Below are positions 1 through 64,000 of a DNA stretch of 64,000 bases, one piece after another. The notes under the pieces are model-generated. The model was not told where the DNA came from and made no database searches. It saw only the letters and a program-made list of their open reading frames with translations. The stretch is from a virus. The translations under genes and the position numbers were made by a program. How positions within the stretch are numbered: the first letter of the stretch is position 1; the number at the start of each line of letters is the position of its first letter. The stretch lies in IMG/VR virus record IMGVR_UViG_3300025626_002025. One strand, written 5' to 3'.

Positions 1-75
1 ACCAATTGATTCAAGAGCTTTTACACCTCTTTCCTCCAAGTTATCGTTACTTGTTGTTTTCGTTGTCTTTGCCAT
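1..75 (-). CDS. Hypothetical protein, N-terminal fragment running off the window (MAKTTKTTSNDNLEERGVKALESIG...)
   Basis: ATG at 75-73 opens a frame that stays open to the window edge and overlaps the end of the upstream gene; translated by hand. Confidence 0.6.
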   Translation of the reverse strand, partial: MAKTTKTTSNDNLEERGVKALESIG

Positions 76-685
76 AATTGTAATTTAGTTTTTTATTTTC
101 TACTAATTCTGTTAATAATTTTTTAAACATCCATCCTTCGTGTGATTTAAAATCAATAGAGAACGATGCTTCTTCTATATAATCTTTAAGTTTTACTGGT
201 TTCCATTTTAATTTTTCCAATTCTGATTCTAGTTTTGGAATATCCCACTTTACTTCTTCTAAGTAGTCTTTTATCTTTTTTGGCTCCCACTTTAACTTTT
301 CAATCTTTGCTTTTAGTTCTTCTATCTTCCACTCTAATTCTTCTATTTCGTTATTTTTATCATCTAATTCAAATTCAAGTTTTTCCATTTCTGCAGTTTT
401 TACAACTACATTTGTATTTGCTTCATCTAACCTAAAAGTTTTTTGTTTTATTTCTTCCTCGGTTTCATCTATTCTTGGTTGATTATCCCAATACCTTTCA
501 AAGTATTCACCAATATGAGAATTATTATGTTTAGAAGTTTTAAGTAAAGTTTCTAAAATCATAATAATTTTTAAAAATATAGCATTATCCTTAACACCTG
601 GTTCAATAATATCTTGTAGACTATTATCTATGTGCTCAAGGGTTCGTACTACCTTTTCGTTATGTAACAATTCTAATAAGTTCAT
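47..685 (-). CDS. Hypothetical coiled-coil protein
   Basis: 212-aa ORF with E/K-rich heptads and an internal duplication, KLKWEPKKIKDYLEE / KLKWKPVKLKDYIEE. Confidence 0.7.
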   Translation of the reverse strand: MNLLELLHNEKVVRTLEHIDNSLQDIIEPGVKDNAIFLKIIMILETLLKTSKHNNSHIGEYFERYWDNQPRIDETEEEIKQKTFRLDEANTNVVVKTAEMEKLEFELDDKNNEIEELEWKIEELKAKIEKLKWEPKKIKDYLEEVKWDIPKLESELEKLKWKPVKLKDYIEEASFSIDFKSHEGWMFKKLLTELVENKKLNYNYGKDNENNK

Positions 686-2117
686 AATCTTCTTTATCTT
701 GTTTATCTAATATTTTATAAGTTAATGATGATAGTCCAATAGTGGTATAATCTAATTTATCTGTTAGTACCTCATGAAAAAATATATCAGCATTTTCTTC
801 AATATCAGGATTATATTTATAATATTTTTTTATTATCTCAGTATCATCCTCATGTACTAATGATTTATATTCTCCTTGCAATCTTATTGGTAAATATATT
901 GGAGTTGTTACATCTAAAGTAATTTCCTCTACATCAAATGGTCCTTCCAATTTTAAGTGATTTAAATTTTTACCCTTATCTAATAATAATCTATTTTTAT
1001 AAAAAGTTTTAAAGTCATATATACTACAAATATTAAACCCAAATTTATTTTTCAAATTATTAAATGAACTTTCTCCATCATAAAATAAAGCAGATACTAT
1101 TTCTTCATTAATTTTTGTATTTGAAGTTAATATTGATGAGATTTTAATATCACTTTGTGTATCTGAAATTTTAACTGTATGTTTTGTATAATCAAATAAA
1201 TCGAAATTTTCTTTTAGTTTAAGAGTTTCTAATTTATTATTGAGGTACATAAAGATACCATTGTTATTTTTACCAAATATAACATGATTCCATTTTTCTT
1301 TTTTATAATCATGAGATACCTCATAGTGTATTTCATCTTTATCCCATATCTGACCTAGTACATGCTTTCCATGTGATAAGAATACACCAGTATCACAACC
1401 TTCAAATGAAAATAAGTTTTTTACTTCTTCTGTATTCTTTGAATCTTTGAACCAAAATGAAATAAAAAAATCTCCATTTATTAATTCATTTGTCATATGA
1501 TTTATATTTCCATAAAATCTACTTTCAGCACCAAGTGATATTGTATTTATTTTATGGTTTCTTTTATCTGTACCTATTTCTACATTTTCTATCCTATATG
1601 GTAACACATCAGTAATATCATATCTTTCATATGTTTGATTTATATCATAAAACTTTTCTAAATACGCTCCACTTCTTTCTAATCTATAAAGTAAGTCTAA
1701 ATCATGAAAACCATAACCCCAATACTCATTTGAGTATCCGTTTGCATTTTCAAAATCTTCTCTACTGATAACATTAACTCCACCAAAATATTGTGGATAT
1801 GGCATCTTGTTATCATGTGCTTCAACATTAGTTGCTAAGTGAGTTGGTGATTCGGGATAAGTATAATCACACTCATCATTCATTGGTAACATATCTATAT
1901 CATGAAAAGCAAAGTAAGTGTATTCTTTACCAACTTCTTTACTAACAACATTACATAATTTACCATAGTTAAAAGGTCTATTATCTGTTTGTTCTGCAAT
2001 AAAAATAGTGTAATCGATTCCCTTATCTTTAAGAAACTCTTGCATATGAGGTATGAACACATCTAAGTGGTCTTGCCTATCTCTATAAGGAACAATAATT
2101 GCTAACTTATCTATCAT
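660..2117 (-). CDS. GT7 (beta-1,4-galactosyltransferase-like) glycosyltransferase with an inserted LamG/concanavalin-like domain
   Basis: GT7 motifs AIIVPYRDR, PFNYGKLCN, FHDIDMLP (DxD), YFGGV and NGYSNEYWGYG; central FFISFWFK...KWNHVIF...MYLN resembles LamG. Confidence 0.8.
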   Translation of the reverse strand: MIDKLAIIVPYRDRQDHLDVFIPHMQEFLKDKGIDYTIFIAEQTDNRPFNYGKLCNVVSKEVGKEYTYFAFHDIDMLPMNDECDYTYPESPTHLATNVEAHDNKMPYPQYFGGVNVISREDFENANGYSNEYWGYGFHDLDLLYRLERSGAYLEKFYDINQTYERYDITDVLPYRIENVEIGTDKRNHKINTISLGAESRFYGNINHMTNELINGDFFISFWFKDSKNTEEVKNLFSFEGCDTGVFLSHGKHVLGQIWDKDEIHYEVSHDYKKEKWNHVIFGKNNNGIFMYLNNKLETLKLKENFDLFDYTKHTVKISDTQSDIKISSILTSNTKINEEIVSALFYDGESSFNNLKNKFGFNICSIYDFKTFYKNRLLLDKGKNLNHLKLEGPFDVEEITLDVTTPIYLPIRLQGEYKSLVHEDDTEIIKKYYKYNPDIEENADIFFHEVLTDKLDYTTIGLSSLTYKILDKQDKEDYELIRIVT

Positions 2118-2956
2118 ACTTTTATTATAACATTTGAAAGTTCATTCCACTTTGTATAATCAAAGTAAGAATTATCTTCCATTTTTTCAAACATAAATTC
2201 AGGATTATTTATATCGATTTTCCAATCATTAATCTGAATTCCTCTGTACATTTTTTTATATTCCTGCCAATAGGAATAATCTTTTTTTGTTTCTGATACT
2301 TCTTTTAATCTTTCAAGAACGGTTGAATCCCATTTAAAATGATGAACTTGTACAATCCCATTTTCTATTGGATATCTTTTAGGATGATTCCATCCTCGTT
2401 CTCTCCAAGTATCAGTATCACCGATTACTGCAAAATGTTGTCCATGTGTTACATCAACTGAACCTTTCATTACACAACATTTGTTTGGCATCGCTCCACT
2501 CATAGGATATCTAAAAAATCCTGCAAGTGGAAACGATTTCCAAATATTAGTTTCTTTTGTTACCAAAGGAAACTCTCCTCCCTCTCCTATCCTATCGAGG
2601 AATCCTCCTGTGATAAACTCCCATCCGTTTTCATCACACTCTGAAATCATTTCTCTGATATCAGTTGGATAAACATGAAGTTCATCATCATCCGAAACCA
2701 CCCACCATTCGTTTGGTTTGGTTTGTTTAACTTCGTTATATAATTGAGTTACTCTTTCCCAATTAAATTTTTCTTCGGTAACTATTTTGTAGGGTTTGAT
2801 ACCGAGATTTATTACATCTTCTAAAATACCATCTAAGGTATGTTGTCTATAAACTACTACATAAATTTCATCTACAATATCTTTGTAGTGATTTATCATA
2901 TGTGGTAGGATTGTTGTATTGTGGCCAACTACTGTGACCAAGTTTACTTTTGGCAT
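2114..2956 (-). CDS. GT-A fold glycosyltransferase (family 2-like)
   Basis: ILPHMINHY...VDEIYV, WWVVSDDDE (DxD) and VHHFKW. Confidence 0.7.
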   Translation of the reverse strand: MPKVNLVTVVGHNTTILPHMINHYKDIVDEIYVVVYRQHTLDGILEDVINLGIKPYKIVTEEKFNWERVTQLYNEVKQTKPNEWWVVSDDDELHVYPTDIREMISECDENGWEFITGGFLDRIGEGGEFPLVTKETNIWKSFPLAGFFRYPMSGAMPNKCCVMKGSVDVTHGQHFAVIGDTDTWRERGWNHPKRYPIENGIVQVHHFKWDSTVLERLKEVSETKKDYSYWQEYKKMYRGIQINDWKIDINNPEFMFEKMEDNSYFDYTKWNELSNVIIKV

Positions 2957-3726
2957 TTCTGAAGAATTGTTAGACCCGTAGAAGATGGTCTAGTTTTAAA
3001 TATACCATTATTGAAAAAGTTAAAAATTTCCCAATCACTATCATCACTCAGTTCTTTTACTAATTTAGATGGTCCGTTTGTTATATTATCTTGATGATTT
3101 TGACTCTTAACATCTTCTGTAACTATTAAATCTTTTTCGAATGATTCATCTGTATCATGTATTGATATAATTCCATTTGGAGAAAGTATTTTAGAGTATA
3201 ACTCAAAGTCTTGTTTTACATCTTCATAAGAATGACCTGCATCAATATGTAAATAATCAATTTTAATATCTTCTTTTACAAAAAAGTTATAATATGCGTT
3301 TTCTGTTGTTTCTAATATAATTCTTGGAAAAAAGTTTTTTCTTAGAAAAGAATCCCCATTCTTCCAATCTACGTTTCCACCAATTCCATTTGCAGCATCA
3401 ACAAGATATGTACTTCCTATATCACCCCAATTAAAATCTCGGTTTCCTTCAAAGATTTGTGAATCATATAAATCAACTCTTGCTTGTGTCATTATTCTAG
3501 GAATGAATCCACCCCCACTACCCAAACAAACACAAACTTTTGCTCTCATATAATGAATTATAGAGTAAATTAATAAACCATCACCCAAAGTTAAATCAGT
3601 AGCCCCATGTGTCCAACGATATGGAACAGGAGTATGCTCATGAAATTCTTTTCCATTTACATCTAATTTTGGTTTTTGATTATTTGTTAAATATTCTCGA
3701 AGATAATCAAGATTTAGTAATGTCAT
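2944..3726 (-). CDS. Class I SAM-dependent methyltransferase (Methyltransf_24-like)
   Basis: VCLGSGGG glycine loop, IDYLHIDAGHSYEDVKQDF and LSPNGIISIHD. Confidence 0.8.
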   Translation of the reverse strand: MTLLNLDYLREYLTNNQKPKLDVNGKEFHEHTPVPYRWTHGATDLTLGDGLLIYSIIHYMRAKVCVCLGSGGGFIPRIMTQARVDLYDSQIFEGNRDFNWGDIGSTYLVDAANGIGGNVDWKNGDSFLRKNFFPRIILETTENAYYNFFVKEDIKIDYLHIDAGHSYEDVKQDFELYSKILSPNGIISIHDTDESFEKDLIVTEDVKSQNHQDNITNGPSKLVKELSDDSDWEIFNFFNNGIFKTRPSSTGLTILQKCQK

Positions 3727-3785
3727 AACTTTCTTATTGTCTTATATAAATATAATAAAAAATAATAAATGTATATAAATATATA

Positions 3786-4778
3786 TTAGTTAAATAGATT
3801 TACAACATCAGTTGTCCATCTTGATTTATCATCATATTTTTTTAAATATTCTTTTAATTTATAAAATTCATTTGTATGAACTGATTCACTATCGGATAAA
3901 ATTAATTCATATATTTTTTTAAACTCATTTTTTGATGATGCTCTATATCGATAATCAACATCTCCCCAATCAGAATGTATGATAGGTAACTTACCATAAT
4001 CAACTGATTGGAATATAGAATAACCAAATGGTTCTTTAGTATGACATGAATGTGAAATACTCCATTTAAGGTTCATAAAAGAGTTTAGTATATCGATACT
4101 CCATTTAAAATATTTAGTTCGTTTAAAATCATAATATCCACTTTCATTTATATTTTTCCAATCATAATATCCACTTAAAACATATGATGGAAGTGAATCC
4201 AAATAATGTACATTTTTCCTTGATTCTATTCTTGATGCAAATCCTATTTTATTATTTATTTTACCAAGTTCTATATTATGCTTAAATTCGTAAAAGTTTG
4301 TTATAGTTTCTGTTTCGAAATCATTAAATATTTCAGATGGATTATTTCCAATCCAAATTCTTTTTTTACAATAAGTAAGTAATTCTATTACATCATCTTC
4401 TACTACATTTGTACTAAACTGTCTAAGAGAATCTCCATATTGTAACATATCAGGTAGATATGCTTGTACAAAAATAGTTCCCCACTTATCTTTATATTTC
4501 CATAGATGGTCTCGTTTGTGATAATTTGCATGCAAAAAATGTATTTCACTACACATTTTTAAAATAAAATCTGTCTTTTTTGCATCTTCTAAGTGAAAGT
4601 GAAGTTTTCCTAGTTTTTCAAGATTGTAAGTATCTCTCCATCCAATTGGTTTTTTAGAATCTACCAAAATATAATATTCAGAAAGATGAGGCAAAACTAA
4701 TTCTATAAAATTATTAGTCCACATATCAGCACCACCTTGAATGATGTTACCACAACCTGTTGTTACAAAAACCTTCAT
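3786..4778 (-). CDS. GT-B fold glycosyltransferase (GT4-like)
   Basis: N-terminal GGAD loop, GFASRIESRKN and EPFGYSIFQSVDYG (E-x7-E-like, second E replaced by Q); likely start MKVFV at 4778. Confidence 0.7.
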   Translation of the reverse strand: MKVFVTTGCGNIIQGGADMWTNNFIELVLPHLSEYYILVDSKKPIGWRDTYNLEKLGKLHFHLEDAKKTDFILKMCSEIHFLHANYHKRDHLWKYKDKWGTIFVQAYLPDMLQYGDSLRQFSTNVVEDDVIELLTYCKKRIWIGNNPSEIFNDFETETITNFYEFKHNIELGKINNKIGFASRIESRKNVHYLDSLPSYVLSGYYDWKNINESGYYDFKRTKYFKWSIDILNSFMNLKWSISHSCHTKEPFGYSIFQSVDYGKLPIIHSDWGDVDYRYRASSKNEFKKIYELILSDSESVHTNEFYKLKEYLKKYDDKSRWTTDVVNLFN

Positions 4779-4789
4779 TAATTTTATTT

Positions 4790-7700
4790 TTAACCACAAT
4801 AGAGGTAACCATATACACCCACTGCTAATCCATTAGAATCAAATACAACATCCTCCATTGCTTTGGCAACAGTATAAGAACATTGTGATTGTCTTTCTTC
4901 GTACTGAGGATTACTATCTCCATCAAATGAAGTAATTACCCATTCAGATGGTTGTTTCATTAAATATCCTTCAGTATCAGAAGAACATAATAAATCACCC
5001 CTTGAAACATCTCCACCTTGGTTACATACTTTAAATCCTGGTAAATATGAAGTTGAACCCGAATCAAAACTATCCCCAACAGATGCAACTTTCCACATTG
5101 TTTTTGTATCTCTTTCATTTTCAGCAAACGTATCACCCAATGAGTCATATTCAGCCGAACCACTTTTTGGTTCTTTCCATAAGATACCAACAATCTCAGT
5201 ATCTTTAGCCGTAGTTGATTTTATTATTTGATTATTGGAATCCAACTTAACCAAATCACCAACATCTATACTTACATTATTTTGTTTTACATATTGGTGA
5301 CCGGATGTAAATTGCTGATTTATTGAAAGAATCTCATTGGCATTTGCAGTAGTTTTTGTTGTATTTGCTGAAATTAAACTGTTATACCCATCATAAGTTG
5401 CGAATCTTGTATTCAAACGAGTTGTACCAACTAATGCATTAGATTTTAATTTAATTTCTGTACTATCTAGTTCAAAAAGAGTACTCCATGCTTTTGTGTT
5501 AGTTCCATCACTTAACTTTGCCCCAGATTCAACAACACCTTTAAATGTTGCAGTACCAGCAGCCGATATTTTGAATTCAGGTGCTGAGATATATCCAGTT
5601 GAACCTAGTGTTAATGTACCATATGTATCATCTGCGGTTGTACCTCCTAATGTAGTTGAACCAATTCCCCATCCACCAACAGACCCAGCGGTTGCAGTAA
5701 TTCTATTTACATTTAATGTGGAAGTTCCAGCTGTCCAAGTAAGTGCTCCACTTGTACCACCAAGATAAAAGTTTCCACTACTATCCATGTAAGTTTTCCA
5801 ATTACTACCATCATTATATCCAAGTCTATTATTACCTAAATGTAAACCTGCACCTGTTCCTGCAGCTGATGTTGGTGTGAAGGTTGTTGGGTTTGGGTCT
5901 CCCGCTGACCAAGCAGCTGAGTTGTTTGATATTGTAGTGTTTGCGGTATTGGCCGCAGTTTGAGCGGCTGATGCCGAAGTTGCAGCATTTCCTGCTGCCG
6001 TACTAGCAAAGTTTTGAGCGTTTGTTTGAGCGGCGGATGCGGAAGCGGCGGCTCCTGCTCCAAAATCAACTTCAGATGTTGAACCTGCTGCAATTGTAAT
6101 AGCACCAGTCATTGATAAGTTACCATCTGAATTAAATGTTAATTTATCTCCAAGTGAAAATTGTCCATCACTATCAATATAAAGTTGAGTATTTGAGTTT
6201 CCAAAATCTGTTCCTGTTCCTACTTTAAATACAGTACTTGTTACAGATACAGGTCCGATGGTTGCTGAGTTCATTACAGCATCTCCACTCATGTTTACTC
6301 TAAAAGGAGCATCTCCAAATGTAGCATCACCTAATTGAATACCACTAGCACCAGCTTTAAATACATCATCACCAGAACCAATAGTTATTGAACCACCAAA
6401 TGTACCTGTTGCTGCTGATATATCACCATCAAACGAACCACCAGCTGCTGATAAAGTACCTGAGAATGAAGCATCACCATTACTTGTTATCTTAAATTCT
6501 TTAGCATGAATCGAACCAGAATCTAAATTAATTGCCATACCTGCTGCAGCATAACCAGTTGTATCTGAAATTCCATTGGTTGTACCAGAAGCTGAATCAT
6601 TCCAATTTGTAGATATAATCCTACCGGTTGAAATATTATCTCCATGGATTGCAGTTGTACCACTAGTTCCAAATGACAATGCATTTCCACTACCATTTGA
6701 AACCGAATCATCTGCGGTAAACGTTACTAAACCAGTAAATCCAATTGCTTGGTTAGCATCACCAAATGTTGGTGTACCTGTCCCACCTCCAGCAGTTGTT
6801 TCAACAACAGAATAGGTTGAGTACCAATATACATTATCATTACCACCCGAATATGTTGGTGCATCCAATCCCCAATCCGTTGTTAAACTAGTAAATGTAC
6901 CATTAGAAAAAGTATAAGAAGTTGCAGATGGCGTTGATGGTTGAGTTGAACCACTTTCTTGATAATGAACCATTCCAGTTGCAGTTCTTTTACCATCATT
7001 ACCGATAGCCCCATCATCACCTTGAACAGCAACACCCACATTAATTGTAATTGTTTTACCTGTAAGTGTAGTTCCTTCTGAATTCGTGTATGAAAGTGTT
7101 ACAACAGAAGTTGTACCATCACCATCACTTGGTGTATCAGGCGTAATCGTTTTATCATTATTATTTGTACCATTTGTTACACCAGTAATTCTAAATTTAT
7201 TTAAATCTATATCCCCACTACTATCATACTCATAATCCGAACCACCCTCATTTACAATAATTGTTACTGCAGATGGAGTACCAACTGTACTAAAATCAGA
7301 ATTTGAATCCACAGTTTGTGCTTGTGGATTTGCAGATATTATTGTAGTTGGTGTTGCTTTTTTAGATTTAGAAAGTGTAAATTTAATTGAAGTTGTACCA
7401 ATTGTACCCTCCGTATCTTTAAATGCTATTGAAGCAGTACCAGTTGCACTATCTCCACTAAAACCTGTAATATCAATAGTAGAACTAGATGGTGTTGTAT
7501 CTGAAACAGTTACACCAGTTACATTAGTAATTTTATATTGACCAGGACTAAGAGTTGCGTTTTGATTATATGTTAAAGCAGTATTACCATCAAACCCATC
7601 AATTGTTACATCTTGTATTGTACCAGTTAAAGTACCATCTGAATTAGCAGCAATTGTTTGAGCTGCAGGAGTAACTGAGAAATTTGTATTTGGTTGAGCT

Positions 7701-10700
7701 AATCTAACTCGTGATACCGTTGCTTCAATTGTTTTAGTACCAGTAGTTCCCTCACCATCTGTAAAGTTTACTGGTATTGATACAGTTCCTGTATCTGATG
7801 TCATATCTGATGCATCCGAAGAAAATGTAAATATTTCAGTTGAATTATCACCACTACCATCAAGTCCTCCAGTAAAGGCAATTGTACCAAATGATGTAAA
7901 TCTATTTGTACCACCTTCTCTTGCATCAATCCTTAATGAACTTGGTACATCCGAACCACTACCAACTGAATTTGCGTTGATTGTTTGTGCTTGAGGTGTT
8001 ACAAAAACTTCCACATTTGGAACGGCAGCAGTTGCTTTTGAAAAACTAAATTTAACTTGTTGTGTTCCTAGTGTTCCTTCAAAATCTTTAAAAGAAATTG
8101 AAGCTATACCTATTGCAGAATTTCCACTAAATGAAGTTACATCTATTGTAGATGTACTTGGAGTTGTATCTGCAACAGTTACACCAGTTACATCAGTTAT
8201 TTTAAATTCACCTGCACCAAGAGTTCCTTGATTATATGTTAACTCTGTATTACCATCTGCACCCTTTATAGTTATATCAGTAATATTACTATTTAAACTA
8301 CCCAATGAATCTGCATCTATTGTTTGTGCTTGTGGGTCTGCTTTAAAGTTTGAACTTGGTTGTGCCTTTCTTACTCGTGTAACAACCACCTGTACATCTT
8401 TTTGACCAAGTGTTCCTTCTCCATCTGTAAATTTTACAGGAATTAGAATAGTACCTGTATCATCAGTCATATCAGATGCAGTTGATGTAATAGATAATGT
8501 GTTTGAAGATATAGAACCCGTTAACCCATTACTAAATGTTGGAGTGTGTATTGAAGTAAATCTATCCGTACCTCCTTCAGTTGCTTTAACTAAAATATTT
8601 TGTGGAGTTGCTGAACCACTACCTAGTGAGTTAGCTTCTATTGTTTGTGCCAATGGTCTACCAGAAACTTCTACGTTTGGTTGACCAACTCTTGTTCTTG
8701 AAATAGTAGATACAATAGTTTTAGTACCTTGAGTACCTTCACTATCAGTAAAGATTACAGGTATTGTTATTGTTTCAGTATCCGATGTCATATCAGATGC
8801 AGAATCTGTAATCACAATGGTATTTGTAGATATAGAACCCGTTAATCCCCCACTATATGTTGGATTACCAATTGAACCAAATCGTGAAGTACCACCCTCG
8901 GTTGCACTTAATGTTAAGTTATTTGGTGTTGCTGAACCAGAACCTCTTGAGTTTCCAGCAATTGTTTGTGCAATAGGAGAAACAGCAAGTTCTATATTTG
9001 GTACAGAATTTTTAGCTTTAGTATAGGATACTATTTTTTGAAATGATTGAGATGTTGCATTATCACCTGCAAGATATTCAATATTTAATGTTAAAGAACC
9101 ACTATCCTTCGTGTTTGAAAACGCAGATATTCCATATGAATTTGAAGTTGGTGATGTACTGATAGGAGTTACATTAGTACCACTAACACTTGTTATATCA
9201 AATGTATTTTTTGCTCTACCATCTCCTACATCATCATGTGTTATTTGTGAAGAACCAATATTCATTTGAACAGTTCCTACCGATGATGCCAATCCACCAA
9301 TTACAACACCAGTTGATTTTGCTGGAAATGTTGTGGATTCGTTTGATAGTACAAGTGAAACTGCATCAAAGTTAATTACTTTAGATAATGTGATTTCATC
9401 CGATTGTTTATTACCGAAAACATCAGAACCTGTAAATGAATATGTTACCTCATCAAAGTTATTTGATGCAAATGAGGCAGAGAACTGATTAGATGTTATA
9501 CTATATGAATCAATACCATTTACAGTTTCTACAAAATTAAGTGGTGGTCTATTACTTCCACTATTTACTTCAATTGGTGTTATCAATGAAGCTAAGTTTT
9601 TTCTTTGTGCTCTTACAGTTATACTTTGTCCACTTGGTTTTGAAGAAAGAGTTGTTGGTTCATATGTAAATTGATTTGCATTAGAAGTTACAATAAGTTG
9701 AGGTGCATTATCACCATCTTCTAATCTATATACAGTTTCGAATTCTTGTTCACTTTCCAAAGAAGCAGTATAAACAACAGAACCTACAAATGGTTCATAT
9801 AATCCATCTGTTCTTGAACCAGTAAAGTTGTTAATAGTAATAATACCACCTGCAGGATTTACACTTGTTAGTAAACCTGGATATTGTGTATAATCACTAG
9901 GATTTAAATAGTTACCATCCGTATCAAATGCAGATGATTCAAATAAAGTAGAACCTGTTAAGTTGTTCTGTGTTAGTTTAAATTGTATTTGTTGTCCTTT
10001 TGGATTTTGTACTGAACCACTTGAGAATCTAAATGCGTTTCTATCAGATTCAAATGTTAGTAACTTAGCACTCGTTGGAAAGTCATTACCACCATCAAAT
10101 ACACCAACTGCTAATACATCAACAGGTATGTAATTATTATTTATATCATAAAACTCAAATTTAAAATCAAAAGTTTCTGATATTGTTTTTCTTGGTATAT
10201 CTTGTATTAAAGTAAACTCATCTGGTGAAAATGATGTATCTTGTGCATTTCTTAAAGATGCATTTGAAATATACCAATCATCTCCTTGTACTTCAAATAC
10301 TAATTTTGCATCACCTGTATTTTCTGATATTATATTTTGAGATACCGATTGTCTTGCTCTATAAATTGCAGAACCATCGATTGTTAAAAAGTTTTGTGTA
10401 AAATTAGATGAACTAAAATATGCAGTAATACTCTTATCGGTATCATCGAGAGCCCCACTTAATATTGTTTTAAAGTTAAGTGTATATTCTACATCTTTAG
10501 ATACTGAAAGTGATTGTGATGTTATTAATTTTTGAACTCCACCAGCAGTAGTATTATAATCGAATTTTAATGCTTGAGATAATGTATCTGAATCTACACT
10601 TACTACATGGTCGTTTGAAGAAGTAATCCAATAATTTGAAAGGTTACTTTCATCAAATCTACCATATGATAATTCAGTATCAGAGTTTGTTGTAATATCT

Positions 10701-11692
10701 CTAAGTAATTCGGATGATTCTAATTTTGATTCTTGAACGAATTGGAAATCACCAACTGCATTTCTTGATTTTCTAAATACCTTAACACGAGCAACATCAC
10801 CCACAAAAGTTTTAAGTTTTGAAAAATCAATTTTTGCAAAAGAACCAGTTAATGAAGTTTCTCCAATTACTTGATTTTGAAAATCAGTATAACTTACAGA
10901 ATAAGAACCAGATTCAAACTCTTCTACGATGTTATTTACAGTATATGGTACATCAACAAGAACTTGTTTAGAATTTAATACTTCTATAATTCTAGGAGAA
11001 TAGTTTAAACCGGCAAGATTAATTACATTTTCATCTACATCAACATCCCAAGAACCACTTGTTCTTTCTAAACCATATGATACTCCAGCTCTCCATGTAG
11101 ATAAATCAGAACCAACATCTGGTACTAGTGCAAATCCATGTACATGACCAGTTTCAGTTACGGTTGGAATACTTTTTGAAAATATAGGTTTTATTAACTC
11201 TGTAATTTCAACAGTAGGTCTTTTATAGAATCTTACAATACTTTCGTTTGATAGATTTTTGTTTACTTGAAATGTTTTTTCCCACTTAACATTATAAACA
11301 CCCTTCCATTCATTTGGTACATCTACTAGAGCTCCAAAAGAATCTCTATATTTTTTTAATTCACCAAGTATGGTTATTTTTCCTGCTCCAATTGGGGTAT
11401 CATCATAGATATGAACTGATATTAATTTAGATGTACCTTCATAATATTCTGGTACACCATTACCAGGTTCAAAGTATATAGGATTTCCTTCTACATCGAG
11501 TAACTCTATTTTAACGTCAGAACTTTCTTTTAATTCAGGACAACCTTCTATAAGAAATCCATTTTTTCCACCTGTTAATGTTTCCCTAAGTTCAGTAATT
11601 TTGAAATATTCCGAATTTGGGTTATCATCATTAACAAATGTTGAAAAATTAGTAAGATTTTGAAAAGGTGAGAATTTTTTAATAATTGCCAT
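4790..11692 (-). CDS. Giant tail fibre / receptor-binding structural protein with tandem Ig-like repeats and a C-terminal peptidase-G2/chaperone-like domain
   Basis: 2300 aa, rich in S/T/G; six ~100-aa repeats (P-x6-PxAQT...); C-terminal VGDLV...IVGI...KVCNQGGDVSRGDLLCSSD...VAKAMED...YCG. Confidence 0.75.
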   Translation of the reverse strand: MAIIKKFSPFQNLTNFSTFVNDDNPNSEYFKITELRETLTGGKNGFLIEGCPELKESSDVKIELLDVEGNPIYFEPGNGVPEYYEGTSKLISVHIYDDTPIGAGKITILGELKKYRDSFGALVDVPNEWKGVYNVKWEKTFQVNKNLSNESIVRFYKRPTVEITELIKPIFSKSIPTVTETGHVHGFALVPDVGSDLSTWRAGVSYGLERTSGSWDVDVDENVINLAGLNYSPRIIEVLNSKQVLVDVPYTVNNIVEEFESGSYSVSYTDFQNQVIGETSLTGSFAKIDFSKLKTFVGDVARVKVFRKSRNAVGDFQFVQESKLESSELLRDITTNSDTELSYGRFDESNLSNYWITSSNDHVVSVDSDTLSQALKFDYNTTAGGVQKLITSQSLSVSKDVEYTLNFKTILSGALDDTDKSITAYFSSSNFTQNFLTIDGSAIYRARQSVSQNIISENTGDAKLVFEVQGDDWYISNASLRNAQDTSFSPDEFTLIQDIPRKTISETFDFKFEFYDINNNYIPVDVLAVGVFDGGNDFPTSAKLLTFESDRNAFRFSSGSVQNPKGQQIQFKLTQNNLTGSTLFESSAFDTDGNYLNPSDYTQYPGLLTSVNPAGGIITINNFTGSRTDGLYEPFVGSVVYTASLESEQEFETVYRLEDGDNAPQLIVTSNANQFTYEPTTLSSKPSGQSITVRAQRKNLASLITPIEVNSGSNRPPLNFVETVNGIDSYSITSNQFSASFASNNFDEVTYSFTGSDVFGNKQSDEITLSKVINFDAVSLVLSNESTTFPAKSTGVVIGGLASSVGTVQMNIGSSQITHDDVGDGRAKNTFDITSVSGTNVTPISTSPTSNSYGISAFSNTKDSGSLTLNIEYLAGDNATSQSFQKIVSYTKAKNSVPNIELAVSPIAQTIAGNSRGSGSATPNNLTLSATEGGTSRFGSIGNPTYSGGLTGSISTNTIVITDSASDMTSDTETITIPVIFTDSEGTQGTKTIVSTISRTRVGQPNVEVSGRPLAQTIEANSLGSGSATPQNILVKATEGGTDRFTSIHTPTFSNGLTGSISSNTLSITSTASDMTDDTGTILIPVKFTDGEGTLGQKDVQVVVTRVRKAQPSSNFKADPQAQTIDADSLGSLNSNITDITIKGADGNTELTYNQGTLGAGEFKITDVTGVTVADTTPSTSTIDVTSFSGNSAIGIASISFKDFEGTLGTQQVKFSFSKATAAVPNVEVFVTPQAQTINANSVGSGSDVPSSLRIDAREGGTNRFTSFGTIAFTGGLDGSGDNSTEIFTFSSDASDMTSDTGTVSIPVNFTDGEGTTGTKTIEATVSRVRLAQPNTNFSVTPAAQTIAANSDGTLTGTIQDVTIDGFDGNTALTYNQNATLSPGQYKITNVTGVTVSDTTPSSSTIDITGFSGDSATGTASIAFKDTEGTIGTTSIKFTLSKSKKATPTTIISANPQAQTVDSNSDFSTVGTPSAVTIIVNEGGSDYEYDSSGDIDLNKFRITGVTNGTNNNDKTITPDTPSDGDGTTSVVTLSYTNSEGTTLTGKTITINVGVAVQGDDGAIGNDGKRTATGMVHYQESGSTQPSTPSATSYTFSNGTFTSLTTDWGLDAPTYSGGNDNVYWYSTYSVVETTAGGGTGTPTFGDANQAIGFTGLVTFTADDSVSNGSGNALSFGTSGTTAIHGDNISTGRIISTNWNDSASGTTNGISDTTGYAAAGMAINLDSGSIHAKEFKITSNGDASFSGTLSAAGGSFDGDISAATGTFGGSITIGSGDDVFKAGASGIQLGDATFGDAPFRVNMSGDAVMNSATIGPVSVTSTVFKVGTGTDFGNSNTQLYIDSDGQFSLGDKLTFNSDGNLSMTGAITIAAGSTSEVDFGAGAAASASAAQTNAQNFASTAAGNAATSASAAQTAANTANTTISNNSAAWSAGDPNPTTFTPTSAAGTGAGLHLGNNRLGYNDGSNWKTYMDSSGNFYLGGTSGALTWTAGTSTLNVNRITATAGSVGGWGIGSTTLGGTTADDTYGTLTLGSTGYISAPEFKISAAGTATFKGVVESGAKLSDGTNTKAWSTLFELDSTEIKLKSNALVGTTRLNTRFATYDGYNSLISANTTKTTANANEILSINQQFTSGHQYVKQNNVSIDVGDLVKLDSNNQIIKSTTAKDTEIVGILWKEPKSGSAEYDSLGDTFAENERDTKTMWKVASVGDSFDSGSTSYLPGFKVCNQGGDVSRGDLLCSSDTEGYLMKQPSEWVITSFDGDSNPQYEERQSQCSYTVAKAMEDVVFDSNGLAVGVYGYLYCG
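7020..9005 (-). repeat. Six ~300-nt coding repeats within the tail fibre, in order A-A-B-A-B-C
   Basis: Units begin SPIAQTI, RPLAQTI, DPQAQTI, TPQAQTI, TPAAQTI and NPQAQTV; A units carry EGGTxRF, B units carry DGNTxLTYNQ. Confidence 0.8.
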
Positions 11693-11715
11693 ATATAATT
11701 TCCTATTATTCTTAC

Positions 11716-11723
11716 TATAAATA
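11716..11723 (-). promoter_or_regulatory. Putative late promoter TATTTATA upstream of the tail fibre (representative of 13 intergenic copies)
   Basis: Other copies at 3745, 3774, 17290, 18454, 21093, 26768, 34478, 36741, 51181, 56734, 60409 and 61571; all but 3774 lie about 16-31 nt upstream of a start codon. Confidence 0.65.
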
Positions 11724-11771
11724 TATTTAAATTATATTTACTAATATATATTCAATAGAAATCTATACACT

Positions 11772-11945
11772 ATGGGAAAATACACTACAATACAAGTAAA
11801 ACGAGAACTATATAAGGAATTACATAATTACTGTTGTGAGAATGGTTATTCTAAAAGTGGGTTAATTGAAAGATTAATAAAACAAAGAATCAATCAACCC
11901 AATCAACCAAAGCCTACAAATGCCTTAAGAGTTTCTAAAACTTAA
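11772..11945 (+). CDS. Small ribbon-helix-helix-like DNA-binding protein, 57 aa (not in the ORF track)
   Basis: Hand translation MGKYTTIQVKRELYKELHNYCCENGYSKSGLIERLIKQRI...: an alternating beta-strand, a helix, a G-x-S-x-S turn and a second helix. Confidence 0.7.
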   Translation: MGKYTTIQVKRELYKELHNYCCENGYSKSGLIERLIKQRINQPNQPKPTNALRVSKT

Positions 11946-14900
11946 CGTTTGAGAATCCTTTTTCTTTTTTAATTGTAATCAAGTCATCTACTACATCTCT
12001 CATAGAATCTATGTGTGAGATAATCATTACGAAATCAAATTGAGTTTTAAGGTATGTAAACAACATAAATAAAGATTGTAAGTTCTCACTATCTAAAGTA
12101 CCAAATCCTTCATCTATAACGAGGAAATTAGGTCTAGGAAGGTTACATACATTTATAAGTGCAACTCGAATTGCCAATCCACTAATAAATCTTTCCATTC
12201 CACTACACATTTCTAAACTCCATCTCTGGTCTCCATACACTAAATACGCATTAATGTTTTTACCATCCATTTCAAGTTGCATTCCAAATTCAACGATTTG
12301 AGCCAAGATATTGTTTACCTCACCTTCAATCATTGGTAATGCCTTTTCAATTAATTCATAAGAAACACCATCTTTAGAAAGAGCATTTAAGTAGAAATCA
12401 AATAACCTACTCTGAGTTTCCATTTCTTTAACCTCGTTGATTCTATCTTCAATAGTTTCCTTTTGGTTCTGTAATGCCGATACTTTACCATTTAATTTAA
12501 GAACTTCTGTATTTACTTTTCTTAAATCATCTTTAGTAACATTCAGTTTTTCTCTAACCGATTGTATTTCAGTTCGTATCTCTTTATTCTTTATAATCTG
12601 CTTTTCATTCTTATAATATTCCTTTATAAGTTGGTCCTGTTGACTAATTTGTTGTTTATTTCGTAATTCTTCAGTTTCAATTGTTGATAACTTGTTGATA
12701 AGTTGTGATATCTCTCTATCAATTTTATCTTCTTTATCTTTTGCATCTAAATAGTTATTCCACTCATCAGCATATCCTTTTAAAGAATCAATCACCAACA
12801 TCAATTGCAATCGTGTCTTATCATTATCTGTAAATAACTCTTGATAATGAGATATATCGGCTTCTACCTTTTCTTTTTGTTGTAGAATAGTTTCAGAGTT
12901 TTCCATACAAATATCACACTCTTCATTATATTTGTGTTTATCTAAGTGGTCTTTTCTTTCATATAAAGAATCTTTTTTAATATTGATTTTATCAATTGTA
13001 GATTCAATATCTCTTAGTTTATCCTTCGAATCTTTTAATTTACCAATACCATCTTCTAATTCTTCTTCATCAAATTTATCAACGATTTCATCTAAAGTGA
13101 TTTGTAATTCTTCTCTATGGGTAATTCTATCTTGTGTAGATTTTTTATCCGATTCAATTGTATCTCGTTTGGTTTTGAGTAATTTAAATCTTTTTTCAAG
13201 TTCTTCAATAGCTACACCACTATCTGCGTTTAATTTTACAACCTTCTCATTTAGAGATATAATCTTTTTATTTAAAACATCTTCCTCATCTTTAAGAGAT
13301 TTTTGATTCATCTCATAAAGTTTATACTCGTTTTTATTTGATTTTAAATCAGTGTCGATTCCCGCTAATTTTGTGGTAAAATCATCACTCTTAAATTTTC
13401 TGATAAGTGTTGCATTATCTCGGTTCTCATCAGATGCTTTCTGATGGAGTTTATCAAAGATGTTGACTCCAATAAATTGGGAAAGTATTTCTTTTCTTTC
13501 ACTTTGTGATTTATCTATAAAGAGTGCATTGTTTCCTTGTAAGGATAGTGCAGTTAGAACAAAATCTTCGAATTTACCCAAATACTTCTCTATCTCCTTA
13601 TTAGTATCTTTTCGTTGTTCACCATTAAGTGATTCAATAACTCCGTTGTTATCTCTCCAAAAATCTACATCTACTTTTACCGATGTTGCTTTTCTAACAT
13701 ATTTGGCTCTTCTTTCAATATAGTAATTGATACCATCTATCTCGAAGTTAAACTTACAATAGAAGTTTGTCTTACGATTATTAATGATGTTTTTAGAGAT
13801 GTTTGTACGAGAAGTCTTATCGTAGATACAAAAAGATAATGCATCGAAGAGAGAGGATTTACCAGAGGCATTTGGAGCAAAGATACCAACGATACCTTGA
13901 GCTTTATCAAACCTTACTTTATTATCCTCACCATAAGAGAACATATTAGAAAACTGAAACTCTTTAGGTGTCCATAAAATATTACCCATCATATCTGATT
14001 CATCAATATGTGAATTCAATTCTGAGTTTATTTCTGCTATCTTATCTAATTCATCATCTTCTAAAAGATATTGTCTTTCTAAGTAATCTCTAATGAGTTG
14101 GTTTTGGAATGTTTCATTCTTAACATCACCAACAATATTTTTGTTTACCTTTTGATTTGTTTTTAATTGTCCGATTGTATCGGTTCTTGTTACAGTAACT
14201 TCAGCAACTTTGAATAACTTCTTTAATTCAGTTATTCTTCTTTTCATATCAGAAGCTTCTGTCTTTGTAAACCTTAATCTCAATCGTGGATACCTTGGTA
14301 GTTTAGTATCAATTTCATCATATACCCATTGAGGTATCTTACCATTAACCACATCAACTGTAAGAAATCCATAATCATTATGTAAGTGATGTTCTGTGAA
14401 AGTTCTTGTAGGAATATCCCAAAGTAAGTAACCATGATTTTCTAGCAACTCCCCATGATTCTGTTGAACCATAGAACCAGCATAAGCAATATGTTCGTAA
14501 CCTTCTCCGAAAGTTTGTCGTTTGTGGATATCACCCAACATAGCCATATCGAATCCATCGAACATATCCACTTGGAATGAGTTAGAGGAAACGGTATAGC
14601 CAATATCTGTTTGAGCTTTGTTTACTGGTCCATGAAAAAGGCAGATTGTATTTTCTCCATCAACGGTATTTCCTTTAGGCCAATTTTCCTTGTTATCCAA
14701 TATAGAATAAACAACAAAAGTAAGATTGTGAATAGGGTAAACACCAGTATCACGAAGATAATGAATTCTATCATTTCCAAGATTTTCGATAATAGGTGTG
14801 AGTACATCAAGTCTGTGGGAATTATTTAAATTACAATCGTGGTTACCTGTGATTAACACAGTTTCTCTTAACTTCGCACACTCGGTGAGAAACCAAGATA

Positions 14901-15093
14901 TTTCGTGTACGAGTTCAGGTGACATCTCTGTTTTAGCATGAGCAATATCACCGGCAATATAAATGAGGGAATCCTCAATTTTATCTTCTTTAACTTTTTT
15001 TAGGAATTTTTTGAATACTATTCTATATTCTTTGTGCCTTTGGAGATTTCTAATGTGTAAATCTGCAAGGTGGTAAACCTTATTTATTATCAT
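11935..15093 (-). CDS. Fused Mre11/SbcD nuclease and Rad50/SbcC ATPase (T4 gp47-gp46-like recombination nuclease)
   Basis: Phosphoesterase motifs DLH, GD, GNHD, HG and GDIH; Walker A APNASGKSS, Zn-hook CDIC, signature CSGME, Walker B FLVIDEGFGTLD and H-loop ISH. Confidence 0.92.
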   Translation of the reverse strand: MIINKVYHLADLHIRNLQRHKEYRIVFKKFLKKVKEDKIEDSLIYIAGDIAHAKTEMSPELVHEISWFLTECAKLRETVLITGNHDCNLNNSHRLDVLTPIIENLGNDRIHYLRDTGVYPIHNLTFVVYSILDNKENWPKGNTVDGENTICLFHGPVNKAQTDIGYTVSSNSFQVDMFDGFDMAMLGDIHKRQTFGEGYEHIAYAGSMVQQNHGELLENHGYLLWDIPTRTFTEHHLHNDYGFLTVDVVNGKIPQWVYDEIDTKLPRYPRLRLRFTKTEASDMKRRITELKKLFKVAEVTVTRTDTIGQLKTNQKVNKNIVGDVKNETFQNQLIRDYLERQYLLEDDELDKIAEINSELNSHIDESDMMGNILWTPKEFQFSNMFSYGEDNKVRFDKAQGIVGIFAPNASGKSSLFDALSFCIYDKTSRTNISKNIINNRKTNFYCKFNFEIDGINYYIERRAKYVRKATSVKVDVDFWRDNNGVIESLNGEQRKDTNKEIEKYLGKFEDFVLTALSLQGNNALFIDKSQSERKEILSQFIGVNIFDKLHQKASDENRDNATLIRKFKSDDFTTKLAGIDTDLKSNKNEYKLYEMNQKSLKDEEDVLNKKIISLNEKVVKLNADSGVAIEELEKRFKLLKTKRDTIESDKKSTQDRITHREELQITLDEIVDKFDEEELEDGIGKLKDSKDKLRDIESTIDKINIKKDSLYERKDHLDKHKYNEECDICMENSETILQQKEKVEADISHYQELFTDNDKTRLQLMLVIDSLKGYADEWNNYLDAKDKEDKIDREISQLINKLSTIETEELRNKQQISQQDQLIKEYYKNEKQIIKNKEIRTEIQSVREKLNVTKDDLRKVNTEVLKLNGKVSALQNQKETIEDRINEVKEMETQSRLFDFYLNALSKDGVSYELIEKALPMIEGEVNNILAQIVEFGMQLEMDGKNINAYLVYGDQRWSLEMCSGMERFISGLAIRVALINVCNLPRPNFLVIDEGFGTLDSENLQSLFMLFTYLKTQFDFVMIISHIDSMRDVVDDLITIKKEKGFSNVKF

Positions 15094-16034
15094 AAACCTT
15101 TTAATTTTTGTGATATAATATCACCGAATCCTGTTTGTTTGGATTCTTTTAATTTATTATTTACTTCTGTGAATCCCATATCAGATGCATCTTTATCTGT
15201 GGGTTTAATATTTTTTGTAGTGATTCCTTGATTTTGGAATTGCATAGTATAACGCAATGCTTGTTGTTGAGCATCTTCATCTAATAAGATGTTAATACTT
15301 TTTACTTCGTTTTTATAAATAGCTTCATTTAATTTAGTAGGAATAAATTTACCTAAAATTGGAATAGAATTTCTCTTAACAGCCATTGCATCAAATACAC
15401 CTTCTACTAATGTTATTGGTTCATTCCAATTTATTTGATTTTCAAACATGATAACATTCTTCGAAACTGGTGGATTTTTATATTTAAACTTTTCCTCAGG
15501 ATGTACAGACCTTGCGATGAAGTAATTGAGTCTATTGTCCAAATCATAGGAAGGAATGATAATACGATTGGAATACATACCACCATCACAATAACCGATA
15601 TTGTACTTTGTAATATCTTCTTTAGTAATACCTCTATCTTCAGCATACTTAAGAGCCTTTCTGTACACAGGATTTACTTTACCCTCTGGTACTTTTAGAA
15701 GTGATTTAAATTCAATTGGTAATCGTAACTCTACTTTTTCTTCTTCAGTATCTTTTGAGTAAACTATATAATCATCTCCATAGATTTCAAATAACTTTTT
15801 TAATCTACGAGCATCTACATGAAGTCTTTTTAATAACCTCTGTATCTTTCTTCCTTTTGCATCACATACCCAACAATGCCAATATTGTGTTTTTAAGTTA
15901 ACCTGTAACTTTTTCTTGTGGTGGTGACAGAATGGACAATGATGAGCTTGTTCATCATTTTTCATTGGTGTACCAACACCCAATACATCATTTAGTATGT
16001 TTATAACTTCTTGTTTCTCGTGATGTGAGAGCAT
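15090..16034 (-). CDS. DNA primase (Zn finger plus TOPRIM)
   Basis: CPFC...HCWVC, RIIIP, KYKNP, LVEGVFDA and LLDEDA. Confidence 0.88.
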   Translation of the reverse strand: MLSHHEKQEVINILNDVLGVGTPMKNDEQAHHCPFCHHHKKKLQVNLKTQYWHCWVCDAKGRKIQRLLKRLHVDARRLKKLFEIYGDDYIVYSKDTEEEKVELRLPIEFKSLLKVPEGKVNPVYRKALKYAEDRGITKEDITKYNIGYCDGGMYSNRIIIPSYDLDNRLNYFIARSVHPEEKFKYKNPPVSKNVIMFENQINWNEPITLVEGVFDAMAVKRNSIPILGKFIPTKLNEAIYKNEVKSINILLDEDAQQQALRYTMQFQNQGITTKNIKPTDKDASDMGFTEVNNKLKESKQTGFGDIISQKLKGL

Positions 16035-16053
16035 AATTACACTTTTAACAATA

Positions 16054-16084
16054 CAAATATACGAAAAATATTTTAATTTTCCAA
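16054..16084 (-). promoter_or_regulatory. Bacteroidota-type housekeeping promoter (TTG-N20-TATATTTG) upstream of primase
   Basis: Matches the -33 TTTG / -7 TAnnTTTG consensus; one of seven copies with identical 20-nt spacing. Confidence 0.7.
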
Positions 16085-16519
16085 GTCTTTTCTAAAAAAC
16101 TTTCCTAAAAGGTTATCATTTAGTGATAACTCATCTCCTAATACATTGTGAGAGAACTGTTCTTGTAGTTCATAATAGGTTAAAGCCTTCTTTCCTTTAC
16201 AGAATCTAAGTATTTCTAACTTTAATGTATCGTTTATCTTTCCCCTAGGTTCTTCTTCCAATGCCATAGCATTTGAATGAAACCAAAGTTGTACTGAAGC
16301 ATTTGATGAACGATAATCTAACCACTTAGATTCTTTTACTACTTTTCTTTTTCGTTTATAACCTTTTAATGGCGGTAATGTTCTGTGTGAATATAGGGAT
16401 TTTTTCCCAATATAATATTGACCAGTTTCTCCGTTGGTTATTTTGTATATGAATCCGATAGTACCTTCTGGCATATCTGATATCTCTGTTATACATTTTC
16501 CTTTATATGTCCATCCCAT
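16073..16519 (-). CDS. GIY-YIG endonuclease (T4 EndoII/Seg-like)
   Basis: GFIYKITN...YYIGKK, W..Y.SS and EILRFC...E...NDN; likely start MGWTY. Confidence 0.75.
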   Translation of the reverse strand: MGWTYKGKCITEISDMPEGTIGFIYKITNGETGQYYIGKKSLYSHRTLPPLKGYKRKRKVVKESKWLDYRSSNASVQLWFHSNAMALEEEPRGKINDTLKLEILRFCKGKKALTYYELQEQFSHNVLGDELSLNDNLLGKFFRKDLEN

Positions 16520-17075
16520 AGTTAAAAATCTTGAAATCATTATAATACCTCTCTCTAACCCACTCTTTCATCCACTCTTCAGAATACAAATATTTGTAGT
16601 ATTTATGTTGATTTAAGTTAGGGTGTTTTTCGTAAATTGGATTACGGTTTATATGAGGAATATCTTCTTTTATATTTAATTTATTAAAAACATAATCAGT
16701 ATCTTCTTTAAAGTTTTCATATCTACCAATAAAGGTCATTTCTTTATCATTGGAATCTATCTGATGTGTGTAGTATGATTGGTTCAAAAACCACAAATCA
16801 TATGCATTTGCATTTTTTAAAAAATGCTCAAAACTCATATGTTGTGTTTTTCTAGTTTCATGAAAGTATGCTGATGCTATTCTTGTGAATGGATTTCTCA
16901 CAAAAGTAAATTTAAAATATTCCATCATGTTATACTCTAATATTCTTAGAGAATCGTGACCGGCAGGATTAGTAGTATTTGGTTGAACTCTTAATACCTG
17001 AGAAATACTTGTACCACCTGTTTTAGGAATATGAACATATGCCCATTTATCCTTCGAGTTAATATATAAACCCAA
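16503..17075 (-). CDS. Carbohydrate sulfotransferase (Sulfotransfer_2 family)
   Basis: 5'-PAPS loop HIPKTGGTS, 3'-PAPS motif FVRNPFTRIASAY, FIGRYEN and C-terminal DFKIFNY; TTG start. Confidence 0.85.
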   Translation of the reverse strand: MGLYINSKDKWAYVHIPKTGGTSISQVLRVQPNTTNPAGHDSLRILEYNMMEYFKFTFVRNPFTRIASAYFHETRKTQHMSFEHFLKNANAYDLWFLNQSYYTHQIDSNDKEMTFIGRYENFKEDTDYVFNKLNIKEDIPHINRNPIYEKHPNLNQHKYYKYLYSEEWMKEWVRERYYNDFKIFNYGMDI

Positions 17076-17086
17076 AATCTAAGGTT

Positions 17087-17266
17087 TTAGCGTGAAACAG
17101 AATCGGAGTATTTTTTCTCGTTGAGTTTTCCACCCCTAGCTTTAGCTAAGTTTTCTTCATTTGATAAATCTTTACCACCATCCAAGTCGATTGGTGTTTT
17201 ATCATTTTTAGATTTGCCTACTTTTGCGAATTCTGATTTGTTGTATAGTTCTTCTATTGATGCCAT
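17087..17266 (-). CDS. Small hypothetical late protein, 59 aa (MASIEELYNKSEF...; not in the ORF track)
   Basis: Translated by hand; preceded by AAGGAG and a TATTTATA motif. Confidence 0.7.
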   Translation of the reverse strand: MASIEELYNKSEFAKVGKSKNDKTPIDLDGGKDLSNEENLAKARGGKLNEKKYSDSVSR

Positions 17267-17301
17267 AATTTAGTATCTCCTTTGTATAATATAAATATAG
17301 A

Positions 17302-18435
17302 TTAAGTATCGAAACGAACAATAAAGTTCATATCCATATCTGGTAAATTCTTAATTGGTGTTGGTAATTTTGCTACTGCAACCATATCTCCATCATCATC
17401 GTATAATGCAATAGTTGTAATAAATGGTGCTAGATAAGAACCGGTTGGGTCGGTTTGTCTATATGTATCATAATCATCCCAACTACCAGTTGAAGTTCCT
17501 ATTGAACCATAGAACTCACTTTTTTTGCTAATATCCAACACTTGTTTTATTTTTATACTACCATCTCGTGAATGTGTGCCTGTTCGAGTAACCTCATGAA
17601 ACTCAGGTGTAGCAAATAACTGAACATCTACTGCTGATGGATTTTGTGAGGTATTAAACTCACCTGCCTTAACACTAACAAGTACTTCAGTTTCATGTAT
17701 TGTTTTAGTACTTCGATATCCCATAGTATAATTATCAATAGGATAATCCCATACAACAAGTGTTCCATCTGAATAGAATACATTACCATATCTTGCTTCA
17801 TCGATTTCTAATCCATCGAAATCCATTGGTACTGCAGTAGTAATTGATGAATTGGTTAAATCTAATATGCCTACACTTACTTGGTCTGTATCACCATTAA
17901 AAGTCATTGTACTAACACCCGTATCAAAATCAATTCCTAAAAAACTACCTGAAAATAATTCGTTATCCGCATCTTTTAAAAGAATATCACCTGTTTCAAA
18001 ATCAATTGATTCTAGTCCATAGAGAGGTACAGATGATACAATATTTCCTTGCCCATCATCAGCAAAATCTATACTATTAGTAGGGTCTTTTAATGTAAGT
18101 GAATTCCTTTTTATTGCTTCACCATACTTTTCTTGGTCTATTGAAATAACATATGCAGTAGAACCAGTAACTCGGTATTTATCAATTCGGCCGATATCAG
18201 GAACTTCACCAAATAAAGTAAATGGATTTGTATCAGGATGATAATACTTAGAAGTTATAGATTTTAATAAAGGATGTGTAAATATCGTTCCTTGTTTATT
18301 AAATGAACCAGTATCAAAATCCCCTACCTCAAGTGAACCAGAAATTACTTCACTATCCTCTTTGGTTAGGGTGAATTTCTTGTACACAGGAAAACTCTTC
18401 CTCCATACCGCTGATTTAGGTATATTCTTTATCAT
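17302..18435 (-). CDS. Baseplate/tail structural protein with a C-terminal tail-collar (DUF3751-like) half-domain
   Basis: C-terminal ITTIALYDDDGDMVAVAKLPTPIK...FIVRFD; paralog of 19149..20378. Confidence 0.6.
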   Translation of the reverse strand: MIKNIPKSAVWRKSFPVYKKFTLTKEDSEVISGSLEVGDFDTGSFNKQGTIFTHPLLKSITSKYYHPDTNPFTLFGEVPDIGRIDKYRVTGSTAYVISIDQEKYGEAIKRNSLTLKDPTNSIDFADDGQGNIVSSVPLYGLESIDFETGDILLKDADNELFSGSFLGIDFDTGVSTMTFNGDTDQVSVGILDLTNSSITTAVPMDFDGLEIDEARYGNVFYSDGTLVVWDYPIDNYTMGYRSTKTIHETEVLVSVKAGEFNTSQNPSAVDVQLFATPEFHEVTRTGTHSRDGSIKIKQVLDISKKSEFYGSIGTSTGSWDDYDTYRQTDPTGSYLAPFITTIALYDDDGDMVAVAKLPTPIKNLPDMDMNFIVRFDT

Positions 18436-18475
18436 AGTATTATTACTCCTCTATATAAATATGATGAAATTAAAA

Positions 18476-19069
18476 TCATAGAAGTTCTTTGGATATTTGA
18501 TAATCTAACAAAGAAGTTATATCAGAATCAGGAGCTCCCATTCGTTGAGTAAAGTATTCATCACTCAAACTTTCTTCTCTTAGATAACCAGTATCTTTTA
18601 TAATATGCCACATATCATCCAGTCCTTTTATTAATCCACCTTTTTTATCTACACATTTTATTAGCTTTTTAGCTCCCGTAGGCCAAACCATATAACAAAG
18701 TATAGATGATTGTTTAGGCATTAACCAAAACACATCCAAATCTTTTTTTACGATATCTTCAAATTTAAAATCAATAGGTTTTATTATTTCAGTATCATCT
18801 TCAAATATAATGTAAGGGATATTATCTGATATACATTGTTTTAACATTAAGATATGTGATTTATTTGCACATACTAATGATGGTATGTGTATTTTATAAT
18901 GAGCATATATGTTACCATCAATCCAATTAGTATCGTATTCAGATAAGGTGTAATTTTTACCATCTAATCCATAAAAATATTCATATTGAAAATCAGAAAA
19001 TCTTGAATCAAAGAGTTCTCTTCTATCGTTTCTTCTTTTTAATGATAATACTTTTATTTTATAACTCAT
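18476..19069 (-). CDS. Glycosyltransferase family 25
   Basis: VLSLKRRNDRR, YGLDGK, CANKSH, IIFEDD and CYMVWPTGAKKL; likely start MSYKIKV. Confidence 0.8.
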   Translation of the reverse strand: MSYKIKVLSLKRRNDRRELFDSRFSDFQYEYFYGLDGKNYTLSEYDTNWIDGNIYAHYKIHIPSLVCANKSHILMLKQCISDNIPYIIFEDDTEIIKPIDFKFEDIVKKDLDVFWLMPKQSSILCYMVWPTGAKKLIKCVDKKGGLIKGLDDMWHIIKDTGYLREESLSDEYFTQRMGAPDSDITSLLDYQISKELL

Positions 19070-19078
19070 GGGTAACAA

Positions 19079-19106
19079 CAAAAAACCCCACTCGTGGTGG
19101 GGTTAT
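19079..19106 (-). terminator. Rho-independent terminator
   Basis: Minus strand AACCCCAC-cacga-GTGGGGTT followed by a T-run. Confidence 0.7.
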
Positions 19107-19148
19107 ATTCGTGAACGTTATGTTTGCAACCACAACAATTCGTGTTTA

Positions 19149-20378
19149 TTAAAAGTCAAGTTTTACTTTGATTAATACTTCCTTATCAAATGATTTAGGA
19201 ACAGGTTGTGATGTTTTAGCTACTGCTAATATTTCATTTGAATCATTAAATAATCCAATTGTTGAAATAAAAGTTTTAGGGTCTGTTTCAAAAGTTGATT
19301 CAGCAAATGAACCATCTGAACCAGTTACAAATGTAGGATTGTTTGAGAAGTTAAATTCTCTGTTTGTTGCTCTTATGAAGTAATGTGAAGTAGAAACATT
19401 TTCTGTTCTTCTTGCTTCAAAATCATTACCACCTCGAATTGCTTCATGCAATAAGAAATGATTTTTACCTTCATATGCTTGTGATGTTGAAATACTTTTA
19501 CCACTATTTGAACCACTATCGATTGATGTTCCAATTATACTATGTACTGCTGATGGATTAAGTATTACTAATCCTTGGTCAGGATAAAATAAACCTAAAC
19601 CTTGACCAGTTGAAGCAGTAAGTGTATTTACAGTTGCTTCATTTTCAGTTCCTAAGTTAAGTGAACCACTACATACATTAAATACTCTACCTGATTTTCC
19701 AACACTATCTGAGAATTTCTTTCCACTATCATCAATAAAGGTTGAAATTCCATTAGAACCACTTAATTTTAATGACCAGTTTCCTGCATCCATTTTCTCT
19801 TTGTAACGGGCACGAGCTACATTGATTACATAGATATCATCGGAATCATGGATTCCTGCTGCTGATGAAGAAAAGAAAGTAAATTTAGTATCATCGTTAT
19901 CTAATAAGATTGAACGATATTGTGCATAAGTTGCTTTTGATGCTAAAGTTGATGTATCTGAGTTTGCTAACGAGATTGAACCACTACCTAGTATCTCACC
20001 ATATGCAACTGCATATTGTACAGCTGCTGATGTATCACTTGATGGATTCTTATCATATACATTTATATAATAATTTGAACTTCCTTGTCCAACTTCAGTT
20101 GATGAAGTAAAGAATGAAGTTAAACTTCCAGTATCACCACTCCAAAGTCCAGTTGTAACAACTTCTACTTTACCAGTAATTTGGTCAAATTCACCAAATC
20201 GTTTATAGATACCTTGTGCAATTGCTCCACCACTTGCACCCAATTTATCACCACCAGTTAAATACTGATTTACGATAGATGCTAATTGTTCAGAAGTAAG
20301 TGTACCTTGATTATCTGCCAAATAGGTAGATAACTCCGTTGTTAAATTTACTCCAGCTTGTCCTGATATTTGTGCCAT
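19149..20378 (-). CDS. Baseplate/tail structural protein, paralog of 17302..18435
   Basis: EFNFSNNP and C-terminal ISTIGLFNDSNEILAVAKTSQPVPK...IKVKLDF. Confidence 0.6.
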   Translation of the reverse strand: MAQISGQAGVNLTTELSTYLADNQGTLTSEQLASIVNQYLTGGDKLGASGGAIAQGIYKRFGEFDQITGKVEVVTTGLWSGDTGSLTSFFTSSTEVGQGSSNYYINVYDKNPSSDTSAAVQYAVAYGEILGSGSISLANSDTSTLASKATYAQYRSILLDNDDTKFTFFSSSAAGIHDSDDIYVINVARARYKEKMDAGNWSLKLSGSNGISTFIDDSGKKFSDSVGKSGRVFNVCSGSLNLGTENEATVNTLTASTGQGLGLFYPDQGLVILNPSAVHSIIGTSIDSGSNSGKSISTSQAYEGKNHFLLHEAIRGGNDFEARRTENVSTSHYFIRATNREFNFSNNPTFVTGSDGSFAESTFETDPKTFISTIGLFNDSNEILAVAKTSQPVPKSFDKEVLIKVKLDF

Positions 20379-20407
20379 TTTTTATTTTCCTTTGTTTTAC
20401 TTTATTA

Positions 20408-21061
20408 TTAACCTAAGCTTCGTGTTGGTCTTACTAACTGTCTTAAATCTGTTACGGTTAGTGGAATAGTTTGTGAACCACCCGTTTCGTTTCCATAAAC
20501 AGTTATAGTTGTTTTAACTGAACCTCTTAAACTTGGGTTTGGTATGAATTGGAATGTTAATCCTGTTTCAATAGCTGCAGTTGCAGTTATTTCATCTCCT
20601 AAGAATGATGGTGTAGTTGCTGCTCCAGCTGCTAAACCACTACCAACGATAGTACCTGCATTTTTATTAGCTAGTATTACGGTATATCCACTTTGTGTAT
20701 TACCACTTGGTGAAGTTGTTGGTGATAACTGTACTTGTCCAGAATCTGAAGTTACTGCTATCGAAGGGATACCAAATTCTACTTTTGGAATTTTTGTAGT
20801 ACCTTTTGGTAAGGTAACTAATTTATGTCTCAATACTTGAGTTTCATCTGGTGAAGCTTCAGTAATTGGAATAGCTTTGATAGCGGCATCATAATATGCA
20901 CTTCCTTTTGGATGTGCGGGTTCGTAAAGGGTATAATCTATTTCATCATCGCCCAAAGCAAACTTTGTGATGTTTAAACCATCACCAGCTGCTAATTTCT
21001 CTCTACCCTTCTTCGTGAGAATCGCATCTACTGTGATTTCTGTATTATTTAAATAAGCCAT
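20408..21061 (-). CDS. Structural protein with an N-terminal tail-collar/P2 gpH-like half-domain
   Basis: AILTKKGREKLAAG...ITKFALGDD; late motif upstream. Confidence 0.55.
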   Translation of the reverse strand: MAYLNNTEITVDAILTKKGREKLAAGDGLNITKFALGDDEIDYTLYEPAHPKGSAYYDAAIKAIPITEASPDETQVLRHKLVTLPKGTTKIPKVEFGIPSIAVTSDSGQVQLSPTTSPSGNTQSGYTVILANKNAGTIVGSGLAAGAATTPSFLGDEITATAAIETGLTFQFIPNPSLRGSVKTTITVYGNETGGSQTIPLTVTDLRQLVRPTRSLG

Positions 21062-21131
21062 AATTTAAATTCCTTGTTATTGTTGTTCAATATATAAATA
21101 TAAGTATTTTAAAAATTAGATAATATTTCTA

Positions 21132-24100
21132 CTAATCTACTTCTAAAATTGGTTCTCCACTTCCCCTTCCGCTATCAGATACCTTAAGAGTATTAGGATT
21201 AGTAGTAAATGTAACAATTGGCGAACCACCATCTAAAGTAGTTGCCGCAGTTTGTTTAGAGCCATTAAAAAATGAATTTTCCAATCCACTTGTTAAATCT
21301 CCAACGTTTCTATAATGTGTTGGGAAATATCCATTTAATGGAGTAACACCAACAACATCCCCACTTACAGTTGGGTCTACTGATTCATTTCCATCTGAAC
21401 CAGTAAATGGTAAAATATTTACAACTTCTTTAAATTTAGTTGTAGTTACAAATCGTGTACCTTGTGATGAATCTTGAGTTATGTTCTCAGGAATATCAAC
21501 TGTATATGATTTTTTTAGTAAAAATACTTTTACTCTTTCTTTTACAAGTTGTTTACTAGAATCAAATCTAGTTCTGATAGCGTTTGCATCATTTCCAAAT
21601 AATCCAAATCCTGCTACTGAAAGAGAATCTGGTCCTGTTCCTATCTGTGTGAACATATCAGACTCAAATTCACCACTAAGTGATTGACCAATTTCTGTAT
21701 TATTAATCGAAAGTGATAACCCAATATTTTCACCAGATAAAACGGTATTATCTTGAGTTAATATAGTACTATCTATTCCTATATTATCTGCAGATAATTC
21801 TCCAGATGTATCTAATGGTATAACTCCAGTGAAATCCTTAGATTCTGCCGAAAGATTGGTACTATTTTTAGTATCTATTACAGTTAGGTAATTTTTAGTT
21901 TCACCACTTGGTACTAAATCATTTACATTAATATTAGTTTTGTAATCTTTTTTAACCGCAGTTGATGGTTTCCATTCTGTTTTACTTCTTTCAAGAATAT
22001 GTGGTTCAATTAATAAACCTTCACTTGTTTGTGCTCTAACAGGTATTAAAGATAATATAATCTTAAATAATGATTGGTCAATATATCTAACTAATTGTAT
22101 ATATTCGTAAATATTTAAAGTATATCGGTCAAAGTAGTAGTTTCTTAATTGATTAAGTCTATTGTATGTTGGTTTATAATCATCAGATGGGTCTCCAATA
22201 TAATCATCTATATTAAACTCACCAAGTGAACGAATTATATCCATATTTATCTCTTTTGTTGGAGAGAAAAATAATCCTAATCTGTTTGAATCAACAGGAG
22301 ATTGGTCAAATGATTTTTTAGTAGCTCTACTTCTATAATTTAAATCCGATACTAATGTTTGTGTTTCAAATCTAACTTTATTTCCAAGACTATTACCCGT
22401 TGATGGTACAACTGCAGTTACTTCTCTATCATATGATTTATATTGAAATGGATATGAACTAATATCTGTAAAATTAGAAGCAATCGATTCAGTAACATAT
22501 GTTTGTATTATTGATACGTTTTTAATAGAGGTACTTGAGTATCTGTTTTTAGGATACTCATAATCATTTCTAAATAATAAATCAGTAGATGATGCAGATA
22601 TATGATTTCCATCTACTGCATCTGGTAATAATGTATGATTATCAATTCTTGATTGTGATAATGGAGTTCTCCATAATCTATACTCATCAACCGAAGCAGT
22701 TAAGTTAGTACCACCTAACGTTAGTAAACTACCACTCTTCCACGAATTTGTTCCTGAACGTATTTCTAAACTTGAACTAAGTTTAGTTCTAATTCTTCCT
22801 TGAAATGATTCCTGTGCATATACATCAAATTTATCAAATGAACCAGATACTACTTTTTGTACTACTATTTGAGTATATTCATCATTAAATAAAGAACCAG
22901 TTCCAGTTGAAGATGAAAGTATAGTATTACTTCCACTAATTTTAAATTGTACTTCTGCAAGAGAACCTGTATTTGCGATTAAATTCAATGACCACCCATC
23001 GGTACTCACTATCTCTTGGTCTTGTCTTTGTTCTGAGTTTATTCTTAGTTCAACTGCATTAGGATAATCATCACTAAATACTGATGTGTGTTCTTTCCAA
23101 GGTAAAGTAATAGCTGCAGAACCACTTAGTAATATTGAAGCAGTTCTATCATCATATGTGAATTTGGTTGGAGTATCTCCATCCGGGTCACTAGGTCCTC
23201 CAAATTCCATCACAGTCAGTAATGAAGCAGGAACACCATAACAACTTAACGCTGCGGATATTGCTCGTTTTGTACCTTTATGTTTATACAAATATGGTAG
23301 ATTGTTTAATAATCTTCTCCATATTTCATTTTGTCTATCCTTACCACTTAAGGAAGTTGTTTTATTACCATCCTTATCTTTACCAAATGCATATTCCCAA
23401 AGTGCTTGTCCAGAAACACCCATATCCGCATTCCATCCCAAGGATTCTAACATATGATATAACATAGTATCATCTATACCATATTCATGGGTATTTTCAA
23501 TTCTATTACTTTTAGATATTGCTTTGATATGTGTGTATATAACATCAAAGTGTTGTCCAATCATATCAGAGAATAAAATGAAATCAGAATTGTTTTCATC
23601 ATCTTTAATATGTTTTGGTAAATTAAATGATAATCGAGATGTGTTATTATAATCAAATGATTGAGCTGAATTTAATATTCCAGCAAACCAACTTATAGTA
23701 GATGAGTCATCTGATGATGAAAGTGTATTCTCTCCCGCTCCAGGATACGTTAATGAACCTGTTTCGTTATATAGATATTTTTCAAAAGAATCAAATCCCC
23801 TTCTTACTTCACCTATTTTAAATTGTATATTTTTAGCTTCTTGAGTTGTTGCAATTGATGAAGTTAGTGAATTTACAATATCATATTTAGATTGATATGA
23901 TTCTAATAATTTTACTTTATAGTAAAAATTTTGAACTCTCTCATCTGCAGATGAATATTTAATAAACTCTTTCCAATTATAATCTTCATCACCAGTTTGT
24001 TCTAATATTAGTCCAGTACCAACTTCATTTATTATTGAAGATTGGCTTACAAATTCTATATTTAAATTATCTAATGAAAAATTACTAGATGATACAAATT

Positions 24101-26744
24101 GATTTACAACATCGGTAGATGAGGTAGAACCACTTGTTATTAAATCATCCATTATTTGATATCCAATTGTATCAGTAACATCTAATTCAAAGTTAGGAGT
24201 TAATGGAGTACAGTTGTTAACTATATCATCTGTAATTGTTATTCTATCAATTAATGGAATTGATTGTATTTTGGATATCCAAATTTTATCATTAGGATTT
24301 ATATTTCGTGGTAATGGGTCATATAGTTTTAAAACTAATGATTTCTGTACCTCACCATATAATTCTTTTTTGTTAGTTGCTGGATTAATTCTAAAATCTG
24401 AAAATGTTGTTTCATCGATTCCCCATGTACCAATTAACCTATTATCACCATCACCTAGGTGCAAATAGTGTGTTAAAAATGGAGATGTATGTTCATCAAG
24501 TCCTTTATCTTCAAATTCACCAACAAATGCATTTCTTATATCACCAACAACTCTTCCTCTACGAAGTGTTAAATCTCCCTTATCAAAAGTAATATTTATT
24601 GATTCAACTTTACCTTTTGTTTTAGAATCACCTTCTGTATTATAAGGAATTAGTAATATTTTAAATTGTAATAAATCTCTATTATTTCTTAAAGTTTGAA
24701 ATCTTCTACCTTTTCTAATAATATCTTGTATATTAAGTTGAGAAACTCCCTGTGGTTCGAATTTACCTAAGAAAGATTCTCTTCTTGGAGTATCAAGATA
24801 TATTTCAACATAGTTCGTATTAATAGATTGCCAAGATATATTAAAATCTGCATCATATCCTTTAAAATCCGCTCCTTTAATTACTTGTGGATAGTTTATA
24901 TGAGTAATATCTGGACCAGGTAAATATGATTTACTTTCTACTGCAATTACTACCTTTTGAGTTTCACCACTTCCTCCTCGTTTTGAAACAGGCTGAACGT
25001 ATAATGTATAATTTCCTGCACCATTGGGGAAATCACTAGGTGATAATGAAATAGTACCTCGTAATGGTATTGTTTTTTTGTTCTTACCAAGGATATATAA
25101 TAAACTATCTGCATCAATTGACTCGTATGATATCTTAACAGAGTTTCTATCCGCTAGATTTAACTTAACACTACTTCTATTTAATTTAACTGCTGGTTGT
25201 GTAGGTACACTTGCAATAGGATTTTTAAATACTTGAACTTGTATATCGGTTTGACCACCTACAAGTTGAATTGTTGTTTCCAATCCCTTTCTTGAAGTAA
25301 CTTTTTTACCATTAGATGAATATTGAAATTCTCCCCTATGTGTAAAATCAGTTATACCATTTGCATAAAATGAAATACTTGGTATAGGGTCTCCTTCTTG
25401 TCTTTCAATTTTAAATGTTACAATATCATCATCATCTAATACACCCCCAACTTGTCCATAATTAGTTTTCCAAAGAATGGTATCATCCGTTGGTACATCA
25501 CCAATTATGCTAACTGAATAGCTTTCTTCAATGATAGGTGGTTCTATAATTTCAACAGATGATTTTCTTAAACTAAATCCACATCGTAGTGCGTGTGATT
25601 TAGGTCTTATAGATACATCTGCAATTTTAGCATTTGAATTCGGTTGTTGTACCCATTTACCATTTATTTTTCTCTCTAATACAATTTCGAAATAATTAAA
25701 TCCAACTTTACCTAATGATAGTTTTGGTGGTGCTGGTTTTGGTAAAGACTTTCCCTTAACAGGCGAACCTAGTGGCTCAATACCAAGATAATTGTTAAAA
25801 TTAATTTTTGGAGATGATGGTTTAGGAGCTCTTCTATTAAAGGCATTAAAAGTGGGATTAATTCGTCCCGCTCTTGTTTCAAAGGAATTGTTTCTTCCGA
25901 AGTTGATATTTCCTCCTCCTCTACCAAATTGTTCAGTTATTGGGTCAAGGAAGTCCACATCCATGTAATCTCTAAACTGACCACTACCATCAGTAGTTGC
26001 AGTGATTGTAGGAGTGTTATTTCTTACATTACCTCTAGTTGGTTGTGGATTAGTACGAATTGGTGGTGGTAAATCAGGTCGTACAATATCAATAACTGGT
26101 TTTACATCTTTATATAAAGTTTTTTGTTTAGAAGATATTCTCCACTCATCTCTTGATGTAAATCCTGATTTTTCTACTGTTATTGTCTTTCTACTAAGTA
26201 ATTCTTTTTCTGTAAAATTTAAAACTTTGGAATGAAAATCACCTGAACCATTTGTTGTACCCACAGATTTACCATTTACTTTAACTTCAGCTGGTCCTCT
26301 ATCACTAGCTATGGTCACAGTAACTGGTGCATTTTTATCTTTTACCACAGGTTTAATCTCTGGTTTTGGATATCTACATTTACCATTATCGTAAGTTGCT
26401 CTTCTATCAAAGTTAGTTGCCTTCGAATCCATACACCCACCTTTTACAAACACAAGAGGTGGTATTTTTATTGGGATAATTGGATTTGGTGGCAAATCAG
26501 GTTTTATTGGTGCTGGTGGTGGAAGTATCGGTTTTACGAAACGAGGTTTACTTATTTCTGGCACAGGACGTTTTGGTACAGTTATAGGTGGAGTAGGTCT
26601 TGATACTCTACCTCCACCTCCACCGTTACCAATAGGACGAAGTACCTCTGGTTCATATCCGAAAGGATTTTCCCCATTAGCTCTTCCAAAGTTATCCTCG
26701 TAACCTCTGAAATCATCGTAATTAAATTCTCTTCTATTTCTCAT
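21132..26744 (-). CDS. Very large baseplate protein with a gpI/gp7-like wedge segment, a LamG-like domain and a Pro/Gly/Arg-rich N-terminus
   Basis: MIGQHFD...LGW...EIWRRLLNNLPYLYKHKGTKRAI (KGT..AI wedge motif); VDEYRLWRTPLS LamG end; GCMD..A.N.D..A..D.G.C.Y repeat. Confidence 0.65.
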   Translation of the reverse strand: MRNRREFNYDDFRGYEDNFGRANGENPFGYEPEVLRPIGNGGGGGRVSRPTPPITVPKRPVPEISKPRFVKPILPPPAPIKPDLPPNPIIPIKIPPLVFVKGGCMDSKATNFDRRATYDNGKCRYPKPEIKPVVKDKNAPVTVTIASDRGPAEVKVNGKSVGTTNGSGDFHSKVLNFTEKELLSRKTITVEKSGFTSRDEWRISSKQKTLYKDVKPVIDIVRPDLPPPIRTNPQPTRGNVRNNTPTITATTDGSGQFRDYMDVDFLDPITEQFGRGGGNINFGRNNSFETRAGRINPTFNAFNRRAPKPSSPKINFNNYLGIEPLGSPVKGKSLPKPAPPKLSLGKVGFNYFEIVLERKINGKWVQQPNSNAKIADVSIRPKSHALRCGFSLRKSSVEIIEPPIIEESYSVSIIGDVPTDDTILWKTNYGQVGGVLDDDDIVTFKIERQEGDPIPSISFYANGITDFTHRGEFQYSSNGKKVTSRKGLETTIQLVGGQTDIQVQVFKNPIASVPTQPAVKLNRSSVKLNLADRNSVKISYESIDADSLLYILGKNKKTIPLRGTISLSPSDFPNGAGNYTLYVQPVSKRGGSGETQKVVIAVESKSYLPGPDITHINYPQVIKGADFKGYDADFNISWQSINTNYVEIYLDTPRRESFLGKFEPQGVSQLNIQDIIRKGRRFQTLRNNRDLLQFKILLIPYNTEGDSKTKGKVESINITFDKGDLTLRRGRVVGDIRNAFVGEFEDKGLDEHTSPFLTHYLHLGDGDNRLIGTWGIDETTFSDFRINPATNKKELYGEVQKSLVLKLYDPLPRNINPNDKIWISKIQSIPLIDRITITDDIVNNCTPLTPNFELDVTDTIGYQIMDDLITSGSTSSTDVVNQFVSSSNFSLDNLNIEFVSQSSIINEVGTGLILEQTGDEDYNWKEFIKYSSADERVQNFYYKVKLLESYQSKYDIVNSLTSSIATTQEAKNIQFKIGEVRRGFDSFEKYLYNETGSLTYPGAGENTLSSSDDSSTISWFAGILNSAQSFDYNNTSRLSFNLPKHIKDDENNSDFILFSDMIGQHFDVIYTHIKAISKSNRIENTHEYGIDDTMLYHMLESLGWNADMGVSGQALWEYAFGKDKDGNKTTSLSGKDRQNEIWRRLLNNLPYLYKHKGTKRAISAALSCYGVPASLLTVMEFGGPSDPDGDTPTKFTYDDRTASILLSGSAAITLPWKEHTSVFSDDYPNAVELRINSEQRQDQEIVSTDGWSLNLIANTGSLAEVQFKISGSNTILSSSTGTGSLFNDEYTQIVVQKVVSGSFDKFDVYAQESFQGRIRTKLSSSLEIRSGTNSWKSGSLLTLGGTNLTASVDEYRLWRTPLSQSRIDNHTLLPDAVDGNHISASSTDLLFRNDYEYPKNRYSSTSIKNVSIIQTYVTESIASNFTDISSYPFQYKSYDREVTAVVPSTGNSLGNKVRFETQTLVSDLNYRSRATKKSFDQSPVDSNRLGLFFSPTKEINMDIIRSLGEFNIDDYIGDPSDDYKPTYNRLNQLRNYYFDRYTLNIYEYIQLVRYIDQSLFKIILSLIPVRAQTSEGLLIEPHILERSKTEWKPSTAVKKDYKTNINVNDLVPSGETKNYLTVIDTKNSTNLSAESKDFTGVIPLDTSGELSADNIGIDSTILTQDNTVLSGENIGLSLSINNTEIGQSLSGEFESDMFTQIGTGPDSLSVAGFGLFGNDANAIRTRFDSSKQLVKERVKVFLLKKSYTVDIPENITQDSSQGTRFVTTTKFKEVVNILPFTGSDGNESVDPTVSGDVVGVTPLNGYFPTHYRNVGDLTSGLENSFFNGSKQTAATTLDGGSPIVTFTTNPNTLKVSDSGRGSGEPILEVD

Positions 26745-26798
26745 GTGTATCCCAACAATATTCCTACTATAAATATATAGTTATTTTCTTCTTATAAT

Positions 26799-29030
26799 TT
26801 AGTTGAATCTACCTCCAAAGGATTCTCTAAATGTATTACTCTGATTACCACGTCCACGGCCAACTCCTCCAAATTCAATACCTCCTTGTTCATCCATTGC
26901 TGCTAATATTTCGTTCACACCACCGCCGCCGCCTCCGCCACCGTTTCCACTACTAGTGATTCTAGGTGGTGTATTTTGAACTATTTGAATTGGGTTATCC
27001 ACAACATCAACAAAAATTGGATAAGTACATACCCCGTACTGTTGATAATTATCTGCATTAGGGTCAAGACACCTCTTTCTTGGCGGTGGTGGAGGTGGTG
27101 GAGGTGGTAGTATTGGGTCCTCAGGTTTTGGTGCATATTTACACACACCAACTTCACCAAAGTTTATCGCTCGTGAATTATTACATTTATATTTTGGTTT
27201 AGGTACGGTAATTACTTGTGGATATGTTCCTCCACAGGTTCCTACTCGTGTTACTTTAAGACCAGGTACACTTGATATTGAATTTTCAACTGCACATATT
27301 ATTAACGAATCATTCGGTTCTATTGTAGAACTTGTTTTTTGTTGATTTAACTTATTCTTATAAGAAAAAGATAAAGAAGAACCCGCAAATATTTCTTCAA
27401 ACTCTTCAATTACATTTGGATACTTTTGTAAACTATTGTTACGGCGATTGTATCCTTCTCTATCACCAAATGGATGAATATCATTAAAACGTTTTCTTTC
27501 TAAGAAAATTGGTCTTTGCCTTGTTACCTTACTTTGGTTCTGAACTCTATATTCAACAACAAGTGGTGGTGTAATTTTTATTTTTGGTATTTCTCTTACA
27601 TCATTAACAAACTTCGGAGGTCCATCATCTCTAAAAGTTATTTTTAGAGCATCGTATTCAATACCAGATGATACAACCTTTCCTCCAGTTCTATCGGTAT
27701 AATTTATTGAACCAGTTTCTGACCAAATATAGTATATTTTTGTTGTATATTTGTACACTGGTTTTGGTGGTGGAGGTGGTGGAGGGTCAACTACAACCTC
27801 TGTATCGGTATCAAGTCCTCCTCCTAAATCAGCAAAATCTTCAACCACTTCTTGATATTTACAACTACCATCATCTTTATTTGCATACTGATTATAGTTT
27901 ACTGCACTCTTATCAGTACAACCCTCTACAACAGCAGCTGCTACTTCTGTTTCTTTATATCTACAACTACCATCGTTTTCTTTTGCTCGTGGATTATAGT
28001 TAAGTGCTTCTTTATCTGTACAACCTCTAACTACACCTCCTACTTCAGATGGTATGGTACTTGGAAATTTTTGATTTGCTTTAATAGTTTTTAATATTTT
28101 CTTAACCTTATCAAACGTAATTTGTTCATCTGCGGTTAATTCAATACTATTTTGTATTTTACGTTTTGGTAAATAATACTCAACCGAATTTCGTATAGCA
28201 GTTTCTGCTACTCTTTTTATTTTTGAAATTGTTAATTCTAATAAATCAGGATTATTAATTGATTTACCATAAGTGTTTGATGTTATATCCCAATCTTTTC
28301 CAACTATGAAATAATCCATAGACTCAAGATATCTAGCTTTTATATCATTTAACAAATTATCAAATGAACCTACTTTAAATTCTTGTTGAACTAGTTTTTG
28401 ATATCGTCTTCCATCACGAATTCTACCCTTACTTCTTATAAATCTATCAACAACCTTAAAGATATCAATACTATCAATAAAGTTTCTAACATAATAAATG
28501 GTATCATCTCTAAAGTTTCCTTCATCGGTGAATAACCCATACCTTCTTAGTAAATCTTCATTGGGTTTATTTGTATTTTTTAAAGGAACAACTCTTATTT
28601 CGGTTCGTGTTGGTGATATTTCATGTATCCATAATTTATCAGTTTCTCCTTCTTCTGAACCGACTCTTCTGTTTAGTAATGTTATTTGAGTCTTGAATAT
28701 ACCATTAGAATATCCAGCTTCTCTAATTAATCTTTCTAAATCAATTATAAACTCAGATGCATCATTTGTCTTTTTAGTTTCTTCATTTCTTGTTATTAAA
28801 AAATAATCATTAATGTTTTTATCATCTATATGAATATATCTAACAAGTTTTGCATCCTCTCCTTGTGGTAGTTGATTATCATTTGAATCATATAAAATGA
28901 ATTCAATCATATCAGACGCACCTAGTCCGAAGTTAGATTTCTTAATTTCCTTTTCGAAAATTTTTCTATCTTCATTTTCTACGAGATATCCTTTTCTCTC
29001 TACTATTTCTTTAAATGTTTCTAAAGCCAT
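26799..29030 (-). CDS. Putative structural protein with GCTD-type cysteine repeats and polyproline linkers
   Basis: GCTDKEALNYNPRAKENDGSCRY, GCTDKSAVNYNQYANKDDGSCKY and PPPPPPP runs; lies in the baseplate operon. Confidence 0.6.
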   Translation of the reverse strand: MALETFKEIVERKGYLVENEDRKIFEKEIKKSNFGLGASDMIEFILYDSNDNQLPQGEDAKLVRYIHIDDKNINDYFLITRNEETKKTNDASEFIIDLERLIREAGYSNGIFKTQITLLNRRVGSEEGETDKLWIHEISPTRTEIRVVPLKNTNKPNEDLLRRYGLFTDEGNFRDDTIYYVRNFIDSIDIFKVVDRFIRSKGRIRDGRRYQKLVQQEFKVGSFDNLLNDIKARYLESMDYFIVGKDWDITSNTYGKSINNPDLLELTISKIKRVAETAIRNSVEYYLPKRKIQNSIELTADEQITFDKVKKILKTIKANQKFPSTIPSEVGGVVRGCTDKEALNYNPRAKENDGSCRYKETEVAAAVVEGCTDKSAVNYNQYANKDDGSCKYQEVVEDFADLGGGLDTDTEVVVDPPPPPPPKPVYKYTTKIYYIWSETGSINYTDRTGGKVVSSGIEYDALKITFRDDGPPKFVNDVREIPKIKITPPLVVEYRVQNQSKVTRQRPIFLERKRFNDIHPFGDREGYNRRNNSLQKYPNVIEEFEEIFAGSSLSFSYKNKLNQQKTSSTIEPNDSLIICAVENSISSVPGLKVTRVGTCGGTYPQVITVPKPKYKCNNSRAINFGEVGVCKYAPKPEDPILPPPPPPPPPRKRCLDPNADNYQQYGVCTYPIFVDVVDNPIQIVQNTPPRITSSGNGGGGGGGGVNEILAAMDEQGGIEFGGVGRGRGNQSNTFRESFGGRFN

Positions 29031-29036
29031 AATCTA

Positions 29037-30332
29037 TTAGGTTTTTCTTCTACGTCTTGCTTGCCAATAACGAGTTTTCATTTTAAATTTCTCATTAGTG
29101 GTTGTGTTTGTCCATTCTATTTCTGTTTCATAAGTTCCCTTACCTATACTTCCCCTACCAAAAGTAACTGTTTTCTTACCAGGTGTTGAACCACCATCAG
29201 GACTTGCAGGAATAGTAAGTGAACTAGGAACACCTGTTAACCATTTTTTGTTGTTAATTACAGTTTCCGTTACGCTAAGTGTGATTGCTTCTTCACCTAA
29301 GTTATACCAATCATATTTAAGACCAGTTAATCTTCCCCTATCACCTTTCTTTCTATCATCCCATCTAGCAGCTTGTTCTGTTTTTCTATTTTTACTTGAT
29401 GGATGAAGTGCCCAACCAACTGTACCCTTAACTTGGAATTGTCCTTTATCCTCAACTAACCCCAATAAACTTGTTTGTTTAGCTGCCTCAACTTGTTGTT
29501 CCGCTGCTTCTTGTTGTTGTTCGGCAACTTGTGCCTGTATCTCTTGTTGATTTTGTAACGATTTTACAATATCTTGTTGTGATGCTAATTGTGCTTGTAA
29601 GGTTTCTTTTTGTGCTTGTAATCCCTGAGCTTGTGCAGATAAAGATGCTCGTTCAATACCTTCCTTTGTACCCTTTATTAAAGAAGTCTGAAAATCTTTT
29701 AGTAAATCACTATATCTATCGGTTGCTTTTTCGGTTTCTATAATCTGTGCATCAAGTTGAGCTTGACATGAATCAAGTTGTGATTGTAAAGATGATATCT
29801 CCCCCTCAAGTGAAGCAATACTAGATAACGCATTATCTCGTTGTGAGGTTATTGTCTTTATTTGTTTTTGTGCATTTTCATACTTTTTTTCTAAACTAGT
29901 ATATCTTGGTTTAGGAACAAAATCACCTCTTTGAACTTTTTTGGGTTTTATTAACTCATCAACTTTTACATCAATTGCCTTTTTAAGTTCACTTTCATCA
30001 TAATTAGGTTTTTCAATGAAACCAGATGTTTCTCCCCCAAATGATTTTTGAGCTTCTAAATCCGCAAGACTCTTTAGTGGAGGCAATGTATCTACAAAAT
30101 CAGCTTTGAATTTTTTTGTATCGTTTGGAGATTTGATTGGCTTTTTACCATATGGTATAAATTTCTCTGGTAATTTTACTGGATATTTATAACCCTCTTT
30201 GAAAGAGTATCCCGGTGGTAACGGTTTACCATCTCTTTTGCGCACTCGGATTCCACCTCGTTCATCACGAGGAATTGCTTTAGAACCTTTTTTAACAAGT
30301 TCATCAATTCGAAATCTATCTTTTAACCCCAT
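29037..30332 (-). CDS. Hypothetical coiled-coil protein in the baseplate operon
   Basis: 431 aa with a long Q/E/A heptad region. Confidence 0.6.
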   Translation of the reverse strand: MGLKDRFRIDELVKKGSKAIPRDERGGIRVRKRDGKPLPPGYSFKEGYKYPVKLPEKFIPYGKKPIKSPNDTKKFKADFVDTLPPLKSLADLEAQKSFGGETSGFIEKPNYDESELKKAIDVKVDELIKPKKVQRGDFVPKPRYTSLEKKYENAQKQIKTITSQRDNALSSIASLEGEISSLQSQLDSCQAQLDAQIIETEKATDRYSDLLKDFQTSLIKGTKEGIERASLSAQAQGLQAQKETLQAQLASQQDIVKSLQNQQEIQAQVAEQQQEAAEQQVEAAKQTSLLGLVEDKGQFQVKGTVGWALHPSSKNRKTEQAARWDDRKKGDRGRLTGLKYDWYNLGEEAITLSVTETVINNKKWLTGVPSSLTIPASPDGGSTPGKKTVTFGRGSIGKGTYETEIEWTNTTTNEKFKMKTRYWQARRRRKT

Positions 30333-30333
30333 G

Positions 30334-31401
30334 TTATTTCTCTACGGTAAATGTTAAATCTTTATCACTAAAATATTCTACTACACCACTTCTTATTGTT
30401 TTTATTTCAATATAGTAATCTCTATTATATTCAAAGTTAGATAAATCTAATTTAAAATAATTACCATTGGTATCACAACTAACTTTTGTATAGTTATCAT
30501 TGAATGGTATTATTACATCACCTGTTACGATATCTTTTATTTGATAATATGTTGTAGATGGTAAATAATATAAATCATTATAAGCGTATGTATTTGTATA
30601 GGTTTTAAGAGGATACTTTTCTCTACCAAAAACTCTAATCATTGGTGTACTCCCTACCTTATATCTTACTTTTAATCTTTTAAACGTTACATTAATTTCT
30701 TCAGAAGTTAATTCTGTTAATGAACCTGTTGTAAATACCGAATCATCCCAGCCAATTCTAATTTTAGGTTGGTATATTGTTGCAGTTTCTTTACCGAAGA
30801 ATTTTAATTCTCCATAATCAACTGTATCTGCTTCTTTTGCATCTGAATGTTTTACTATAAATCCTTCATTTGGTAGTGTACCACCAATCCAACTATTCAT
30901 TGAACTGAGTACATTCATTTCTATATCACTCGATTGATATGAAAAATCTTGTGAACCAACCGAACCGGTGTACCATGTACCACCCTTTCCGTTAAAAGAA
31001 CCACTCGTACCACTCGCATATCCACCATCTCCTAGCCAACTTTCTGTGGATGTTCCTCTGTTTTCCCAACTTACACCATCGGTTGATATATCATCAAATC
31101 GTGTTCCAATGCCCATATCCCATGATTGTGATATAGGATATGCATAAATTGTGTAATCCATAGGAATCTCATTTGCATCAGATTCTTTTAATAATAAATG
31201 AGCAGAACTCATTGTGATATCTCCACTAGCAATTGATTGTGATAATGGAGTAGTATCAAATTTTATTAATGCTCTTGCATTATCTTTAAGATTACCATAG
31301 AAAGTTTTAGATACCTCAATTATCTCATCCAATCCAGTGTTTTGACTTGGTTGTTGTAAATAAATTGTTGAATCTTTGGATGATGTTACGAAATGATACA
31401 T
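30334..31401 (-). CDS. Baseplate-associated protein with a DNRLRE-like beta-sandwich
   Basis: KDSTIY...N.G...RALIKFD...SAHLLL...W...N.GFIVK...PKI pattern; directly downstream of the gp6-like gene. Confidence 0.55.
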   Translation of the reverse strand: MYHFVTSSKDSTIYLQQPSQNTGLDEIIEVSKTFYGNLKDNARALIKFDTTPLSQSIASGDITMSSAHLLLKESDANEIPMDYTIYAYPISQSWDMGIGTRFDDISTDGVSWENRGTSTESWLGDGGYASGTSGSFNGKGGTWYTGSVGSQDFSYQSSDIEMNVLSSMNSWIGGTLPNEGFIVKHSDAKEADTVDYGELKFFGKETATIYQPKIRIGWDDSVFTTGSLTELTSEEINVTFKRLKVRYKVGSTPMIRVFGREKYPLKTYTNTYAYNDLYYLPSTTYYQIKDIVTGDVIIPFNDNYTKVSCDTNGNYFKLDLSNFEYNRDYYIEIKTIRSGVVEYFSDKDLTFTVEK

Positions 31402-33413
31402 TATACTACTCTCCCTTTTAAATCTTTATTTGGAAACTTAACCTCAAATACAGAAGGGTCTACTGATGGATACACCATTTTACCCTTTGTTGCTGCTTGT
31501 ATATCATATGAATGTTCTGAGTATTTTCCTAAACACTTATTAGTAACTTCACATTTTGGTACAGATTGTACTCCCTCAATACTTGCTAGTAAAATTTCTA
31601 TTGCAGATATATTAATTGGCATATTAAACGTCCAATTATCTATATTAAAATATTGCTTTAATTCTGATATACATTTTGCAAGTACTTCTCTTTTATTATA
31701 TCCACCATAAACTCTTATTTCAAAATCAAGTCCTATGTTTATAACATACCCATCAATAATATTAATTCCATCTGTTAACATTCTATATTCTCCAATATAT
31801 GTTTTCAGATTTTCTTTAACTGCTCTATTCAATATAGATAAATTTTTATCTGAGTTATATCCAAGAATATATAAGTTAATTGCAAATGGATTATTTTTTT
31901 CACCAGGACTACCCTTTTTACTTTTTAATAATCTTTTAACTTCTTCTCGTGTTTCTGCATCTGATAGGTTTTGGTCTTTAACCATGTTAACCACACCCAT
32001 TAGTTCTTCAATTGAATCAGTATCTTTTAATAATGAACCAGGTGAGTTATTATCCAATTGACCATCTGGTGAACAATATGCCTTTGCGATTCCACCATAT
32101 TTAGGAGGCAATGCCAATGCTCTAACTTGATAATCTTTTCTTGTTACTGCTCTACCTTGTGAACCAAAGTTAGCTAATGCGTTTTCTCTAATCTCATCAA
32201 TAGTTTCTTCACCCCTACCACCAGTTGCTGGAGTTTCATTATCAACTGCTACCGAAGCTTTCATTTTATTATATAAAGTAGATTCGTTTTGTGAAAATGT
32301 TTTTACATCATCATCGAATTCAATTCTTTTTATTGATGTTAGTTCTCCCTTAGAAACATTAGAAGATACACCGCCACCCACTAGATAAGAAATTGTAAGA
32401 GTTGTATTTGAAGGTGCTTGTCCATAAGATGATGTTCTTAAGAAATTAGCAGGGTCAAACGTAGAACTCATTTTATCTATGGATGAATTTAATCCCAATC
32501 CAACATTTTTTGTACTTGGTATTAATACTTCATCATTTGTTGAATTACCACCACCAAATACTAGTGTAGTTGTATTATCTTGATTAATCTTAGTTACATA
32601 TCTTTTTGAAGTTTTCAATACTTTTAATATATTTGATACAGAATCTTTAAATTGAGCCAAATCTTTATCAGTTTGCTCTGAAACTGGATAATCAACATAT
32701 ACCATTTCTTGTGCTAAGTATGGAACTTGATACCACTTACCACCATTTGCATCTCGTACATCAAATACATCAATTACATTTTTATCTGCAAGATTTATTT
32801 TAGAAAATTGTTGAGGTGAACTAAATGTTTTAGTTACGGTTTTTAATGTAGCTGAAATTGCTTTTACATATTTTTTAATAAGGTATTGTGTTGCTTCTCC
32901 AGCTGAATCAGTATAAACTGTAATTTCTCTATCGGTTGCATCATTAAAATCAACAAGTTCGGTTGTTCTAAACTGAACATTTGTTTTAGCTGCTTCTACA
33001 ACCATACCTTCTCTTATTCTTAAGTAATAATCAGAATCTGGTCTGTTATCTTCTCCACTACCAATAGAAGGTGCTAATTGATACACCGCAATTGTTACGA
33101 TTGCAGGTGAAGTAACTTTTGGTTTATATCCCAAGTAGTTTGAAAGAGCAATTACATTTTGCTTATCTTCTGCATATAACATTAATGATTCTTTCAATGA
33201 ATCATCTGTATAGTATGACAATATATCTCCAAGATAAGATGCCATTTCTATGAACATCATACCAGGAGAAGATTCGTTAAAATCAGAATATGTTTTAGGA
33301 AAATAAGTTTTAGAGTATTCAATTAAGTTACTTCTAAAAGACGCAAAATCTTTACTTAGATATTTTATATCTCTTCCATTGTTACTTTTAAAATTAGCTG
33401 AGTTTAATGCCAT
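31401..33413 (-). CDS. Baseplate wedge subunit (T4 gp6-like)
   Basis: KDFASFRSNL...SDFNESSPG...LGYKP, YLVGGG..SN and ATGGRGEETIDEIR...QGRAVTRKDY. Confidence 0.88.
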   Translation of the reverse strand: MALNSANFKSNNGRDIKYLSKDFASFRSNLIEYSKTYFPKTYSDFNESSPGMMFIEMASYLGDILSYYTDDSLKESLMLYAEDKQNVIALSNYLGYKPKVTSPAIVTIAVYQLAPSIGSGEDNRPDSDYYLRIREGMVVEAAKTNVQFRTTELVDFNDATDREITVYTDSAGEATQYLIKKYVKAISATLKTVTKTFSSPQQFSKINLADKNVIDVFDVRDANGGKWYQVPYLAQEMVYVDYPVSEQTDKDLAQFKDSVSNILKVLKTSKRYVTKINQDNTTTLVFGGGNSTNDEVLIPSTKNVGLGLNSSIDKMSSTFDPANFLRTSSYGQAPSNTTLTISYLVGGGVSSNVSKGELTSIKRIEFDDDVKTFSQNESTLYNKMKASVAVDNETPATGGRGEETIDEIRENALANFGSQGRAVTRKDYQVRALALPPKYGGIAKAYCSPDGQLDNNSPGSLLKDTDSIEELMGVVNMVKDQNLSDAETREEVKRLLKSKKGSPGEKNNPFAINLYILGYNSDKNLSILNRAVKENLKTYIGEYRMLTDGINIIDGYVINIGLDFEIRVYGGYNKREVLAKCISELKQYFNIDNWTFNMPINISAIEILLASIEGVQSVPKCEVTNKCLGKYSEHSYDIQAATKGKMVYPSVDPSVFEVKFPNKDLKGRVV

Positions 33414-33417
33414 AATA

Positions 33418-33852
33418 TTATTCCTGTACTACCAATGTTATTTCTTGTAAATCAATATCGTTTCCAACTGTAAATTGTAAATTTAAATTTACTTGATTTT
33501 TATCTTTTAATTCACTTGCCATATCTACATCAATTGCTTCTATTCTAATGTAAGGTAACCAATACTCTACACTTTTTAAAATAGTTTGTTGGATGTTTTT
33601 TTTAAATTCAGTATCATCCATTTGTTCGAATAATAATGACCTTAGTCCTGAACCAAAGTCTGGCTGCATTATTCTTTCACCCTTTGCAGTTAATAACAAA
33701 TTTTTAAGATTAGCTTTTGCTTGCTCAAGTGATGTAAATGCTTGTGAAAAAAATCCTGTATTACCACCTTGTATTGGTAGTGTAATTCCATATGCATAAG
33801 AATCAAATTCTTCGGAATCTTTAAGTGTTTTTTTACCAAGTATAAATGCCAT
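33418..33852 (-). CDS. Baseplate wedge / sheath initiator (T4 gp25-like)
   Basis: NLLLTAKGERIMQPDFGSGLRSLLFE...WLPYI. Confidence 0.9.
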   Translation of the reverse strand: MAFILGKKTLKDSEEFDSYAYGITLPIQGGNTGFFSQAFTSLEQAKANLKNLLLTAKGERIMQPDFGSGLRSLLFEQMDDTEFKKNIQQTILKSVEYWLPYIRIEAIDVDMASELKDKNQVNLNLQFTVGNDIDLQEITLVVQE

Positions 33853-33869
33853 TACTCACTCCCCTTATC

Positions 33870-34457
33870 TTATTTTTTAAATTTCTTAACCAATGCAGAA
33901 TTATCTCTGTTTAGTATTTTATCAAGACCGGCTAAACCTGTCTTAACTCCAAGACCATTTTTACTTGGTCCTCGTGATACATCTCCATACCCCATTTTTT
34001 GTGCCATCTGTGTTCTCATTCCCTCAACTCCAGCTCCTGCTCCTTGAGATGTAAATGATACGGTTTTATCCATACTCTCTTGAATTGGTTCTTGTTGTGG
34101 TAGAGTATCTAATACTGATTTGCCTCCACCGGGTGTTCCTCCACTTGCTCTTTGTGCTTTTGTAAAGGGAGTTGTCATATTTAAAACCTCGTTTATAGAT
34201 TTGTTTTTAGAATATGTTTTCGTTGGTGTTGCTCGTTCTTGTTCTAACGCAAGTTCTACTTGTTGGAAAGGGTCTATCTCTTCACTAACGACTTGCGTTG
34301 AGGGAACGGCTACACCCCCCTTCACCTCTGCTAATCTTCTACTTACTTCCTCTTCCAATATCTTTGGAAAAGTTTTCGATAAAAAACGTTCTTGTTGTTT
34401 GGCAGTTTCTACCTCAACAAGAGTTCTTATTACTTTTATTAATTGTTTGTTGTTCAT
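33870..34457 (-). CDS. Hypothetical late protein
   Basis: 195-aa ORF with a TATTTATA motif about 20 nt upstream. Confidence 0.65.
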   Translation of the reverse strand: MNNKQLIKVIRTLVEVETAKQQERFLSKTFPKILEEEVSRRLAEVKGGVAVPSTQVVSEEIDPFQQVELALEQERATPTKTYSKNKSINEVLNMTTPFTKAQRASGGTPGGGKSVLDTLPQQEPIQESMDKTVSFTSQGAGAGVEGMRTQMAQKMGYGDVSRGPSKNGLGVKTGLAGLDKILNRDNSALVKKFKK

Positions 34458-34508
34458 TTTGATTCTGTTTATCTTAATATAAATATATTACTATTAATTT
34501 TATGGTTA

Positions 34509-35072
34509 TTAACCTGGTACTAAGTATGCTGGATGTATCAAAACACCAGGTGCTACGGGTGGTGGTGCACCAGGATAAATGGATATTGTTGAATACATAA
34601 ATACGGTTGTTGTTAGATGGGTTTGCATACCAGCTGCAAGTAGTGATAAAAAAGTACTTGTTTCATTGGTATTTGATAAAGGACCGATTGGAGACCAAGC
34701 ACCTGGATTCATACACACCGCTGCAGTTGTTGTTATGTTTTGAATTGCTCCAGTTGCTGGTATTATAGGAGGAATTCCAACTGTAAGTGTAGCACCTGTC
34801 CAAAACGCAACTACTCCCTTACCAATATCATCTGCAAATGTATGTAATCCATCACTTTTTGATAAAGCAGTTGCACACGCTATAGCTACCAACGCTTCCA
34901 TTCCTGCAGTATTTCCCGCAGATAATGGAATCATGTTTGTATCTTGAAACCCTCTCAAAATACACATATTATATTCTTGAGTAATCTTTTTAGCAAAATC
35001 AGAAAATGCACCTATACCACCTTGGTTGGTCATATAGTTTTCCATATTTGCTTTAAATGTATTGAATGACAT
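34509..35072 (-). CDS. Hypothetical protein downstream of the spike gene, possibly spike-associated
   Basis: 187 aa, rich in A/G/P, immediately after the gp5-like gene. Confidence 0.55.
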   Translation of the reverse strand: MSFNTFKANMENYMTNQGGIGAFSDFAKKITQEYNMCILRGFQDTNMIPLSAGNTAGMEALVAIACATALSKSDGLHTFADDIGKGVVAFWTGATLTVGIPPIIPATGAIQNITTTAAVCMNPGAWSPIGPLSNTNETSTFLSLLAAGMQTHLTTTVFMYSTISIYPGAPPPVAPGVLIHPAYLVPG

Positions 35073-35076
35073 ATTA

Positions 35077-36309
35077 TTACTCCGTATAATTTAAAGTAGA
35101 TAAAAATGTATTCAATTTTGATTTAATCTGATTAAAGGTAGGTTTGTTAGTTGGACCAGGTGCAGTTGGACCACATGGAGTTTGAAATACTTGTACATTT
35201 ATGGCATCAATTAACTCTTCCATTAATCCAAGTAGAGTTTCACCTCTTACCAAAGGTTCTGTTGTTTCTTCGGTATTTAAATATATTTCACCACTACCAC
35301 CTAAAAAATACATATTATTATCATTAGTAGTTGTTCTATATTCTCCATTTAAATCTATTTCAGCACCATCTAATCCATTATCGATTGTAAGCTTACCATC
35401 AGAAATAAATGAATAATCCCCTTTAGAAAAGAATATCATTTCTGAATCTTTAGAAGATAGTATTATTCTACCACTATTAATTAAAATTTGGTCTGTTGCC
35501 TTTAGTTCTTCAGGTGGGGTATGATATATAGGTTCAGTTTCAAATGGAACATCAGCAGTACCAGGAGTAAATGCTAACTCATAATCTCCACTAGTTATAG
35601 CGATAGTAGAACCATCTTCTACAACATCCTCTTCTGTTATTTCAAACTCTTTTAAATCTTCAATAGATTTATCATTTTGCCTATTTCTTATTAGTATAGT
35701 TGGAGCAAAAACATTTTCTTCATTGTTATATCCACTAAAACGAATTGATTGTCCAAATCTCGATTGTATTACCTTATCACCTTCATAATATACAAGTGGA
35801 TTGATTTGTGTTGGTTCAAAATATTCTCCAAGTTTATTACTTCTATCACCATCACCTCCTGAGTTTGGAGTTCCTGTTTGAGATGTTTCTGAATATCCGG
35901 ATGAATTTGAATCTGAGTTTTCTACTGGCAATCCTTGTAGTTGTGCATCCTCAACTGCATTACCTGCATTGATATCTATATTATGAATTCTTTTGTAATG
36001 TGAATTACCACCCACTTTAATTAATTCAACTACCTCACCAAGTAATGGAAGTCCTTCATCAATATTAAATGGTGGGTAATCATTTAAATCATCGAAATCA
36101 TATGAAGTATCTCCCTTTTCAACAATTTTAGCAAATCCAAGTACTGAATCTAAATCCGATACATCTGAAGTTATATCATCTGGTATTGTTATTGATTCAA
36201 ACTCTGTATCATTAATATGAACATATACTACGGTACCTGTAACTAACTTTTGTTTATTATTTTGATTGTTAGTTAAAAAACTAGAATTAGATTTTTGTAT
36301 TCTTTGCAT
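35077..36309 (-). CDS. Baseplate central spike/hub (gp5/gpV-like, no lysozyme domain)
   Basis: OB-fold PLLGEVV, EGDKVIQSRFGQSIRF, beta-repeat QILINSGRIILSSK, and EPLVRGETL...TPCGPT. Confidence 0.65.
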   Translation of the reverse strand: MQRIQKSNSSFLTNNQNNKQKLVTGTVVYVHINDTEFESITIPDDITSDVSDLDSVLGFAKIVEKGDTSYDFDDLNDYPPFNIDEGLPLLGEVVELIKVGGNSHYKRIHNIDINAGNAVEDAQLQGLPVENSDSNSSGYSETSQTGTPNSGGDGDRSNKLGEYFEPTQINPLVYYEGDKVIQSRFGQSIRFSGYNNEENVFAPTILIRNRQNDKSIEDLKEFEITEEDVVEDGSTIAITSGDYELAFTPGTADVPFETEPIYHTPPEELKATDQILINSGRIILSSKDSEMIFFSKGDYSFISDGKLTIDNGLDGAEIDLNGEYRTTTNDNNMYFLGGSGEIYLNTEETTEPLVRGETLLGLMEELIDAINVQVFQTPCGPTAPGPTNKPTFNQIKSKLNTFLSTLNYTE

Positions 36310-36719
36310 TACTCTCCAACCTTTTGTTTAAGTTCTTCTATTTCGTTAGTAAGTTCATCAACCTTAACATCTTGTTCATCTGCTACTTGTAAAATAGTTT
36401 CATCTAATTGTCTTAGTAGTTGTTCTTTTTCAATATCAGAAAGAAAACCAGTATCTCCTTCTGATTTTTGTGCTGCACCTATAATTCTTTGTGCAATTGC
36501 ACTCATCTTAATTAATGATTCATCGTTTCTGATTGATGAATCAATTAAGTCTTTTAGGATTGGTCCTATTACTGCCATATCCCCAGCATGTCTGATTACA
36601 TTTCTCATTTCTGAAATCAGTTCTGATATTCTTTGTTTCTTGTTTTGTTGATTATCATAGATATCTTTAAACAATCCACTAAGGTTTTTTCCAGGAAATA
36701 ATTCAAATTCTATACTCAT
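36309..36719 (-). CDS. Hypothetical late protein (helical)
   Basis: 136-aa ORF with a late motif upstream. Confidence 0.65.
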   Translation of the reverse strand: MSIEFELFPGKNLSGLFKDIYDNQQNKKQRISELISEMRNVIRHAGDMAVIGPILKDLIDSSIRNDESLIKMSAIAQRIIGAAQKSEGDTGFLSDIEKEQLLRQLDETILQVADEQDVKVDELTNEIEELKQKVGE

Positions 36720-36757
36720 GATTATACCATATTAGTTGTATATAAATATAGTAAACG

Positions 36758-36786
36758 AAAAAACCCCACTTTTAGTGTGAGGTTTA
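36758..36786 (-). terminator. Rho-independent terminator
   Basis: Minus strand AAACCTCAC-actaaaa-GTGGGGTTT followed by a T-run. Confidence 0.65.
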
Positions 36787-36820
36787 ATCTTAAACGCGTT
36801 ATTAGAATTACTTCTAATCC

Positions 36821-37051
36821 TTACTTCTTAATAATGTGGTACAGTACAAAAGCCCCTACAAGTCCTAACAGACCTTCAGCACTTAAACTTCCTAGAATGC
36901 CCATAATGTTATCAACTACTGATACTTCTGGCCAAAAAGGGATGTTTGTACCTTTGAAGAGTACTTCAAGTACAACTCCCAAGGCAATGATGCTAATACC
37001 AATTTTTGTTAATTCTTCAGCCCAAGAGCCTATTTTTTTCAAAAATTCCAT
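36821..37051 (-). CDS. Small membrane protein, 76 aa
   Basis: Two hydrophobic helices and an AAGGAG RBS; flanked by terminators. Confidence 0.75.
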   Translation of the reverse strand: MEFLKKIGSWAEELTKIGISIIALGVVLEVLFKGTNIPFWPEVSVVDNIMGILGSLSAEGLLGLVGAFVLYHIIKK

Positions 37052-37210
37052 ATTGTTCTCCTTTTGTTTTAATTAAATATGAATAACTTTTCCATCTTGC
37101 AAAACTAAGGGATATCCGTTAATAACTATGGTATATATGATAAAAAAAATTACAATATATATTCAACCTTCAATTAAATAAGTGTATTATGGGTTTATAT
37201 ATTTATGTAT

Positions 37211-37237
37211 AAAAAAACCCCACCGATTGGAGGGGTA
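37211..37237 (-). terminator. Rho-independent terminator
   Basis: Minus strand ACCCCTCC-aatc-GGTGGGGT followed by a T-run. Confidence 0.65.
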
Positions 37238-37334
37238 TTTTGTACTAACCACTTTATTATACGATTAGAGATTTCCGAGGTAATTTATAACTTAAAACAG
37301 TGTCCTCTATCTTTCAATAAGTATATTTTAATAA

Positions 37335-39035
37335 TTAAATAATTGTTTTTCTAATAATATAATTTCCAAGTACAAGAGTGTCCATTTCACAATCAAGGAA
37401 TGTTTTTATTGCATCTTCTGGTGTTAGAACCATTGTTTGGTCTTTTAAATTGAAAGAGGTATTGATAACAATTGGATACTCATTATCTATTTCAAGTTGA
37501 GTTAATAAAGAGTATATTCTTGGATTATCTTTAGAATCTAAACTCTGTATTCTTGCAGAATTATCAATGTGTGTTATAGCAGGAAGTTTATCAACGAATT
37601 CTTTCTTAACCTTTACTACTTGATTCATATATGGAACTAATCTATTATATTTAAAATATTTAACCTGTTTTTCTCTATGTACAATAGGAGCAAATGGTCT
37701 AAACCCTTCTCTTTTTTTAATCATCATATTTAAACGAGATTTCATTTGAGGGTCTCTTGGATTTGCTAATATAGAACGATTACCTAGTGCTCTTGCACCA
37801 AACTCCATTCTACCCTCAAACCAACCAATTATATTTCCATCAGTAATTTCTTTAGATATAATTTTTATTATTTGAGAATTAACTACATATTCTCCATAGA
37901 TATATTTCTTAAATTTATCAATAGTAGATTTTATAGATTCCTTTGAATACTCTGGACCTAAATATGGATTGGTGTTTATCTTTCTCAATGATACATTATT
38001 ATCATAGTAATAATGCAAAGCACATCCAATTGATGAACCAGAATCAGATGGTGCAGGTGGTATCCATAAATTATTATAAGAAGTTTTTTCTAATATCTTT
38101 CCATTTGCAGTTCCATTATACGCACAACCTCCACTTAAACATAAGTTACGAGATGATGATAACGAAAAAGCTTTTTCCAATAAATTAAAAAAATATTTTT
38201 CATATATAGCTTGTACAGATGCCGCTAAATCTTTATGGTCTTGTGTAAGTGGTTCTTCTGGTAATCTGTTTGGTAGTTCAAGTAACATTCCAAGTTTTTC
38301 ATTAAACATATGTGTATCTGAATATTCATATGTAAATAAATCCATGTTTAATTTAAAGTTACCCCCTTTACCTGATATAATTGAATCGAATTTATCTATA
38401 TACCTAGATGAATCACCATACGGTGCCAATCCCATCATTTTATATTCCCCTTCATTTGGTTTAAATCCCAAGAATGCAGTAAATGCAGAATAGAACATTC
38501 CAAGTGAATGTGGAAATTTTATTGAATCTAATTTTTTAAGTTTGTTTTTTGTTCCCTCATATATTGTAGTTGTTTCCCATTCACCAACCCCATCAACTGA
38601 AACTATAATAGCGTTATTGTATGGAGAAGTATAATATGAATACGCTGCATGAGATAGGTGATGTTCGGTAAACACAACATTTGTTTTACTACCAGTATAA
38701 GAATCAATATCTAACATTAATTCTTTATATGCAGTTTTGTTATTAATAATAATACTTTTTCTGTTAAAGTATTTTAATACTCCACCTTTTTTTGTAGAGG
38801 TTTCTATTCTATCTAATTTTTCAAAAGGAGCTTCATAGAAACAAATAGAATCTAAATCTTCTTTGGTTATAGAATACTTTTTAAATAACCAATCAATCGT
38901 ATTATGTGGAAATGAAGAATCGTGTTTTATACCTGTGAATCTTTCTTCTTCACACGCTCCTAACACTATACCATCTTTTATTAAAGATGCCGCTGAGTCA
39001 TGATATCCACAACTAATTCCTAATATATAACTCAT
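37335..39035 (-). CDS. Carbamoyltransferase (NodU/CmcH/TobZ family)
   Basis: HDSAA, EEERF, HHLSHA, DGVGE, EYKMMGLAPYG, SGGCAYN, EFGARALGNRSIL, KKREGFRPFAP and NTSFN. Confidence 0.93.
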   Translation of the reverse strand: MSYILGISCGYHDSAASLIKDGIVLGACEEERFTGIKHDSSFPHNTIDWLFKKYSITKEDLDSICFYEAPFEKLDRIETSTKKGGVLKYFNRKSIIINNKTAYKELMLDIDSYTGSKTNVVFTEHHLSHAAYSYYTSPYNNAIIVSVDGVGEWETTTIYEGTKNKLKKLDSIKFPHSLGMFYSAFTAFLGFKPNEGEYKMMGLAPYGDSSRYIDKFDSIISGKGGNFKLNMDLFTYEYSDTHMFNEKLGMLLELPNRLPEEPLTQDHKDLAASVQAIYEKYFFNLLEKAFSLSSSRNLCLSGGCAYNGTANGKILEKTSYNNLWIPPAPSDSGSSIGCALHYYYDNNVSLRKINTNPYLGPEYSKESIKSTIDKFKKYIYGEYVVNSQIIKIISKEITDGNIIGWFEGRMEFGARALGNRSILANPRDPQMKSRLNMMIKKREGFRPFAPIVHREKQVKYFKYNRLVPYMNQVVKVKKEFVDKLPAITHIDNSARIQSLDSKDNPRIYSLLTQLEIDNEYPIVINTSFNLKDQTMVLTPEDAIKTFLDCEMDTLVLGNYIIRKTII

Positions 39036-39047
39036 TAATATTTTTTA

Positions 39048-39800
39048 TTATAAGTAATCAGTATCTATAAAATCATTATTCTTTTCTACACCAAACTTTT
39101 CTTTTTCTGTTCTGAAATCCCCATGTTCAAGATAATCATTTAACATTCTCTTTTGATGTATTTTCATTACATTGACAACTTTAGTAATGTAGTGAGTTTT
39201 ACAATCAGTCATTTCTCTGATTAACAGATATAAATGTTTTTTATTAAAGTTTTCAATATGCTCACTTCTTCTAAATAATTCTAATACAGCATCTGCTATT
39301 TGTAAATCTCTTTTCTTTGTAAAGATTGAGTTTAAATTACTATCCCAAAATTCTAACATCAATTGTTTAAAATCTTTGAATTCATTATTTTCTTCAACTT
39401 CATTAAAATCATTTTCAGGATTCCATGTTTCGGGCATCTGTGAAAGGAGATTGTTTTGTTTCCATCTTTTGTAGTTACCATTATTTTTTAAAATTAAATG
39501 GTTCTTTGCTATAATTGTAAAGTAAGAAAATGCTCTACCTTTACCAGGTTTGAACATATGCATTTTTTCTACCATTGTAGATACTACTTCTGTTTGGATA
39601 TCTTTTTTTGGTACATCGAAATAAGAAAACTTGAATGTATTAAGAACATTTTCTGCAAGTTTTTCGAATGGGTATTTGATTCCTTCTTCATATATCTGAG
39701 ACCTTTCTTCAAAATTATCACTTGCATTATATTTTATTATTGCTTCCTGTGCAGGTGTACCAAAATAAATTTTGGATTTTTTTCTCCTTTTTTTCGCCAT
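39048..39800 (-). CDS. Phage sigma factor for late transcription (T4 gp55-like)
   Basis: Sigma region-2-like FEKLAEN...F.Y...D...KMHMFKPGKGRAFSYFTIIAKN. Confidence 0.7.
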   Translation of the reverse strand: MAKKRRKKSKIYFGTPAQEAIIKYNASDNFEERSQIYEEGIKYPFEKLAENVLNTFKFSYFDVPKKDIQTEVVSTMVEKMHMFKPGKGRAFSYFTIIAKNHLILKNNGNYKRWKQNNLLSQMPETWNPENDFNEVEENNEFKDFKQLMLEFWDSNLNSIFTKKRDLQIADAVLELFRRSEHIENFNKKHLYLLIREMTDCKTHYITKVVNVMKIHQKRMLNDYLEHGDFRTEKEKFGVEKNNDFIDTDYL

Positions 39801-40075
39801 TATATTTCGTTGTTTAACTCTTCTATTATTTTTTTTATTTCACTAAAGCTTATACCAACCTCATCATCTTTTTCAAATGCTTGTTTAGTATCTAGTTTTC
39901 TCATTGAAGTTAATGCATTTTCTACCTTATCTCTAGTTGAATAAATGGTATTTACTACCCTATCTTCTAATTGTTCGTTTTGTTTTAATAGGTTTCGAAC
40001 TCCTATTAGTAGTACGATATTTATGACTACTGAAATTCCTATAACAATATTATAGGTAGTTAATAATTCTATCAT
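39800..40075 (-). CDS. Single-TM coiled-coil protein, possibly a lysis accessory
   Basis: N-terminal TM then coiled coil; overlaps the endolysin stop codon. Confidence 0.55.
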   Translation of the reverse strand: MIELLTTYNIVIGISVVINIVLLIGVRNLLKQNEQLEDRVVNTIYSTRDKVENALTSMRKLDTKQAFEKDDEVGISFSEIKKIIEELNNEI

Positions 40076-40680
40076 GAATTTGGTTTTAATTTAATTTCAT
40101 AACCACTAAACTTATTCATATAAGAAGTGATTTTTGTTCCATTACCATCCTTAAAAACTTTTCCATTTTTAAAGTATCGTTTTACAGAACCCTGTCCTCC
40201 AAGATGTGCAGCTGCCAATATACCACTTTCTGAGATGTACATACCATTAACAGTTTGTCCATCAAATACATCGATATACTTTTGAAGTTTTTCTTTGTTG
40301 TGTAGTAATAAAGCCATCATTGCTTCTTCTTGTAGTTGTGGGTTATTTAAGAATTCTTCTTTAGTTACTTTGAATCCTAATCCTTTTAAAGTACTTCTTC
40401 CAAATTGATACTTACCCATGTATCCCCACTTGTTTGTTATGTGATATCTATTACCACTTTCTCTGAATCCTAATGCATCTAAAAAGTTTTGTAACTCTTC
40501 TTCATGATGCAATTCTAGTAGGTATTTTTCTTCTTCAATTTTACAGAGTTCTTCTTCTCTTTCTTTTTGTAAATCAATTAATTCAGTTTGATTAGTTGAT
40601 TTATCTTTAGTTACTGCGGAGTCAATTACTCCAAACGATAGTCCTGAAAGTACTAACGTAAATATTACTTGTCTTTTCAT
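40072..40680 (-). CDS. Lysozyme-like/lytic transglycosylase with an N-terminal signal or anchor (putative endolysin)
   Basis: LGFRESGNRY (catalytic ES), GYMGKYQF and AAAHLGG. Confidence 0.75.
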   Translation of the reverse strand: MKRQVIFTLVLSGLSFGVIDSAVTKDKSTNQTELIDLQKEREEELCKIEEEKYLLELHHEEELQNFLDALGFRESGNRYHITNKWGYMGKYQFGRSTLKGLGFKVTKEEFLNNPQLQEEAMMALLLHNKEKLQKYIDVFDGQTVNGMYISESGILAAAHLGGQGSVKRYFKNGKVFKDGNGTKITSYMNKFSGYEIKLKPNS

Positions 40681-40712
40681 AAGGTCTCCCTTTAATTAAA
40701 CATATTATTCTA

Positions 40713-40744
40713 CTAATATACGAAAAAAATTCCATATATCCAAA
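40713..40744 (-). promoter_or_regulatory. Bacteroidota-type promoter (TTTG-N20-TATATTAG)
   Basis: Same motif and spacing; upstream of the lysozyme-like gene. Confidence 0.6.
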
Positions 40745-40761
40745 TAAAATGTAATAAATTT

Positions 40762-41010
40762 TTAGGCTTCTCCATGTGGTCCAAAATACATGGAGCTCAT
40801 AACTGAATCATCTTCATCATCTGAGGTTGTTATCTCAATTGAATTTATTATATCTTGAATATCATCAAGGTTATCTTCAATCTTTGTTTGTAATTCTTTT
40901 TCTGTAACTAACTCGCTTTCAATCAAAATATTTATAAGTGTTTGTATAATCACATTTTGTGTTAACAACCTATCGTTAAGTTTTTTTATTTGTAATGACG
41001 TTGAGTTCAT
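40762..41010 (-). CDS. Hypothetical protein
   Basis: 82-aa ORF in the tightly packed minus-strand array. Confidence 0.6.
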   Translation of the reverse strand: MNSTSLQIKKLNDRLLTQNVIIQTLINILIESELVTEKELQTKIEDNLDDIQDIINSIEITTSDDEDDSVMSSMYFGPHGEA

Positions 41011-41236
41011 GTAGTAGTTCTTTTATAGTATTTGGATTTTCATCTCCGTAGATTAAATCCCCAAACGCCTTTGTTATTGATTTATTACTATAACCGATTG
41101 TAGATGCAAGCCTAACACAAACTACTTTGAATTCGTGAATATCCATATCATCTGGTACATCTAATTCAATCTTGCTTACTTCTCTATTATCTTCTATGTA
41201 GTCTTTATCTGTATATGTAAATATAAGTTTTCCCAT
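40976..41236 (-). CDS. Hypothetical protein
   Basis: 86-aa ORF in the array. Confidence 0.6.
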   Translation of the reverse strand: MGKLIFTYTDKDYIEDNREVSKIELDVPDDMDIHEFKVVCVRLASTIGYSNKSITKAFGDLIYGDENPNTIKELLHELNVITNKKT

Positions 41237-41249
41237 GTTTTAGTTTAAA

Positions 41250-41867
41250 TTATAAGATTTCACAACCAACTGAAAGTAGTGGTTCTGCTTTTTTGTATTT
41301 CATAAATTCAGTAGAACCATCTGGTAATTTTACCATTACCCTTTCGTTTCTACCATATTTTTTTGGTGCAATAATTGTAGTAGTATATCTTCTTGAAGAA
41401 TCTGTTATAAGAACTCCATTAAGGTGGTCTATCTCATGTTGAGCACAAACACACTCTAATAATCCTTCATCTGAAAAGAATTCATTAGAATCTTTCCATT
41501 CAGAATCTACCTTATCTGGTCCAAATTCTACTACACCTAAATTATCACATTCTAGTTTAAATGATTTATGTCTTATTGTTTTAACTGGTTTTCTCATGGT
41601 TTTATCTAATGATAAACATTGCTCTACATACGCAACAGTTTCCTTAGATACATCAATAACTCGTGGATTAATTAATACCAATGGTTCTTTAACATTAATT
41701 ACACACGCACGAATATCCAAACCAATTTGATTTGCAGATAGTCCAATACCACCATGTTTAGTAAGTTCTGTTAATAAAGTTGTTGATATTGAATCAATTT
41801 CTTTTTTACTCATTGGTTTTGCAATCAATGGAGTTTTTAATTGACTTTCTTTTTTAATTAATTTCAT
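41250..41867 (-). CDS. def: Peptide deformylase
   Basis: GIGLSANQIG, EQCLS (EGCLS variant) and QHEIDHLNG. Confidence 0.9.
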   Translation of the reverse strand: MKLIKKESQLKTPLIAKPMSKKEIDSISTTLLTELTKHGGIGLSANQIGLDIRACVINVKEPLVLINPRVIDVSKETVAYVEQCLSLDKTMRKPVKTIRHKSFKLECDNLGVVEFGPDKVDSEWKDSNEFFSDEGLLECVCAQHEIDHLNGVLITDSSRRYTTTIIAPKKYGRNERVMVKLPDGSTEFMKYKKAEPLLSVGCEIL

Positions 41868-42081
41868 CGAATAAATTTAATTGTTTTGTTACTAATTTTC
41901 TTTTCGTTACATCTCCACCAAAAGGTCTTTCATATATTGTTTCTCCCTTATCAGGTGATTCATATATTTTTATATCCTTATGTTGGTTGAGATATTCTTT
42001 TTCTTTTCTGTATATATCTCGTACAGCCTTTCCCAACTCCATATCGTTTGGGTAATCTTTTACTAATTGTTCTATATTCAT
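41854..42081 (-). CDS. Hypothetical protein
   Basis: Likely start MNIEQL; contains IYESPDKGETIYER. Confidence 0.55.
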   Translation of the reverse strand: MNIEQLVKDYPNDMELGKAVRDIYRKEKEYLNQHKDIKIYESPDKGETIYERPFGGDVTKRKLVTKQLNLFDEIN

Positions 42082-42554
42082 TATTCTGCTATGTTTAAAT
42101 ATTTTTCTAATAACCAAGATGAAGATTGTACTTTATCTCCTAATCCCCATACTGAAGCTATTCCATATGAATTACATACATCATTCTCTGGTGTAGTTGT
42201 TTCTGTTCTATCTCCTCCATTACCAAATGCCATATTACCTTTCAACTCACCTCTTCCTTCTTTTATCCACTTTAATCTAGCTTCATCTATAAAGTCAATT
42301 GCAGTATTATCTCCACTTGATTTTGGATTCATTATATAAACCCAATCAACTGCTTTTAGATTACTCATAATAAAAGCTCTTTCTTGTTCTTTCATAAATG
42401 ATTTACCTTTTTTTCTTCGTAACCAACTATCGTTGTTTAATCCAATCCAAACTTCATCTGCCAATTCTTTAGCTATATTAATACACTCAATGTGTCCTTT
42501 ATGAACAGGGTCAAATCCTCCACTCAATAGTATTACTTTATATTTTTTAGTCAT
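42081..42554 (-). CDS. Cytidylyltransferase-like nucleotidyltransferase (HxGH family)
   Basis: SGGFDPVHKGH, LNNDSWL.RKKG, FGNGGDR and KVQSSS. Confidence 0.85.
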   Translation of the reverse strand: MTKKYKVILLSGGFDPVHKGHIECINIAKELADEVWIGLNNDSWLRRKKGKSFMKEQERAFIMSNLKAVDWVYIMNPKSSGDNTAIDFIDEARLKWIKEGRGELKGNMAFGNGGDRTETTTPENDVCNSYGIASVWGLGDKVQSSSWLLEKYLNIAE

Positions 42555-42572
42555 CTTAAGCTATTTGTTATA

Positions 42573-42604
42573 CAAATATACGAAAAAATTTTCATATATC
42601 CTAA
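42573..42604 (-). promoter_or_regulatory. Bacteroidota-type promoter (TTAG-N20-TATATTTG)
   Basis: Same motif and spacing; upstream of the cytidylyltransferase. Confidence 0.65.
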
Positions 42605-42605
42605 T

Positions 42606-43571
42606 TTATTTCCAATTAAATCCTGCACCCATGTGTCCAAACCCAGCAGTTCTACCGAATATTGGATTTCTAAGTTCTAGGAAATCAATAATTCCATTTG
42701 GAGATAAATCATATCCTTTAATAAATTCGTGTTTTCCATCAACAATTGCTGTTGCTTGAAGTGGTTGATTATATCCAATTGCATATGCAAGTTGTACCAT
42801 CACTTCCTGTACCTCTGGTCTTTCTTCTAAGATATCTACTGCGATTCTTCTTCCCATATATGCCGCACTTCTATCTACCTTCGTAGCATCCTTCCCACTA
42901 AACGCTCCTCCACCAATTGGAACTCTCGGTCCGTAATTATCTACTGCTAACTTTCTACCAGTTAACCCAGCATCAGCAGTAAACCCACCAATGTTCCAAT
43001 CACCTGCAGGATTACAATGTAATGCTTCAATGTGATATTGTGGATACCTACTAAAGAATCCTCCCACTAAACCTTCTAACATTTCGGTTGGTGCATTTTG
43101 GAATGAACAAACAACTCTAAGTGAGTTACCATTCATAGTAACTTGAGTTTTACCATCATATGGATATTTATCAAATACAAATTTATTTAATTCTCTTGAT
43201 AGATAATATTCTTGTGGTAAGAATTCTTCATTATCTCTACAAGCATAACCAATCATAATTCCTTGGTCACCTGCTCCACCAGTATCTACTCCATTTGCAA
43301 TCTCTGGTGATTGTGAGTTGATGTTAATGATAACTTCAATCTTATCATCGGTAGTTATATTATGTACTGCTCTTACGATATCTTCTCGTGTTACTACTGC
43401 ATTTGAAGTAACTTCTCCTGTAATAAACACCATACCAATTCCTCCACAAGTTTCAATTGCTACTCGTGAGTTTGGGTCTTGTTGTAAATGTAAATCTAAT
43501 AATCTATCTGATATTCTATCACACATTTTATCTGGGTGCATCGGTGATACACATTCTGCGGTTCTTATCAT
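42606..43571 (-). CDS. metK: S-adenosylmethionine synthetase
   Basis: ECVSPMHPDKMCD, GAGDQG, DGKTQV, DAGLTGRK and GGGAFSGKDATKVDRSA. Confidence 0.95.
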   Translation of the reverse strand: MIRTAECVSPMHPDKMCDRISDRLLDLHLQQDPNSRVAIETCGGIGMVFITGEVTSNAVVTREDIVRAVHNITTDDKIEVIININSQSPEIANGVDTGGAGDQGIMIGYACRDNEEFLPQEYYLSRELNKFVFDKYPYDGKTQVTMNGNSLRVVCSFQNAPTEMLEGLVGGFFSRYPQYHIEALHCNPAGDWNIGGFTADAGLTGRKLAVDNYGPRVPIGGGAFSGKDATKVDRSAAYMGRRIAVDILEERPEVQEVMVQLAYAIGYNQPLQATAIVDGKHEFIKGYDLSPNGIIDFLELRNPIFGRTAGFGHMGAGFNWK

Positions 43572-43678
43572 TCTTCTAATTTTTGTTGTAACTTTTGGAT
43601 TTGTAATTTTATCTTTTGTGTTTGAGGTTTTATTAACTTCAATCTTCGTACTTCTGCGGTAATTTCTTTTTTATCCAT
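43568..43678 (-). CDS. Small hypothetical protein, 36 aa
   Basis: Hand translation MDKKEITAEVRRLKL...; ATGA overlap with the metK start. Confidence 0.45.
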   Translation of the reverse strand: MDKKEITAEVRRLKLIKPQTQKIKLQIQKLQQKLEE

Positions 43679-43841
43679 TTTTGATTTGGTTTTTTAAATC
43701 TTTATATTTCTTATTCCACTTTGAAATTTCTTCTTTATAACCTTCCTTAATTAAATCTTGTTTTTCAAGTTTTAATTTAAGTTCTTGATTTTCTTTTTCG
43801 AGTTGTTCAATCTTAATCTCGTATAATCTTTTATGTTCCAT
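43671..43841 (-). CDS. Small coiled-coil protein, 56 aa
   Basis: Hand translation MEHKRLYEIKIEQLEKE...; fills the gap between ORFs. Confidence 0.55.
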   Translation of the reverse strand: MEHKRLYEIKIEQLEKENQELKLKLEKQDLIKEGYKEEISKWNKKYKDLKNQIKNG

Positions 43842-43844
43842 ATT

Positions 43845-44342
43845 TTAATTAGGTGATTTTATTCCTATTATTTCTTTGTATTTCTTTTTATAACCATCGT
43901 AATGATTTAAAATTTCAGATTCGTATTTGCCATCGTACAATTCTCCTTTTCCTGGCATTATCATATCAGTTTTGATTCCAAAGGATTTATTTAATTGTTT
44001 TAATTTAGATTCAAATTTAACTGCTCCCAATGCTTGAAATTTATCTTCTCTTAATATCTCTATGATTTGGAATGATTCTGCACCTTCGTATCTATTTTCT
44101 GCAAATCTATCTTTGATTGAATTTTTGGTATATCCGATTTTGATTCCTTTGTTGGTTCTTACCACATATACAATATGTGTTCCAAAACAACTATCGATTC
44201 GGTTTACTATATAAGGTATTAATTTAGGATACTGAGTTAATAAGATAGGTAACCATTCGGCCAATCTTCCCCAATCCTTAGTTCGTTTTAATTCCTCATA
44301 TAATTTATAATCAGTAAGAGTTTCACTTTCCCAAAATTTCAT
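43845..44342 (-). CDS. T5orf172/GIY-YIG-like nuclease domain protein
   Basis: VYVV...IKIGYT....RF...E..L...GE pattern. Confidence 0.55.
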   Translation of the reverse strand: MKFWESETLTDYKLYEELKRTKDWGRLAEWLPILLTQYPKLIPYIVNRIDSCFGTHIVYVVRTNKGIKIGYTKNSIKDRFAENRYEGAESFQIIEILREDKFQALGAVKFESKLKQLNKSFGIKTDMIMPGKGELYDGKYESEILNHYDGYKKKYKEIIGIKSPN

Positions 44343-44345
44343 ATG

Positions 44346-45368
44346 CTAATTACTTAAAGGTGCTTTAATTGTTGGGTGATATTTGTATCCTTCTATTTCA
44401 TAATCCCATTCTCCACTTAAAATATCTACGTTAGATAATTTTATTGTTGGTAATGTAAAAGAACTTCTTAATCTTTGTTCTTCTGCTTGTTCAATATGAT
44501 TTTTATATAAATGAGTATCACCTAAGTTCCCAATCAGTTCACCAGCAATCATATCACATTCATCAGCAATTAATTGTAGTAACGTACCATATGATGCGAT
44601 GTTAAATGGTAACCCTAAGAATGTATCTACTGAACGTTGATTCCACATTAAAGATATAGACCTCTTCGGTGTTGTCGTATAATAATCATCATCAAAATTA
44701 GGTATATTCGACTCATTATATTCCATACCTGTCTCATAATTATTTTTAAACCAATACTCATACCTCTCCCTATCACTTAACTCTCTCGTATAAACTTGGA
44801 ATCCATAATGACAAGGAGGAAGAACTACATCACCTAACTCACCTACGTTCCAAGCTGATACTATTAATCTTCTACTATTGGGGTTTGTTTTGAGTTCGTT
44901 GATTAGATTTTGGATTTGGTCTATTGTTCTAGTATGATAAACCCCATCCATTGTTTTGTGAGGTACGTTTACATTCCATTCTCTCCATTGTTTACCATAA
45001 ATTGGTCCAAGTTCTCCATAGTTTCTTGCAAACTCCCAACCTGATTTTATTTTTTGTATAAACTCTTTTTGAGTAAGTTCATCTTTATGTGGATATGCTT
45101 TATATGCATCACCATCCCAAATATGACAATTATTATCAACTAAATATTTGATGTTAGTATCTCCTTTTAGAAACCACTTCAATTCAGTCATCATAGTTTT
45201 AACTGCCATCTTCTTTGTGGTTAGTAAAGGAAACCCTTCACTCATATCATGTCTGATTTGTTTACCAAATACAGATATAGTACCTGTACCAGTTCTATCA
45301 CCCTTTTCCTTTCCTTCTAACAAGATATCTTGCAATATCTTTTGGTATCGTAAATCTAAACTATTCAT
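44346..45368 (-). CDS. thyA: Thymidylate synthase
   Basis: DRTGTGT, FPLLTTKK, ELKWF, GPIYGKQWR, LPPCH and QRSVDTFLGLPFNIASY. Confidence 0.96.
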   Translation of the reverse strand: MNSLDLRYQKILQDILLEGKEKGDRTGTGTISVFGKQIRHDMSEGFPLLTTKKMAVKTMMTELKWFLKGDTNIKYLVDNNCHIWDGDAYKAYPHKDELTQKEFIQKIKSGWEFARNYGELGPIYGKQWREWNVNVPHKTMDGVYHTRTIDQIQNLINELKTNPNSRRLIVSAWNVGELGDVVLPPCHYGFQVYTRELSDRERYEYWFKNNYETGMEYNESNIPNFDDDYYTTTPKRSISLMWNQRSVDTFLGLPFNIASYGTLLQLIADECDMIAGELIGNLGDTHLYKNHIEQAEEQRLRSSFTLPTIKLSNVDILSGEWDYEIEGYKYHPTIKAPLSN

Positions 45369-45369
45369 A

Positions 45370-46749
45370 TTATAAATTATGTAATCTTTCTATTTCTTCT
45401 TTTATTTTTATATTCCAAGGTCCCCATGTGATATTATCTATCATCCATTTTCTATAATAAGGAGGAATTGATGCAACAGGTTTACCTTTATACTTTCCAA
45501 AGGTCATATAAATCTTTTCTATATCACCATCTTCGTTTTTCTTTTCTGCAAGATTGATACCACCTTCTAAGTGAATTCCTATTTCGTGCATTGGAATACC
45601 TGTAAGTTGCTTTTTACCTTCTCCAAACAATTCCCATTCTTCACCACCAGTATCTTTATAATATAGTTCTTCTACTTTACCAAACTTTTCTACTGAACCT
45701 ACAAAATCTACAACCAAACAATCTTTCTTATCATCGTGAATACGAGTTCCTCTTCCAACAAACTGATACCACCAAGATATAGATGCGGTTGGTCTACCGG
45801 TAATCAAACAATCTAATTCAGGATAATCAAACCCAACTGTTAGTACATTAACTTGTACAATAACTCGTATCTGTTGATTTCTAAATTCTTCTATGATTCT
45901 TTTTCTATCAGCTTTTGGAGTTCCTCCATGAACTACTGCTGCTTGTGGTATTCTTTTTGCAAGATTAGTAGCTTGTTCTATCGTTGGTACTGCAACTAAT
46001 ATAGATTTTCTATCTTGTACTTCTGCAATCTTCTTTACAATCTTATCACCAATGTTTTGATTCTCATAAGAACGAGCAATAGAATCACTTGTATATTCTG
46101 CACCACTTGAATTATAAACAAGTGCACCTGTATCGAAATCATATGATTGATATTCTAGTGGACTCCAATACTTTAATTTAACAATATCTTGAATCTGAGA
46201 AACATGAAGTATGTACTTAAAGAATACACCATGTTTAGAACGATTCGTTAACATTACTAATTTTGAATATGGACCAGTATCTCCAAGATTAGTTTGTAAT
46301 TTCAAGGGGGTTGCAGTAAGACCAAGGACATGAGTTGCTTTCATACCATCTACAAATCTTCTTAATTGTCCTGATTTGTTTCGTGGGTATCTGTCACACT
46401 CATCTATGATAATCTTACTCACCCCCATTTGTTTGAACTCGTGTGCAATATTGATTATCGAACCAATTGTTGCGTAAGTTACACGACCCATTTCTTTACT
46501 ACCAGCTGATGCTGAATAGATTGATGCAGTTCCACCAAGAGTAACAAACTTATTATAGTTTTGTTCTAATAACTCCTTTGATGGTTGTAGAACCAAAATC
46601 TTTTCACCAAGTTCTTTGGCAATTGCAGCAATAACAATCGATTTACCGAAAGCAGTTGGTGCTACGATAATCGATGGTTTCATTTTTGGAGTTCGTAAAA
46701 ACTCAACTCCAATTGCTACTGGTTCTATTTGATTTTCTCTTAATTTCAA
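45370..46749 (-). CDS. SF2 DNA helicase (UvsW/RadD-like) with a C-terminal FGKYKG domain
   Basis: LRENQ, APTAFGKS, IIDECD, GLTATP, GFDYP, QFVGRGTR and MTFGKYKG...YRKW. Confidence 0.9.
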   Translation of the reverse strand: MKLRENQIEPVAIGVEFLRTPKMKPSIIVAPTAFGKSIVIAAIAKELGEKILVLQPSKELLEQNYNKFVTLGGTASIYSASAGSKEMGRVTYATIGSIINIAHEFKQMGVSKIIIDECDRYPRNKSGQLRRFVDGMKATHVLGLTATPLKLQTNLGDTGPYSKLVMLTNRSKHGVFFKYILHVSQIQDIVKLKYWSPLEYQSYDFDTGALVYNSSGAEYTSDSIARSYENQNIGDKIVKKIAEVQDRKSILVAVPTIEQATNLAKRIPQAAVVHGGTPKADRKRIIEEFRNQQIRVIVQVNVLTVGFDYPELDCLITGRPTASISWWYQFVGRGTRIHDDKKDCLVVDFVGSVEKFGKVEELYYKDTGGEEWELFGEGKKQLTGIPMHEIGIHLEGGINLAEKKNEDGDIEKIYMTFGKYKGKPVASIPPYYRKWMIDNITWGPWNIKIKEEIERLHNL

Positions 46750-47330
46750 AGTCCTAAATCCTTTCTTATATCTTCTTTTACTACTCGTAAGTATTTTGCT
46801 CTTTTTTCCTTATCTACAAATGGAACTGACCAGAATTGTTTTGTTTTTCTCCATCTATTAATGTTCCAACCAAATACAAATGTGTACACACCCATTACCA
46901 ATCTTAACTTAACTGAATTTAGATATAATGTAACAACAGGTAACATAGGTGCTCCATGTGTAATATATGTTCTAACCTTTTTATCTTTCAAAAATGGTTT
47001 TGGATAAGCGTACTTACCAAATAAAGGTACAAACTTATATGCAAATCCTGGTGTAAATACTTCATCGAAAAATGTTTCCATCTTAGGTGTCATTCTAAAC
47101 CACCATACTGGTGATACAAAGTAAATATGAGTTGACCATGTAACCAATCGTTTATATTCAGTTATCAAGTCTTCTCGGTTTCTATGTAGTTTATCATCAT
47201 ATACATCAATAACCTCAAAGGTTTCTTTGTATCTCTTCAGTTGTCTTATAATGGTTTTAAATATACCATTGTAACAAAATGATTTATGGTCAGGATGACC
47301 GATTACTACTAAATGTTTTTTTGTGCTCAC
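46746..47330 (-). CDS. NAD(P)H:quinone oxidoreductase-like flavodoxin-fold protein (Flavodoxin_2)
   Basis: GHPDHKSF and PVWWFRMTPKMETFFDEVF.PGFAY. Confidence 0.8.
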   Translation of the reverse strand: MSTKKHLVVIGHPDHKSFCYNGIFKTIIRQLKRYKETFEVIDVYDDKLHRNREDLITEYKRLVTWSTHIYFVSPVWWFRMTPKMETFFDEVFTPGFAYKFVPLFGKYAYPKPFLKDKKVRTYITHGAPMLPVVTLYLNSVKLRLVMGVYTFVFGWNINRWRKTKQFWSVPFVDKEKRAKYLRVVKEDIRKDLGL

Positions 47331-47545
47331 TTTAATTTATATTTCTTTTTATATCTTTCTTTAAAACTTATTCCAACTCCTATATCGAGTATTTCGTTTT
47401 CTTTTGGTATTAATGGTTTTAATTTTCGTGTACTTATAATATCATCTACTCGTGTATTTTCAAATACTTCTAGTATTATCTTTGAGTTCTTACGAGGTCC
47501 TTTATGAACTACAACTACTTCTTGTATTTTATTTTGGTTAGCCAT
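47327..47545 (-). CDS. Hypothetical protein
   Basis: 72-aa ORF overlapping its neighbours. Confidence 0.55.
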   Translation of the reverse strand: MANQNKIQEVVVVHKGPRKNSKIILEVFENTRVDDIISTRKLKPLIPKENEILDIGVGISFKERYKKKYKLK

Positions 47546-47693
47546 TGGTTATTATACCATATATAATTATTCCTATTATCATAGTACCTAACCCTAAACA
47601 ACCATATGTCATTACTTTCATATTGTTGGAATATTGTTTATCACTTCTTCCTTGTCTACTTCTATATTGTCTTACTTTCTTTTCTTCTTTCAT
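47538..47693 (-). CDS. Small membrane protein (start MKEEKK)
   Basis: Basic N-terminus and a C-terminal TM; the track's upstream extension overlaps another ORF. Confidence 0.5.
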   Translation of the reverse strand: MKEEKKVRQYRSRQGRSDKQYSNNMKVMTYGCLGLGTMIIGIIIYGIITNG

Positions 47694-47697
47694 AATT

Positions 47698-47862
47698 TTA
47701 AATTTTATTATCGTGATGTCTTTCTTTAATCTTTTTATATTTCTTTTTAAGATTCTTAGCATCTGCATATTTTCGTTTTTCTACTGTATCAATAACTTCT
47801 TTTGTTTTGATTCTTTTTTCTCTTGCTGATTCTGATTTTTGTAATCGTTTTCCTCTATCCAT
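47698..47862 (-). CDS. Small basic protein, 54 aa
   Basis: Hand translation MDRGKRLQKSESAREKR... Confidence 0.5.
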   Translation of the reverse strand: MDRGKRLQKSESAREKRIKTKEVIDTVEKRKYADAKNLKKKYKKIKERHHDNKI

Positions 47863-47864
47863 TA

Positions 47865-48041
47865 TTAAATAAATTTATTAACATTAATTGTATTAGTAAT
47901 ATTTTTTAATTTCTCTTTCATGTAATATTTTGCATACTCTTCCATTAAAGTATCTAACATTGTGTAATGAGAAAATGCATCCGATTCTATCGGTTGATTT
48001 CCCCACTCATTTTTATCTAACCATTCTTTGGGTTCTAACAT
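47865..48041 (-). CDS. Small hypothetical protein, 58 aa
   Basis: Hand translation MLEPKEWLDKNEWG... Confidence 0.5.
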   Translation of the reverse strand: MLEPKEWLDKNEWGNQPIESDAFSHYTMLDTLMEEYAKYYMKEKLKNITNTINVNKFI

Positions 48042-48346
48042 AGTTCACATTCAGGCATAAACCACCATAGTAATAATATAATAATTATAGCAACTATTGT
48101 TACTATTACTTGAATTGGTTTGTTTTGTTTCTCTTTCCAACTTCTCATTTTCAATCCCCAATAAACTCCGATTCCAGCCGCCCAATCCATAGCTCTACCT
48201 ATCCAATCGAATGGTGGTATTTTTAAAAGGGTTATCAATCCTATAAGAAAACCTGTAAAGTATTCTTCTCCTATAATCAATCCAATAGATGCTACTAAAA
48301 AGTACCACCCAATATATCTTTGTAAGTGTTGTTTTATTTTATTCAT
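48035..48346 (-). CDS. Membrane protein
   Basis: Several hydrophobic segments and a C-terminal CELC. Confidence 0.6.
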   Translation of the reverse strand: MNKIKQHLQRYIGWYFLVASIGLIIGEEYFTGFLIGLITLLKIPPFDWIGRAMDWAAGIGVYWGLKMRSWKEKQNKPIQVIVTIVAIIIILLLWWFMPECELC

Positions 48347-49286
48347 AACTTGATGTACTTAATAATCCACTATACGCACACTTATTAGAATTAATATATG
48401 GAAGTATAGATAGTTCTTTTGCCTTTGCCTCAACCATTACATCTACATTGTTACCATATAAGTTTGGTAAATCATTAATGTAATCAGAGTGAGCTTGTGG
48501 TTTGAGTTTATCGTTTTCTTCATGTAATGCCTTTGATTCGGAATAATGAACCATTGGTGTAATACCTTCAGGCCATGTAGAGATTGCTAACTCTAATGCC
48601 TCTTGTTCTGATAAACCACCTGTGTTGAACTTGTGGTGATGGTAATCAAATACAATAGGAATACCAATACGTTCATGTATGTACATCAAATCTTTTACAG
48701 AGTACATAGATGCTTTATCATCGTTCTCTACTGTTAACCTTCCTTGTACTGCTGGTGATAGTTTCTCAAAGTTCTTACAGAATCTATCCATAGCAGATAT
48801 CTTATCACCATACACACCATTACAATGAATGTTTAGTTTGTTATATGGAGTACGAGATAATCCTAACATATCAAATATCTTACCATGAACTTCTAAATCA
48901 GTAATGGTATTCTTTACAACGTGCTCACGAGGAGATACTAATACGTTAAAAGGACCAGGATGTGATGTGATACGAATACCATTATCAGTAGCATATTTAC
49001 CACACGCTTTTAATATAGTTTCTATTCTGTTATAGTATGGAGAACTTTCTATATCATATTCAGAAGCCCATGGGAACATCTCCGAAGATAATCTGAAACA
49101 TTTAATGTTGTTGGTATTGTTCCACTCTAAAATAGTGAACAAATCTCGTGAGTTTTGTAATCCTAACTCACCAGCATATTCTACACCCCTCTCTAAGAAT
49201 GTACGTTTAATCATTGAACGATTTGTAGTAACTTTTGGTTTCTGAGAACCAAGAGTCATGTTGATACAGGCATAACCTAAATTCAT
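48339..49286 (-). CDS. uvsE: UV damage endonuclease
   Basis: LGYACIN, FRLSSEMFP, HPGPF, ENDD, VFDYHHH, HYSES, AHSD and EAKAKE. Confidence 0.93.
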   Translation of the reverse strand: MNLGYACINMTLGSQKPKVTTNRSMIKRTFLERGVEYAGELGLQNSRDLFTILEWNNTNNIKCFRLSSEMFPWASEYDIESSPYYNRIETILKACGKYATDNGIRITSHPGPFNVLVSPREHVVKNTITDLEVHGKIFDMLGLSRTPYNKLNIHCNGVYGDKISAMDRFCKNFEKLSPAVQGRLTVENDDKASMYSVKDLMYIHERIGIPIVFDYHHHKFNTGGLSEQEALELAISTWPEGITPMVHYSESKALHEENDKLKPQAHSDYINDLPNLYGNNVDVMVEAKAKELSILPYINSNKCAYSGLLSTSSYE

Positions 49287-49316
49287 AATATATAGTTTTA
49301 CGTTTTATTTACAATG

Positions 49317-49347
49317 TAAATATACGAAAAATATTTGAATTATACAA
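49317..49347 (-). promoter_or_regulatory. Bacteroidota-type promoter (TTG-N20-TATATTTA)
   Basis: Same motif and spacing; upstream of uvsE. Confidence 0.65.
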
Positions 49348-49350
49348 GCT

Positions 49351-49689
49351 TTATAGTGAAAAACTTTCACCACATCCACAAGTTCTATTAGCGTTAGGAT
49401 TAGACCACTCAAATCCTTTACCATTTAATCCACTTGAATAATCTAATTGAGACCCAATTAAATACATTGAAGATTGCTTATCTACTACTAATTTAATATC
49501 ATTTAAGTCAAATGATTTATCACCATCTAATGTATCAGATTTTTCTCCAAACTCCATAAAGTATTGGAGACCACTACAACCACCACTCAGTACACCAACT
49601 CTCAGATGATGTGTATCGGTTGATTTGTTTTCTTCTTTTAAACTGTCTAGTAATTGAGCTTTTGCTCTATCGGTAATTTGTACACTCAT
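49351..49689 (-). CDS. iscA: Fe-S cluster assembly A-type carrier (IscA/HesB)
   Basis: LRVGVLSGGCSG and NPNANRTCGCGESF. Confidence 0.92.
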   Translation of the reverse strand: MSVQITDRAKAQLLDSLKEENKSTDTHHLRVGVLSGGCSGLQYFMEFGEKSDTLDGDKSFDLNDIKLVVDKQSSMYLIGSQLDYSSGLNGKGFEWSNPNANRTCGCGESFSL

Positions 49690-49690
49690 G

Positions 49691-50974
49691 TTAATAAGTT
49701 TTTGTTGTAAAATCGTCTGGATATTGTTGTTTTATTTTTGTTAACTGTCCTTGTGAACCACCTCTGGATTTAATCCAATAGTTTATAGCGTTTCTATCGT
49801 TTATCCAACTTTTAGTTTTAGACCAATCAAACCAAGGATGATGATAGAATGGTTTACCATTATATGCATTTTTCCAACCTCCGTTTTTATATGATTCTCG
49901 TGCTTCTTCTTCAGTTACAACACCATCTTTATTTAAATCGGCTTTATCAAATTCATCTTGTTTCTTTTGAAACTCATTGAAAGATTGTTCTTTATCATTT
50001 GTCATTCCAGCAACTGTAAATAGCTCATCATCTTCCTCAACTTCATATGAATCTTCTCTTTCTAAGAAATCTTTTACATCTTCATCGTTAGCCCATTCCT
50101 CTTCTTCTTCATTTAACTCATCACTATCATCATCTTCCCCATATAGTTCTCTCTTACGAACTACTTTATCTTTTTTAACAATTCCTTTATCAACCATTAC
50201 TGCGTTGTTAAATGCAATTACAAGAGCAACTGCTAATGGGTCAAATACAAATATAATGATTAGAATAAACCAATTGATAATAACATCCATAGGTCTATCT
50301 AACAACCCACTAAGATATTCAAGTGGTCCTAATTCAGATGATACACCTTCCATAGATTCTAAATCCAATATCTGTAACTGTATTCCTTGAAGTGAATCAG
50401 ATGCTACTTCTCTTTTGGATTGAACACCTTTACGATTTTGTTCTTCAACTTCGATACGTTTCGCTGCCATCCTAAGTTCGGAAGTAGAGATGGTTGTTCT
50501 AACGCCCCCAACCACCGAGGTGTCTCGTACTTGGATTGATTGAGATTTCGCATTAGAAAGAGTACTAATGTTAGTAGAAATTCTTTTAAGTTCTTCATCA
50601 TATCTTGCAACATCATCACCCCAAAACTGTTCTTTCTGTTGTAGGAATGCTAATTGTTTTTCTTTTATACTATATTGATTAAATGTATCTTGAAATGCAG
50701 ATGTTAAGAATCCATAGATACCTAGTGAGGTTATAAGGATTAATATAAGAACTGCAATACTTAGATAGATTCTAAATGATTTATTTATTTTTTCCCAATA
50801 GTTGTAAAGATAACCAGCAGTTATAAGTTTTGCTAGTTCTAATGAACTTGCCATTATTATTACAGAGAATGCTGCTCCAGCAAATAGTTTAGATAAACCA
50901 CTTACCGAAAAGAACGCCGCATTAAATGCCACGAACAATGCTGCTAATCCTAATAATACTGTTCTGAATTTCAT
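49691..50974 (-). CDS. Multi-TM coiled-coil membrane protein with an acidic region and an EF-hand-like loop
   Basis: Three N-terminal TMs, a coiled coil, a TM IIIFVFDPLA, and DLNKDGVVTEEE. Confidence 0.65.
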   Translation of the reverse strand: MKFRTVLLGLAALFVAFNAAFFSVSGLSKLFAGAAFSVIIMASSLELAKLITAGYLYNYWEKINKSFRIYLSIAVLILILITSLGIYGFLTSAFQDTFNQYSIKEKQLAFLQQKEQFWGDDVARYDEELKRISTNISTLSNAKSQSIQVRDTSVVGGVRTTISTSELRMAAKRIEVEEQNRKGVQSKREVASDSLQGIQLQILDLESMEGVSSELGPLEYLSGLLDRPMDVIINWFILIIIFVFDPLAVALVIAFNNAVMVDKGIVKKDKVVRKRELYGEDDDSDELNEEEEEWANDEDVKDFLEREDSYEVEEDDELFTVAGMTNDKEQSFNEFQKKQDEFDKADLNKDGVVTEEEARESYKNGGWKNAYNGKPFYHHPWFDWSKTKSWINDRNAINYWIKSRGGSQGQLTKIKQQYPDDFTTKTY

Positions 50975-50978
50975 AAGG

Positions 50979-51158
50979 TTACCCCCTAATTACAATCTCT
51001 CGTACTTTTTCTAATCCTCCAAGGACTTCTCGTAGATAAGTATCTGCTTGCTTAGAATCAGCAGGTCTTTCTCCTGTAACCATTTCTTTTACAATCTTAA
51101 CTCGTGTTTCCATCATTTCGATTGTATCGTCTACTTTTGATTTGTAAATATCTTTCAT
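50979..51158 (-). CDS. Small hypothetical late protein, 59 aa
   Basis: Hand translation MKDIYKSKVDDTIE...; TATTTATA about 22 nt upstream. Confidence 0.6.
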   Translation of the reverse strand: MKDIYKSKVDDTIEMMETRVKIVKEMVTGERPADSKQADTYLREVLGGLEKVREIVIRG

Positions 51159-51196
51159 TTGATATAGTTTATTGTGTAAGTATAAATATTAGGATA

Positions 51197-51224
51197 TAAA
51201 AAAAGGGAGATTTTACTCTCCCTC
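51197..51224 (-). terminator. Rho-independent terminator after hsp20
   Basis: Minus strand AGGGAGA-gtaaaa-TCTCCCT followed by a T-run. Confidence 0.7.
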
Positions 51225-51244
51225 TTCTTTTGAATGATTATGGG

Positions 51245-51616
51245 TTAATAAGAAATCTTTAAAGACTTTGCCTTTCTATTTGTTTTCTTATCAATAAGGA
51301 GAGTGAGTAACCCATTATCAAATTTAGCAGTTGTTTTTGTACCATCGTAATCAGTACCAACTGTCAATACTAAATCAATATTTTTTACAAACGAAGAAGT
51401 ACTTTCTCCTTTAGTAGATTTGATTGTAACTTCTTCTTCAGTAACATCTACTGTAATATCTTTTGGATTATGTCCAATAGTGTTAATTGTAACTTGTTGT
51501 TTACCATCTTCTAATGTTGTTGCTTCAAATTGTGAATTCAATCTATTAGTTGGTTTTGTTGTGTAGATATCCTTAAAGAAGTTATCTACGAAATTTTCAT
51601 TAATTGTGTAAAACAT
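51245..51616 (-). CDS. Small heat-shock protein (Hsp20)
   Basis: Alpha-crystallin-like G..PKDITV and TAKFDNGLLTLLI, plus a C-terminal L-K-I motif. Confidence 0.8.
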   Translation of the reverse strand: MFYTINENFVDNFFKDIYTTKPTNRLNSQFEATTLEDGKQQVTINTIGHNPKDITVDVTEEEVTIKSTKGESTSSFVKNIDLVLTVGTDYDGTKTTAKFDNGLLTLLIDKKTNRKAKSLKISY

Positions 51617-51679
51617 AATATTCCTTTTTTTTTTAATTATACATTTACTATCTATTGTACCAAATCCGTACCAATTGTA

Positions 51680-51743
51680 TTTGTCAACATATAAGATGAC
51701 ATTTTGTCAGTTTTGTCAACATATAACATGACAAAGTGTCATT
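51680..51743. promoter_or_regulatory. Twofold 32-bp tandem repeat carrying TGACA-N3-TGTCA palindromes upstream of hsp20
   Basis: tttgtcaacatataagatgacattttgtcagt / tttgtcaacatataacatgacaaagtgtcatt. Confidence 0.6.
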
Positions 51744-52071
51744 CTATATCTTCACCAGTTAAACATCTGTAAAGAATTATTAACTCTTCTTCGGTTTTAC
51801 AGAACCCTAATCCGGCTAAATCACAAATTTCAATAACAAAATGTCCCTTGGGAATCCCCAACTCATCCCATTCATCACTAGCACAAGATATTAGAGTAGG
51901 TGCATTTTTATCTGGATTATCTTTTGGTAATGGAAGTACATAATAAGTATATGTTATTGGATTGCCCTCTTCATCTTCCCCATCGGTATCAGTATGTTCT
52001 TCCCACTCTTGTCTTTCAAATGTACTTTTTGTAATTGGTATAAATGGAAATTCTATAAAATTAGTTTTCAT
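51739..52071 (-). CDS. Hypothetical protein
   Basis: 110-aa acidic ORF. Confidence 0.6.
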   Translation of the reverse strand: MKTNFIEFPFIPITKSTFERQEWEEHTDTDGEDEEGNPITYTYYVLPLPKDNPDKNAPTLISCASDEWDELGIPKGHFVIEICDLAGLGFCKTEEELIILYRCLTGEDIE

Positions 52072-52547
52072 TCTAATACTATTTTTATAGAATCAGATAT
52101 TAGATGTTCTCTAATTGTACCTGTTAATATAAGAGTATCTCCTAGCATTGTTCTAACTGGTCCTATTACATTATTAACAGTTCCATCCATAACATATGAA
52201 GAAGAGTTACTTACATCTACTAACATATCTTGATATACCCATTGTAAGTTACTTTCCCATTCTACTTTTAAAGGAGGTAGATTAAGTGTATTACCAACAG
52301 TACCACTTACTGTGTGTATTGTTTGATTAGTATTTTGATTTAGTTCTAAATGATAGTATCCATTATTATCGATAGGTAATCTACCATCTATTTCTAATGT
52401 TGGTTGTTCTAATACTAAGATATCATCTTCAACACTACAACTCATGAGTGATGATAATAGTAACAATACCACAAGTAATACTCCAAAAAATGCTATTCCA
52501 CTTAATGCGAATTTTTCTGTTTGTTCTTTTCTATGATTATCTTTCAT
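52068..52547 (-). CDS. Putative lipoprotein
   Basis: Hydrophobic signal ending in an LMSC lipobox. Confidence 0.6.
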   Translation of the reverse strand: MKDNHRKEQTEKFALSGIAFFGVLLVVLLLLSSLMSCSVEDDILVLEQPTLEIDGRLPIDNNGYYHLELNQNTNQTIHTVSGTVGNTLNLPPLKVEWESNLQWVYQDMLVDVSNSSSYVMDGTVNNVIGPVRTMLGDTLILTGTIREHLISDSIKIVLE

Positions 52548-53065
52548 TACAATAACTTTTCTAATATACTATCCCAAGTTGGATACTCATTTGGTGTGTA
52601 GTTGTTTTCCCAATCCAATCCGAATCTTAACAACTCACCACTAAACTCACCAGCTCCATTCTTAACTCTATCATCAATAAGGTAATCACCCATTAATAAA
52701 TCTTTTCTGTGAGTGATAAACATTTTCTTGTGGAATAGGTTTCCAAAGTGTTCTTCAATCCAAAATCTTTTATCAGTATTTGAACCAGGATTACCCCAAG
52801 GAGCAGCAGTTGCAATGAATAATTCATACTTACCACTTTCATGTAATTTCTTTACAGCTTCAATTGCTCCTTTGATTGGAGGTGGGTTTCTGAATATACC
52901 TTGGATATGGTCAGGATTATCTTTGTATCGTTCTTTAAGATAAGGGTGAAGTTTGAAAAACTTATCAAATGCTTTTTCTAAATCAACTAAAACTCCATCC
53001 ATATCGATGTAAACTACTTTTTTCTTCAAATTTTTTGTTTTATTAAGGTTAGTACTCTCACTCAT
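52547..53065 (-). CDS. 5'(3')-deoxyribonucleotidase (NT5C, HAD family)
   Basis: YIDMDGVL, IATAAPW, K..W and RKDLLMGDYLIDD. Confidence 0.88.
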   Translation of the reverse strand: MSESTNLNKTKNLKKKVVYIDMDGVLVDLEKAFDKFFKLHPYLKERYKDNPDHIQGIFRNPPPIKGAIEAVKKLHESGKYELFIATAAPWGNPGSNTDKRFWIEEHFGNLFHKKMFITHRKDLLMGDYLIDDRVKNGAGEFSGELLRFGLDWENNYTPNEYPTWDSILEKLL

Positions 53066-53073
53066 TTACTATG

Positions 53074-53105
53074 TAAATATACGACTTTAATTTGGATTTA
53101 CCAAA
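53074..53105 (-). promoter_or_regulatory. Bacteroidota-type promoter (TTTG-N20-TATATTTA)
   Basis: Same motif and spacing; upstream of NT5C. Confidence 0.65.
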
Positions 53106-53122
53106 CTTTTTAGTGTTTATTT

Positions 53123-53305
53123 TCAGTTTATTTTCTCCGGAGATAAATGAGACCTGAATCCCATTATGGGTATATGACCTGTAATTGCTATTTCTCGTTT
53201 CTTAATAAATTCTTTAGATACTTGTAGTGTTTCTAAATCTGTTTCATTCATTACCCAATCTTTGAATAGGTAAGTTAACATTTTACTTTTAATTGCTTTA
53301 ATCAT
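53123..53305 (-). CDS. Small hypothetical early protein
   Basis: ORF in a cluster downstream of host-type promoters. Confidence 0.5.
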   Translation of the reverse strand: MIKAIKSKMLTYLFKDWVMNETDLETLQVSKEFIKKREIAITGHIPIMGFRSHLSPEKIN

Positions 53306-53336
53306 AATTTAAATTTTAATTGTTTATTTAATTGTT

Positions 53337-53534
53337 TTAATAAAAGGTACTCATTGCTGCTCGTAATCCTGCTTTAGTTGCAAGGTGAACTGAATCAACT
53401 CTTACATTTAAAGTATCAGAGTCAGCATATTGTTGTACTGCTAATTTCTTAGCTCCTCGTAGGGTTTTTGCCCAACAAGTATTCCATCCTCCACCTTCAA
53501 AGGTGAACATATATTCTTTTAGTTCTAAACTCAT
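53337..53534 (-). CDS. Small hypothetical early protein
   Basis: 65-aa ORF. Confidence 0.55.
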   Translation of the reverse strand: MSLELKEYMFTFEGGGWNTCWAKTLRGAKKLAVQQYADSDTLNVRVDSVHLATKAGLRAAMSTFY

Positions 53535-53716
53535 ATTATTTGTGATTTATCTATTAATGTATTTACTGTTCCTATAATACTACTACCATAATCTACTTCT
53601 ACTTGGATACACCCATTGAGGTCTTTATCCCAGTCACATTGGTAGTTAGCATCTGTAACAACTCCTTCTTGGATTTGTCCGTATTTGTTTTCAAATTTAA
53701 TTTTAGTATTTATCAT
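53531..53716 (-). CDS. Small hypothetical early protein
   Basis: 61-aa ORF with an ATGA overlap. Confidence 0.55.
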   Translation of the reverse strand: MINTKIKFENKYGQIQEGVVTDANYQCDWDKDLNGCIQVEVDYGSSIIGTVNTLIDKSQII

Positions 53717-53717
53717 A

Positions 53718-53999
53718 TTATAAATTTACTAGTACTGATTCTACAATTGTTTCGTACTGATTAAGTTGTTGTGATAAAGAACCACTCAACACCACATCTA
53801 TAATTTTTTCATACTCACCATTTTCATTAGTCATATCAATTGGAACTAATCCATCCTCTTCCCAATTGGGAGTTGCGAGAATAGTAGTGTTTTTCGAAGG
53901 ATGATTCCATTCGATAGTTCCACTCATTGAACATTCTGATACTCCCCAATCACCGATTGAAAGTATTGACTTAACATTTTCGTTGTTTATATAATTCAT
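53718..53999 (-). CDS. Hypothetical early protein
   Basis: 93-aa ORF with its own promoter at 54036-54066. Confidence 0.6.
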   Translation of the reverse strand: MNYINNENVKSILSIGDWGVSECSMSGTIEWNHPSKNTTILATPNWEEDGLVPIDMTNENGEYEKIIDVVLSGSLSQQLNQYETIVESVLVNL

Positions 54000-54035
54000 T
54001 GTTTTAAAGTTTAACTGTCATTTCTTATTACATAA

Positions 54036-54066
54036 GTAATATACGACTTTATTTTGGATTATACAA
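54036..54066 (-). promoter_or_regulatory. Bacteroidota-type promoter (TTG-N20-TATATTAC)
   Basis: Same motif and spacing. Confidence 0.6.
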
Positions 54067-54071
54067 GCTTT

Positions 54072-54257
54072 TTATGAATTATTTATTACTATTTTATAAT
54101 CTTCAGAAGATAACGATTCCCACCAATCAGAAGCTACTTCTTCTTCGATAACTGATATAGAGAAGTTTTTATCATAACTTCCATCTATATTTTGTGGGTA
54201 AATAATTCCTTGATTTGTGTCGAACACACTTCCTACTGATTCTAATACTACTAACAT
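54072..54257 (-). CDS. Hypothetical early protein
   Basis: 61-aa ORF with its own promoter at 54301-54331. Confidence 0.6.
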   Translation of the reverse strand: MLVVLESVGSVFDTNQGIIYPQNIDGSYDKNFSISVIEEEVASDWWESLSSEDYKIVINNS

Positions 54258-54300
54258 AATTTACTATTTTAAAGGGTTTAATTATCACTCATTTACATAG

Positions 54301-54331
54301 TAAATATACGAAAAATAATTGAATTATACAA
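54301..54331 (-). promoter_or_regulatory. Bacteroidota-type promoter (TTG-N20-TATATTTA)
   Basis: Same motif and spacing. Confidence 0.65.
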
Positions 54332-54914
54332 GTCTTTTTTGACTTATTTTTTTGGGTTTTTGTTTAATCCAAGAACCATCATCAAATACCTTTTCAGGAT
54401 ATCCAATTATCTCATGTATTGCAGTAACTACACCAGGCCAATCTTTTTGATAATCATGACCACCAATATATCCACCTGGTTTTACTTTAGGATAATACAA
54501 TGTTAAATCTTGCTTTACTGATTCGTATAAGTGATTAGCATCTATGTAAATAAAATCTATACTATTATCTTCAAAGGTATCAACAACATTGTAACTATAA
54601 TCTGATATTAAAGATATGTTATCAAAGTATCGTGTATTTATTTCGAATTGTTGTTTAACAAGTTCCCAAGAATAATCATGGTTCTCGTTAAATATCTCGT
54701 GTCCCTCATGTGGTTCTATTGTATAAATCTTATCAAATATTTGAGATGATGCAAATAGCATCGTGGATTCTCCCATATAAGAACCTATCTCAATCATAGT
54801 AGTGTTCTTATCCTTTATAGTTTTAAGTTCCGTTAGCATATCTACAAACCCAAAGAACATATTATTTATATTACCTTTGAACCAATGTGGTGTATGTAAT
54901 CTTTGAGTATTCAT
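54324..54914 (-). CDS. Class I SAM-dependent methyltransferase (Methyltransf_24-like)
   Basis: IEIGSYMGEST, IDFIYIDANHLYESVKQD and KVKPGGYIGGHDY. Confidence 0.85.
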   Translation of the reverse strand: MNTQRLHTPHWFKGNINNMFFGFVDMLTELKTIKDKNTTMIEIGSYMGESTMLFASSQIFDKIYTIEPHEGHEIFNENHDYSWELVKQQFEINTRYFDNISLISDYSYNVVDTFEDNSIDFIYIDANHLYESVKQDLTLYYPKVKPGGYIGGHDYQKDWPGVVTAIHEIIGYPEKVFDDGSWIKQKPKKISQKRLV

Positions 54915-55525
54915 ATAATAGATTTTACTATTCTTTCTTTATAGAAGTTTTTAAAAATAATTTGTTTATCACTATAAACACACGCATATAAACATCTGGG
55001 TTTATCTGAGTTGTTTGGGTTTGATTGATGAGGAGTATCTCCATGTATTACAACAATATCTCCAGCTTTTGGATATATCTTCGTATCTCTTAATTGTAGT
55101 GTTCCGTTTTCATCCGTAAAATCAGTTAGTATTACGGACATATTTATTGTATTACCACCTTCATTAAAGTTACCTCCGATTGAATTATCAGTATGTTCTT
55201 CAAATCCAAAATTATCATTGGGTAATTTAACAACAACCTGGTCGTTATACAACCAAACATCTTCAGTATTTAAAAGTTTTTTTGCAATATCAATCATGAG
55301 ATTTGATTTATAAAAATCTAAAAGATAGGTATCATACATACCTGCACAACCTACCCCTTTCCAATGAGTATCTCCACCATATTTACAAGGTTGACCTATC
55401 TTATCATTTACCCATTTTCTTAATTTAATAGAACGAGTTTGTAATTCATGAACTACATCTTCACTTATCTTTTTTTGTAAATGTACCCATCCATGTTTTT
55501 TATAAAATTGTAAATCATTATGCAT
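54911..55525 (-). CDS. PhyH-family 2OG-Fe(II) dioxygenase
   Basis: FYKKHGW, VKLP...HTD, ENGTL and AGDIVVIHGDTPHQSNPN...PR. Confidence 0.82.
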   Translation of the reverse strand: MHNDLQFYKKHGWVHLQKKISEDVVHELQTRSIKLRKWVNDKIGQPCKYGGDTHWKGVGCAGMYDTYLLDFYKSNLMIDIAKKLLNTEDVWLYNDQVVVKLPNDNFGFEEHTDNSIGGNFNEGGNTINMSVILTDFTDENGTLQLRDTKIYPKAGDIVVIHGDTPHQSNPNNSDKPRCLYACVYSDKQIIFKNFYKERIVKSII

Positions 55526-56183
55526 AATTTTGTAACAATCTTAATATCTCATCTAATGATTCATGTCTATGGTTATCTAATAAGTTAATTGAGTAAACAT
55601 ATTTAGATTCTTTTACTTTGGCAACATCATGTATTGCTGAATCGTTTGGAAATTTTAAATCAATTTGTTGGGGGTCTCCACAAAGTATCATAGTAGAACC
55701 TTTACCCAATCTACCCAATACCATACTAAGTTGTTGTTTAGTTAAGTTTTGAAACTCATCTACAATAACACACGCATTATCAAAGGTTCTTCCTCTGAAG
55801 TGAGATAATGATACTAGTTCTATCTTCTCATCGTTCTCCATCTTTTCCAATATTGCTGGTTTGTTATAAACCTTTCTCATATTAGAACGAATTGGAACTA
55901 ACCACGGCTCCATCTTTTCATTTAAAGAACCTGGCAGATATCCATTATCTTCATTAGATACAGTTGGTCTTGTTATAATGATTTGATTTATATTTCTCTG
56001 AAAGAACATATCTAATCCGATTTGTACTGCAAGTAATGTCTTACCACTTCCTGCCTTTCCAAGAACAAAGTTATACGGATGATATAATATATTTGTTTTA
56101 GCCTCTTTCTGCTCATCCGATAATGATATTGAAAATCTAACTTTTCCCTTTGGGGGATTTTTACCAATGTTTTGTGTTGCCAT
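55518..56183 (-). CDS. phoH: PhoH-family ATPase
   Basis: GKAGSGKT, ITRP, GYLPG, RGRTF, DEFQN and GDPQQID. Confidence 0.93.
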   Translation of the reverse strand: MATQNIGKNPPKGKVRFSISLSDEQKEAKTNILYHPYNFVLGKAGSGKTLLAVQIGLDMFFQRNINQIIITRPTVSNEDNGYLPGSLNEKMEPWLVPIRSNMRKVYNKPAILEKMENDEKIELVSLSHFRGRTFDNACVIVDEFQNLTKQQLSMVLGRLGKGSTMILCGDPQQIDLKFPNDSAIHDVAKVKESKYVYSINLLDNHRHESLDEILRLLQNYA

Positions 56184-56714
56184 TTATTCCTTTATAAAAT
56201 TAAAATTAGTGAAACCTATTTTTTTTAGAAGATGAATTGATTTGTGATTCCAATTATCAACATACGCATATAAACAATCTATTCCATCCATGTACAAAAA
56301 TTTCTTATATGTAAGATAATACATAGCAGTACCACTACCTTTTGGTTTTTTTACTTTTTGACTTAGAAAAGAACCACCAGTGTATATTTCATTTTCTTGT
56401 AATGGTTGATTCGTTATTTCCCATAGTGGAGTGAAGTTAGGATTTCCCCACGTCCATCCAATTGGTAAATCGTTGTAATAAAATAGTTGTACCGATGAGT
56501 TAAAGGATTCGAATCTTCTCTTTAACATTTGTTTGTCTGGAATACCTACCCAAGTGAAGTCATCTTTCATTAGATTGGATAAGTGCAATAGTTGCTCAAG
56601 ATATTGTGGATAGTTCTTTTTATTTACAAAAACTACTTTGTAATCTTCTGAGAAGTTAAATTCAACTAGGGTATCTTTCGATAGTGTAAGTTGAAATATT
56701 TTTGTTGTATCCAT
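56184..56714 (-). CDS. GNAT-family acetyltransferase
   Basis: KGSGTAM (motif A-like) and VDNWNHKSIHLLKKIGF (motif B). Confidence 0.65.
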   Translation of the reverse strand: MDTTKIFQLTLSKDTLVEFNFSEDYKVVFVNKKNYPQYLEQLLHLSNLMKDDFTWVGIPDKQMLKRRFESFNSSVQLFYYNDLPIGWTWGNPNFTPLWEITNQPLQENEIYTGGSFLSQKVKKPKGSGTAMYYLTYKKFLYMDGIDCLYAYVDNWNHKSIHLLKKIGFTNFNFIKE

Positions 56715-56741
56715 AAAGTAACATCTTTGTTCATATAAATA

Positions 56742-57557
56742 TCAAATAAAAGATGTTTTTTCAACATCATTCAATATATTATATACTTCTTGGATACATA
56801 CTTTGTAGAATTTTATTCCACCAACCCAGTGAGAATACCTATGTCCATTGGATTCACTTAAAAATCCAACATTAAATTTATTTGATTCTATTGTGTTTGC
56901 AAAATGATATTGGCAGATTATAAGTGATGGGATTAGTTTCTTTTTTCTTAAATTATCAATTGGTTCTATGTTGTTTAGATAATGATTTTTCATTTCATAG
57001 TAACCACTTATTAATGCATCTTTAGTAGATTGGTTGTTGAATTTTATAACACCAACGTTACAAGAAAAGGTATTAGTATTGGTGTAGTTCTTTACTAACT
57101 TATCAGTATTATATTTTTCAAATATTTCTAGCATAGTTACATATCCATTGTAACTATCCCATTCTTTATTTAATACATTTTTCTTAGTTTCTTTATTTTC
57201 AAATATAGCATCGTATCCGAATTCATTCATAAAATCCAATCGAGAAGTTAGAATAATATCTCCATCAAATGTTATACAATCTAAATCATTCTGTGTATGT
57301 ATCCATATTTTTAAATCATCTACTAAATCAAATTTAATATTATCAATACAATAACTACTATCAATGTATTCTTTTAAATTAGATATGGTTATAGAATCTC
57401 CATATAATTTAATTTTATATCCAAACTCCCTTGCTCGTATCATGGAAGCTTTATACATATCGTATAGATATTTTAAATCAGAAACACAAGTTGTTTTTGT
57501 TTTAGAAGTTTCATCATAAAGACCCATCCTAGAATCAAAGCTATATGTTAATGTCAT
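56742..57557 (-). CDS. GT-A-like (DUF6734-like) putative glycosyltransferase
   Basis: KLYGD, LKIW...ITFDGDI (DxD), NVGVI and YSHWVG. Confidence 0.5.
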   Translation of the reverse strand: MTLTYSFDSRMGLYDETSKTKTTCVSDLKYLYDMYKASMIRAREFGYKIKLYGDSITISNLKEYIDSSYCIDNIKFDLVDDLKIWIHTQNDLDCITFDGDIILTSRLDFMNEFGYDAIFENKETKKNVLNKEWDSYNGYVTMLEIFEKYNTDKLVKNYTNTNTFSCNVGVIKFNNQSTKDALISGYYEMKNHYLNNIEPIDNLRKKKLIPSLIICQYHFANTIESNKFNVGFLSESNGHRYSHWVGGIKFYKVCIQEVYNILNDVEKTSFI

Positions 57558-58483
57558 AATAGTGTTGTTCCTTTTTCTAAGTTTTTAATTAGGGTATTCA
57601 TCTTATTTGAAAATAAAGTTCTTTCTTCTTCCTTTTCGATTAACTTTACCTTATGAAGCCAAACATGATAATATTTAATTGATATAGATTTGTATTTACC
57701 AAGATATACTTTATAAGGCATACCACCATAGTTTAAATCAACCCCATCTGGATACTTCCAATCATCTGCATGAGAAATATATGCACATTCTTCCAAACAT
57801 CCTATGTTTAGTTTCATAAATCTTGCTATATATCCAAGAATACCTTGGTCTGCAAGTAGCCAAGTATCTACACCAGTTTCTACTTCAGTATTATAAATAA
57901 TTTTTTTATGTAGTTCCCAATACTCTTTTAGTAGAGTTATATTATTTACATAAAGAAAACTTGTATTTGGATATAAGTTGTTTGGATAGTAATATGGTAA
58001 ATCTAGTTGTTTAAATTTATTATTAGAAACGTATAAGTCATTTCTACTCAATTCCCATTGATTGTGAATTAAATCATAGTTTTTTAATAATCCATAATCT
58101 ACTTTTTCTAAAAGTATAAAATCTAAATCAAGAAAAATAAATGGTTCTTTTTGATTACATATTACATATGTTTTACCAGATGTCCAATATGTACCTGCAT
58201 CAAATGTGTGGTTGTCTGTAAATTCATTTAGTAAATCAACATTGATTTCATCATAACATTCGAGAAGATTATATTTTTTGAATACTTCATATCCTAATGA
58301 ATCTGTATATAGTATAGATTTACCTACATATTTACTTGCAGATAGTGCAGATGTTTTTGTATATTCAACTTCATAACTTAATAAATCAACCCCCTTAACC
58401 CAGTTGTGTTTATCTGAATTATATTCTATTGAATTGTTTTTATATAGGTACGGTTTTGTCCAATAAACAAATATTGAATTCAT
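57554..58483 (-). CDS. GT-A-like (DUF6734-like) putative glycosyltransferase
   Basis: ILYTDS.G, YWTSGK...QKEPFIFLDLDF (DxD), PNTSF, ADQ and YYHVW; distant paralog of its neighbour. Confidence 0.55.
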   Translation of the reverse strand: MNSIFVYWTKPYLYKNNSIEYNSDKHNWVKGVDLLSYEVEYTKTSALSASKYVGKSILYTDSLGYEVFKKYNLLECYDEINVDLLNEFTDNHTFDAGTYWTSGKTYVICNQKEPFIFLDLDFILLEKVDYGLLKNYDLIHNQWELSRNDLYVSNNKFKQLDLPYYYPNNLYPNTSFLYVNNITLLKEYWELHKKIIYNTEVETGVDTWLLADQGILGYIARFMKLNIGCLEECAYISHADDWKYPDGVDLNYGGMPYKVYLGKYKSISIKYYHVWLHKVKLIEKEEERTLFSNKMNTLIKNLEKGTTLL

Positions 58484-58507
58484 AACATATTGGTATATAG
58501 ATGTGGT

Positions 58508-58657
58508 TTACGAATGTTTATCTAAAACATAAGAAAAGAAGTTTCCCATAATTCTATTTACTTCAACCTTTTCCGCCGCACTTACTGTTACACTTTGTGC
58601 ATTATTTTGTTTGGTTTTGTAAATTAAACTCGGTATTTCTGATTTTGTAATAGCCAT
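58508..58657 (-). CDS. 49-aa peptide (not in the ORF track): MAITKSEIPSLIYKTKQNNAQSVTVSAAEKVEVNRIMGNFFSYVLDKHS
   Basis: AAAGGA RBS; fills the gap between the 570-aa gene and the GT-like gene. Confidence 0.65.
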   Translation of the reverse strand: MAITKSEIPSLIYKTKQNNAQSVTVSAAEKVEVNRIMGNFFSYVLDKHS

Positions 58658-58672
58658 AATTGTATTATCCTT

Positions 58673-60385
58673 TTATTGTACTTTTTTAAAGTTGTGTACA
58701 GTTGCAGTTAACATTACTTGTTGATTTCCGGATGCATCATTTGCAAGTATATAATTATCTTCTGTTTCAACATCCATCTCTATAAAAGAACCTGTGTTAT
58801 TATTTAGTATATGTACACTTGATGTTAAAATTGGAATTAAACTAGAATCTACATTAAATAAGAAATCATCTCCAGGTATTATTGAGGTAACATTTTTAAA
58901 TTTAAATTCATTTGAAGAACTTACATAAAGTAAAGCATTCGTATCTGTTGACATAAAATTCGATTCATCACTTCCACTTACTCTTAATTCATATATCATG
59001 TTATTCCACATCTCAATTGAAGTAGGTGTTGAAACTACAACAGATTGTGTATAAGCAGAATTTGCAGGTAATGTGTTTCCTGCAACAGATACATTTATAA
59101 AGTGAGAAGCTAAATCCTCATCATCAGTTATACCAGGTATATAAAACGCCTTTACAACAGAACCACTAACTATATCTGTTATATCAACTATCTCGTTACT
59201 GGCTGATACAACATTTTCTGTTTCGAATACTCCTCGTTTTCTACTATTCTCTTTTATATAAGAAGTTGAAAATTCATGGTAATGTTTTCTATTATAAAAG
59301 TGAGCTTCTATATCAAAATCTCCAAAATTTACATCATCGTATGTAGGTAACTCTAATATACTCTTTCCACTAACAGTTCCTAAACTTAGGTGAGTAAGAG
59401 ATGAACCATATACAATCCCATAATGTCTAATAGAAGTAACATGATTATCAACTATCGAACCAGAACCATATTCAAAGTTAGTATAATAACAATGACTATC
59501 TAATGCAGATGATGATAGGAAATACTCAATACGAGCTTCATCATGTTCAGAACCAGTTTCATATGTACCATCTACAAAAATATGTGTAGGTAATAAATCT
59601 TGATTAGGTATCCATTCAACCTCATCTTCACTACCAGTCATATGCCACATTCTTGGATAATAACTTCCATTTATTTCAATAAAGTCTCCATCCGCTTGCT
59701 CTACATAACTACCTGATACTAAATCATGTGTGTATTGTAAGTTTTGAACATCAATATAGTTACCATCAACTATAGCATGAGTTCCGCTATCACTAGTTAT
59801 ATATATTCCATCATCCAAGTGTCCACCTAATTTAATAAATGAAACAGTACTTGTTGACCATTGACTTTTAAGAACAATATCTGGAAAAGTTCCTGGATTA
59901 GTTTTTCTTTCCAATACATCAATATGCATATCGGAACTACTAACAAAGAATGGAATTGCATCACTCGATGCAGTGTACTCATTAAATATAGATAAAGAAT
60001 TTACATCATGTTTAGCATATACAGAATCAACGATAGCGTTTTCATCATATGCAAATCTAAGAATAAATTTGTTAGATGCATCGGTTACCGCAGTTGGGTA
60101 TATTGTGTTGAAATCTTCTTCGTGTGATGTCCATGTTGTGATAAAAGAGGCATTATCTCTAATAGATGCTGATAGGTGGTTTACAAGTGATTGTTGTATT
60201 GATGGTTTATATATTACTTCAATTGTATCTATTGTTTCGTTTTGTAGTAATGTTATAAGTCCAGAGTAATCAATTCCGTCATCATCAACCGCGCCAAATA
60301 CATCCATAGTATCTGTATTAAGTTCTATGAATTTAAGTCCATTATCTGTTTTAATAAAATCTGCTGAGAAAAATGTTCCCTTCAT
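58673..60385 (-). CDS. Circularly permuted ATP-grasp-like domain fused to a C-terminal Hint-like domain
   Basis: N-terminal SADFIKTDNGLKFIELNTDT (GspS-like D-F...LK..E.N.D) and DIVLK; C-terminal ITDIVSGSVV...IIPGDDFL...MDVETEDNYI...VHN. Confidence 0.55.
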   Translation of the reverse strand: MKGTFFSADFIKTDNGLKFIELNTDTMDVFGAVDDDGIDYSGLITLLQNETIDTIEVIYKPSIQQSLVNHLSASIRDNASFITTWTSHEEDFNTIYPTAVTDASNKFILRFAYDENAIVDSVYAKHDVNSLSIFNEYTASSDAIPFFVSSSDMHIDVLERKTNPGTFPDIVLKSQWSTSTVSFIKLGGHLDDGIYITSDSGTHAIVDGNYIDVQNLQYTHDLVSGSYVEQADGDFIEINGSYYPRMWHMTGSEDEVEWIPNQDLLPTHIFVDGTYETGSEHDEARIEYFLSSSALDSHCYYTNFEYGSGSIVDNHVTSIRHYGIVYGSSLTHLSLGTVSGKSILELPTYDDVNFGDFDIEAHFYNRKHYHEFSTSYIKENSRKRGVFETENVVSASNEIVDITDIVSGSVVKAFYIPGITDDEDLASHFINVSVAGNTLPANSAYTQSVVVSTPTSIEMWNNMIYELRVSGSDESNFMSTDTNALLYVSSSNEFKFKNVTSIIPGDDFLFNVDSSLIPILTSSVHILNNNTGSFIEMDVETEDNYILANDASGNQQVMLTATVHNFKKVQ

Positions 60386-60408
60386 GGTGTTGTCCTGTTT
60401 ATCTTTAC

Positions 60409-60416
60409 TATAAATA
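60409..60416 (-). promoter_or_regulatory. Putative late promoter TATTTATA heading the ATP-grasp/Hint operon
   Basis: About 23 nt upstream of the ATG at 60385. Confidence 0.6.
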
Positions 60417-60418
60417 TA

Positions 60419-60778
60419 CTAAAGTAAGTTTTTGTGATTCTGTAATCTTTTTTTTGAATTTCTTTTGATAAAATTACTTTTGTATTTTGATACTTCACTA
60501 CACCCTTCATAGTTTTCGTTTTTTTCAAAATACTTTATAGCTATATCATATACTTCCATAAATTCAGATTCTTTTATTAATATAGCATTTCCTGCATTTG
60601 GATGAACAACTACAACTATTTTATTTCTACCATTTTTATTAGCAGAATTAATTCCTCTAGTTAGTTCTGTAAATATCGAAGTTCCTCTCGATTCAAGAAA
60701 TCTTTTTATTCGTGGATTATCATCATCTTCTATTAGATACTTTCTCCAATCAACTGTATTTAGTAATTGTGTATTCAT
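60419..60778 (-). CDS. Hypothetical protein with a UVR-like C-terminal helix
   Basis: AIKYFEKNENYEGCSEV. Confidence 0.55.
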   Translation of the reverse strand: MNTQLLNTVDWRKYLIEDDDNPRIKRFLESRGTSIFTELTRGINSANKNGRNKIVVVVHPNAGNAILIKESEFMEVYDIAIKYFEKNENYEGCSEVSKYKSNFIKRNSKKRLQNHKNLL

Positions 60779-61554
60779 TATAATCTATTCCAGTTATTAT
60801 TTCTAAAAATATAATTATCAGAACCTTGATTTCTAATTTCAAATTCGTAGTTACCTCGTCCAAGTGGACCGTTTTCGGATAGTATAGTGTTGTTTCTTGA
60901 ACCACCTCCACCAGATGAACTTCCACCAAATCCACCTCGTTGTGGTGCATATCTAGGTGTAGTTGAGGTTGAGGAACTTCTTCCTCTACCAATCATTCCT
61001 CGTATTCCTCTTGGTCTTGGAGTAGGAGTATTTGTTGGAGTAGTAGTATTTGTTGGAGGACTTGCTTTTGGTGCAGGGTCTGCAACTACGGTTACTGGTT
61101 CAGCAGTTTCCTTACTTGGTTCTTCTGGTGTAGCACTTGGAGGGTCTCCAACTTTGAGTGCTTCTATCATTTCTTGTTTTATTGTAAAACTTCTCCAGTT
61201 TGTGTCTCCCGAAATTGAATCACTACTACCATCAATTAGATATGTACAAAAATTACCAACTGCATTATTATTGGTTATGACATGACTAACATCCACTGCT
61301 GCATATGATTCTTTTTCTGTAAAGGTTTTGTAAAAACCATTAACAACCGAACCGATTGATGCTAAAAGTTGAGGATATTTAGATGGGAAATTCCCACCTC
61401 CGTTTGAGGTAACCTTACCAGATGGTTTTGTTATCTCAACTGCACCTACAAAGTTTGGGGTTTTGGGAGGTGCTGGTCTGACATTTTCTTGTGGAGGGTC
61501 AAACGGATTGGTTTCCCTAATTGTTTCTCTATATGAATTTTTTTGACGTGCCAT
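60778..61554 (-). CDS. Hypothetical late protein with a Pro/Thr linker and a G/R/N-rich tail
   Basis: 258-aa ORF with a late motif about 16 nt upstream. Confidence 0.65.
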   Translation of the reverse strand: MARQKNSYRETIRETNPFDPPQENVRPAPPKTPNFVGAVEITKPSGKVTSNGGGNFPSKYPQLLASIGSVVNGFYKTFTEKESYAAVDVSHVITNNNAVGNFCTYLIDGSSDSISGDTNWRSFTIKQEMIEALKVGDPPSATPEEPSKETAEPVTVVADPAPKASPPTNTTTPTNTPTPRPRGIRGMIGRGRSSSTSTTPRYAPQRGGFGGSSSGGGGSRNNTILSENGPLGRGNYEFEIRNQGSDNYIFRNNNWNRL

Positions 61555-61590
61555 TTATATATCCTTCTACTATAAATATAAGGATATAAA

Positions 61591-61752
61591 TTACTTGGTA
61601 GATAGTTTGTAAAACGCCTTTTCAATAGAACCATCGAAATCTAGTGTTCTATCTTCTTCTCTCAATTGTTTAGATAATGAAAATACTTCATTAAATATAC
61701 CAAGTGAATGGGATTCATATAAAAGTCCTTCTGTGAATTTAGATTGAGTCAT
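61591..61752 (-). CDS. Small hypothetical protein, 53 aa
   Basis: Hand translation MTQSKFTEGLLYESH...; ATACTTAT motif upstream. Confidence 0.5.
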   Translation of the reverse strand: MTQSKFTEGLLYESHSLGIFNEVFSLSKQLREEDRTLDFDGSIEKAFYKLSTK

Positions 61753-61782
61753 GATGTAAATGTGTTGGTGTACTAATAAGTA

Positions 61783-62241
61783 TTACAACCCACCATATTC
61801 ATCATCATAAAATTGAACATCTATTCCTGCTTCTTCTAGCATGTCCCAACTTCTGTTGTAGTTTTCTTCCCAATGTGTACCTTTAGTAGTAACACCTCGT
61901 TCACAAAAGATTCGTGTGATACCTGAATTTATGATTCCTCTTGCACAATCTACACATGGAATTCCACAAGATAGATACATAGTACAACCTTTAGTTGATA
62001 CTCCTATTCTTGCTGCATTATATATTGCATTTCGTTCACCATGCTCAAACCAATAATACTTTTCGGGTCTTTCTTGTCTTGATTTCTTAGTATCATCCAA
62101 TCCTCGTGGGAATGAGTTATAACCAGTAGATACAATTTCTTTATCGTTACCAACGATAATTGCACCAATCTGTGTGTTTTCATCTTTGGATTTAAGTTTG
62201 ACTGTGTGAGCCAATGTTCTAAAGTATTCTACCCATCTCAT
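61783..62241 (-). CDS. dCMP deaminase
   Basis: SKD..TQIGA, TGYN, HGERNA (HAE variant), PCVDC and IINSGI. Confidence 0.9.
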   Translation of the reverse strand: MRWVEYFRTLAHTVKLKSKDENTQIGAIIVGNDKEIVSTGYNSFPRGLDDTKKSRQERPEKYYWFEHGERNAIYNAARIGVSTKGCTMYLSCGIPCVDCARGIINSGITRIFCERGVTTKGTHWEENYNRSWDMLEEAGIDVQFYDDEYGGL

Positions 62242-62254
62242 AGTATATAAGTAT

Positions 62255-62461
62255 TTAATTTATATCTTCCCATTCAGGTTCTTCTACTAATTCACAAAAC
62301 CAATACGCTCCTTCTTTGTTTACTTTGAATGCAGTATCAACTCCCAACCATTCTTTAATCAGAGTAGGATTCTTAACTCTATCAATTGATATTACCCCAT
62401 GGATAATATATAATCGGTCATTGATATATCTAGCCTTTCGTTTATTGGAAGGAAATATCAT
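62255..62461 (-). CDS. Hypothetical protein
   Basis: 68-aa ORF. Confidence 0.55.
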   Translation of the reverse strand: MIFPSNKRKARYINDRLYIIHGVISIDRVKNPTLIKEWLGVDTAFKVNKEGAYWFCELVEEPEWEDIN

Positions 62462-62473
62462 TTTATTAAGTTA

Positions 62474-62647
62474 TTACTTACGAACAAAAATTGAAGCAAG
62501 TATCATAATTATCAACGTACCTGCACCAAAAACTTCAAACCAATTTGCTGATACTATTCCAAAGTTTAAATTTAAACTCCAAATTAGTGTAGTGATAATA
62601 GAAAGAGCAATCGTTCCTTTTAATATATCTTTACTTTTATTATTCAT
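62474..62647 (-). CDS. Small 2-TM membrane protein, 57 aa
   Basis: Hand translation MNNKSKDILKGTIALSII...; start overlaps the upstream stop codon. Confidence 0.5.
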   Translation of the reverse strand: MNNKSKDILKGTIALSIITTLIWSLNLNFGIVSANWFEVFGAGTLIIMILASIFVRK

Positions 62648-63117
62648 TATCCAATATGTTTTTTAATTTTAGAATTACCAAATAGTAAATATAAACTCCA
62701 TCCCCAATAAGGTAGAGCCAATACAAGGTAAGTAATGTAATCTCCATTGGGTAAAGTTGGTGCTGGTGTATCTAACACATTGATTGCATTTTGTGGATTG
62801 AATCCTTCTAATACAAAAGCATATATGAATGTACACGCAAGTAACCACCCTGCTTTGTTAGGAAAGAATGCATTGATTCTTTTGTAAGTTGTTGCTAGTG
62901 AAAACCAAATCATTGGTATGATACCTAATGCACCCAATCCAACTAACAACCCTGCTAATACTGCATTGGTTTTGATTAGAGCAACCCCTATTCCAATTAA
63001 GATTACAATCGGAATAATAAATAGTACTGTTGCTAATCCTCTTAGAAAGTAATCTGTTCCATTAGTGGTATTTTTGAATTGAAAGTATTTACCAAACTTT
63101 TGTTTTAATTTGTTCAT
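62647..63117 (-). CDS. DUF805-like membrane protein
   Basis: F.G/N....DY start, TMs, LATTYKRI..F...GW and C-terminal LLFGNS. Confidence 0.55.
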   Translation of the reverse strand: MNKLKQKFGKYFQFKNTTNGTDYFLRGLATVLFIIPIVILIGIGVALIKTNAVLAGLLVGLGALGIIPMIWFSLATTYKRINAFFPNKAGWLLACTFIYAFVLEGFNPQNAINVLDTPAPTLPNGDYITYLVLALPYWGWSLYLLFGNSKIKKHIG

Positions 63118-63155
63118 GTTTTTATTATTATTAATTAGTGGTTATACCACCATTG

Positions 63156-63240
63156 CGGAGAAAGAGGGATTCGAACCCCCGGTACCTTGCAGTACACTTG
63201 ATTTCAAGTCAAGCACATTCGACCACTCTGACATTTCTCC
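63156..63240 (-). tRNA. tRNA-Ser (anticodon TGA)
   Basis: GGAGAAA/TTTCTCC acceptor stem, CTTGA-CT TGA AA-TCAAG anticodon arm, long variable arm and GGTTCGAATCC T-loop. Confidence 0.92.
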
Positions 63241-63247
63241 TATCATA

Positions 63248-63583
63248 TTAAAAGTTTTGTCTTAATGCAAAGAAATCATCTCTCATCTGTTGAACTTCTT
63301 TTAATAGTTCTTCGTTAGTTGTTGGAATCTTTTTTATAATCTGTTCCGTTAACTTTTCTAATTTTTTCTTATTATCTGATTTAATCTCTATTTCAACACC
63401 TCGGATTAATTCATGAATCTCATCATAATCCCTACCGAGTTTTTGGGATAGTTCAATATAGTATTCAGATACTCTACTGTTGGTTTCATTGTGTAAATCG
63501 TTTACTTTTTTTTGTAATTTATATACTCCTCTTGCTAACAAGATACATGAGATAGATAAAAGTACTATTGCTAATATAATCAT
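63248..63583 (-). CDS. Single-TM coiled-coil protein
   Basis: 111-aa ORF between the two tRNAs. Confidence 0.6.
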   Translation of the reverse strand: MIILAIVLLSISCILLARGVYKLQKKVNDLHNETNSRVSEYYIELSQKLGRDYDEIHELIRGVEIEIKSDNKKKLEKLTEQIIKKIPTTNEELLKEVQQMRDDFFALRQNF

Positions 63584-63598
63584 AATTTTTAATGTTTG

Positions 63599-63670
63599 TA
63601 GCCCGTAGGGGAATCGAACCCCTCTTACCAGGATGAAAACCTGGCGTCCTAGCCGATAGACGAACGGGCC
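63599..63670 (-). tRNA. tRNA-Glu (anticodon TTC)
   Basis: GGCCCGT/ACGGGCT acceptor stem, CCAGG-TT TTC AT-CCTGG anticodon arm and GGTTCGATTCC T-loop. Confidence 0.93.
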
Positions 63671-63675
63671 AGTTT

Positions 63676-63999
63676 TTATTGTGGTTCTTGTTCTTCTTCT
63701 AAATCTTCAAGTTCTTCAAGTCTATCTACTATCTGCTTTTGATTTGAATCAAGTGTATCTAGGTTAATATAAATTCCTTCATTTATATTATCATGCTTTG
63801 CATCTAGTTCTACAATAACTCGTTCTGCCTTTTGAATTAAATCTCTTATCTCATCAATAGATGCAGTATAATCTTCAATTTCATCTAAAGATTCTTGAGT
63901 TTCTTTTCTCATAGATGATATTGATTTAACCGACCATACAACTCCAACTACACATAGTGTTAGAATAATTCCTAGTAAAAATATAATAAATGTTTCCAT
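63676..63999 (-). CDS. Single-TM coiled-coil protein
   Basis: 107-aa ORF with an N-terminal TM. Confidence 0.6.
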   Translation of the reverse strand: METFIIFLLGIILTLCVVGVVWSVKSISSMRKETQESLDEIEDYTASIDEIRDLIQKAERVIVELDAKHDNINEGIYINLDTLDSNQKQIVDRLEELEDLEEEQEPQ

Positions 64000-64000
64000 T

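What the first reader, a model, noticed from the sequence alone, without database searches (positions are those of the whole stretch)
54324..60416. Late cluster: ATP-grasp-like/Hint fusion, a small peptide and tailoring enzymes (RiPP-like or virion-modifying system)
Seen in sequence, in transcription order: late motif at 60409, the 570-aa protein, an unannotated 49-aa ORF, two DxD GT-A/DUF6734-like proteins, a second late motif at 56734, then GNAT, PhoH, a PhyH dioxygenase and a methyltransferase. The 570-aa N-terminus SADFIKTDNGLKFIELNTDT matches the R-x-D-F...LK..E.N.D catalytic motif of glutathionylspermidine-synthase-type, circularly permuted ATP-grasp amide ligases, although the Arg is missing. 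Its C-terminus is Hint-like. A ligase-like domain, an autoprocessing domain, a peptide and glycosyl/acetyl/hydroxyl/methyl enzymes together resemble a biosynthetic cluster, and I know no described phage system with this layout. The seven [ST]GS sites suggest the 570-aa protein is itself a modified virion component.
Basis: partly seen in the sequence, partly recalled or inferred. Interest (0 to 1): 0.8.

Follow-up and report, generated by a model that had tools for sequence, protein, structure and literature searches.

The report
Self-trimming phage ligase with tagged helper enzymes
An uncultured marine phage carries a late-gene cassette of a ligase-like enzyme fused to a half-disabled self-cutting domain, a tiny partner protein found in every relative, and modifying enzymes that share a two-residue tail; I found this design in no paper, family library or cultured phage that I searched, so it may be a new viral way to modify a peptide or protein.

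Summary
The 570-aa protein (58673-60385, minus strand) models confidently (pLDDT 89). Residues 1-380 are a circularly permuted ATP-grasp of the GspS/YgiC/glutathione-synthetase class (VIA Z 8-9.8). The Mg triad D9/E21/N23 is near-invariant, but the catalytic Arg is Ser. Residues 385-565 are a Hint fold (Z 17.4 to BIL domains) with Gly in place of the N-terminal nucleophile and a 98-100% conserved His-Asn, followed by a 5-aa tail.

The 49-aa ORF is real. A homologue lies directly downstream in 79 of 80 related loci.

Modifying enzymes (SET, 2OG oxygenases, radical SAM, DUF6734) concentrate just downstream of this pair. They nearly all end in two aliphatic residues, against 9% expected. In this window both DUF6734 proteins, PhyH and the methyltransferase carry that tail. 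PhoH and the GNAT-like protein do not.

A classical RiPP mechanism and a virion role are not shown.

This clade is the minimal form: no add-on Hint, plus a unique 97-aa insert. This scan has already described the same system on other DNA at least eight times. I found no Pfam or PHROG model, no cultured-phage homologue and no paper. Chemistry and product are unknown.

The parts
60409..60417 (-). Late-type promoter-like motif ATATTTATA, 24 nt upstream of the 570-aa gene
   Evidence: 16 matches in the window vs 5.8 expected. 13 are on the coding strand, mostly 17-32 nt before starts of structural genes.
60419..60778 (-). 119-aa upstream protein (u119) ending ..KNLL; frequent -1/-2 neighbour of the ligase gene
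   Evidence: Within 5 genes upstream of the ligase gene in 15/44 dereplicated loci, at -1/-2 in 12. 10 of 19 family members carry the aliphatic tail. No Pfam match.
59234..60385 (-). aa 1-384 of the 570-aa protein: circularly permuted ATP-grasp domain (D9, E21, N23, R110, K173, R320 near-invariant; Ser7 replaces the catalytic Arg)
   Evidence: AF2 pLDDT 90.2. Foldseek top hits are YjfC, YgiC, glutathione synthetases and GspS. The top 11 VIA-wide hits are all this class, Z 8-9.8. hhalign to YgiC, E 0.0017. Conservation.
59540..59830 (-). aa 186-282: clade-specific beta-rich insert at the position where ATP-grasp enzymes carry their lid
   Evidence: Present in only 5 of 124 aligned family members; the others have 0-17 aa here. 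pLDDT 40-87. No Pfam match.
58691..59233 (-). aa 385-565: degenerate Hint domain (Gly385 instead of Cys/Ser; E540, D543, H564, N565 conserved)
   Evidence: VIA Z 17.4, rmsd 2.2 over 145 aa to BIL2 6y75; Z 16.4 to 2lwy. Intein residue 1 aligns with G385. Conservation.
58676..58690 (-). 5-aa tail FKKVQ after His-Asn, the predicted leaving group of Asn cyclisation
   Evidence: In 201 relatives with a terminal HN the tail is never 0 residues; the first residue is K, R or F in 177.
58508..58657 (-). 49-aa partner protein (invariant Tyr13, K/R14, near-invariant His48; ends KHS)
   Evidence: A homologous 43-55-aa ORF starts within 110 nt (mostly 2-34 nt) after the ligase gene in 79/80 loci, 54 unique sequences. 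The exact sequence occurs on 198 contigs.
57554..58483 (-). 309-aa DUF6734 protein ending ..TTLL (tagged accessory enzyme)
   Evidence: Pfam DUF6734, 7.3e-7. Tail. Its homologue in L003 ends ..KTIL.
56742..57557 (-). 271-aa DUF6734-like paralogue ending ..TSFI (tagged accessory enzyme), invariant DxD
   Evidence: All 23 unique family members carry the tail.
56734..56742 (-). Second ATATTTATA motif, 20 nt upstream of the 176-aa gene
56184..56714 (-). 176-aa probable GNAT-like protein, untagged; travels with PhoH
   Evidence: Sub-threshold GNAT hits. Tail present in 3/21. Directly precedes PhoH in most loci that hold both.
55518..56183 (-). PhoH-like ATPase, untagged; probably a bystander
   Evidence: Pfam 1.6e-49. 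0/15 tagged.
54911..55525 (-). PhyH-type 2OG-Fe(II) dioxygenase ending ..KSII (tagged)
   Evidence: Pfam 2.9e-10. Tail. No homologue in the 80 loci.
54324..54914 (-). Methyltransf_24 methyltransferase ending ..KRLV (tagged)
   Evidence: Pfam 1.5e-19. Tail. Homologues in L005 and L077 end ..KSLL and ..KSII.

Best explanation
The 570-aa protein and the 49-aa protein form the invariant core of a late-expressed phage module for protein or peptide modification.

Shown:
- The large protein is a circularly permuted ATP-grasp domain of the class that activates a C-terminal or terminal carboxylate and joins it to an amine (GspS, YgiC/YjfC, glutathione synthetase, Cp1B).
- It is fused to a Hint domain that has lost its N-terminal nucleophile but keeps the C-terminal His-Asn, the block-F acidic residues and at least one residue after Asn.
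- The partner gene is always next door.
- A lineage-variable set of enzymes follows. These enzymes share a two-residue aliphatic C-terminal tail, often K-x-[LIF]-[ILF]. Here they are two DUF6734 proteins, PhyH and a methyltransferase.

Inferred:
- Asn565 cyclises and clips off FKKVQ. In relatives the same step clips off one to three optional complete Hint domains, so every form matures to the same core.
- The ATP-grasp then uses ATP to couple a peptide carboxylate to an amine. The carboxylate would be the partner's KHS end or the enzymes' tail.
- The shared tail docks the accessory enzymes to this hub, so they act on a common substrate, most simply the small protein.
- PhoH and the GNAT-like gene are neighbours, not members.
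For: - Fold of the N-part.
- Motif alignment D9=D102, E21=E114, N23=N116 of YgiC.
- Near-invariance of D9, E21, N23, R110, K173 and R320.
- Hint fold, with G385 at intein position 1.
- H564/N565 98-100% conserved, E540/D543 96%.
- The tail after HN is never absent.
- Add-on Hints were gained or lost at least 13 times on the core tree, so they are optional.
- Partner gene in 79/80 loci.
- Enzyme enrichment: 30/41 at +2 against 0/33 at -6, odds ratio 4.8.
- Tail in 92-100% of the 2OG(f0), SET, radical SAM and DUF6734 families, against 0% in PhoH and the partner and 9% expected.
- In a complete 245-kb relative, the six genes right after the pair are all tagged, against about 9% (27/293) outside 40-60 kb.
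- 2OG homologues in six cultured phages that lack the ligase are untagged (0/6).
- Same late motif as the structural genes.
- YgiC is a peptide-spermidine ligase (PMC11762307).
- Mutating R, D, E or N of this motif abolishes or strongly attenuates Cp1B activity (PMC12568646).
Against: - The catalytic Arg of the R-x-D motif is Ser (84% of the family). The lid or Gly-rich loop is absent in most members and replaced here by an unrelated insert. Canonical ATP-grasp catalysis is therefore uncertain.
- Structural Z-scores for the N-part (about 9.8) are only moderately above background.
- No Pfam ATP-grasp or Hint model matches.
- No cleavage, ATP use, complex or product has been observed, and no co-fold could be run.
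- The loci are related and enzyme genes sit in tandem arrays, so the enrichment P-values are inflated.
- In this window only 4 of 6 downstream genes carry the tail, and in degenerate form.
- Aliphatic C-termini could instead be degrons.
Confidence: 0.5

Rival explanations
1. Classical RiPP pathway. The 49-aa protein is a precursor peptide. The ATP-grasp installs side-chain cross-links or a C-terminal amide, the other enzymes tailor it, and the product is released at lysis.
For: A short ORF is always adjacent. ATP-grasp, SET, 2OG, radical SAM and methyltransferase genes co-cluster. The partner has an invariant Tyr and conserved Lys residues.
Against: - The small protein is conserved over its whole length, with no leader/core split.
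- The ATP-grasp is not of the RimK/MdnC type used by graspetides; classical ATP-grasps score only Z 4.5-6.6.
- No protease or exporter was seen.
- Enzyme-borne tags are the reverse of leader-peptide logic.
Confidence: 0.2
2. Non-catalytic hub. The ATP-grasp is a pseudo-enzyme whose carboxylate pocket merely binds the aliphatic C-terminal tails. It organises or packages the tagged enzymes, for example for delivery into the virion. The Hint domain is structural.
For: The catalytic Arg and the lid are missing. The gene has the late promoter motif shared with structural genes. [ST]GS enrichment is shared only with tail/baseplate-region giants.
Against: The Mg-binding triad and several basic residues are 96-100% conserved, which is unusual for a dead enzyme. 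The gene sits among nucleotide-metabolism and auxiliary genes, not in the virion module.
Confidence: 0.2
3. Coincidental neighbourhood. The ligase-partner pair is an independent two-gene unit that sits at the edge of a hyperplastic island of auxiliary enzymes. The aliphatic tails are degrons or a lineage habit unrelated to it.
For: T4-like marine phages without this ligase also carry 2OG oxygenase genes. 2OG hits also occur far from the ligase in some genomes. A second small group of tagged genes lies at 200-210 kb in G002.
Against: The tail is absent from 2OG homologues of phages without the ligase. Tagged genes peak immediately after the pair across 42 dereplicated loci and in different arrangements.
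Confidence: 0.1

Closest known systems
E. coli YgiC/YjfC (peptide-spermidine ligases), the GspS synthetase domain and trypanothione synthetase
   Same: Circularly permuted ATP-grasp fold (Z 9.8, about 203-210 aligned residues). Same D-x11-E-x-N-x-D-T motif in the first hairpin. These enzymes act on C-terminal carboxylates of peptides.
   Different: Lacks the first ~95 residues of YgiC, the R of R-x-D and the lid loop. No Pfam GSP_synth match. Fused to a Hint domain. Viral only.
Eukaryotic glutathione synthetase and fungal Cp1B (E-64 pathway)
   Same: Same permuted topology (Z 8-9.8). Mutating R, D, E or N of this motif abolishes or strongly attenuates Cp1B activity (PMC12568646).
   Different: Much smaller, Arg absent, no recognisable substrate loops.
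Type A bacterial intein-like (BIL) domains (C. thermocellum 2LWY; Tetrahymena BUBL BIL2 6Y75)
   Same: Best structural matches of aa 380-567 (Z 16.4-17.4). Ends in His-Asn with no +1 nucleophile. BIL2 makes Lys isopeptide bonds without ATP (PMC8616854).
   Different: No Cys1 and no conserved block-B His, so no thioester is possible. Only Asn cyclisation remains. The complete BIL-like Hints of relatives are absent here.
RiPP gene clusters (graspetides/microviridins)
   Same: Small peptide gene next to an ATP-grasp and a variable set of tailoring enzymes.
   Different: Different ATP-grasp class. The peptide has no leader/core split. Recognition tags sit on the enzymes rather than on the peptide. 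A self-cleaving Hint is present.
LysW/LysX-ArgX amino-carrier system
   Same: An ATP-grasp ligase works on the C-terminus of a ~54-aa carrier protein. ArgX is the best non-permuted hit (Z 6.6).
   Different: LysW has an acidic Zn-ribbon and a Glu-rich end. The partner here is basic, Cys-free and ends KHS.

Membership tests
Circularly permuted ATP-grasp (GspS / YgiC / glutathione synthetase class) | ATP-grasp fold whose Mg-binding hairpin comes first in the chain | tested here: met
   The top 11 of 48,161 chains are all this class, covering model residues 1-380. Classical ATP-grasps match only residues ~51-380 at Z 4.5-6.6. Foldseek agrees.
Circularly permuted ATP-grasp (GspS / YgiC / glutathione synthetase class) | Asp ... 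Glu-x-Asn metal/phosphate triad | tested here: met
   D9 100%, E21 99%, N23 98%. They align with YgiC D102, E114 and N116.
Circularly permuted ATP-grasp (GspS / YgiC / glutathione synthetase class) | Catalytic Arg two residues before the Asp (R-x-D) | tested here: not met
   Ser7 (84% Ser in the family) sits opposite YgiC R100.
Circularly permuted ATP-grasp (GspS / YgiC / glutathione synthetase class) | Lid with Gly-rich loop over ATP | tested here: inconclusive
   Most members have 0-17 aa at this position. This clade has an unrelated 97-aa insert. No coordinates were available to inspect.
Circularly permuted ATP-grasp (GspS / YgiC / glutathione synthetase class) | Match to the Pfam GSP_synth / CP_ATPgrasp models | tested here: not met
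   No Pfam hit, even at E<=5.
Circularly permuted ATP-grasp (GspS / YgiC / glutathione synthetase class) | ATP-dependent carboxylate-amine ligation | not testable with these tools
   Needs an enzyme assay.
Hint / intein superfamily (BIL type A) | Hint fold | tested here: met
   Z 17.4, rmsd 2.2 over 145 aa (6y75). More than 100 intein, BIL and Hedgehog chains score Z>=8.
Hint / intein superfamily (BIL type A) | Cys/Ser/Thr nucleophile at position 1 | tested here: not met
   Intein residue 1 aligns with Gly385, which is Gly in 88% of the family.
Hint / intein superfamily (BIL type A) | Block B Thr-x-x-His | tested here: not met
   No conserved His or Thr between residues 385 and 540. The only conserved His is H564.
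Hint / intein superfamily (BIL type A) | C-terminal His-Asn followed by a scissile bond | tested here: met
   H564 98%, N565 100%. The tail is at least 1 residue in all 201 proteins with a terminal HN.
Hint / intein superfamily (BIL type A) | +1 Cys/Ser/Thr for splicing | tested here: not met
   Phe566 here. K, R or F follow Asn in 177 of 201.
RiPP biosynthetic cluster | Short peptide gene beside the modifying enzymes | tested here: met
RiPP biosynthetic cluster | Precursor with a conserved leader and a variable core (or the reverse) | tested here: not met
   Conserved positions are spread over the whole 45-55 aa: Y13, K14, NR, EK, the helix and the KH end.
RiPP biosynthetic cluster | A modified peptide product | not testable with these tools
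   Needs mass spectrometry.
DUF6734 (PF20508) | Pfam match above the gathering score | tested here: met
   The 309-aa protein scores 29.3 bits against a cut-off of 27. The 271-aa protein qualifies only through paralogy and Atlas clusters. The GT-A fold was not tested.
GNAT acetyltransferase (176-aa protein) | Pfam Acetyltransf match above the cut-off | tested here: inconclusive
   15.7 bits against a cut-off of 20.7. Profile hits to GNAT structures at E 0.006-0.1.

The most novel reading that the evidence does not exclude
This is the minimal form of a new kind of viral machine. A self-maturing ATP-grasp hub reads a C-terminal aliphatic address tail on otherwise unrelated enzymes, or covalently couples that tail or the 49-aa partner to an amine. 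The phage could thereby assemble, conjugate or deliver a customised set of protein-modifying enzymes. That would be a tagging or assembly logic distinct from RiPP leader recognition, ubiquitin-like conjugation and capsid-targeting sequences.
Probability: 0.3. Interest if true: 0.9.

Novelty: new variant of a known kind. Interest (0 to 1): 0.72.

Why it matters
Both domains belong to well-studied enzyme classes, but three things appear undescribed: their fusion, the obligatory 45-55-aa partner, and a shared C-terminal tail on the surrounding SET, 2OG, radical SAM, DUF6734 and methyltransferase enzymes. If the module makes or attaches a modified peptide, it would be a virus-only post-translational chemistry in abundant uncultured aquatic (marine and freshwater) phages.

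It would also assign a role to the many orphan oxygenase-type genes that sit next to this pair in these phages. In addition, it would supply a compact self-processing ligase and a portable docking tag for protein engineering.

This window holds the smallest natural version (no add-on Hints, four tagged enzymes), which makes it a convenient form to express and test.

Tried and rejected
- Sequence searches gave nothing for the 570-aa protein: Pfam, PHROGs and PDB by sequence, tblastn against 50,697 GenBank phage records, and BFVD fold search of the N-part (best E 0.059).
- The upstream ORFs do not supply a missing N-terminal half of the ATP-grasp. All relatives start at MKGT..., so a split or fractured gene was rejected.
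- The C-terminus as a true intein was rejected: no Cys1 and no +1 nucleophile.
- The Pfam DUF6734 model was too weak to map copies genome-wide.
So I could not test whether the partner ever occurs without the ligase, or whether any cellular genome holds the family.
- The window's own assembly is not held.
- The sigma-70 and terminator scan of the region was at chance level.
- Literature searches for Hint plus ATP-grasp plus phage, BIL plus marine phage, and permuted ATP-grasp found no description.

Full report
**Context.** The window is a low-GC (~31%) stretch with essentially all genes on the minus strand. It carries a baseplate wedge protein, thymidylate synthase, helicase, carbamoyltransferase, dCMP deaminase and Hsp20. 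The exact 570-aa protein occurs on contigs up to 203 kb. The closest cultured relatives by helicase are Cellulophaga and Bacteroides phages at ~38% identity. The source is therefore a large uncultured myovirus, probably of Bacteroidota.

**Observation.**
- PhoH, PhyH and Methyltransf_24 are clear Pfam hits, and the 309-aa protein just passes DUF6734.
- The 271-aa protein is a weak paralogue of the 309-aa protein. It has an invariant D-x-D and lies in DUF6734 Atlas clusters.
- The 176-aa protein gives only sub-threshold GNAT signals.
- The 'late motif' is ATATTTATA. It occurs 16 times against 5.8 expected, 13 on the coding strand. Ten of those lie 17-32 nt before ORF starts, including the 2300-aa and 1870-aa structural giants. 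The 570-aa and 176-aa genes each have one.

**The 570-aa protein: family.**
- It has no Pfam, PHROG or PDB sequence match and no tblastn match in 50,697 GenBank phage records.
- It does have a metagenomic family of 176 clusters at 50% identity among 1.84 billion representatives.
- Nearly all full-length members start MKGT[LF]FSADF...LLE.NTDT.

**The 570-aa protein: N-terminal part.**
- With a 124-sequence alignment, AlphaFold gives pLDDT 89.1 and pTM 0.83.
- Residues 1-384 modelled alone reach pLDDT 90.2.
- Foldseek then finds YjfC (5.8e-5), YgiC, plant, yeast and human glutathione synthetases, GspS and trypanothione synthetase.
- An independent all-against-48,161-chain VIA search puts eleven members of that permuted class on top. 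Scores are Z 8-9.8 with 197-231 aligned residues over model residues 1-380.
- Classical ATP-grasps follow at Z 4.5-6.6 and cover only residues ~51-380. That pattern is the signature of the circular permutation.
- hhalign places family residues 8-94 on YgiC 101-189. D9, E21 and N23 fall on D102, E114 and N116, and Ser7 falls on R100.
- D9, E21, N23, R110, K173 and R320 are 96-100% conserved.
- That Arg matters: in Cp1B, Ala substitutions of R, D, E and N of this motif abolish or attenuate activity (PMC12568646).
- The lid region is only 0-17 aa in most members.
- I therefore treat 'active ligase' as likely, not shown.

**The 570-aa protein: Hint domain.**
- Residues 380-567 match BIL2 of Tetrahymena (Z 17.4, rmsd 2.2, 145 aa), the C. 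thermocellum BIL, mini-inteins and Hedgehog.
- Intein residue 1 aligns with Gly385, which is Gly in 88% of the family.
- No block-B His is conserved.
- E540 and D543 (96%), H564 (98%) and N565 (100%) are kept.
- In 201 relatives with a terminal His-Asn, at least one residue always follows it, usually Lys.
- The only chemistry left is Asn cyclisation. Here that would release FKKVQ.
- Relatives carry one, two or three complete Hint domains (CF.AGT...HN) after this point.
- On a tree of the core, the number of add-on Hints changes at least 30 times and presence/absence at least 13 times. They are optional add-ons.
- The window's clade (five aligned members, 99% support) has none. Instead it has a unique 97-aa beta-rich insert at aa 186-282.

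**The 49-aa ORF.**
- In 79 of 80 IMG/VR loci holding the family, a 43-55-aa ORF starts within 110 nt (mostly 2-34 nt) after the ligase gene on the same strand. The exception is a 1-kb fragment.
- There are 54 unique sequences. The consensus is p.iYKk...NR...lt..EK..v..i..kF..yfk.KH[SLMT].
- Tyr13 is invariant and His48 nearly so.
- The window's ORF fits this consensus and has an AGGA 12 nt upstream.
- This is an obligate gene pair, whatever the number of add-on Hints.

**The 'tailoring enzymes': position.**
- Close relatives (L001/L003, 65% identity) keep the order u119, ligase, partner, DUF6734, DUF6734, GNAT-like, PhoH. They lack PhyH and the methyltransferase, and add a 2OG oxygenase after the partner.
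- I examined 42 loci dereplicated at 80% ligase identity. The gene right after the partner is SET (12), 2OG oxygenase (11), GNAT-like (6) or DUF6734 (1) in 30 of 41 cases.
- Such families make up about half of positions +3 and +4. They make up 6/40 at -1 and 0/33 at -6.
- In five near-complete genomes, 8 of 16 strong 2OG hits lie within 10 kb of the ligase.

**The 'tailoring enzymes': shared C-terminal tail.**
- I followed a lead from earlier reports of this scan on other genomes and tested for a shared C-terminal tail.

| Family | Unique sequences whose last two residues are both L/I/V/F/M |
|---|---|
| 2OG (f0) | 98/106 |
| SET | 27/30 |
| Radical SAM | 24/25 |
| DUF6734 | 23/23 |
| Unnamed family f4 | 30/31 |
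| PhoH | 0/15 |
| Partner proteins | 0/38 |
| GNAT-like | 3/21 |

- The expectation from composition is 9%.
- Tagged genes peak at +2 to +7 (54-71%) and at -1 (50%).
- In the complete 245-kb relative G002, the six genes right after the pair all end K-x-[LIV]-[LI]-like, against about 9% (27/293) outside the 40-60 kb region.
- 2OG homologues in six cultured phages without the ligase end GPxW[RK]-like, so 0/6 are tagged.
- In this window 12 of 75 ORFs are tagged, and 7 of these lie at 52.5-60.8 kb:
  - u119 (..KNLL)
  - both DUF6734 proteins (..TTLL, ..TSFI)
  - PhyH (..KSII)
  - the methyltransferase (..KRLV)
  - a 61-aa ORF
  - the NT5C-like hydrolase
- PhoH and the GNAT-like protein are untagged.

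**Mechanism.**
- Shown: the folds, the conserved residues, the gene pair, the positional enrichment and the shared tail.
- Inferred: Asn565 clips the tail. The ATP-grasp, whose relatives activate peptide C-terminal carboxylates (YgiC is a peptide-spermidine ligase, PMC11762307), couples a carboxylate to an amine. The tail docks the enzymes to the hub. The small protein is the common substrate or an adaptor.
- Rivals are a classical RiPP pathway, a non-catalytic hub or packaging adaptor, and a chance neighbourhood.
- The [ST]GS enrichment is real (7 observed against 0.74 expected). In this window it is shared only with the tail/baseplate-region proteins. The sites are not conserved and may simply mark beta-turns.

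**Novelty.** I found no paper, Pfam or PHROG model, solved structure or cultured phage with this design. This scan has already reported the same system on other DNA at least eight times. This window adds the minimal, add-on-free clade with a new insert, plus independent replication of the tail and its controls.

Noticed in passing
window 4790-11692, 17302-18435, 19149-20378, 21132-26744 and 58673-60385: [ST]GS tripeptides are 2.5- to 12-fold over-represented in only these proteins among 55 ORFs of 100 aa or more. Four lie in the tail/baseplate region and the fifth is the ligase. Individual sites in the ligase family are poorly conserved.
   Followed up: partly
window 37335-39035: The carbamoyltransferase ends ..RKTII, a tail like that of the tagged enzymes, although it lies 20 kb from the ligase. 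In another clade its homologue sits 3-5 genes upstream of the ligase.
   Followed up: partly
window 52547-53065: The NT5C/HAD-like nucleotidase ends ..EKLL, and all 12 unique homologues in related loci carry the aliphatic tail. The tag is therefore not limited to protein-modifying enzyme types.
   Followed up: partly
window, 13 minus-strand sites (e.g. 11716, 18454, 26768, 34478, 51181, 56734, 60409, 61571): ATATTTATA is a strong candidate late-promoter element: 16 matches against 5.8 expected, typically 17-32 nt upstream of start codons.
   Followed up: partly
family members P0231, P0233 and 30 others: 32 of 233 family proteins lack a terminal His-Asn near the end and carry other C-terminal extensions. 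Some of these are Cys-rich peptides, others are Vint-type Hint domains.
   Followed up: no
G002 (L100), 200-210 kb: A second small group of four tail-bearing genes lies about 155 kb from the ligase in the complete 245-kb relative.
   Followed up: no
window 56184-56714: The best PDB profile hits of the GNAT-like protein include polyamine, spermidine and diamine acetyltransferases. That is a possible polyamine link to a YgiC-like ligase, but all hits are below significance.
   Followed up: partly
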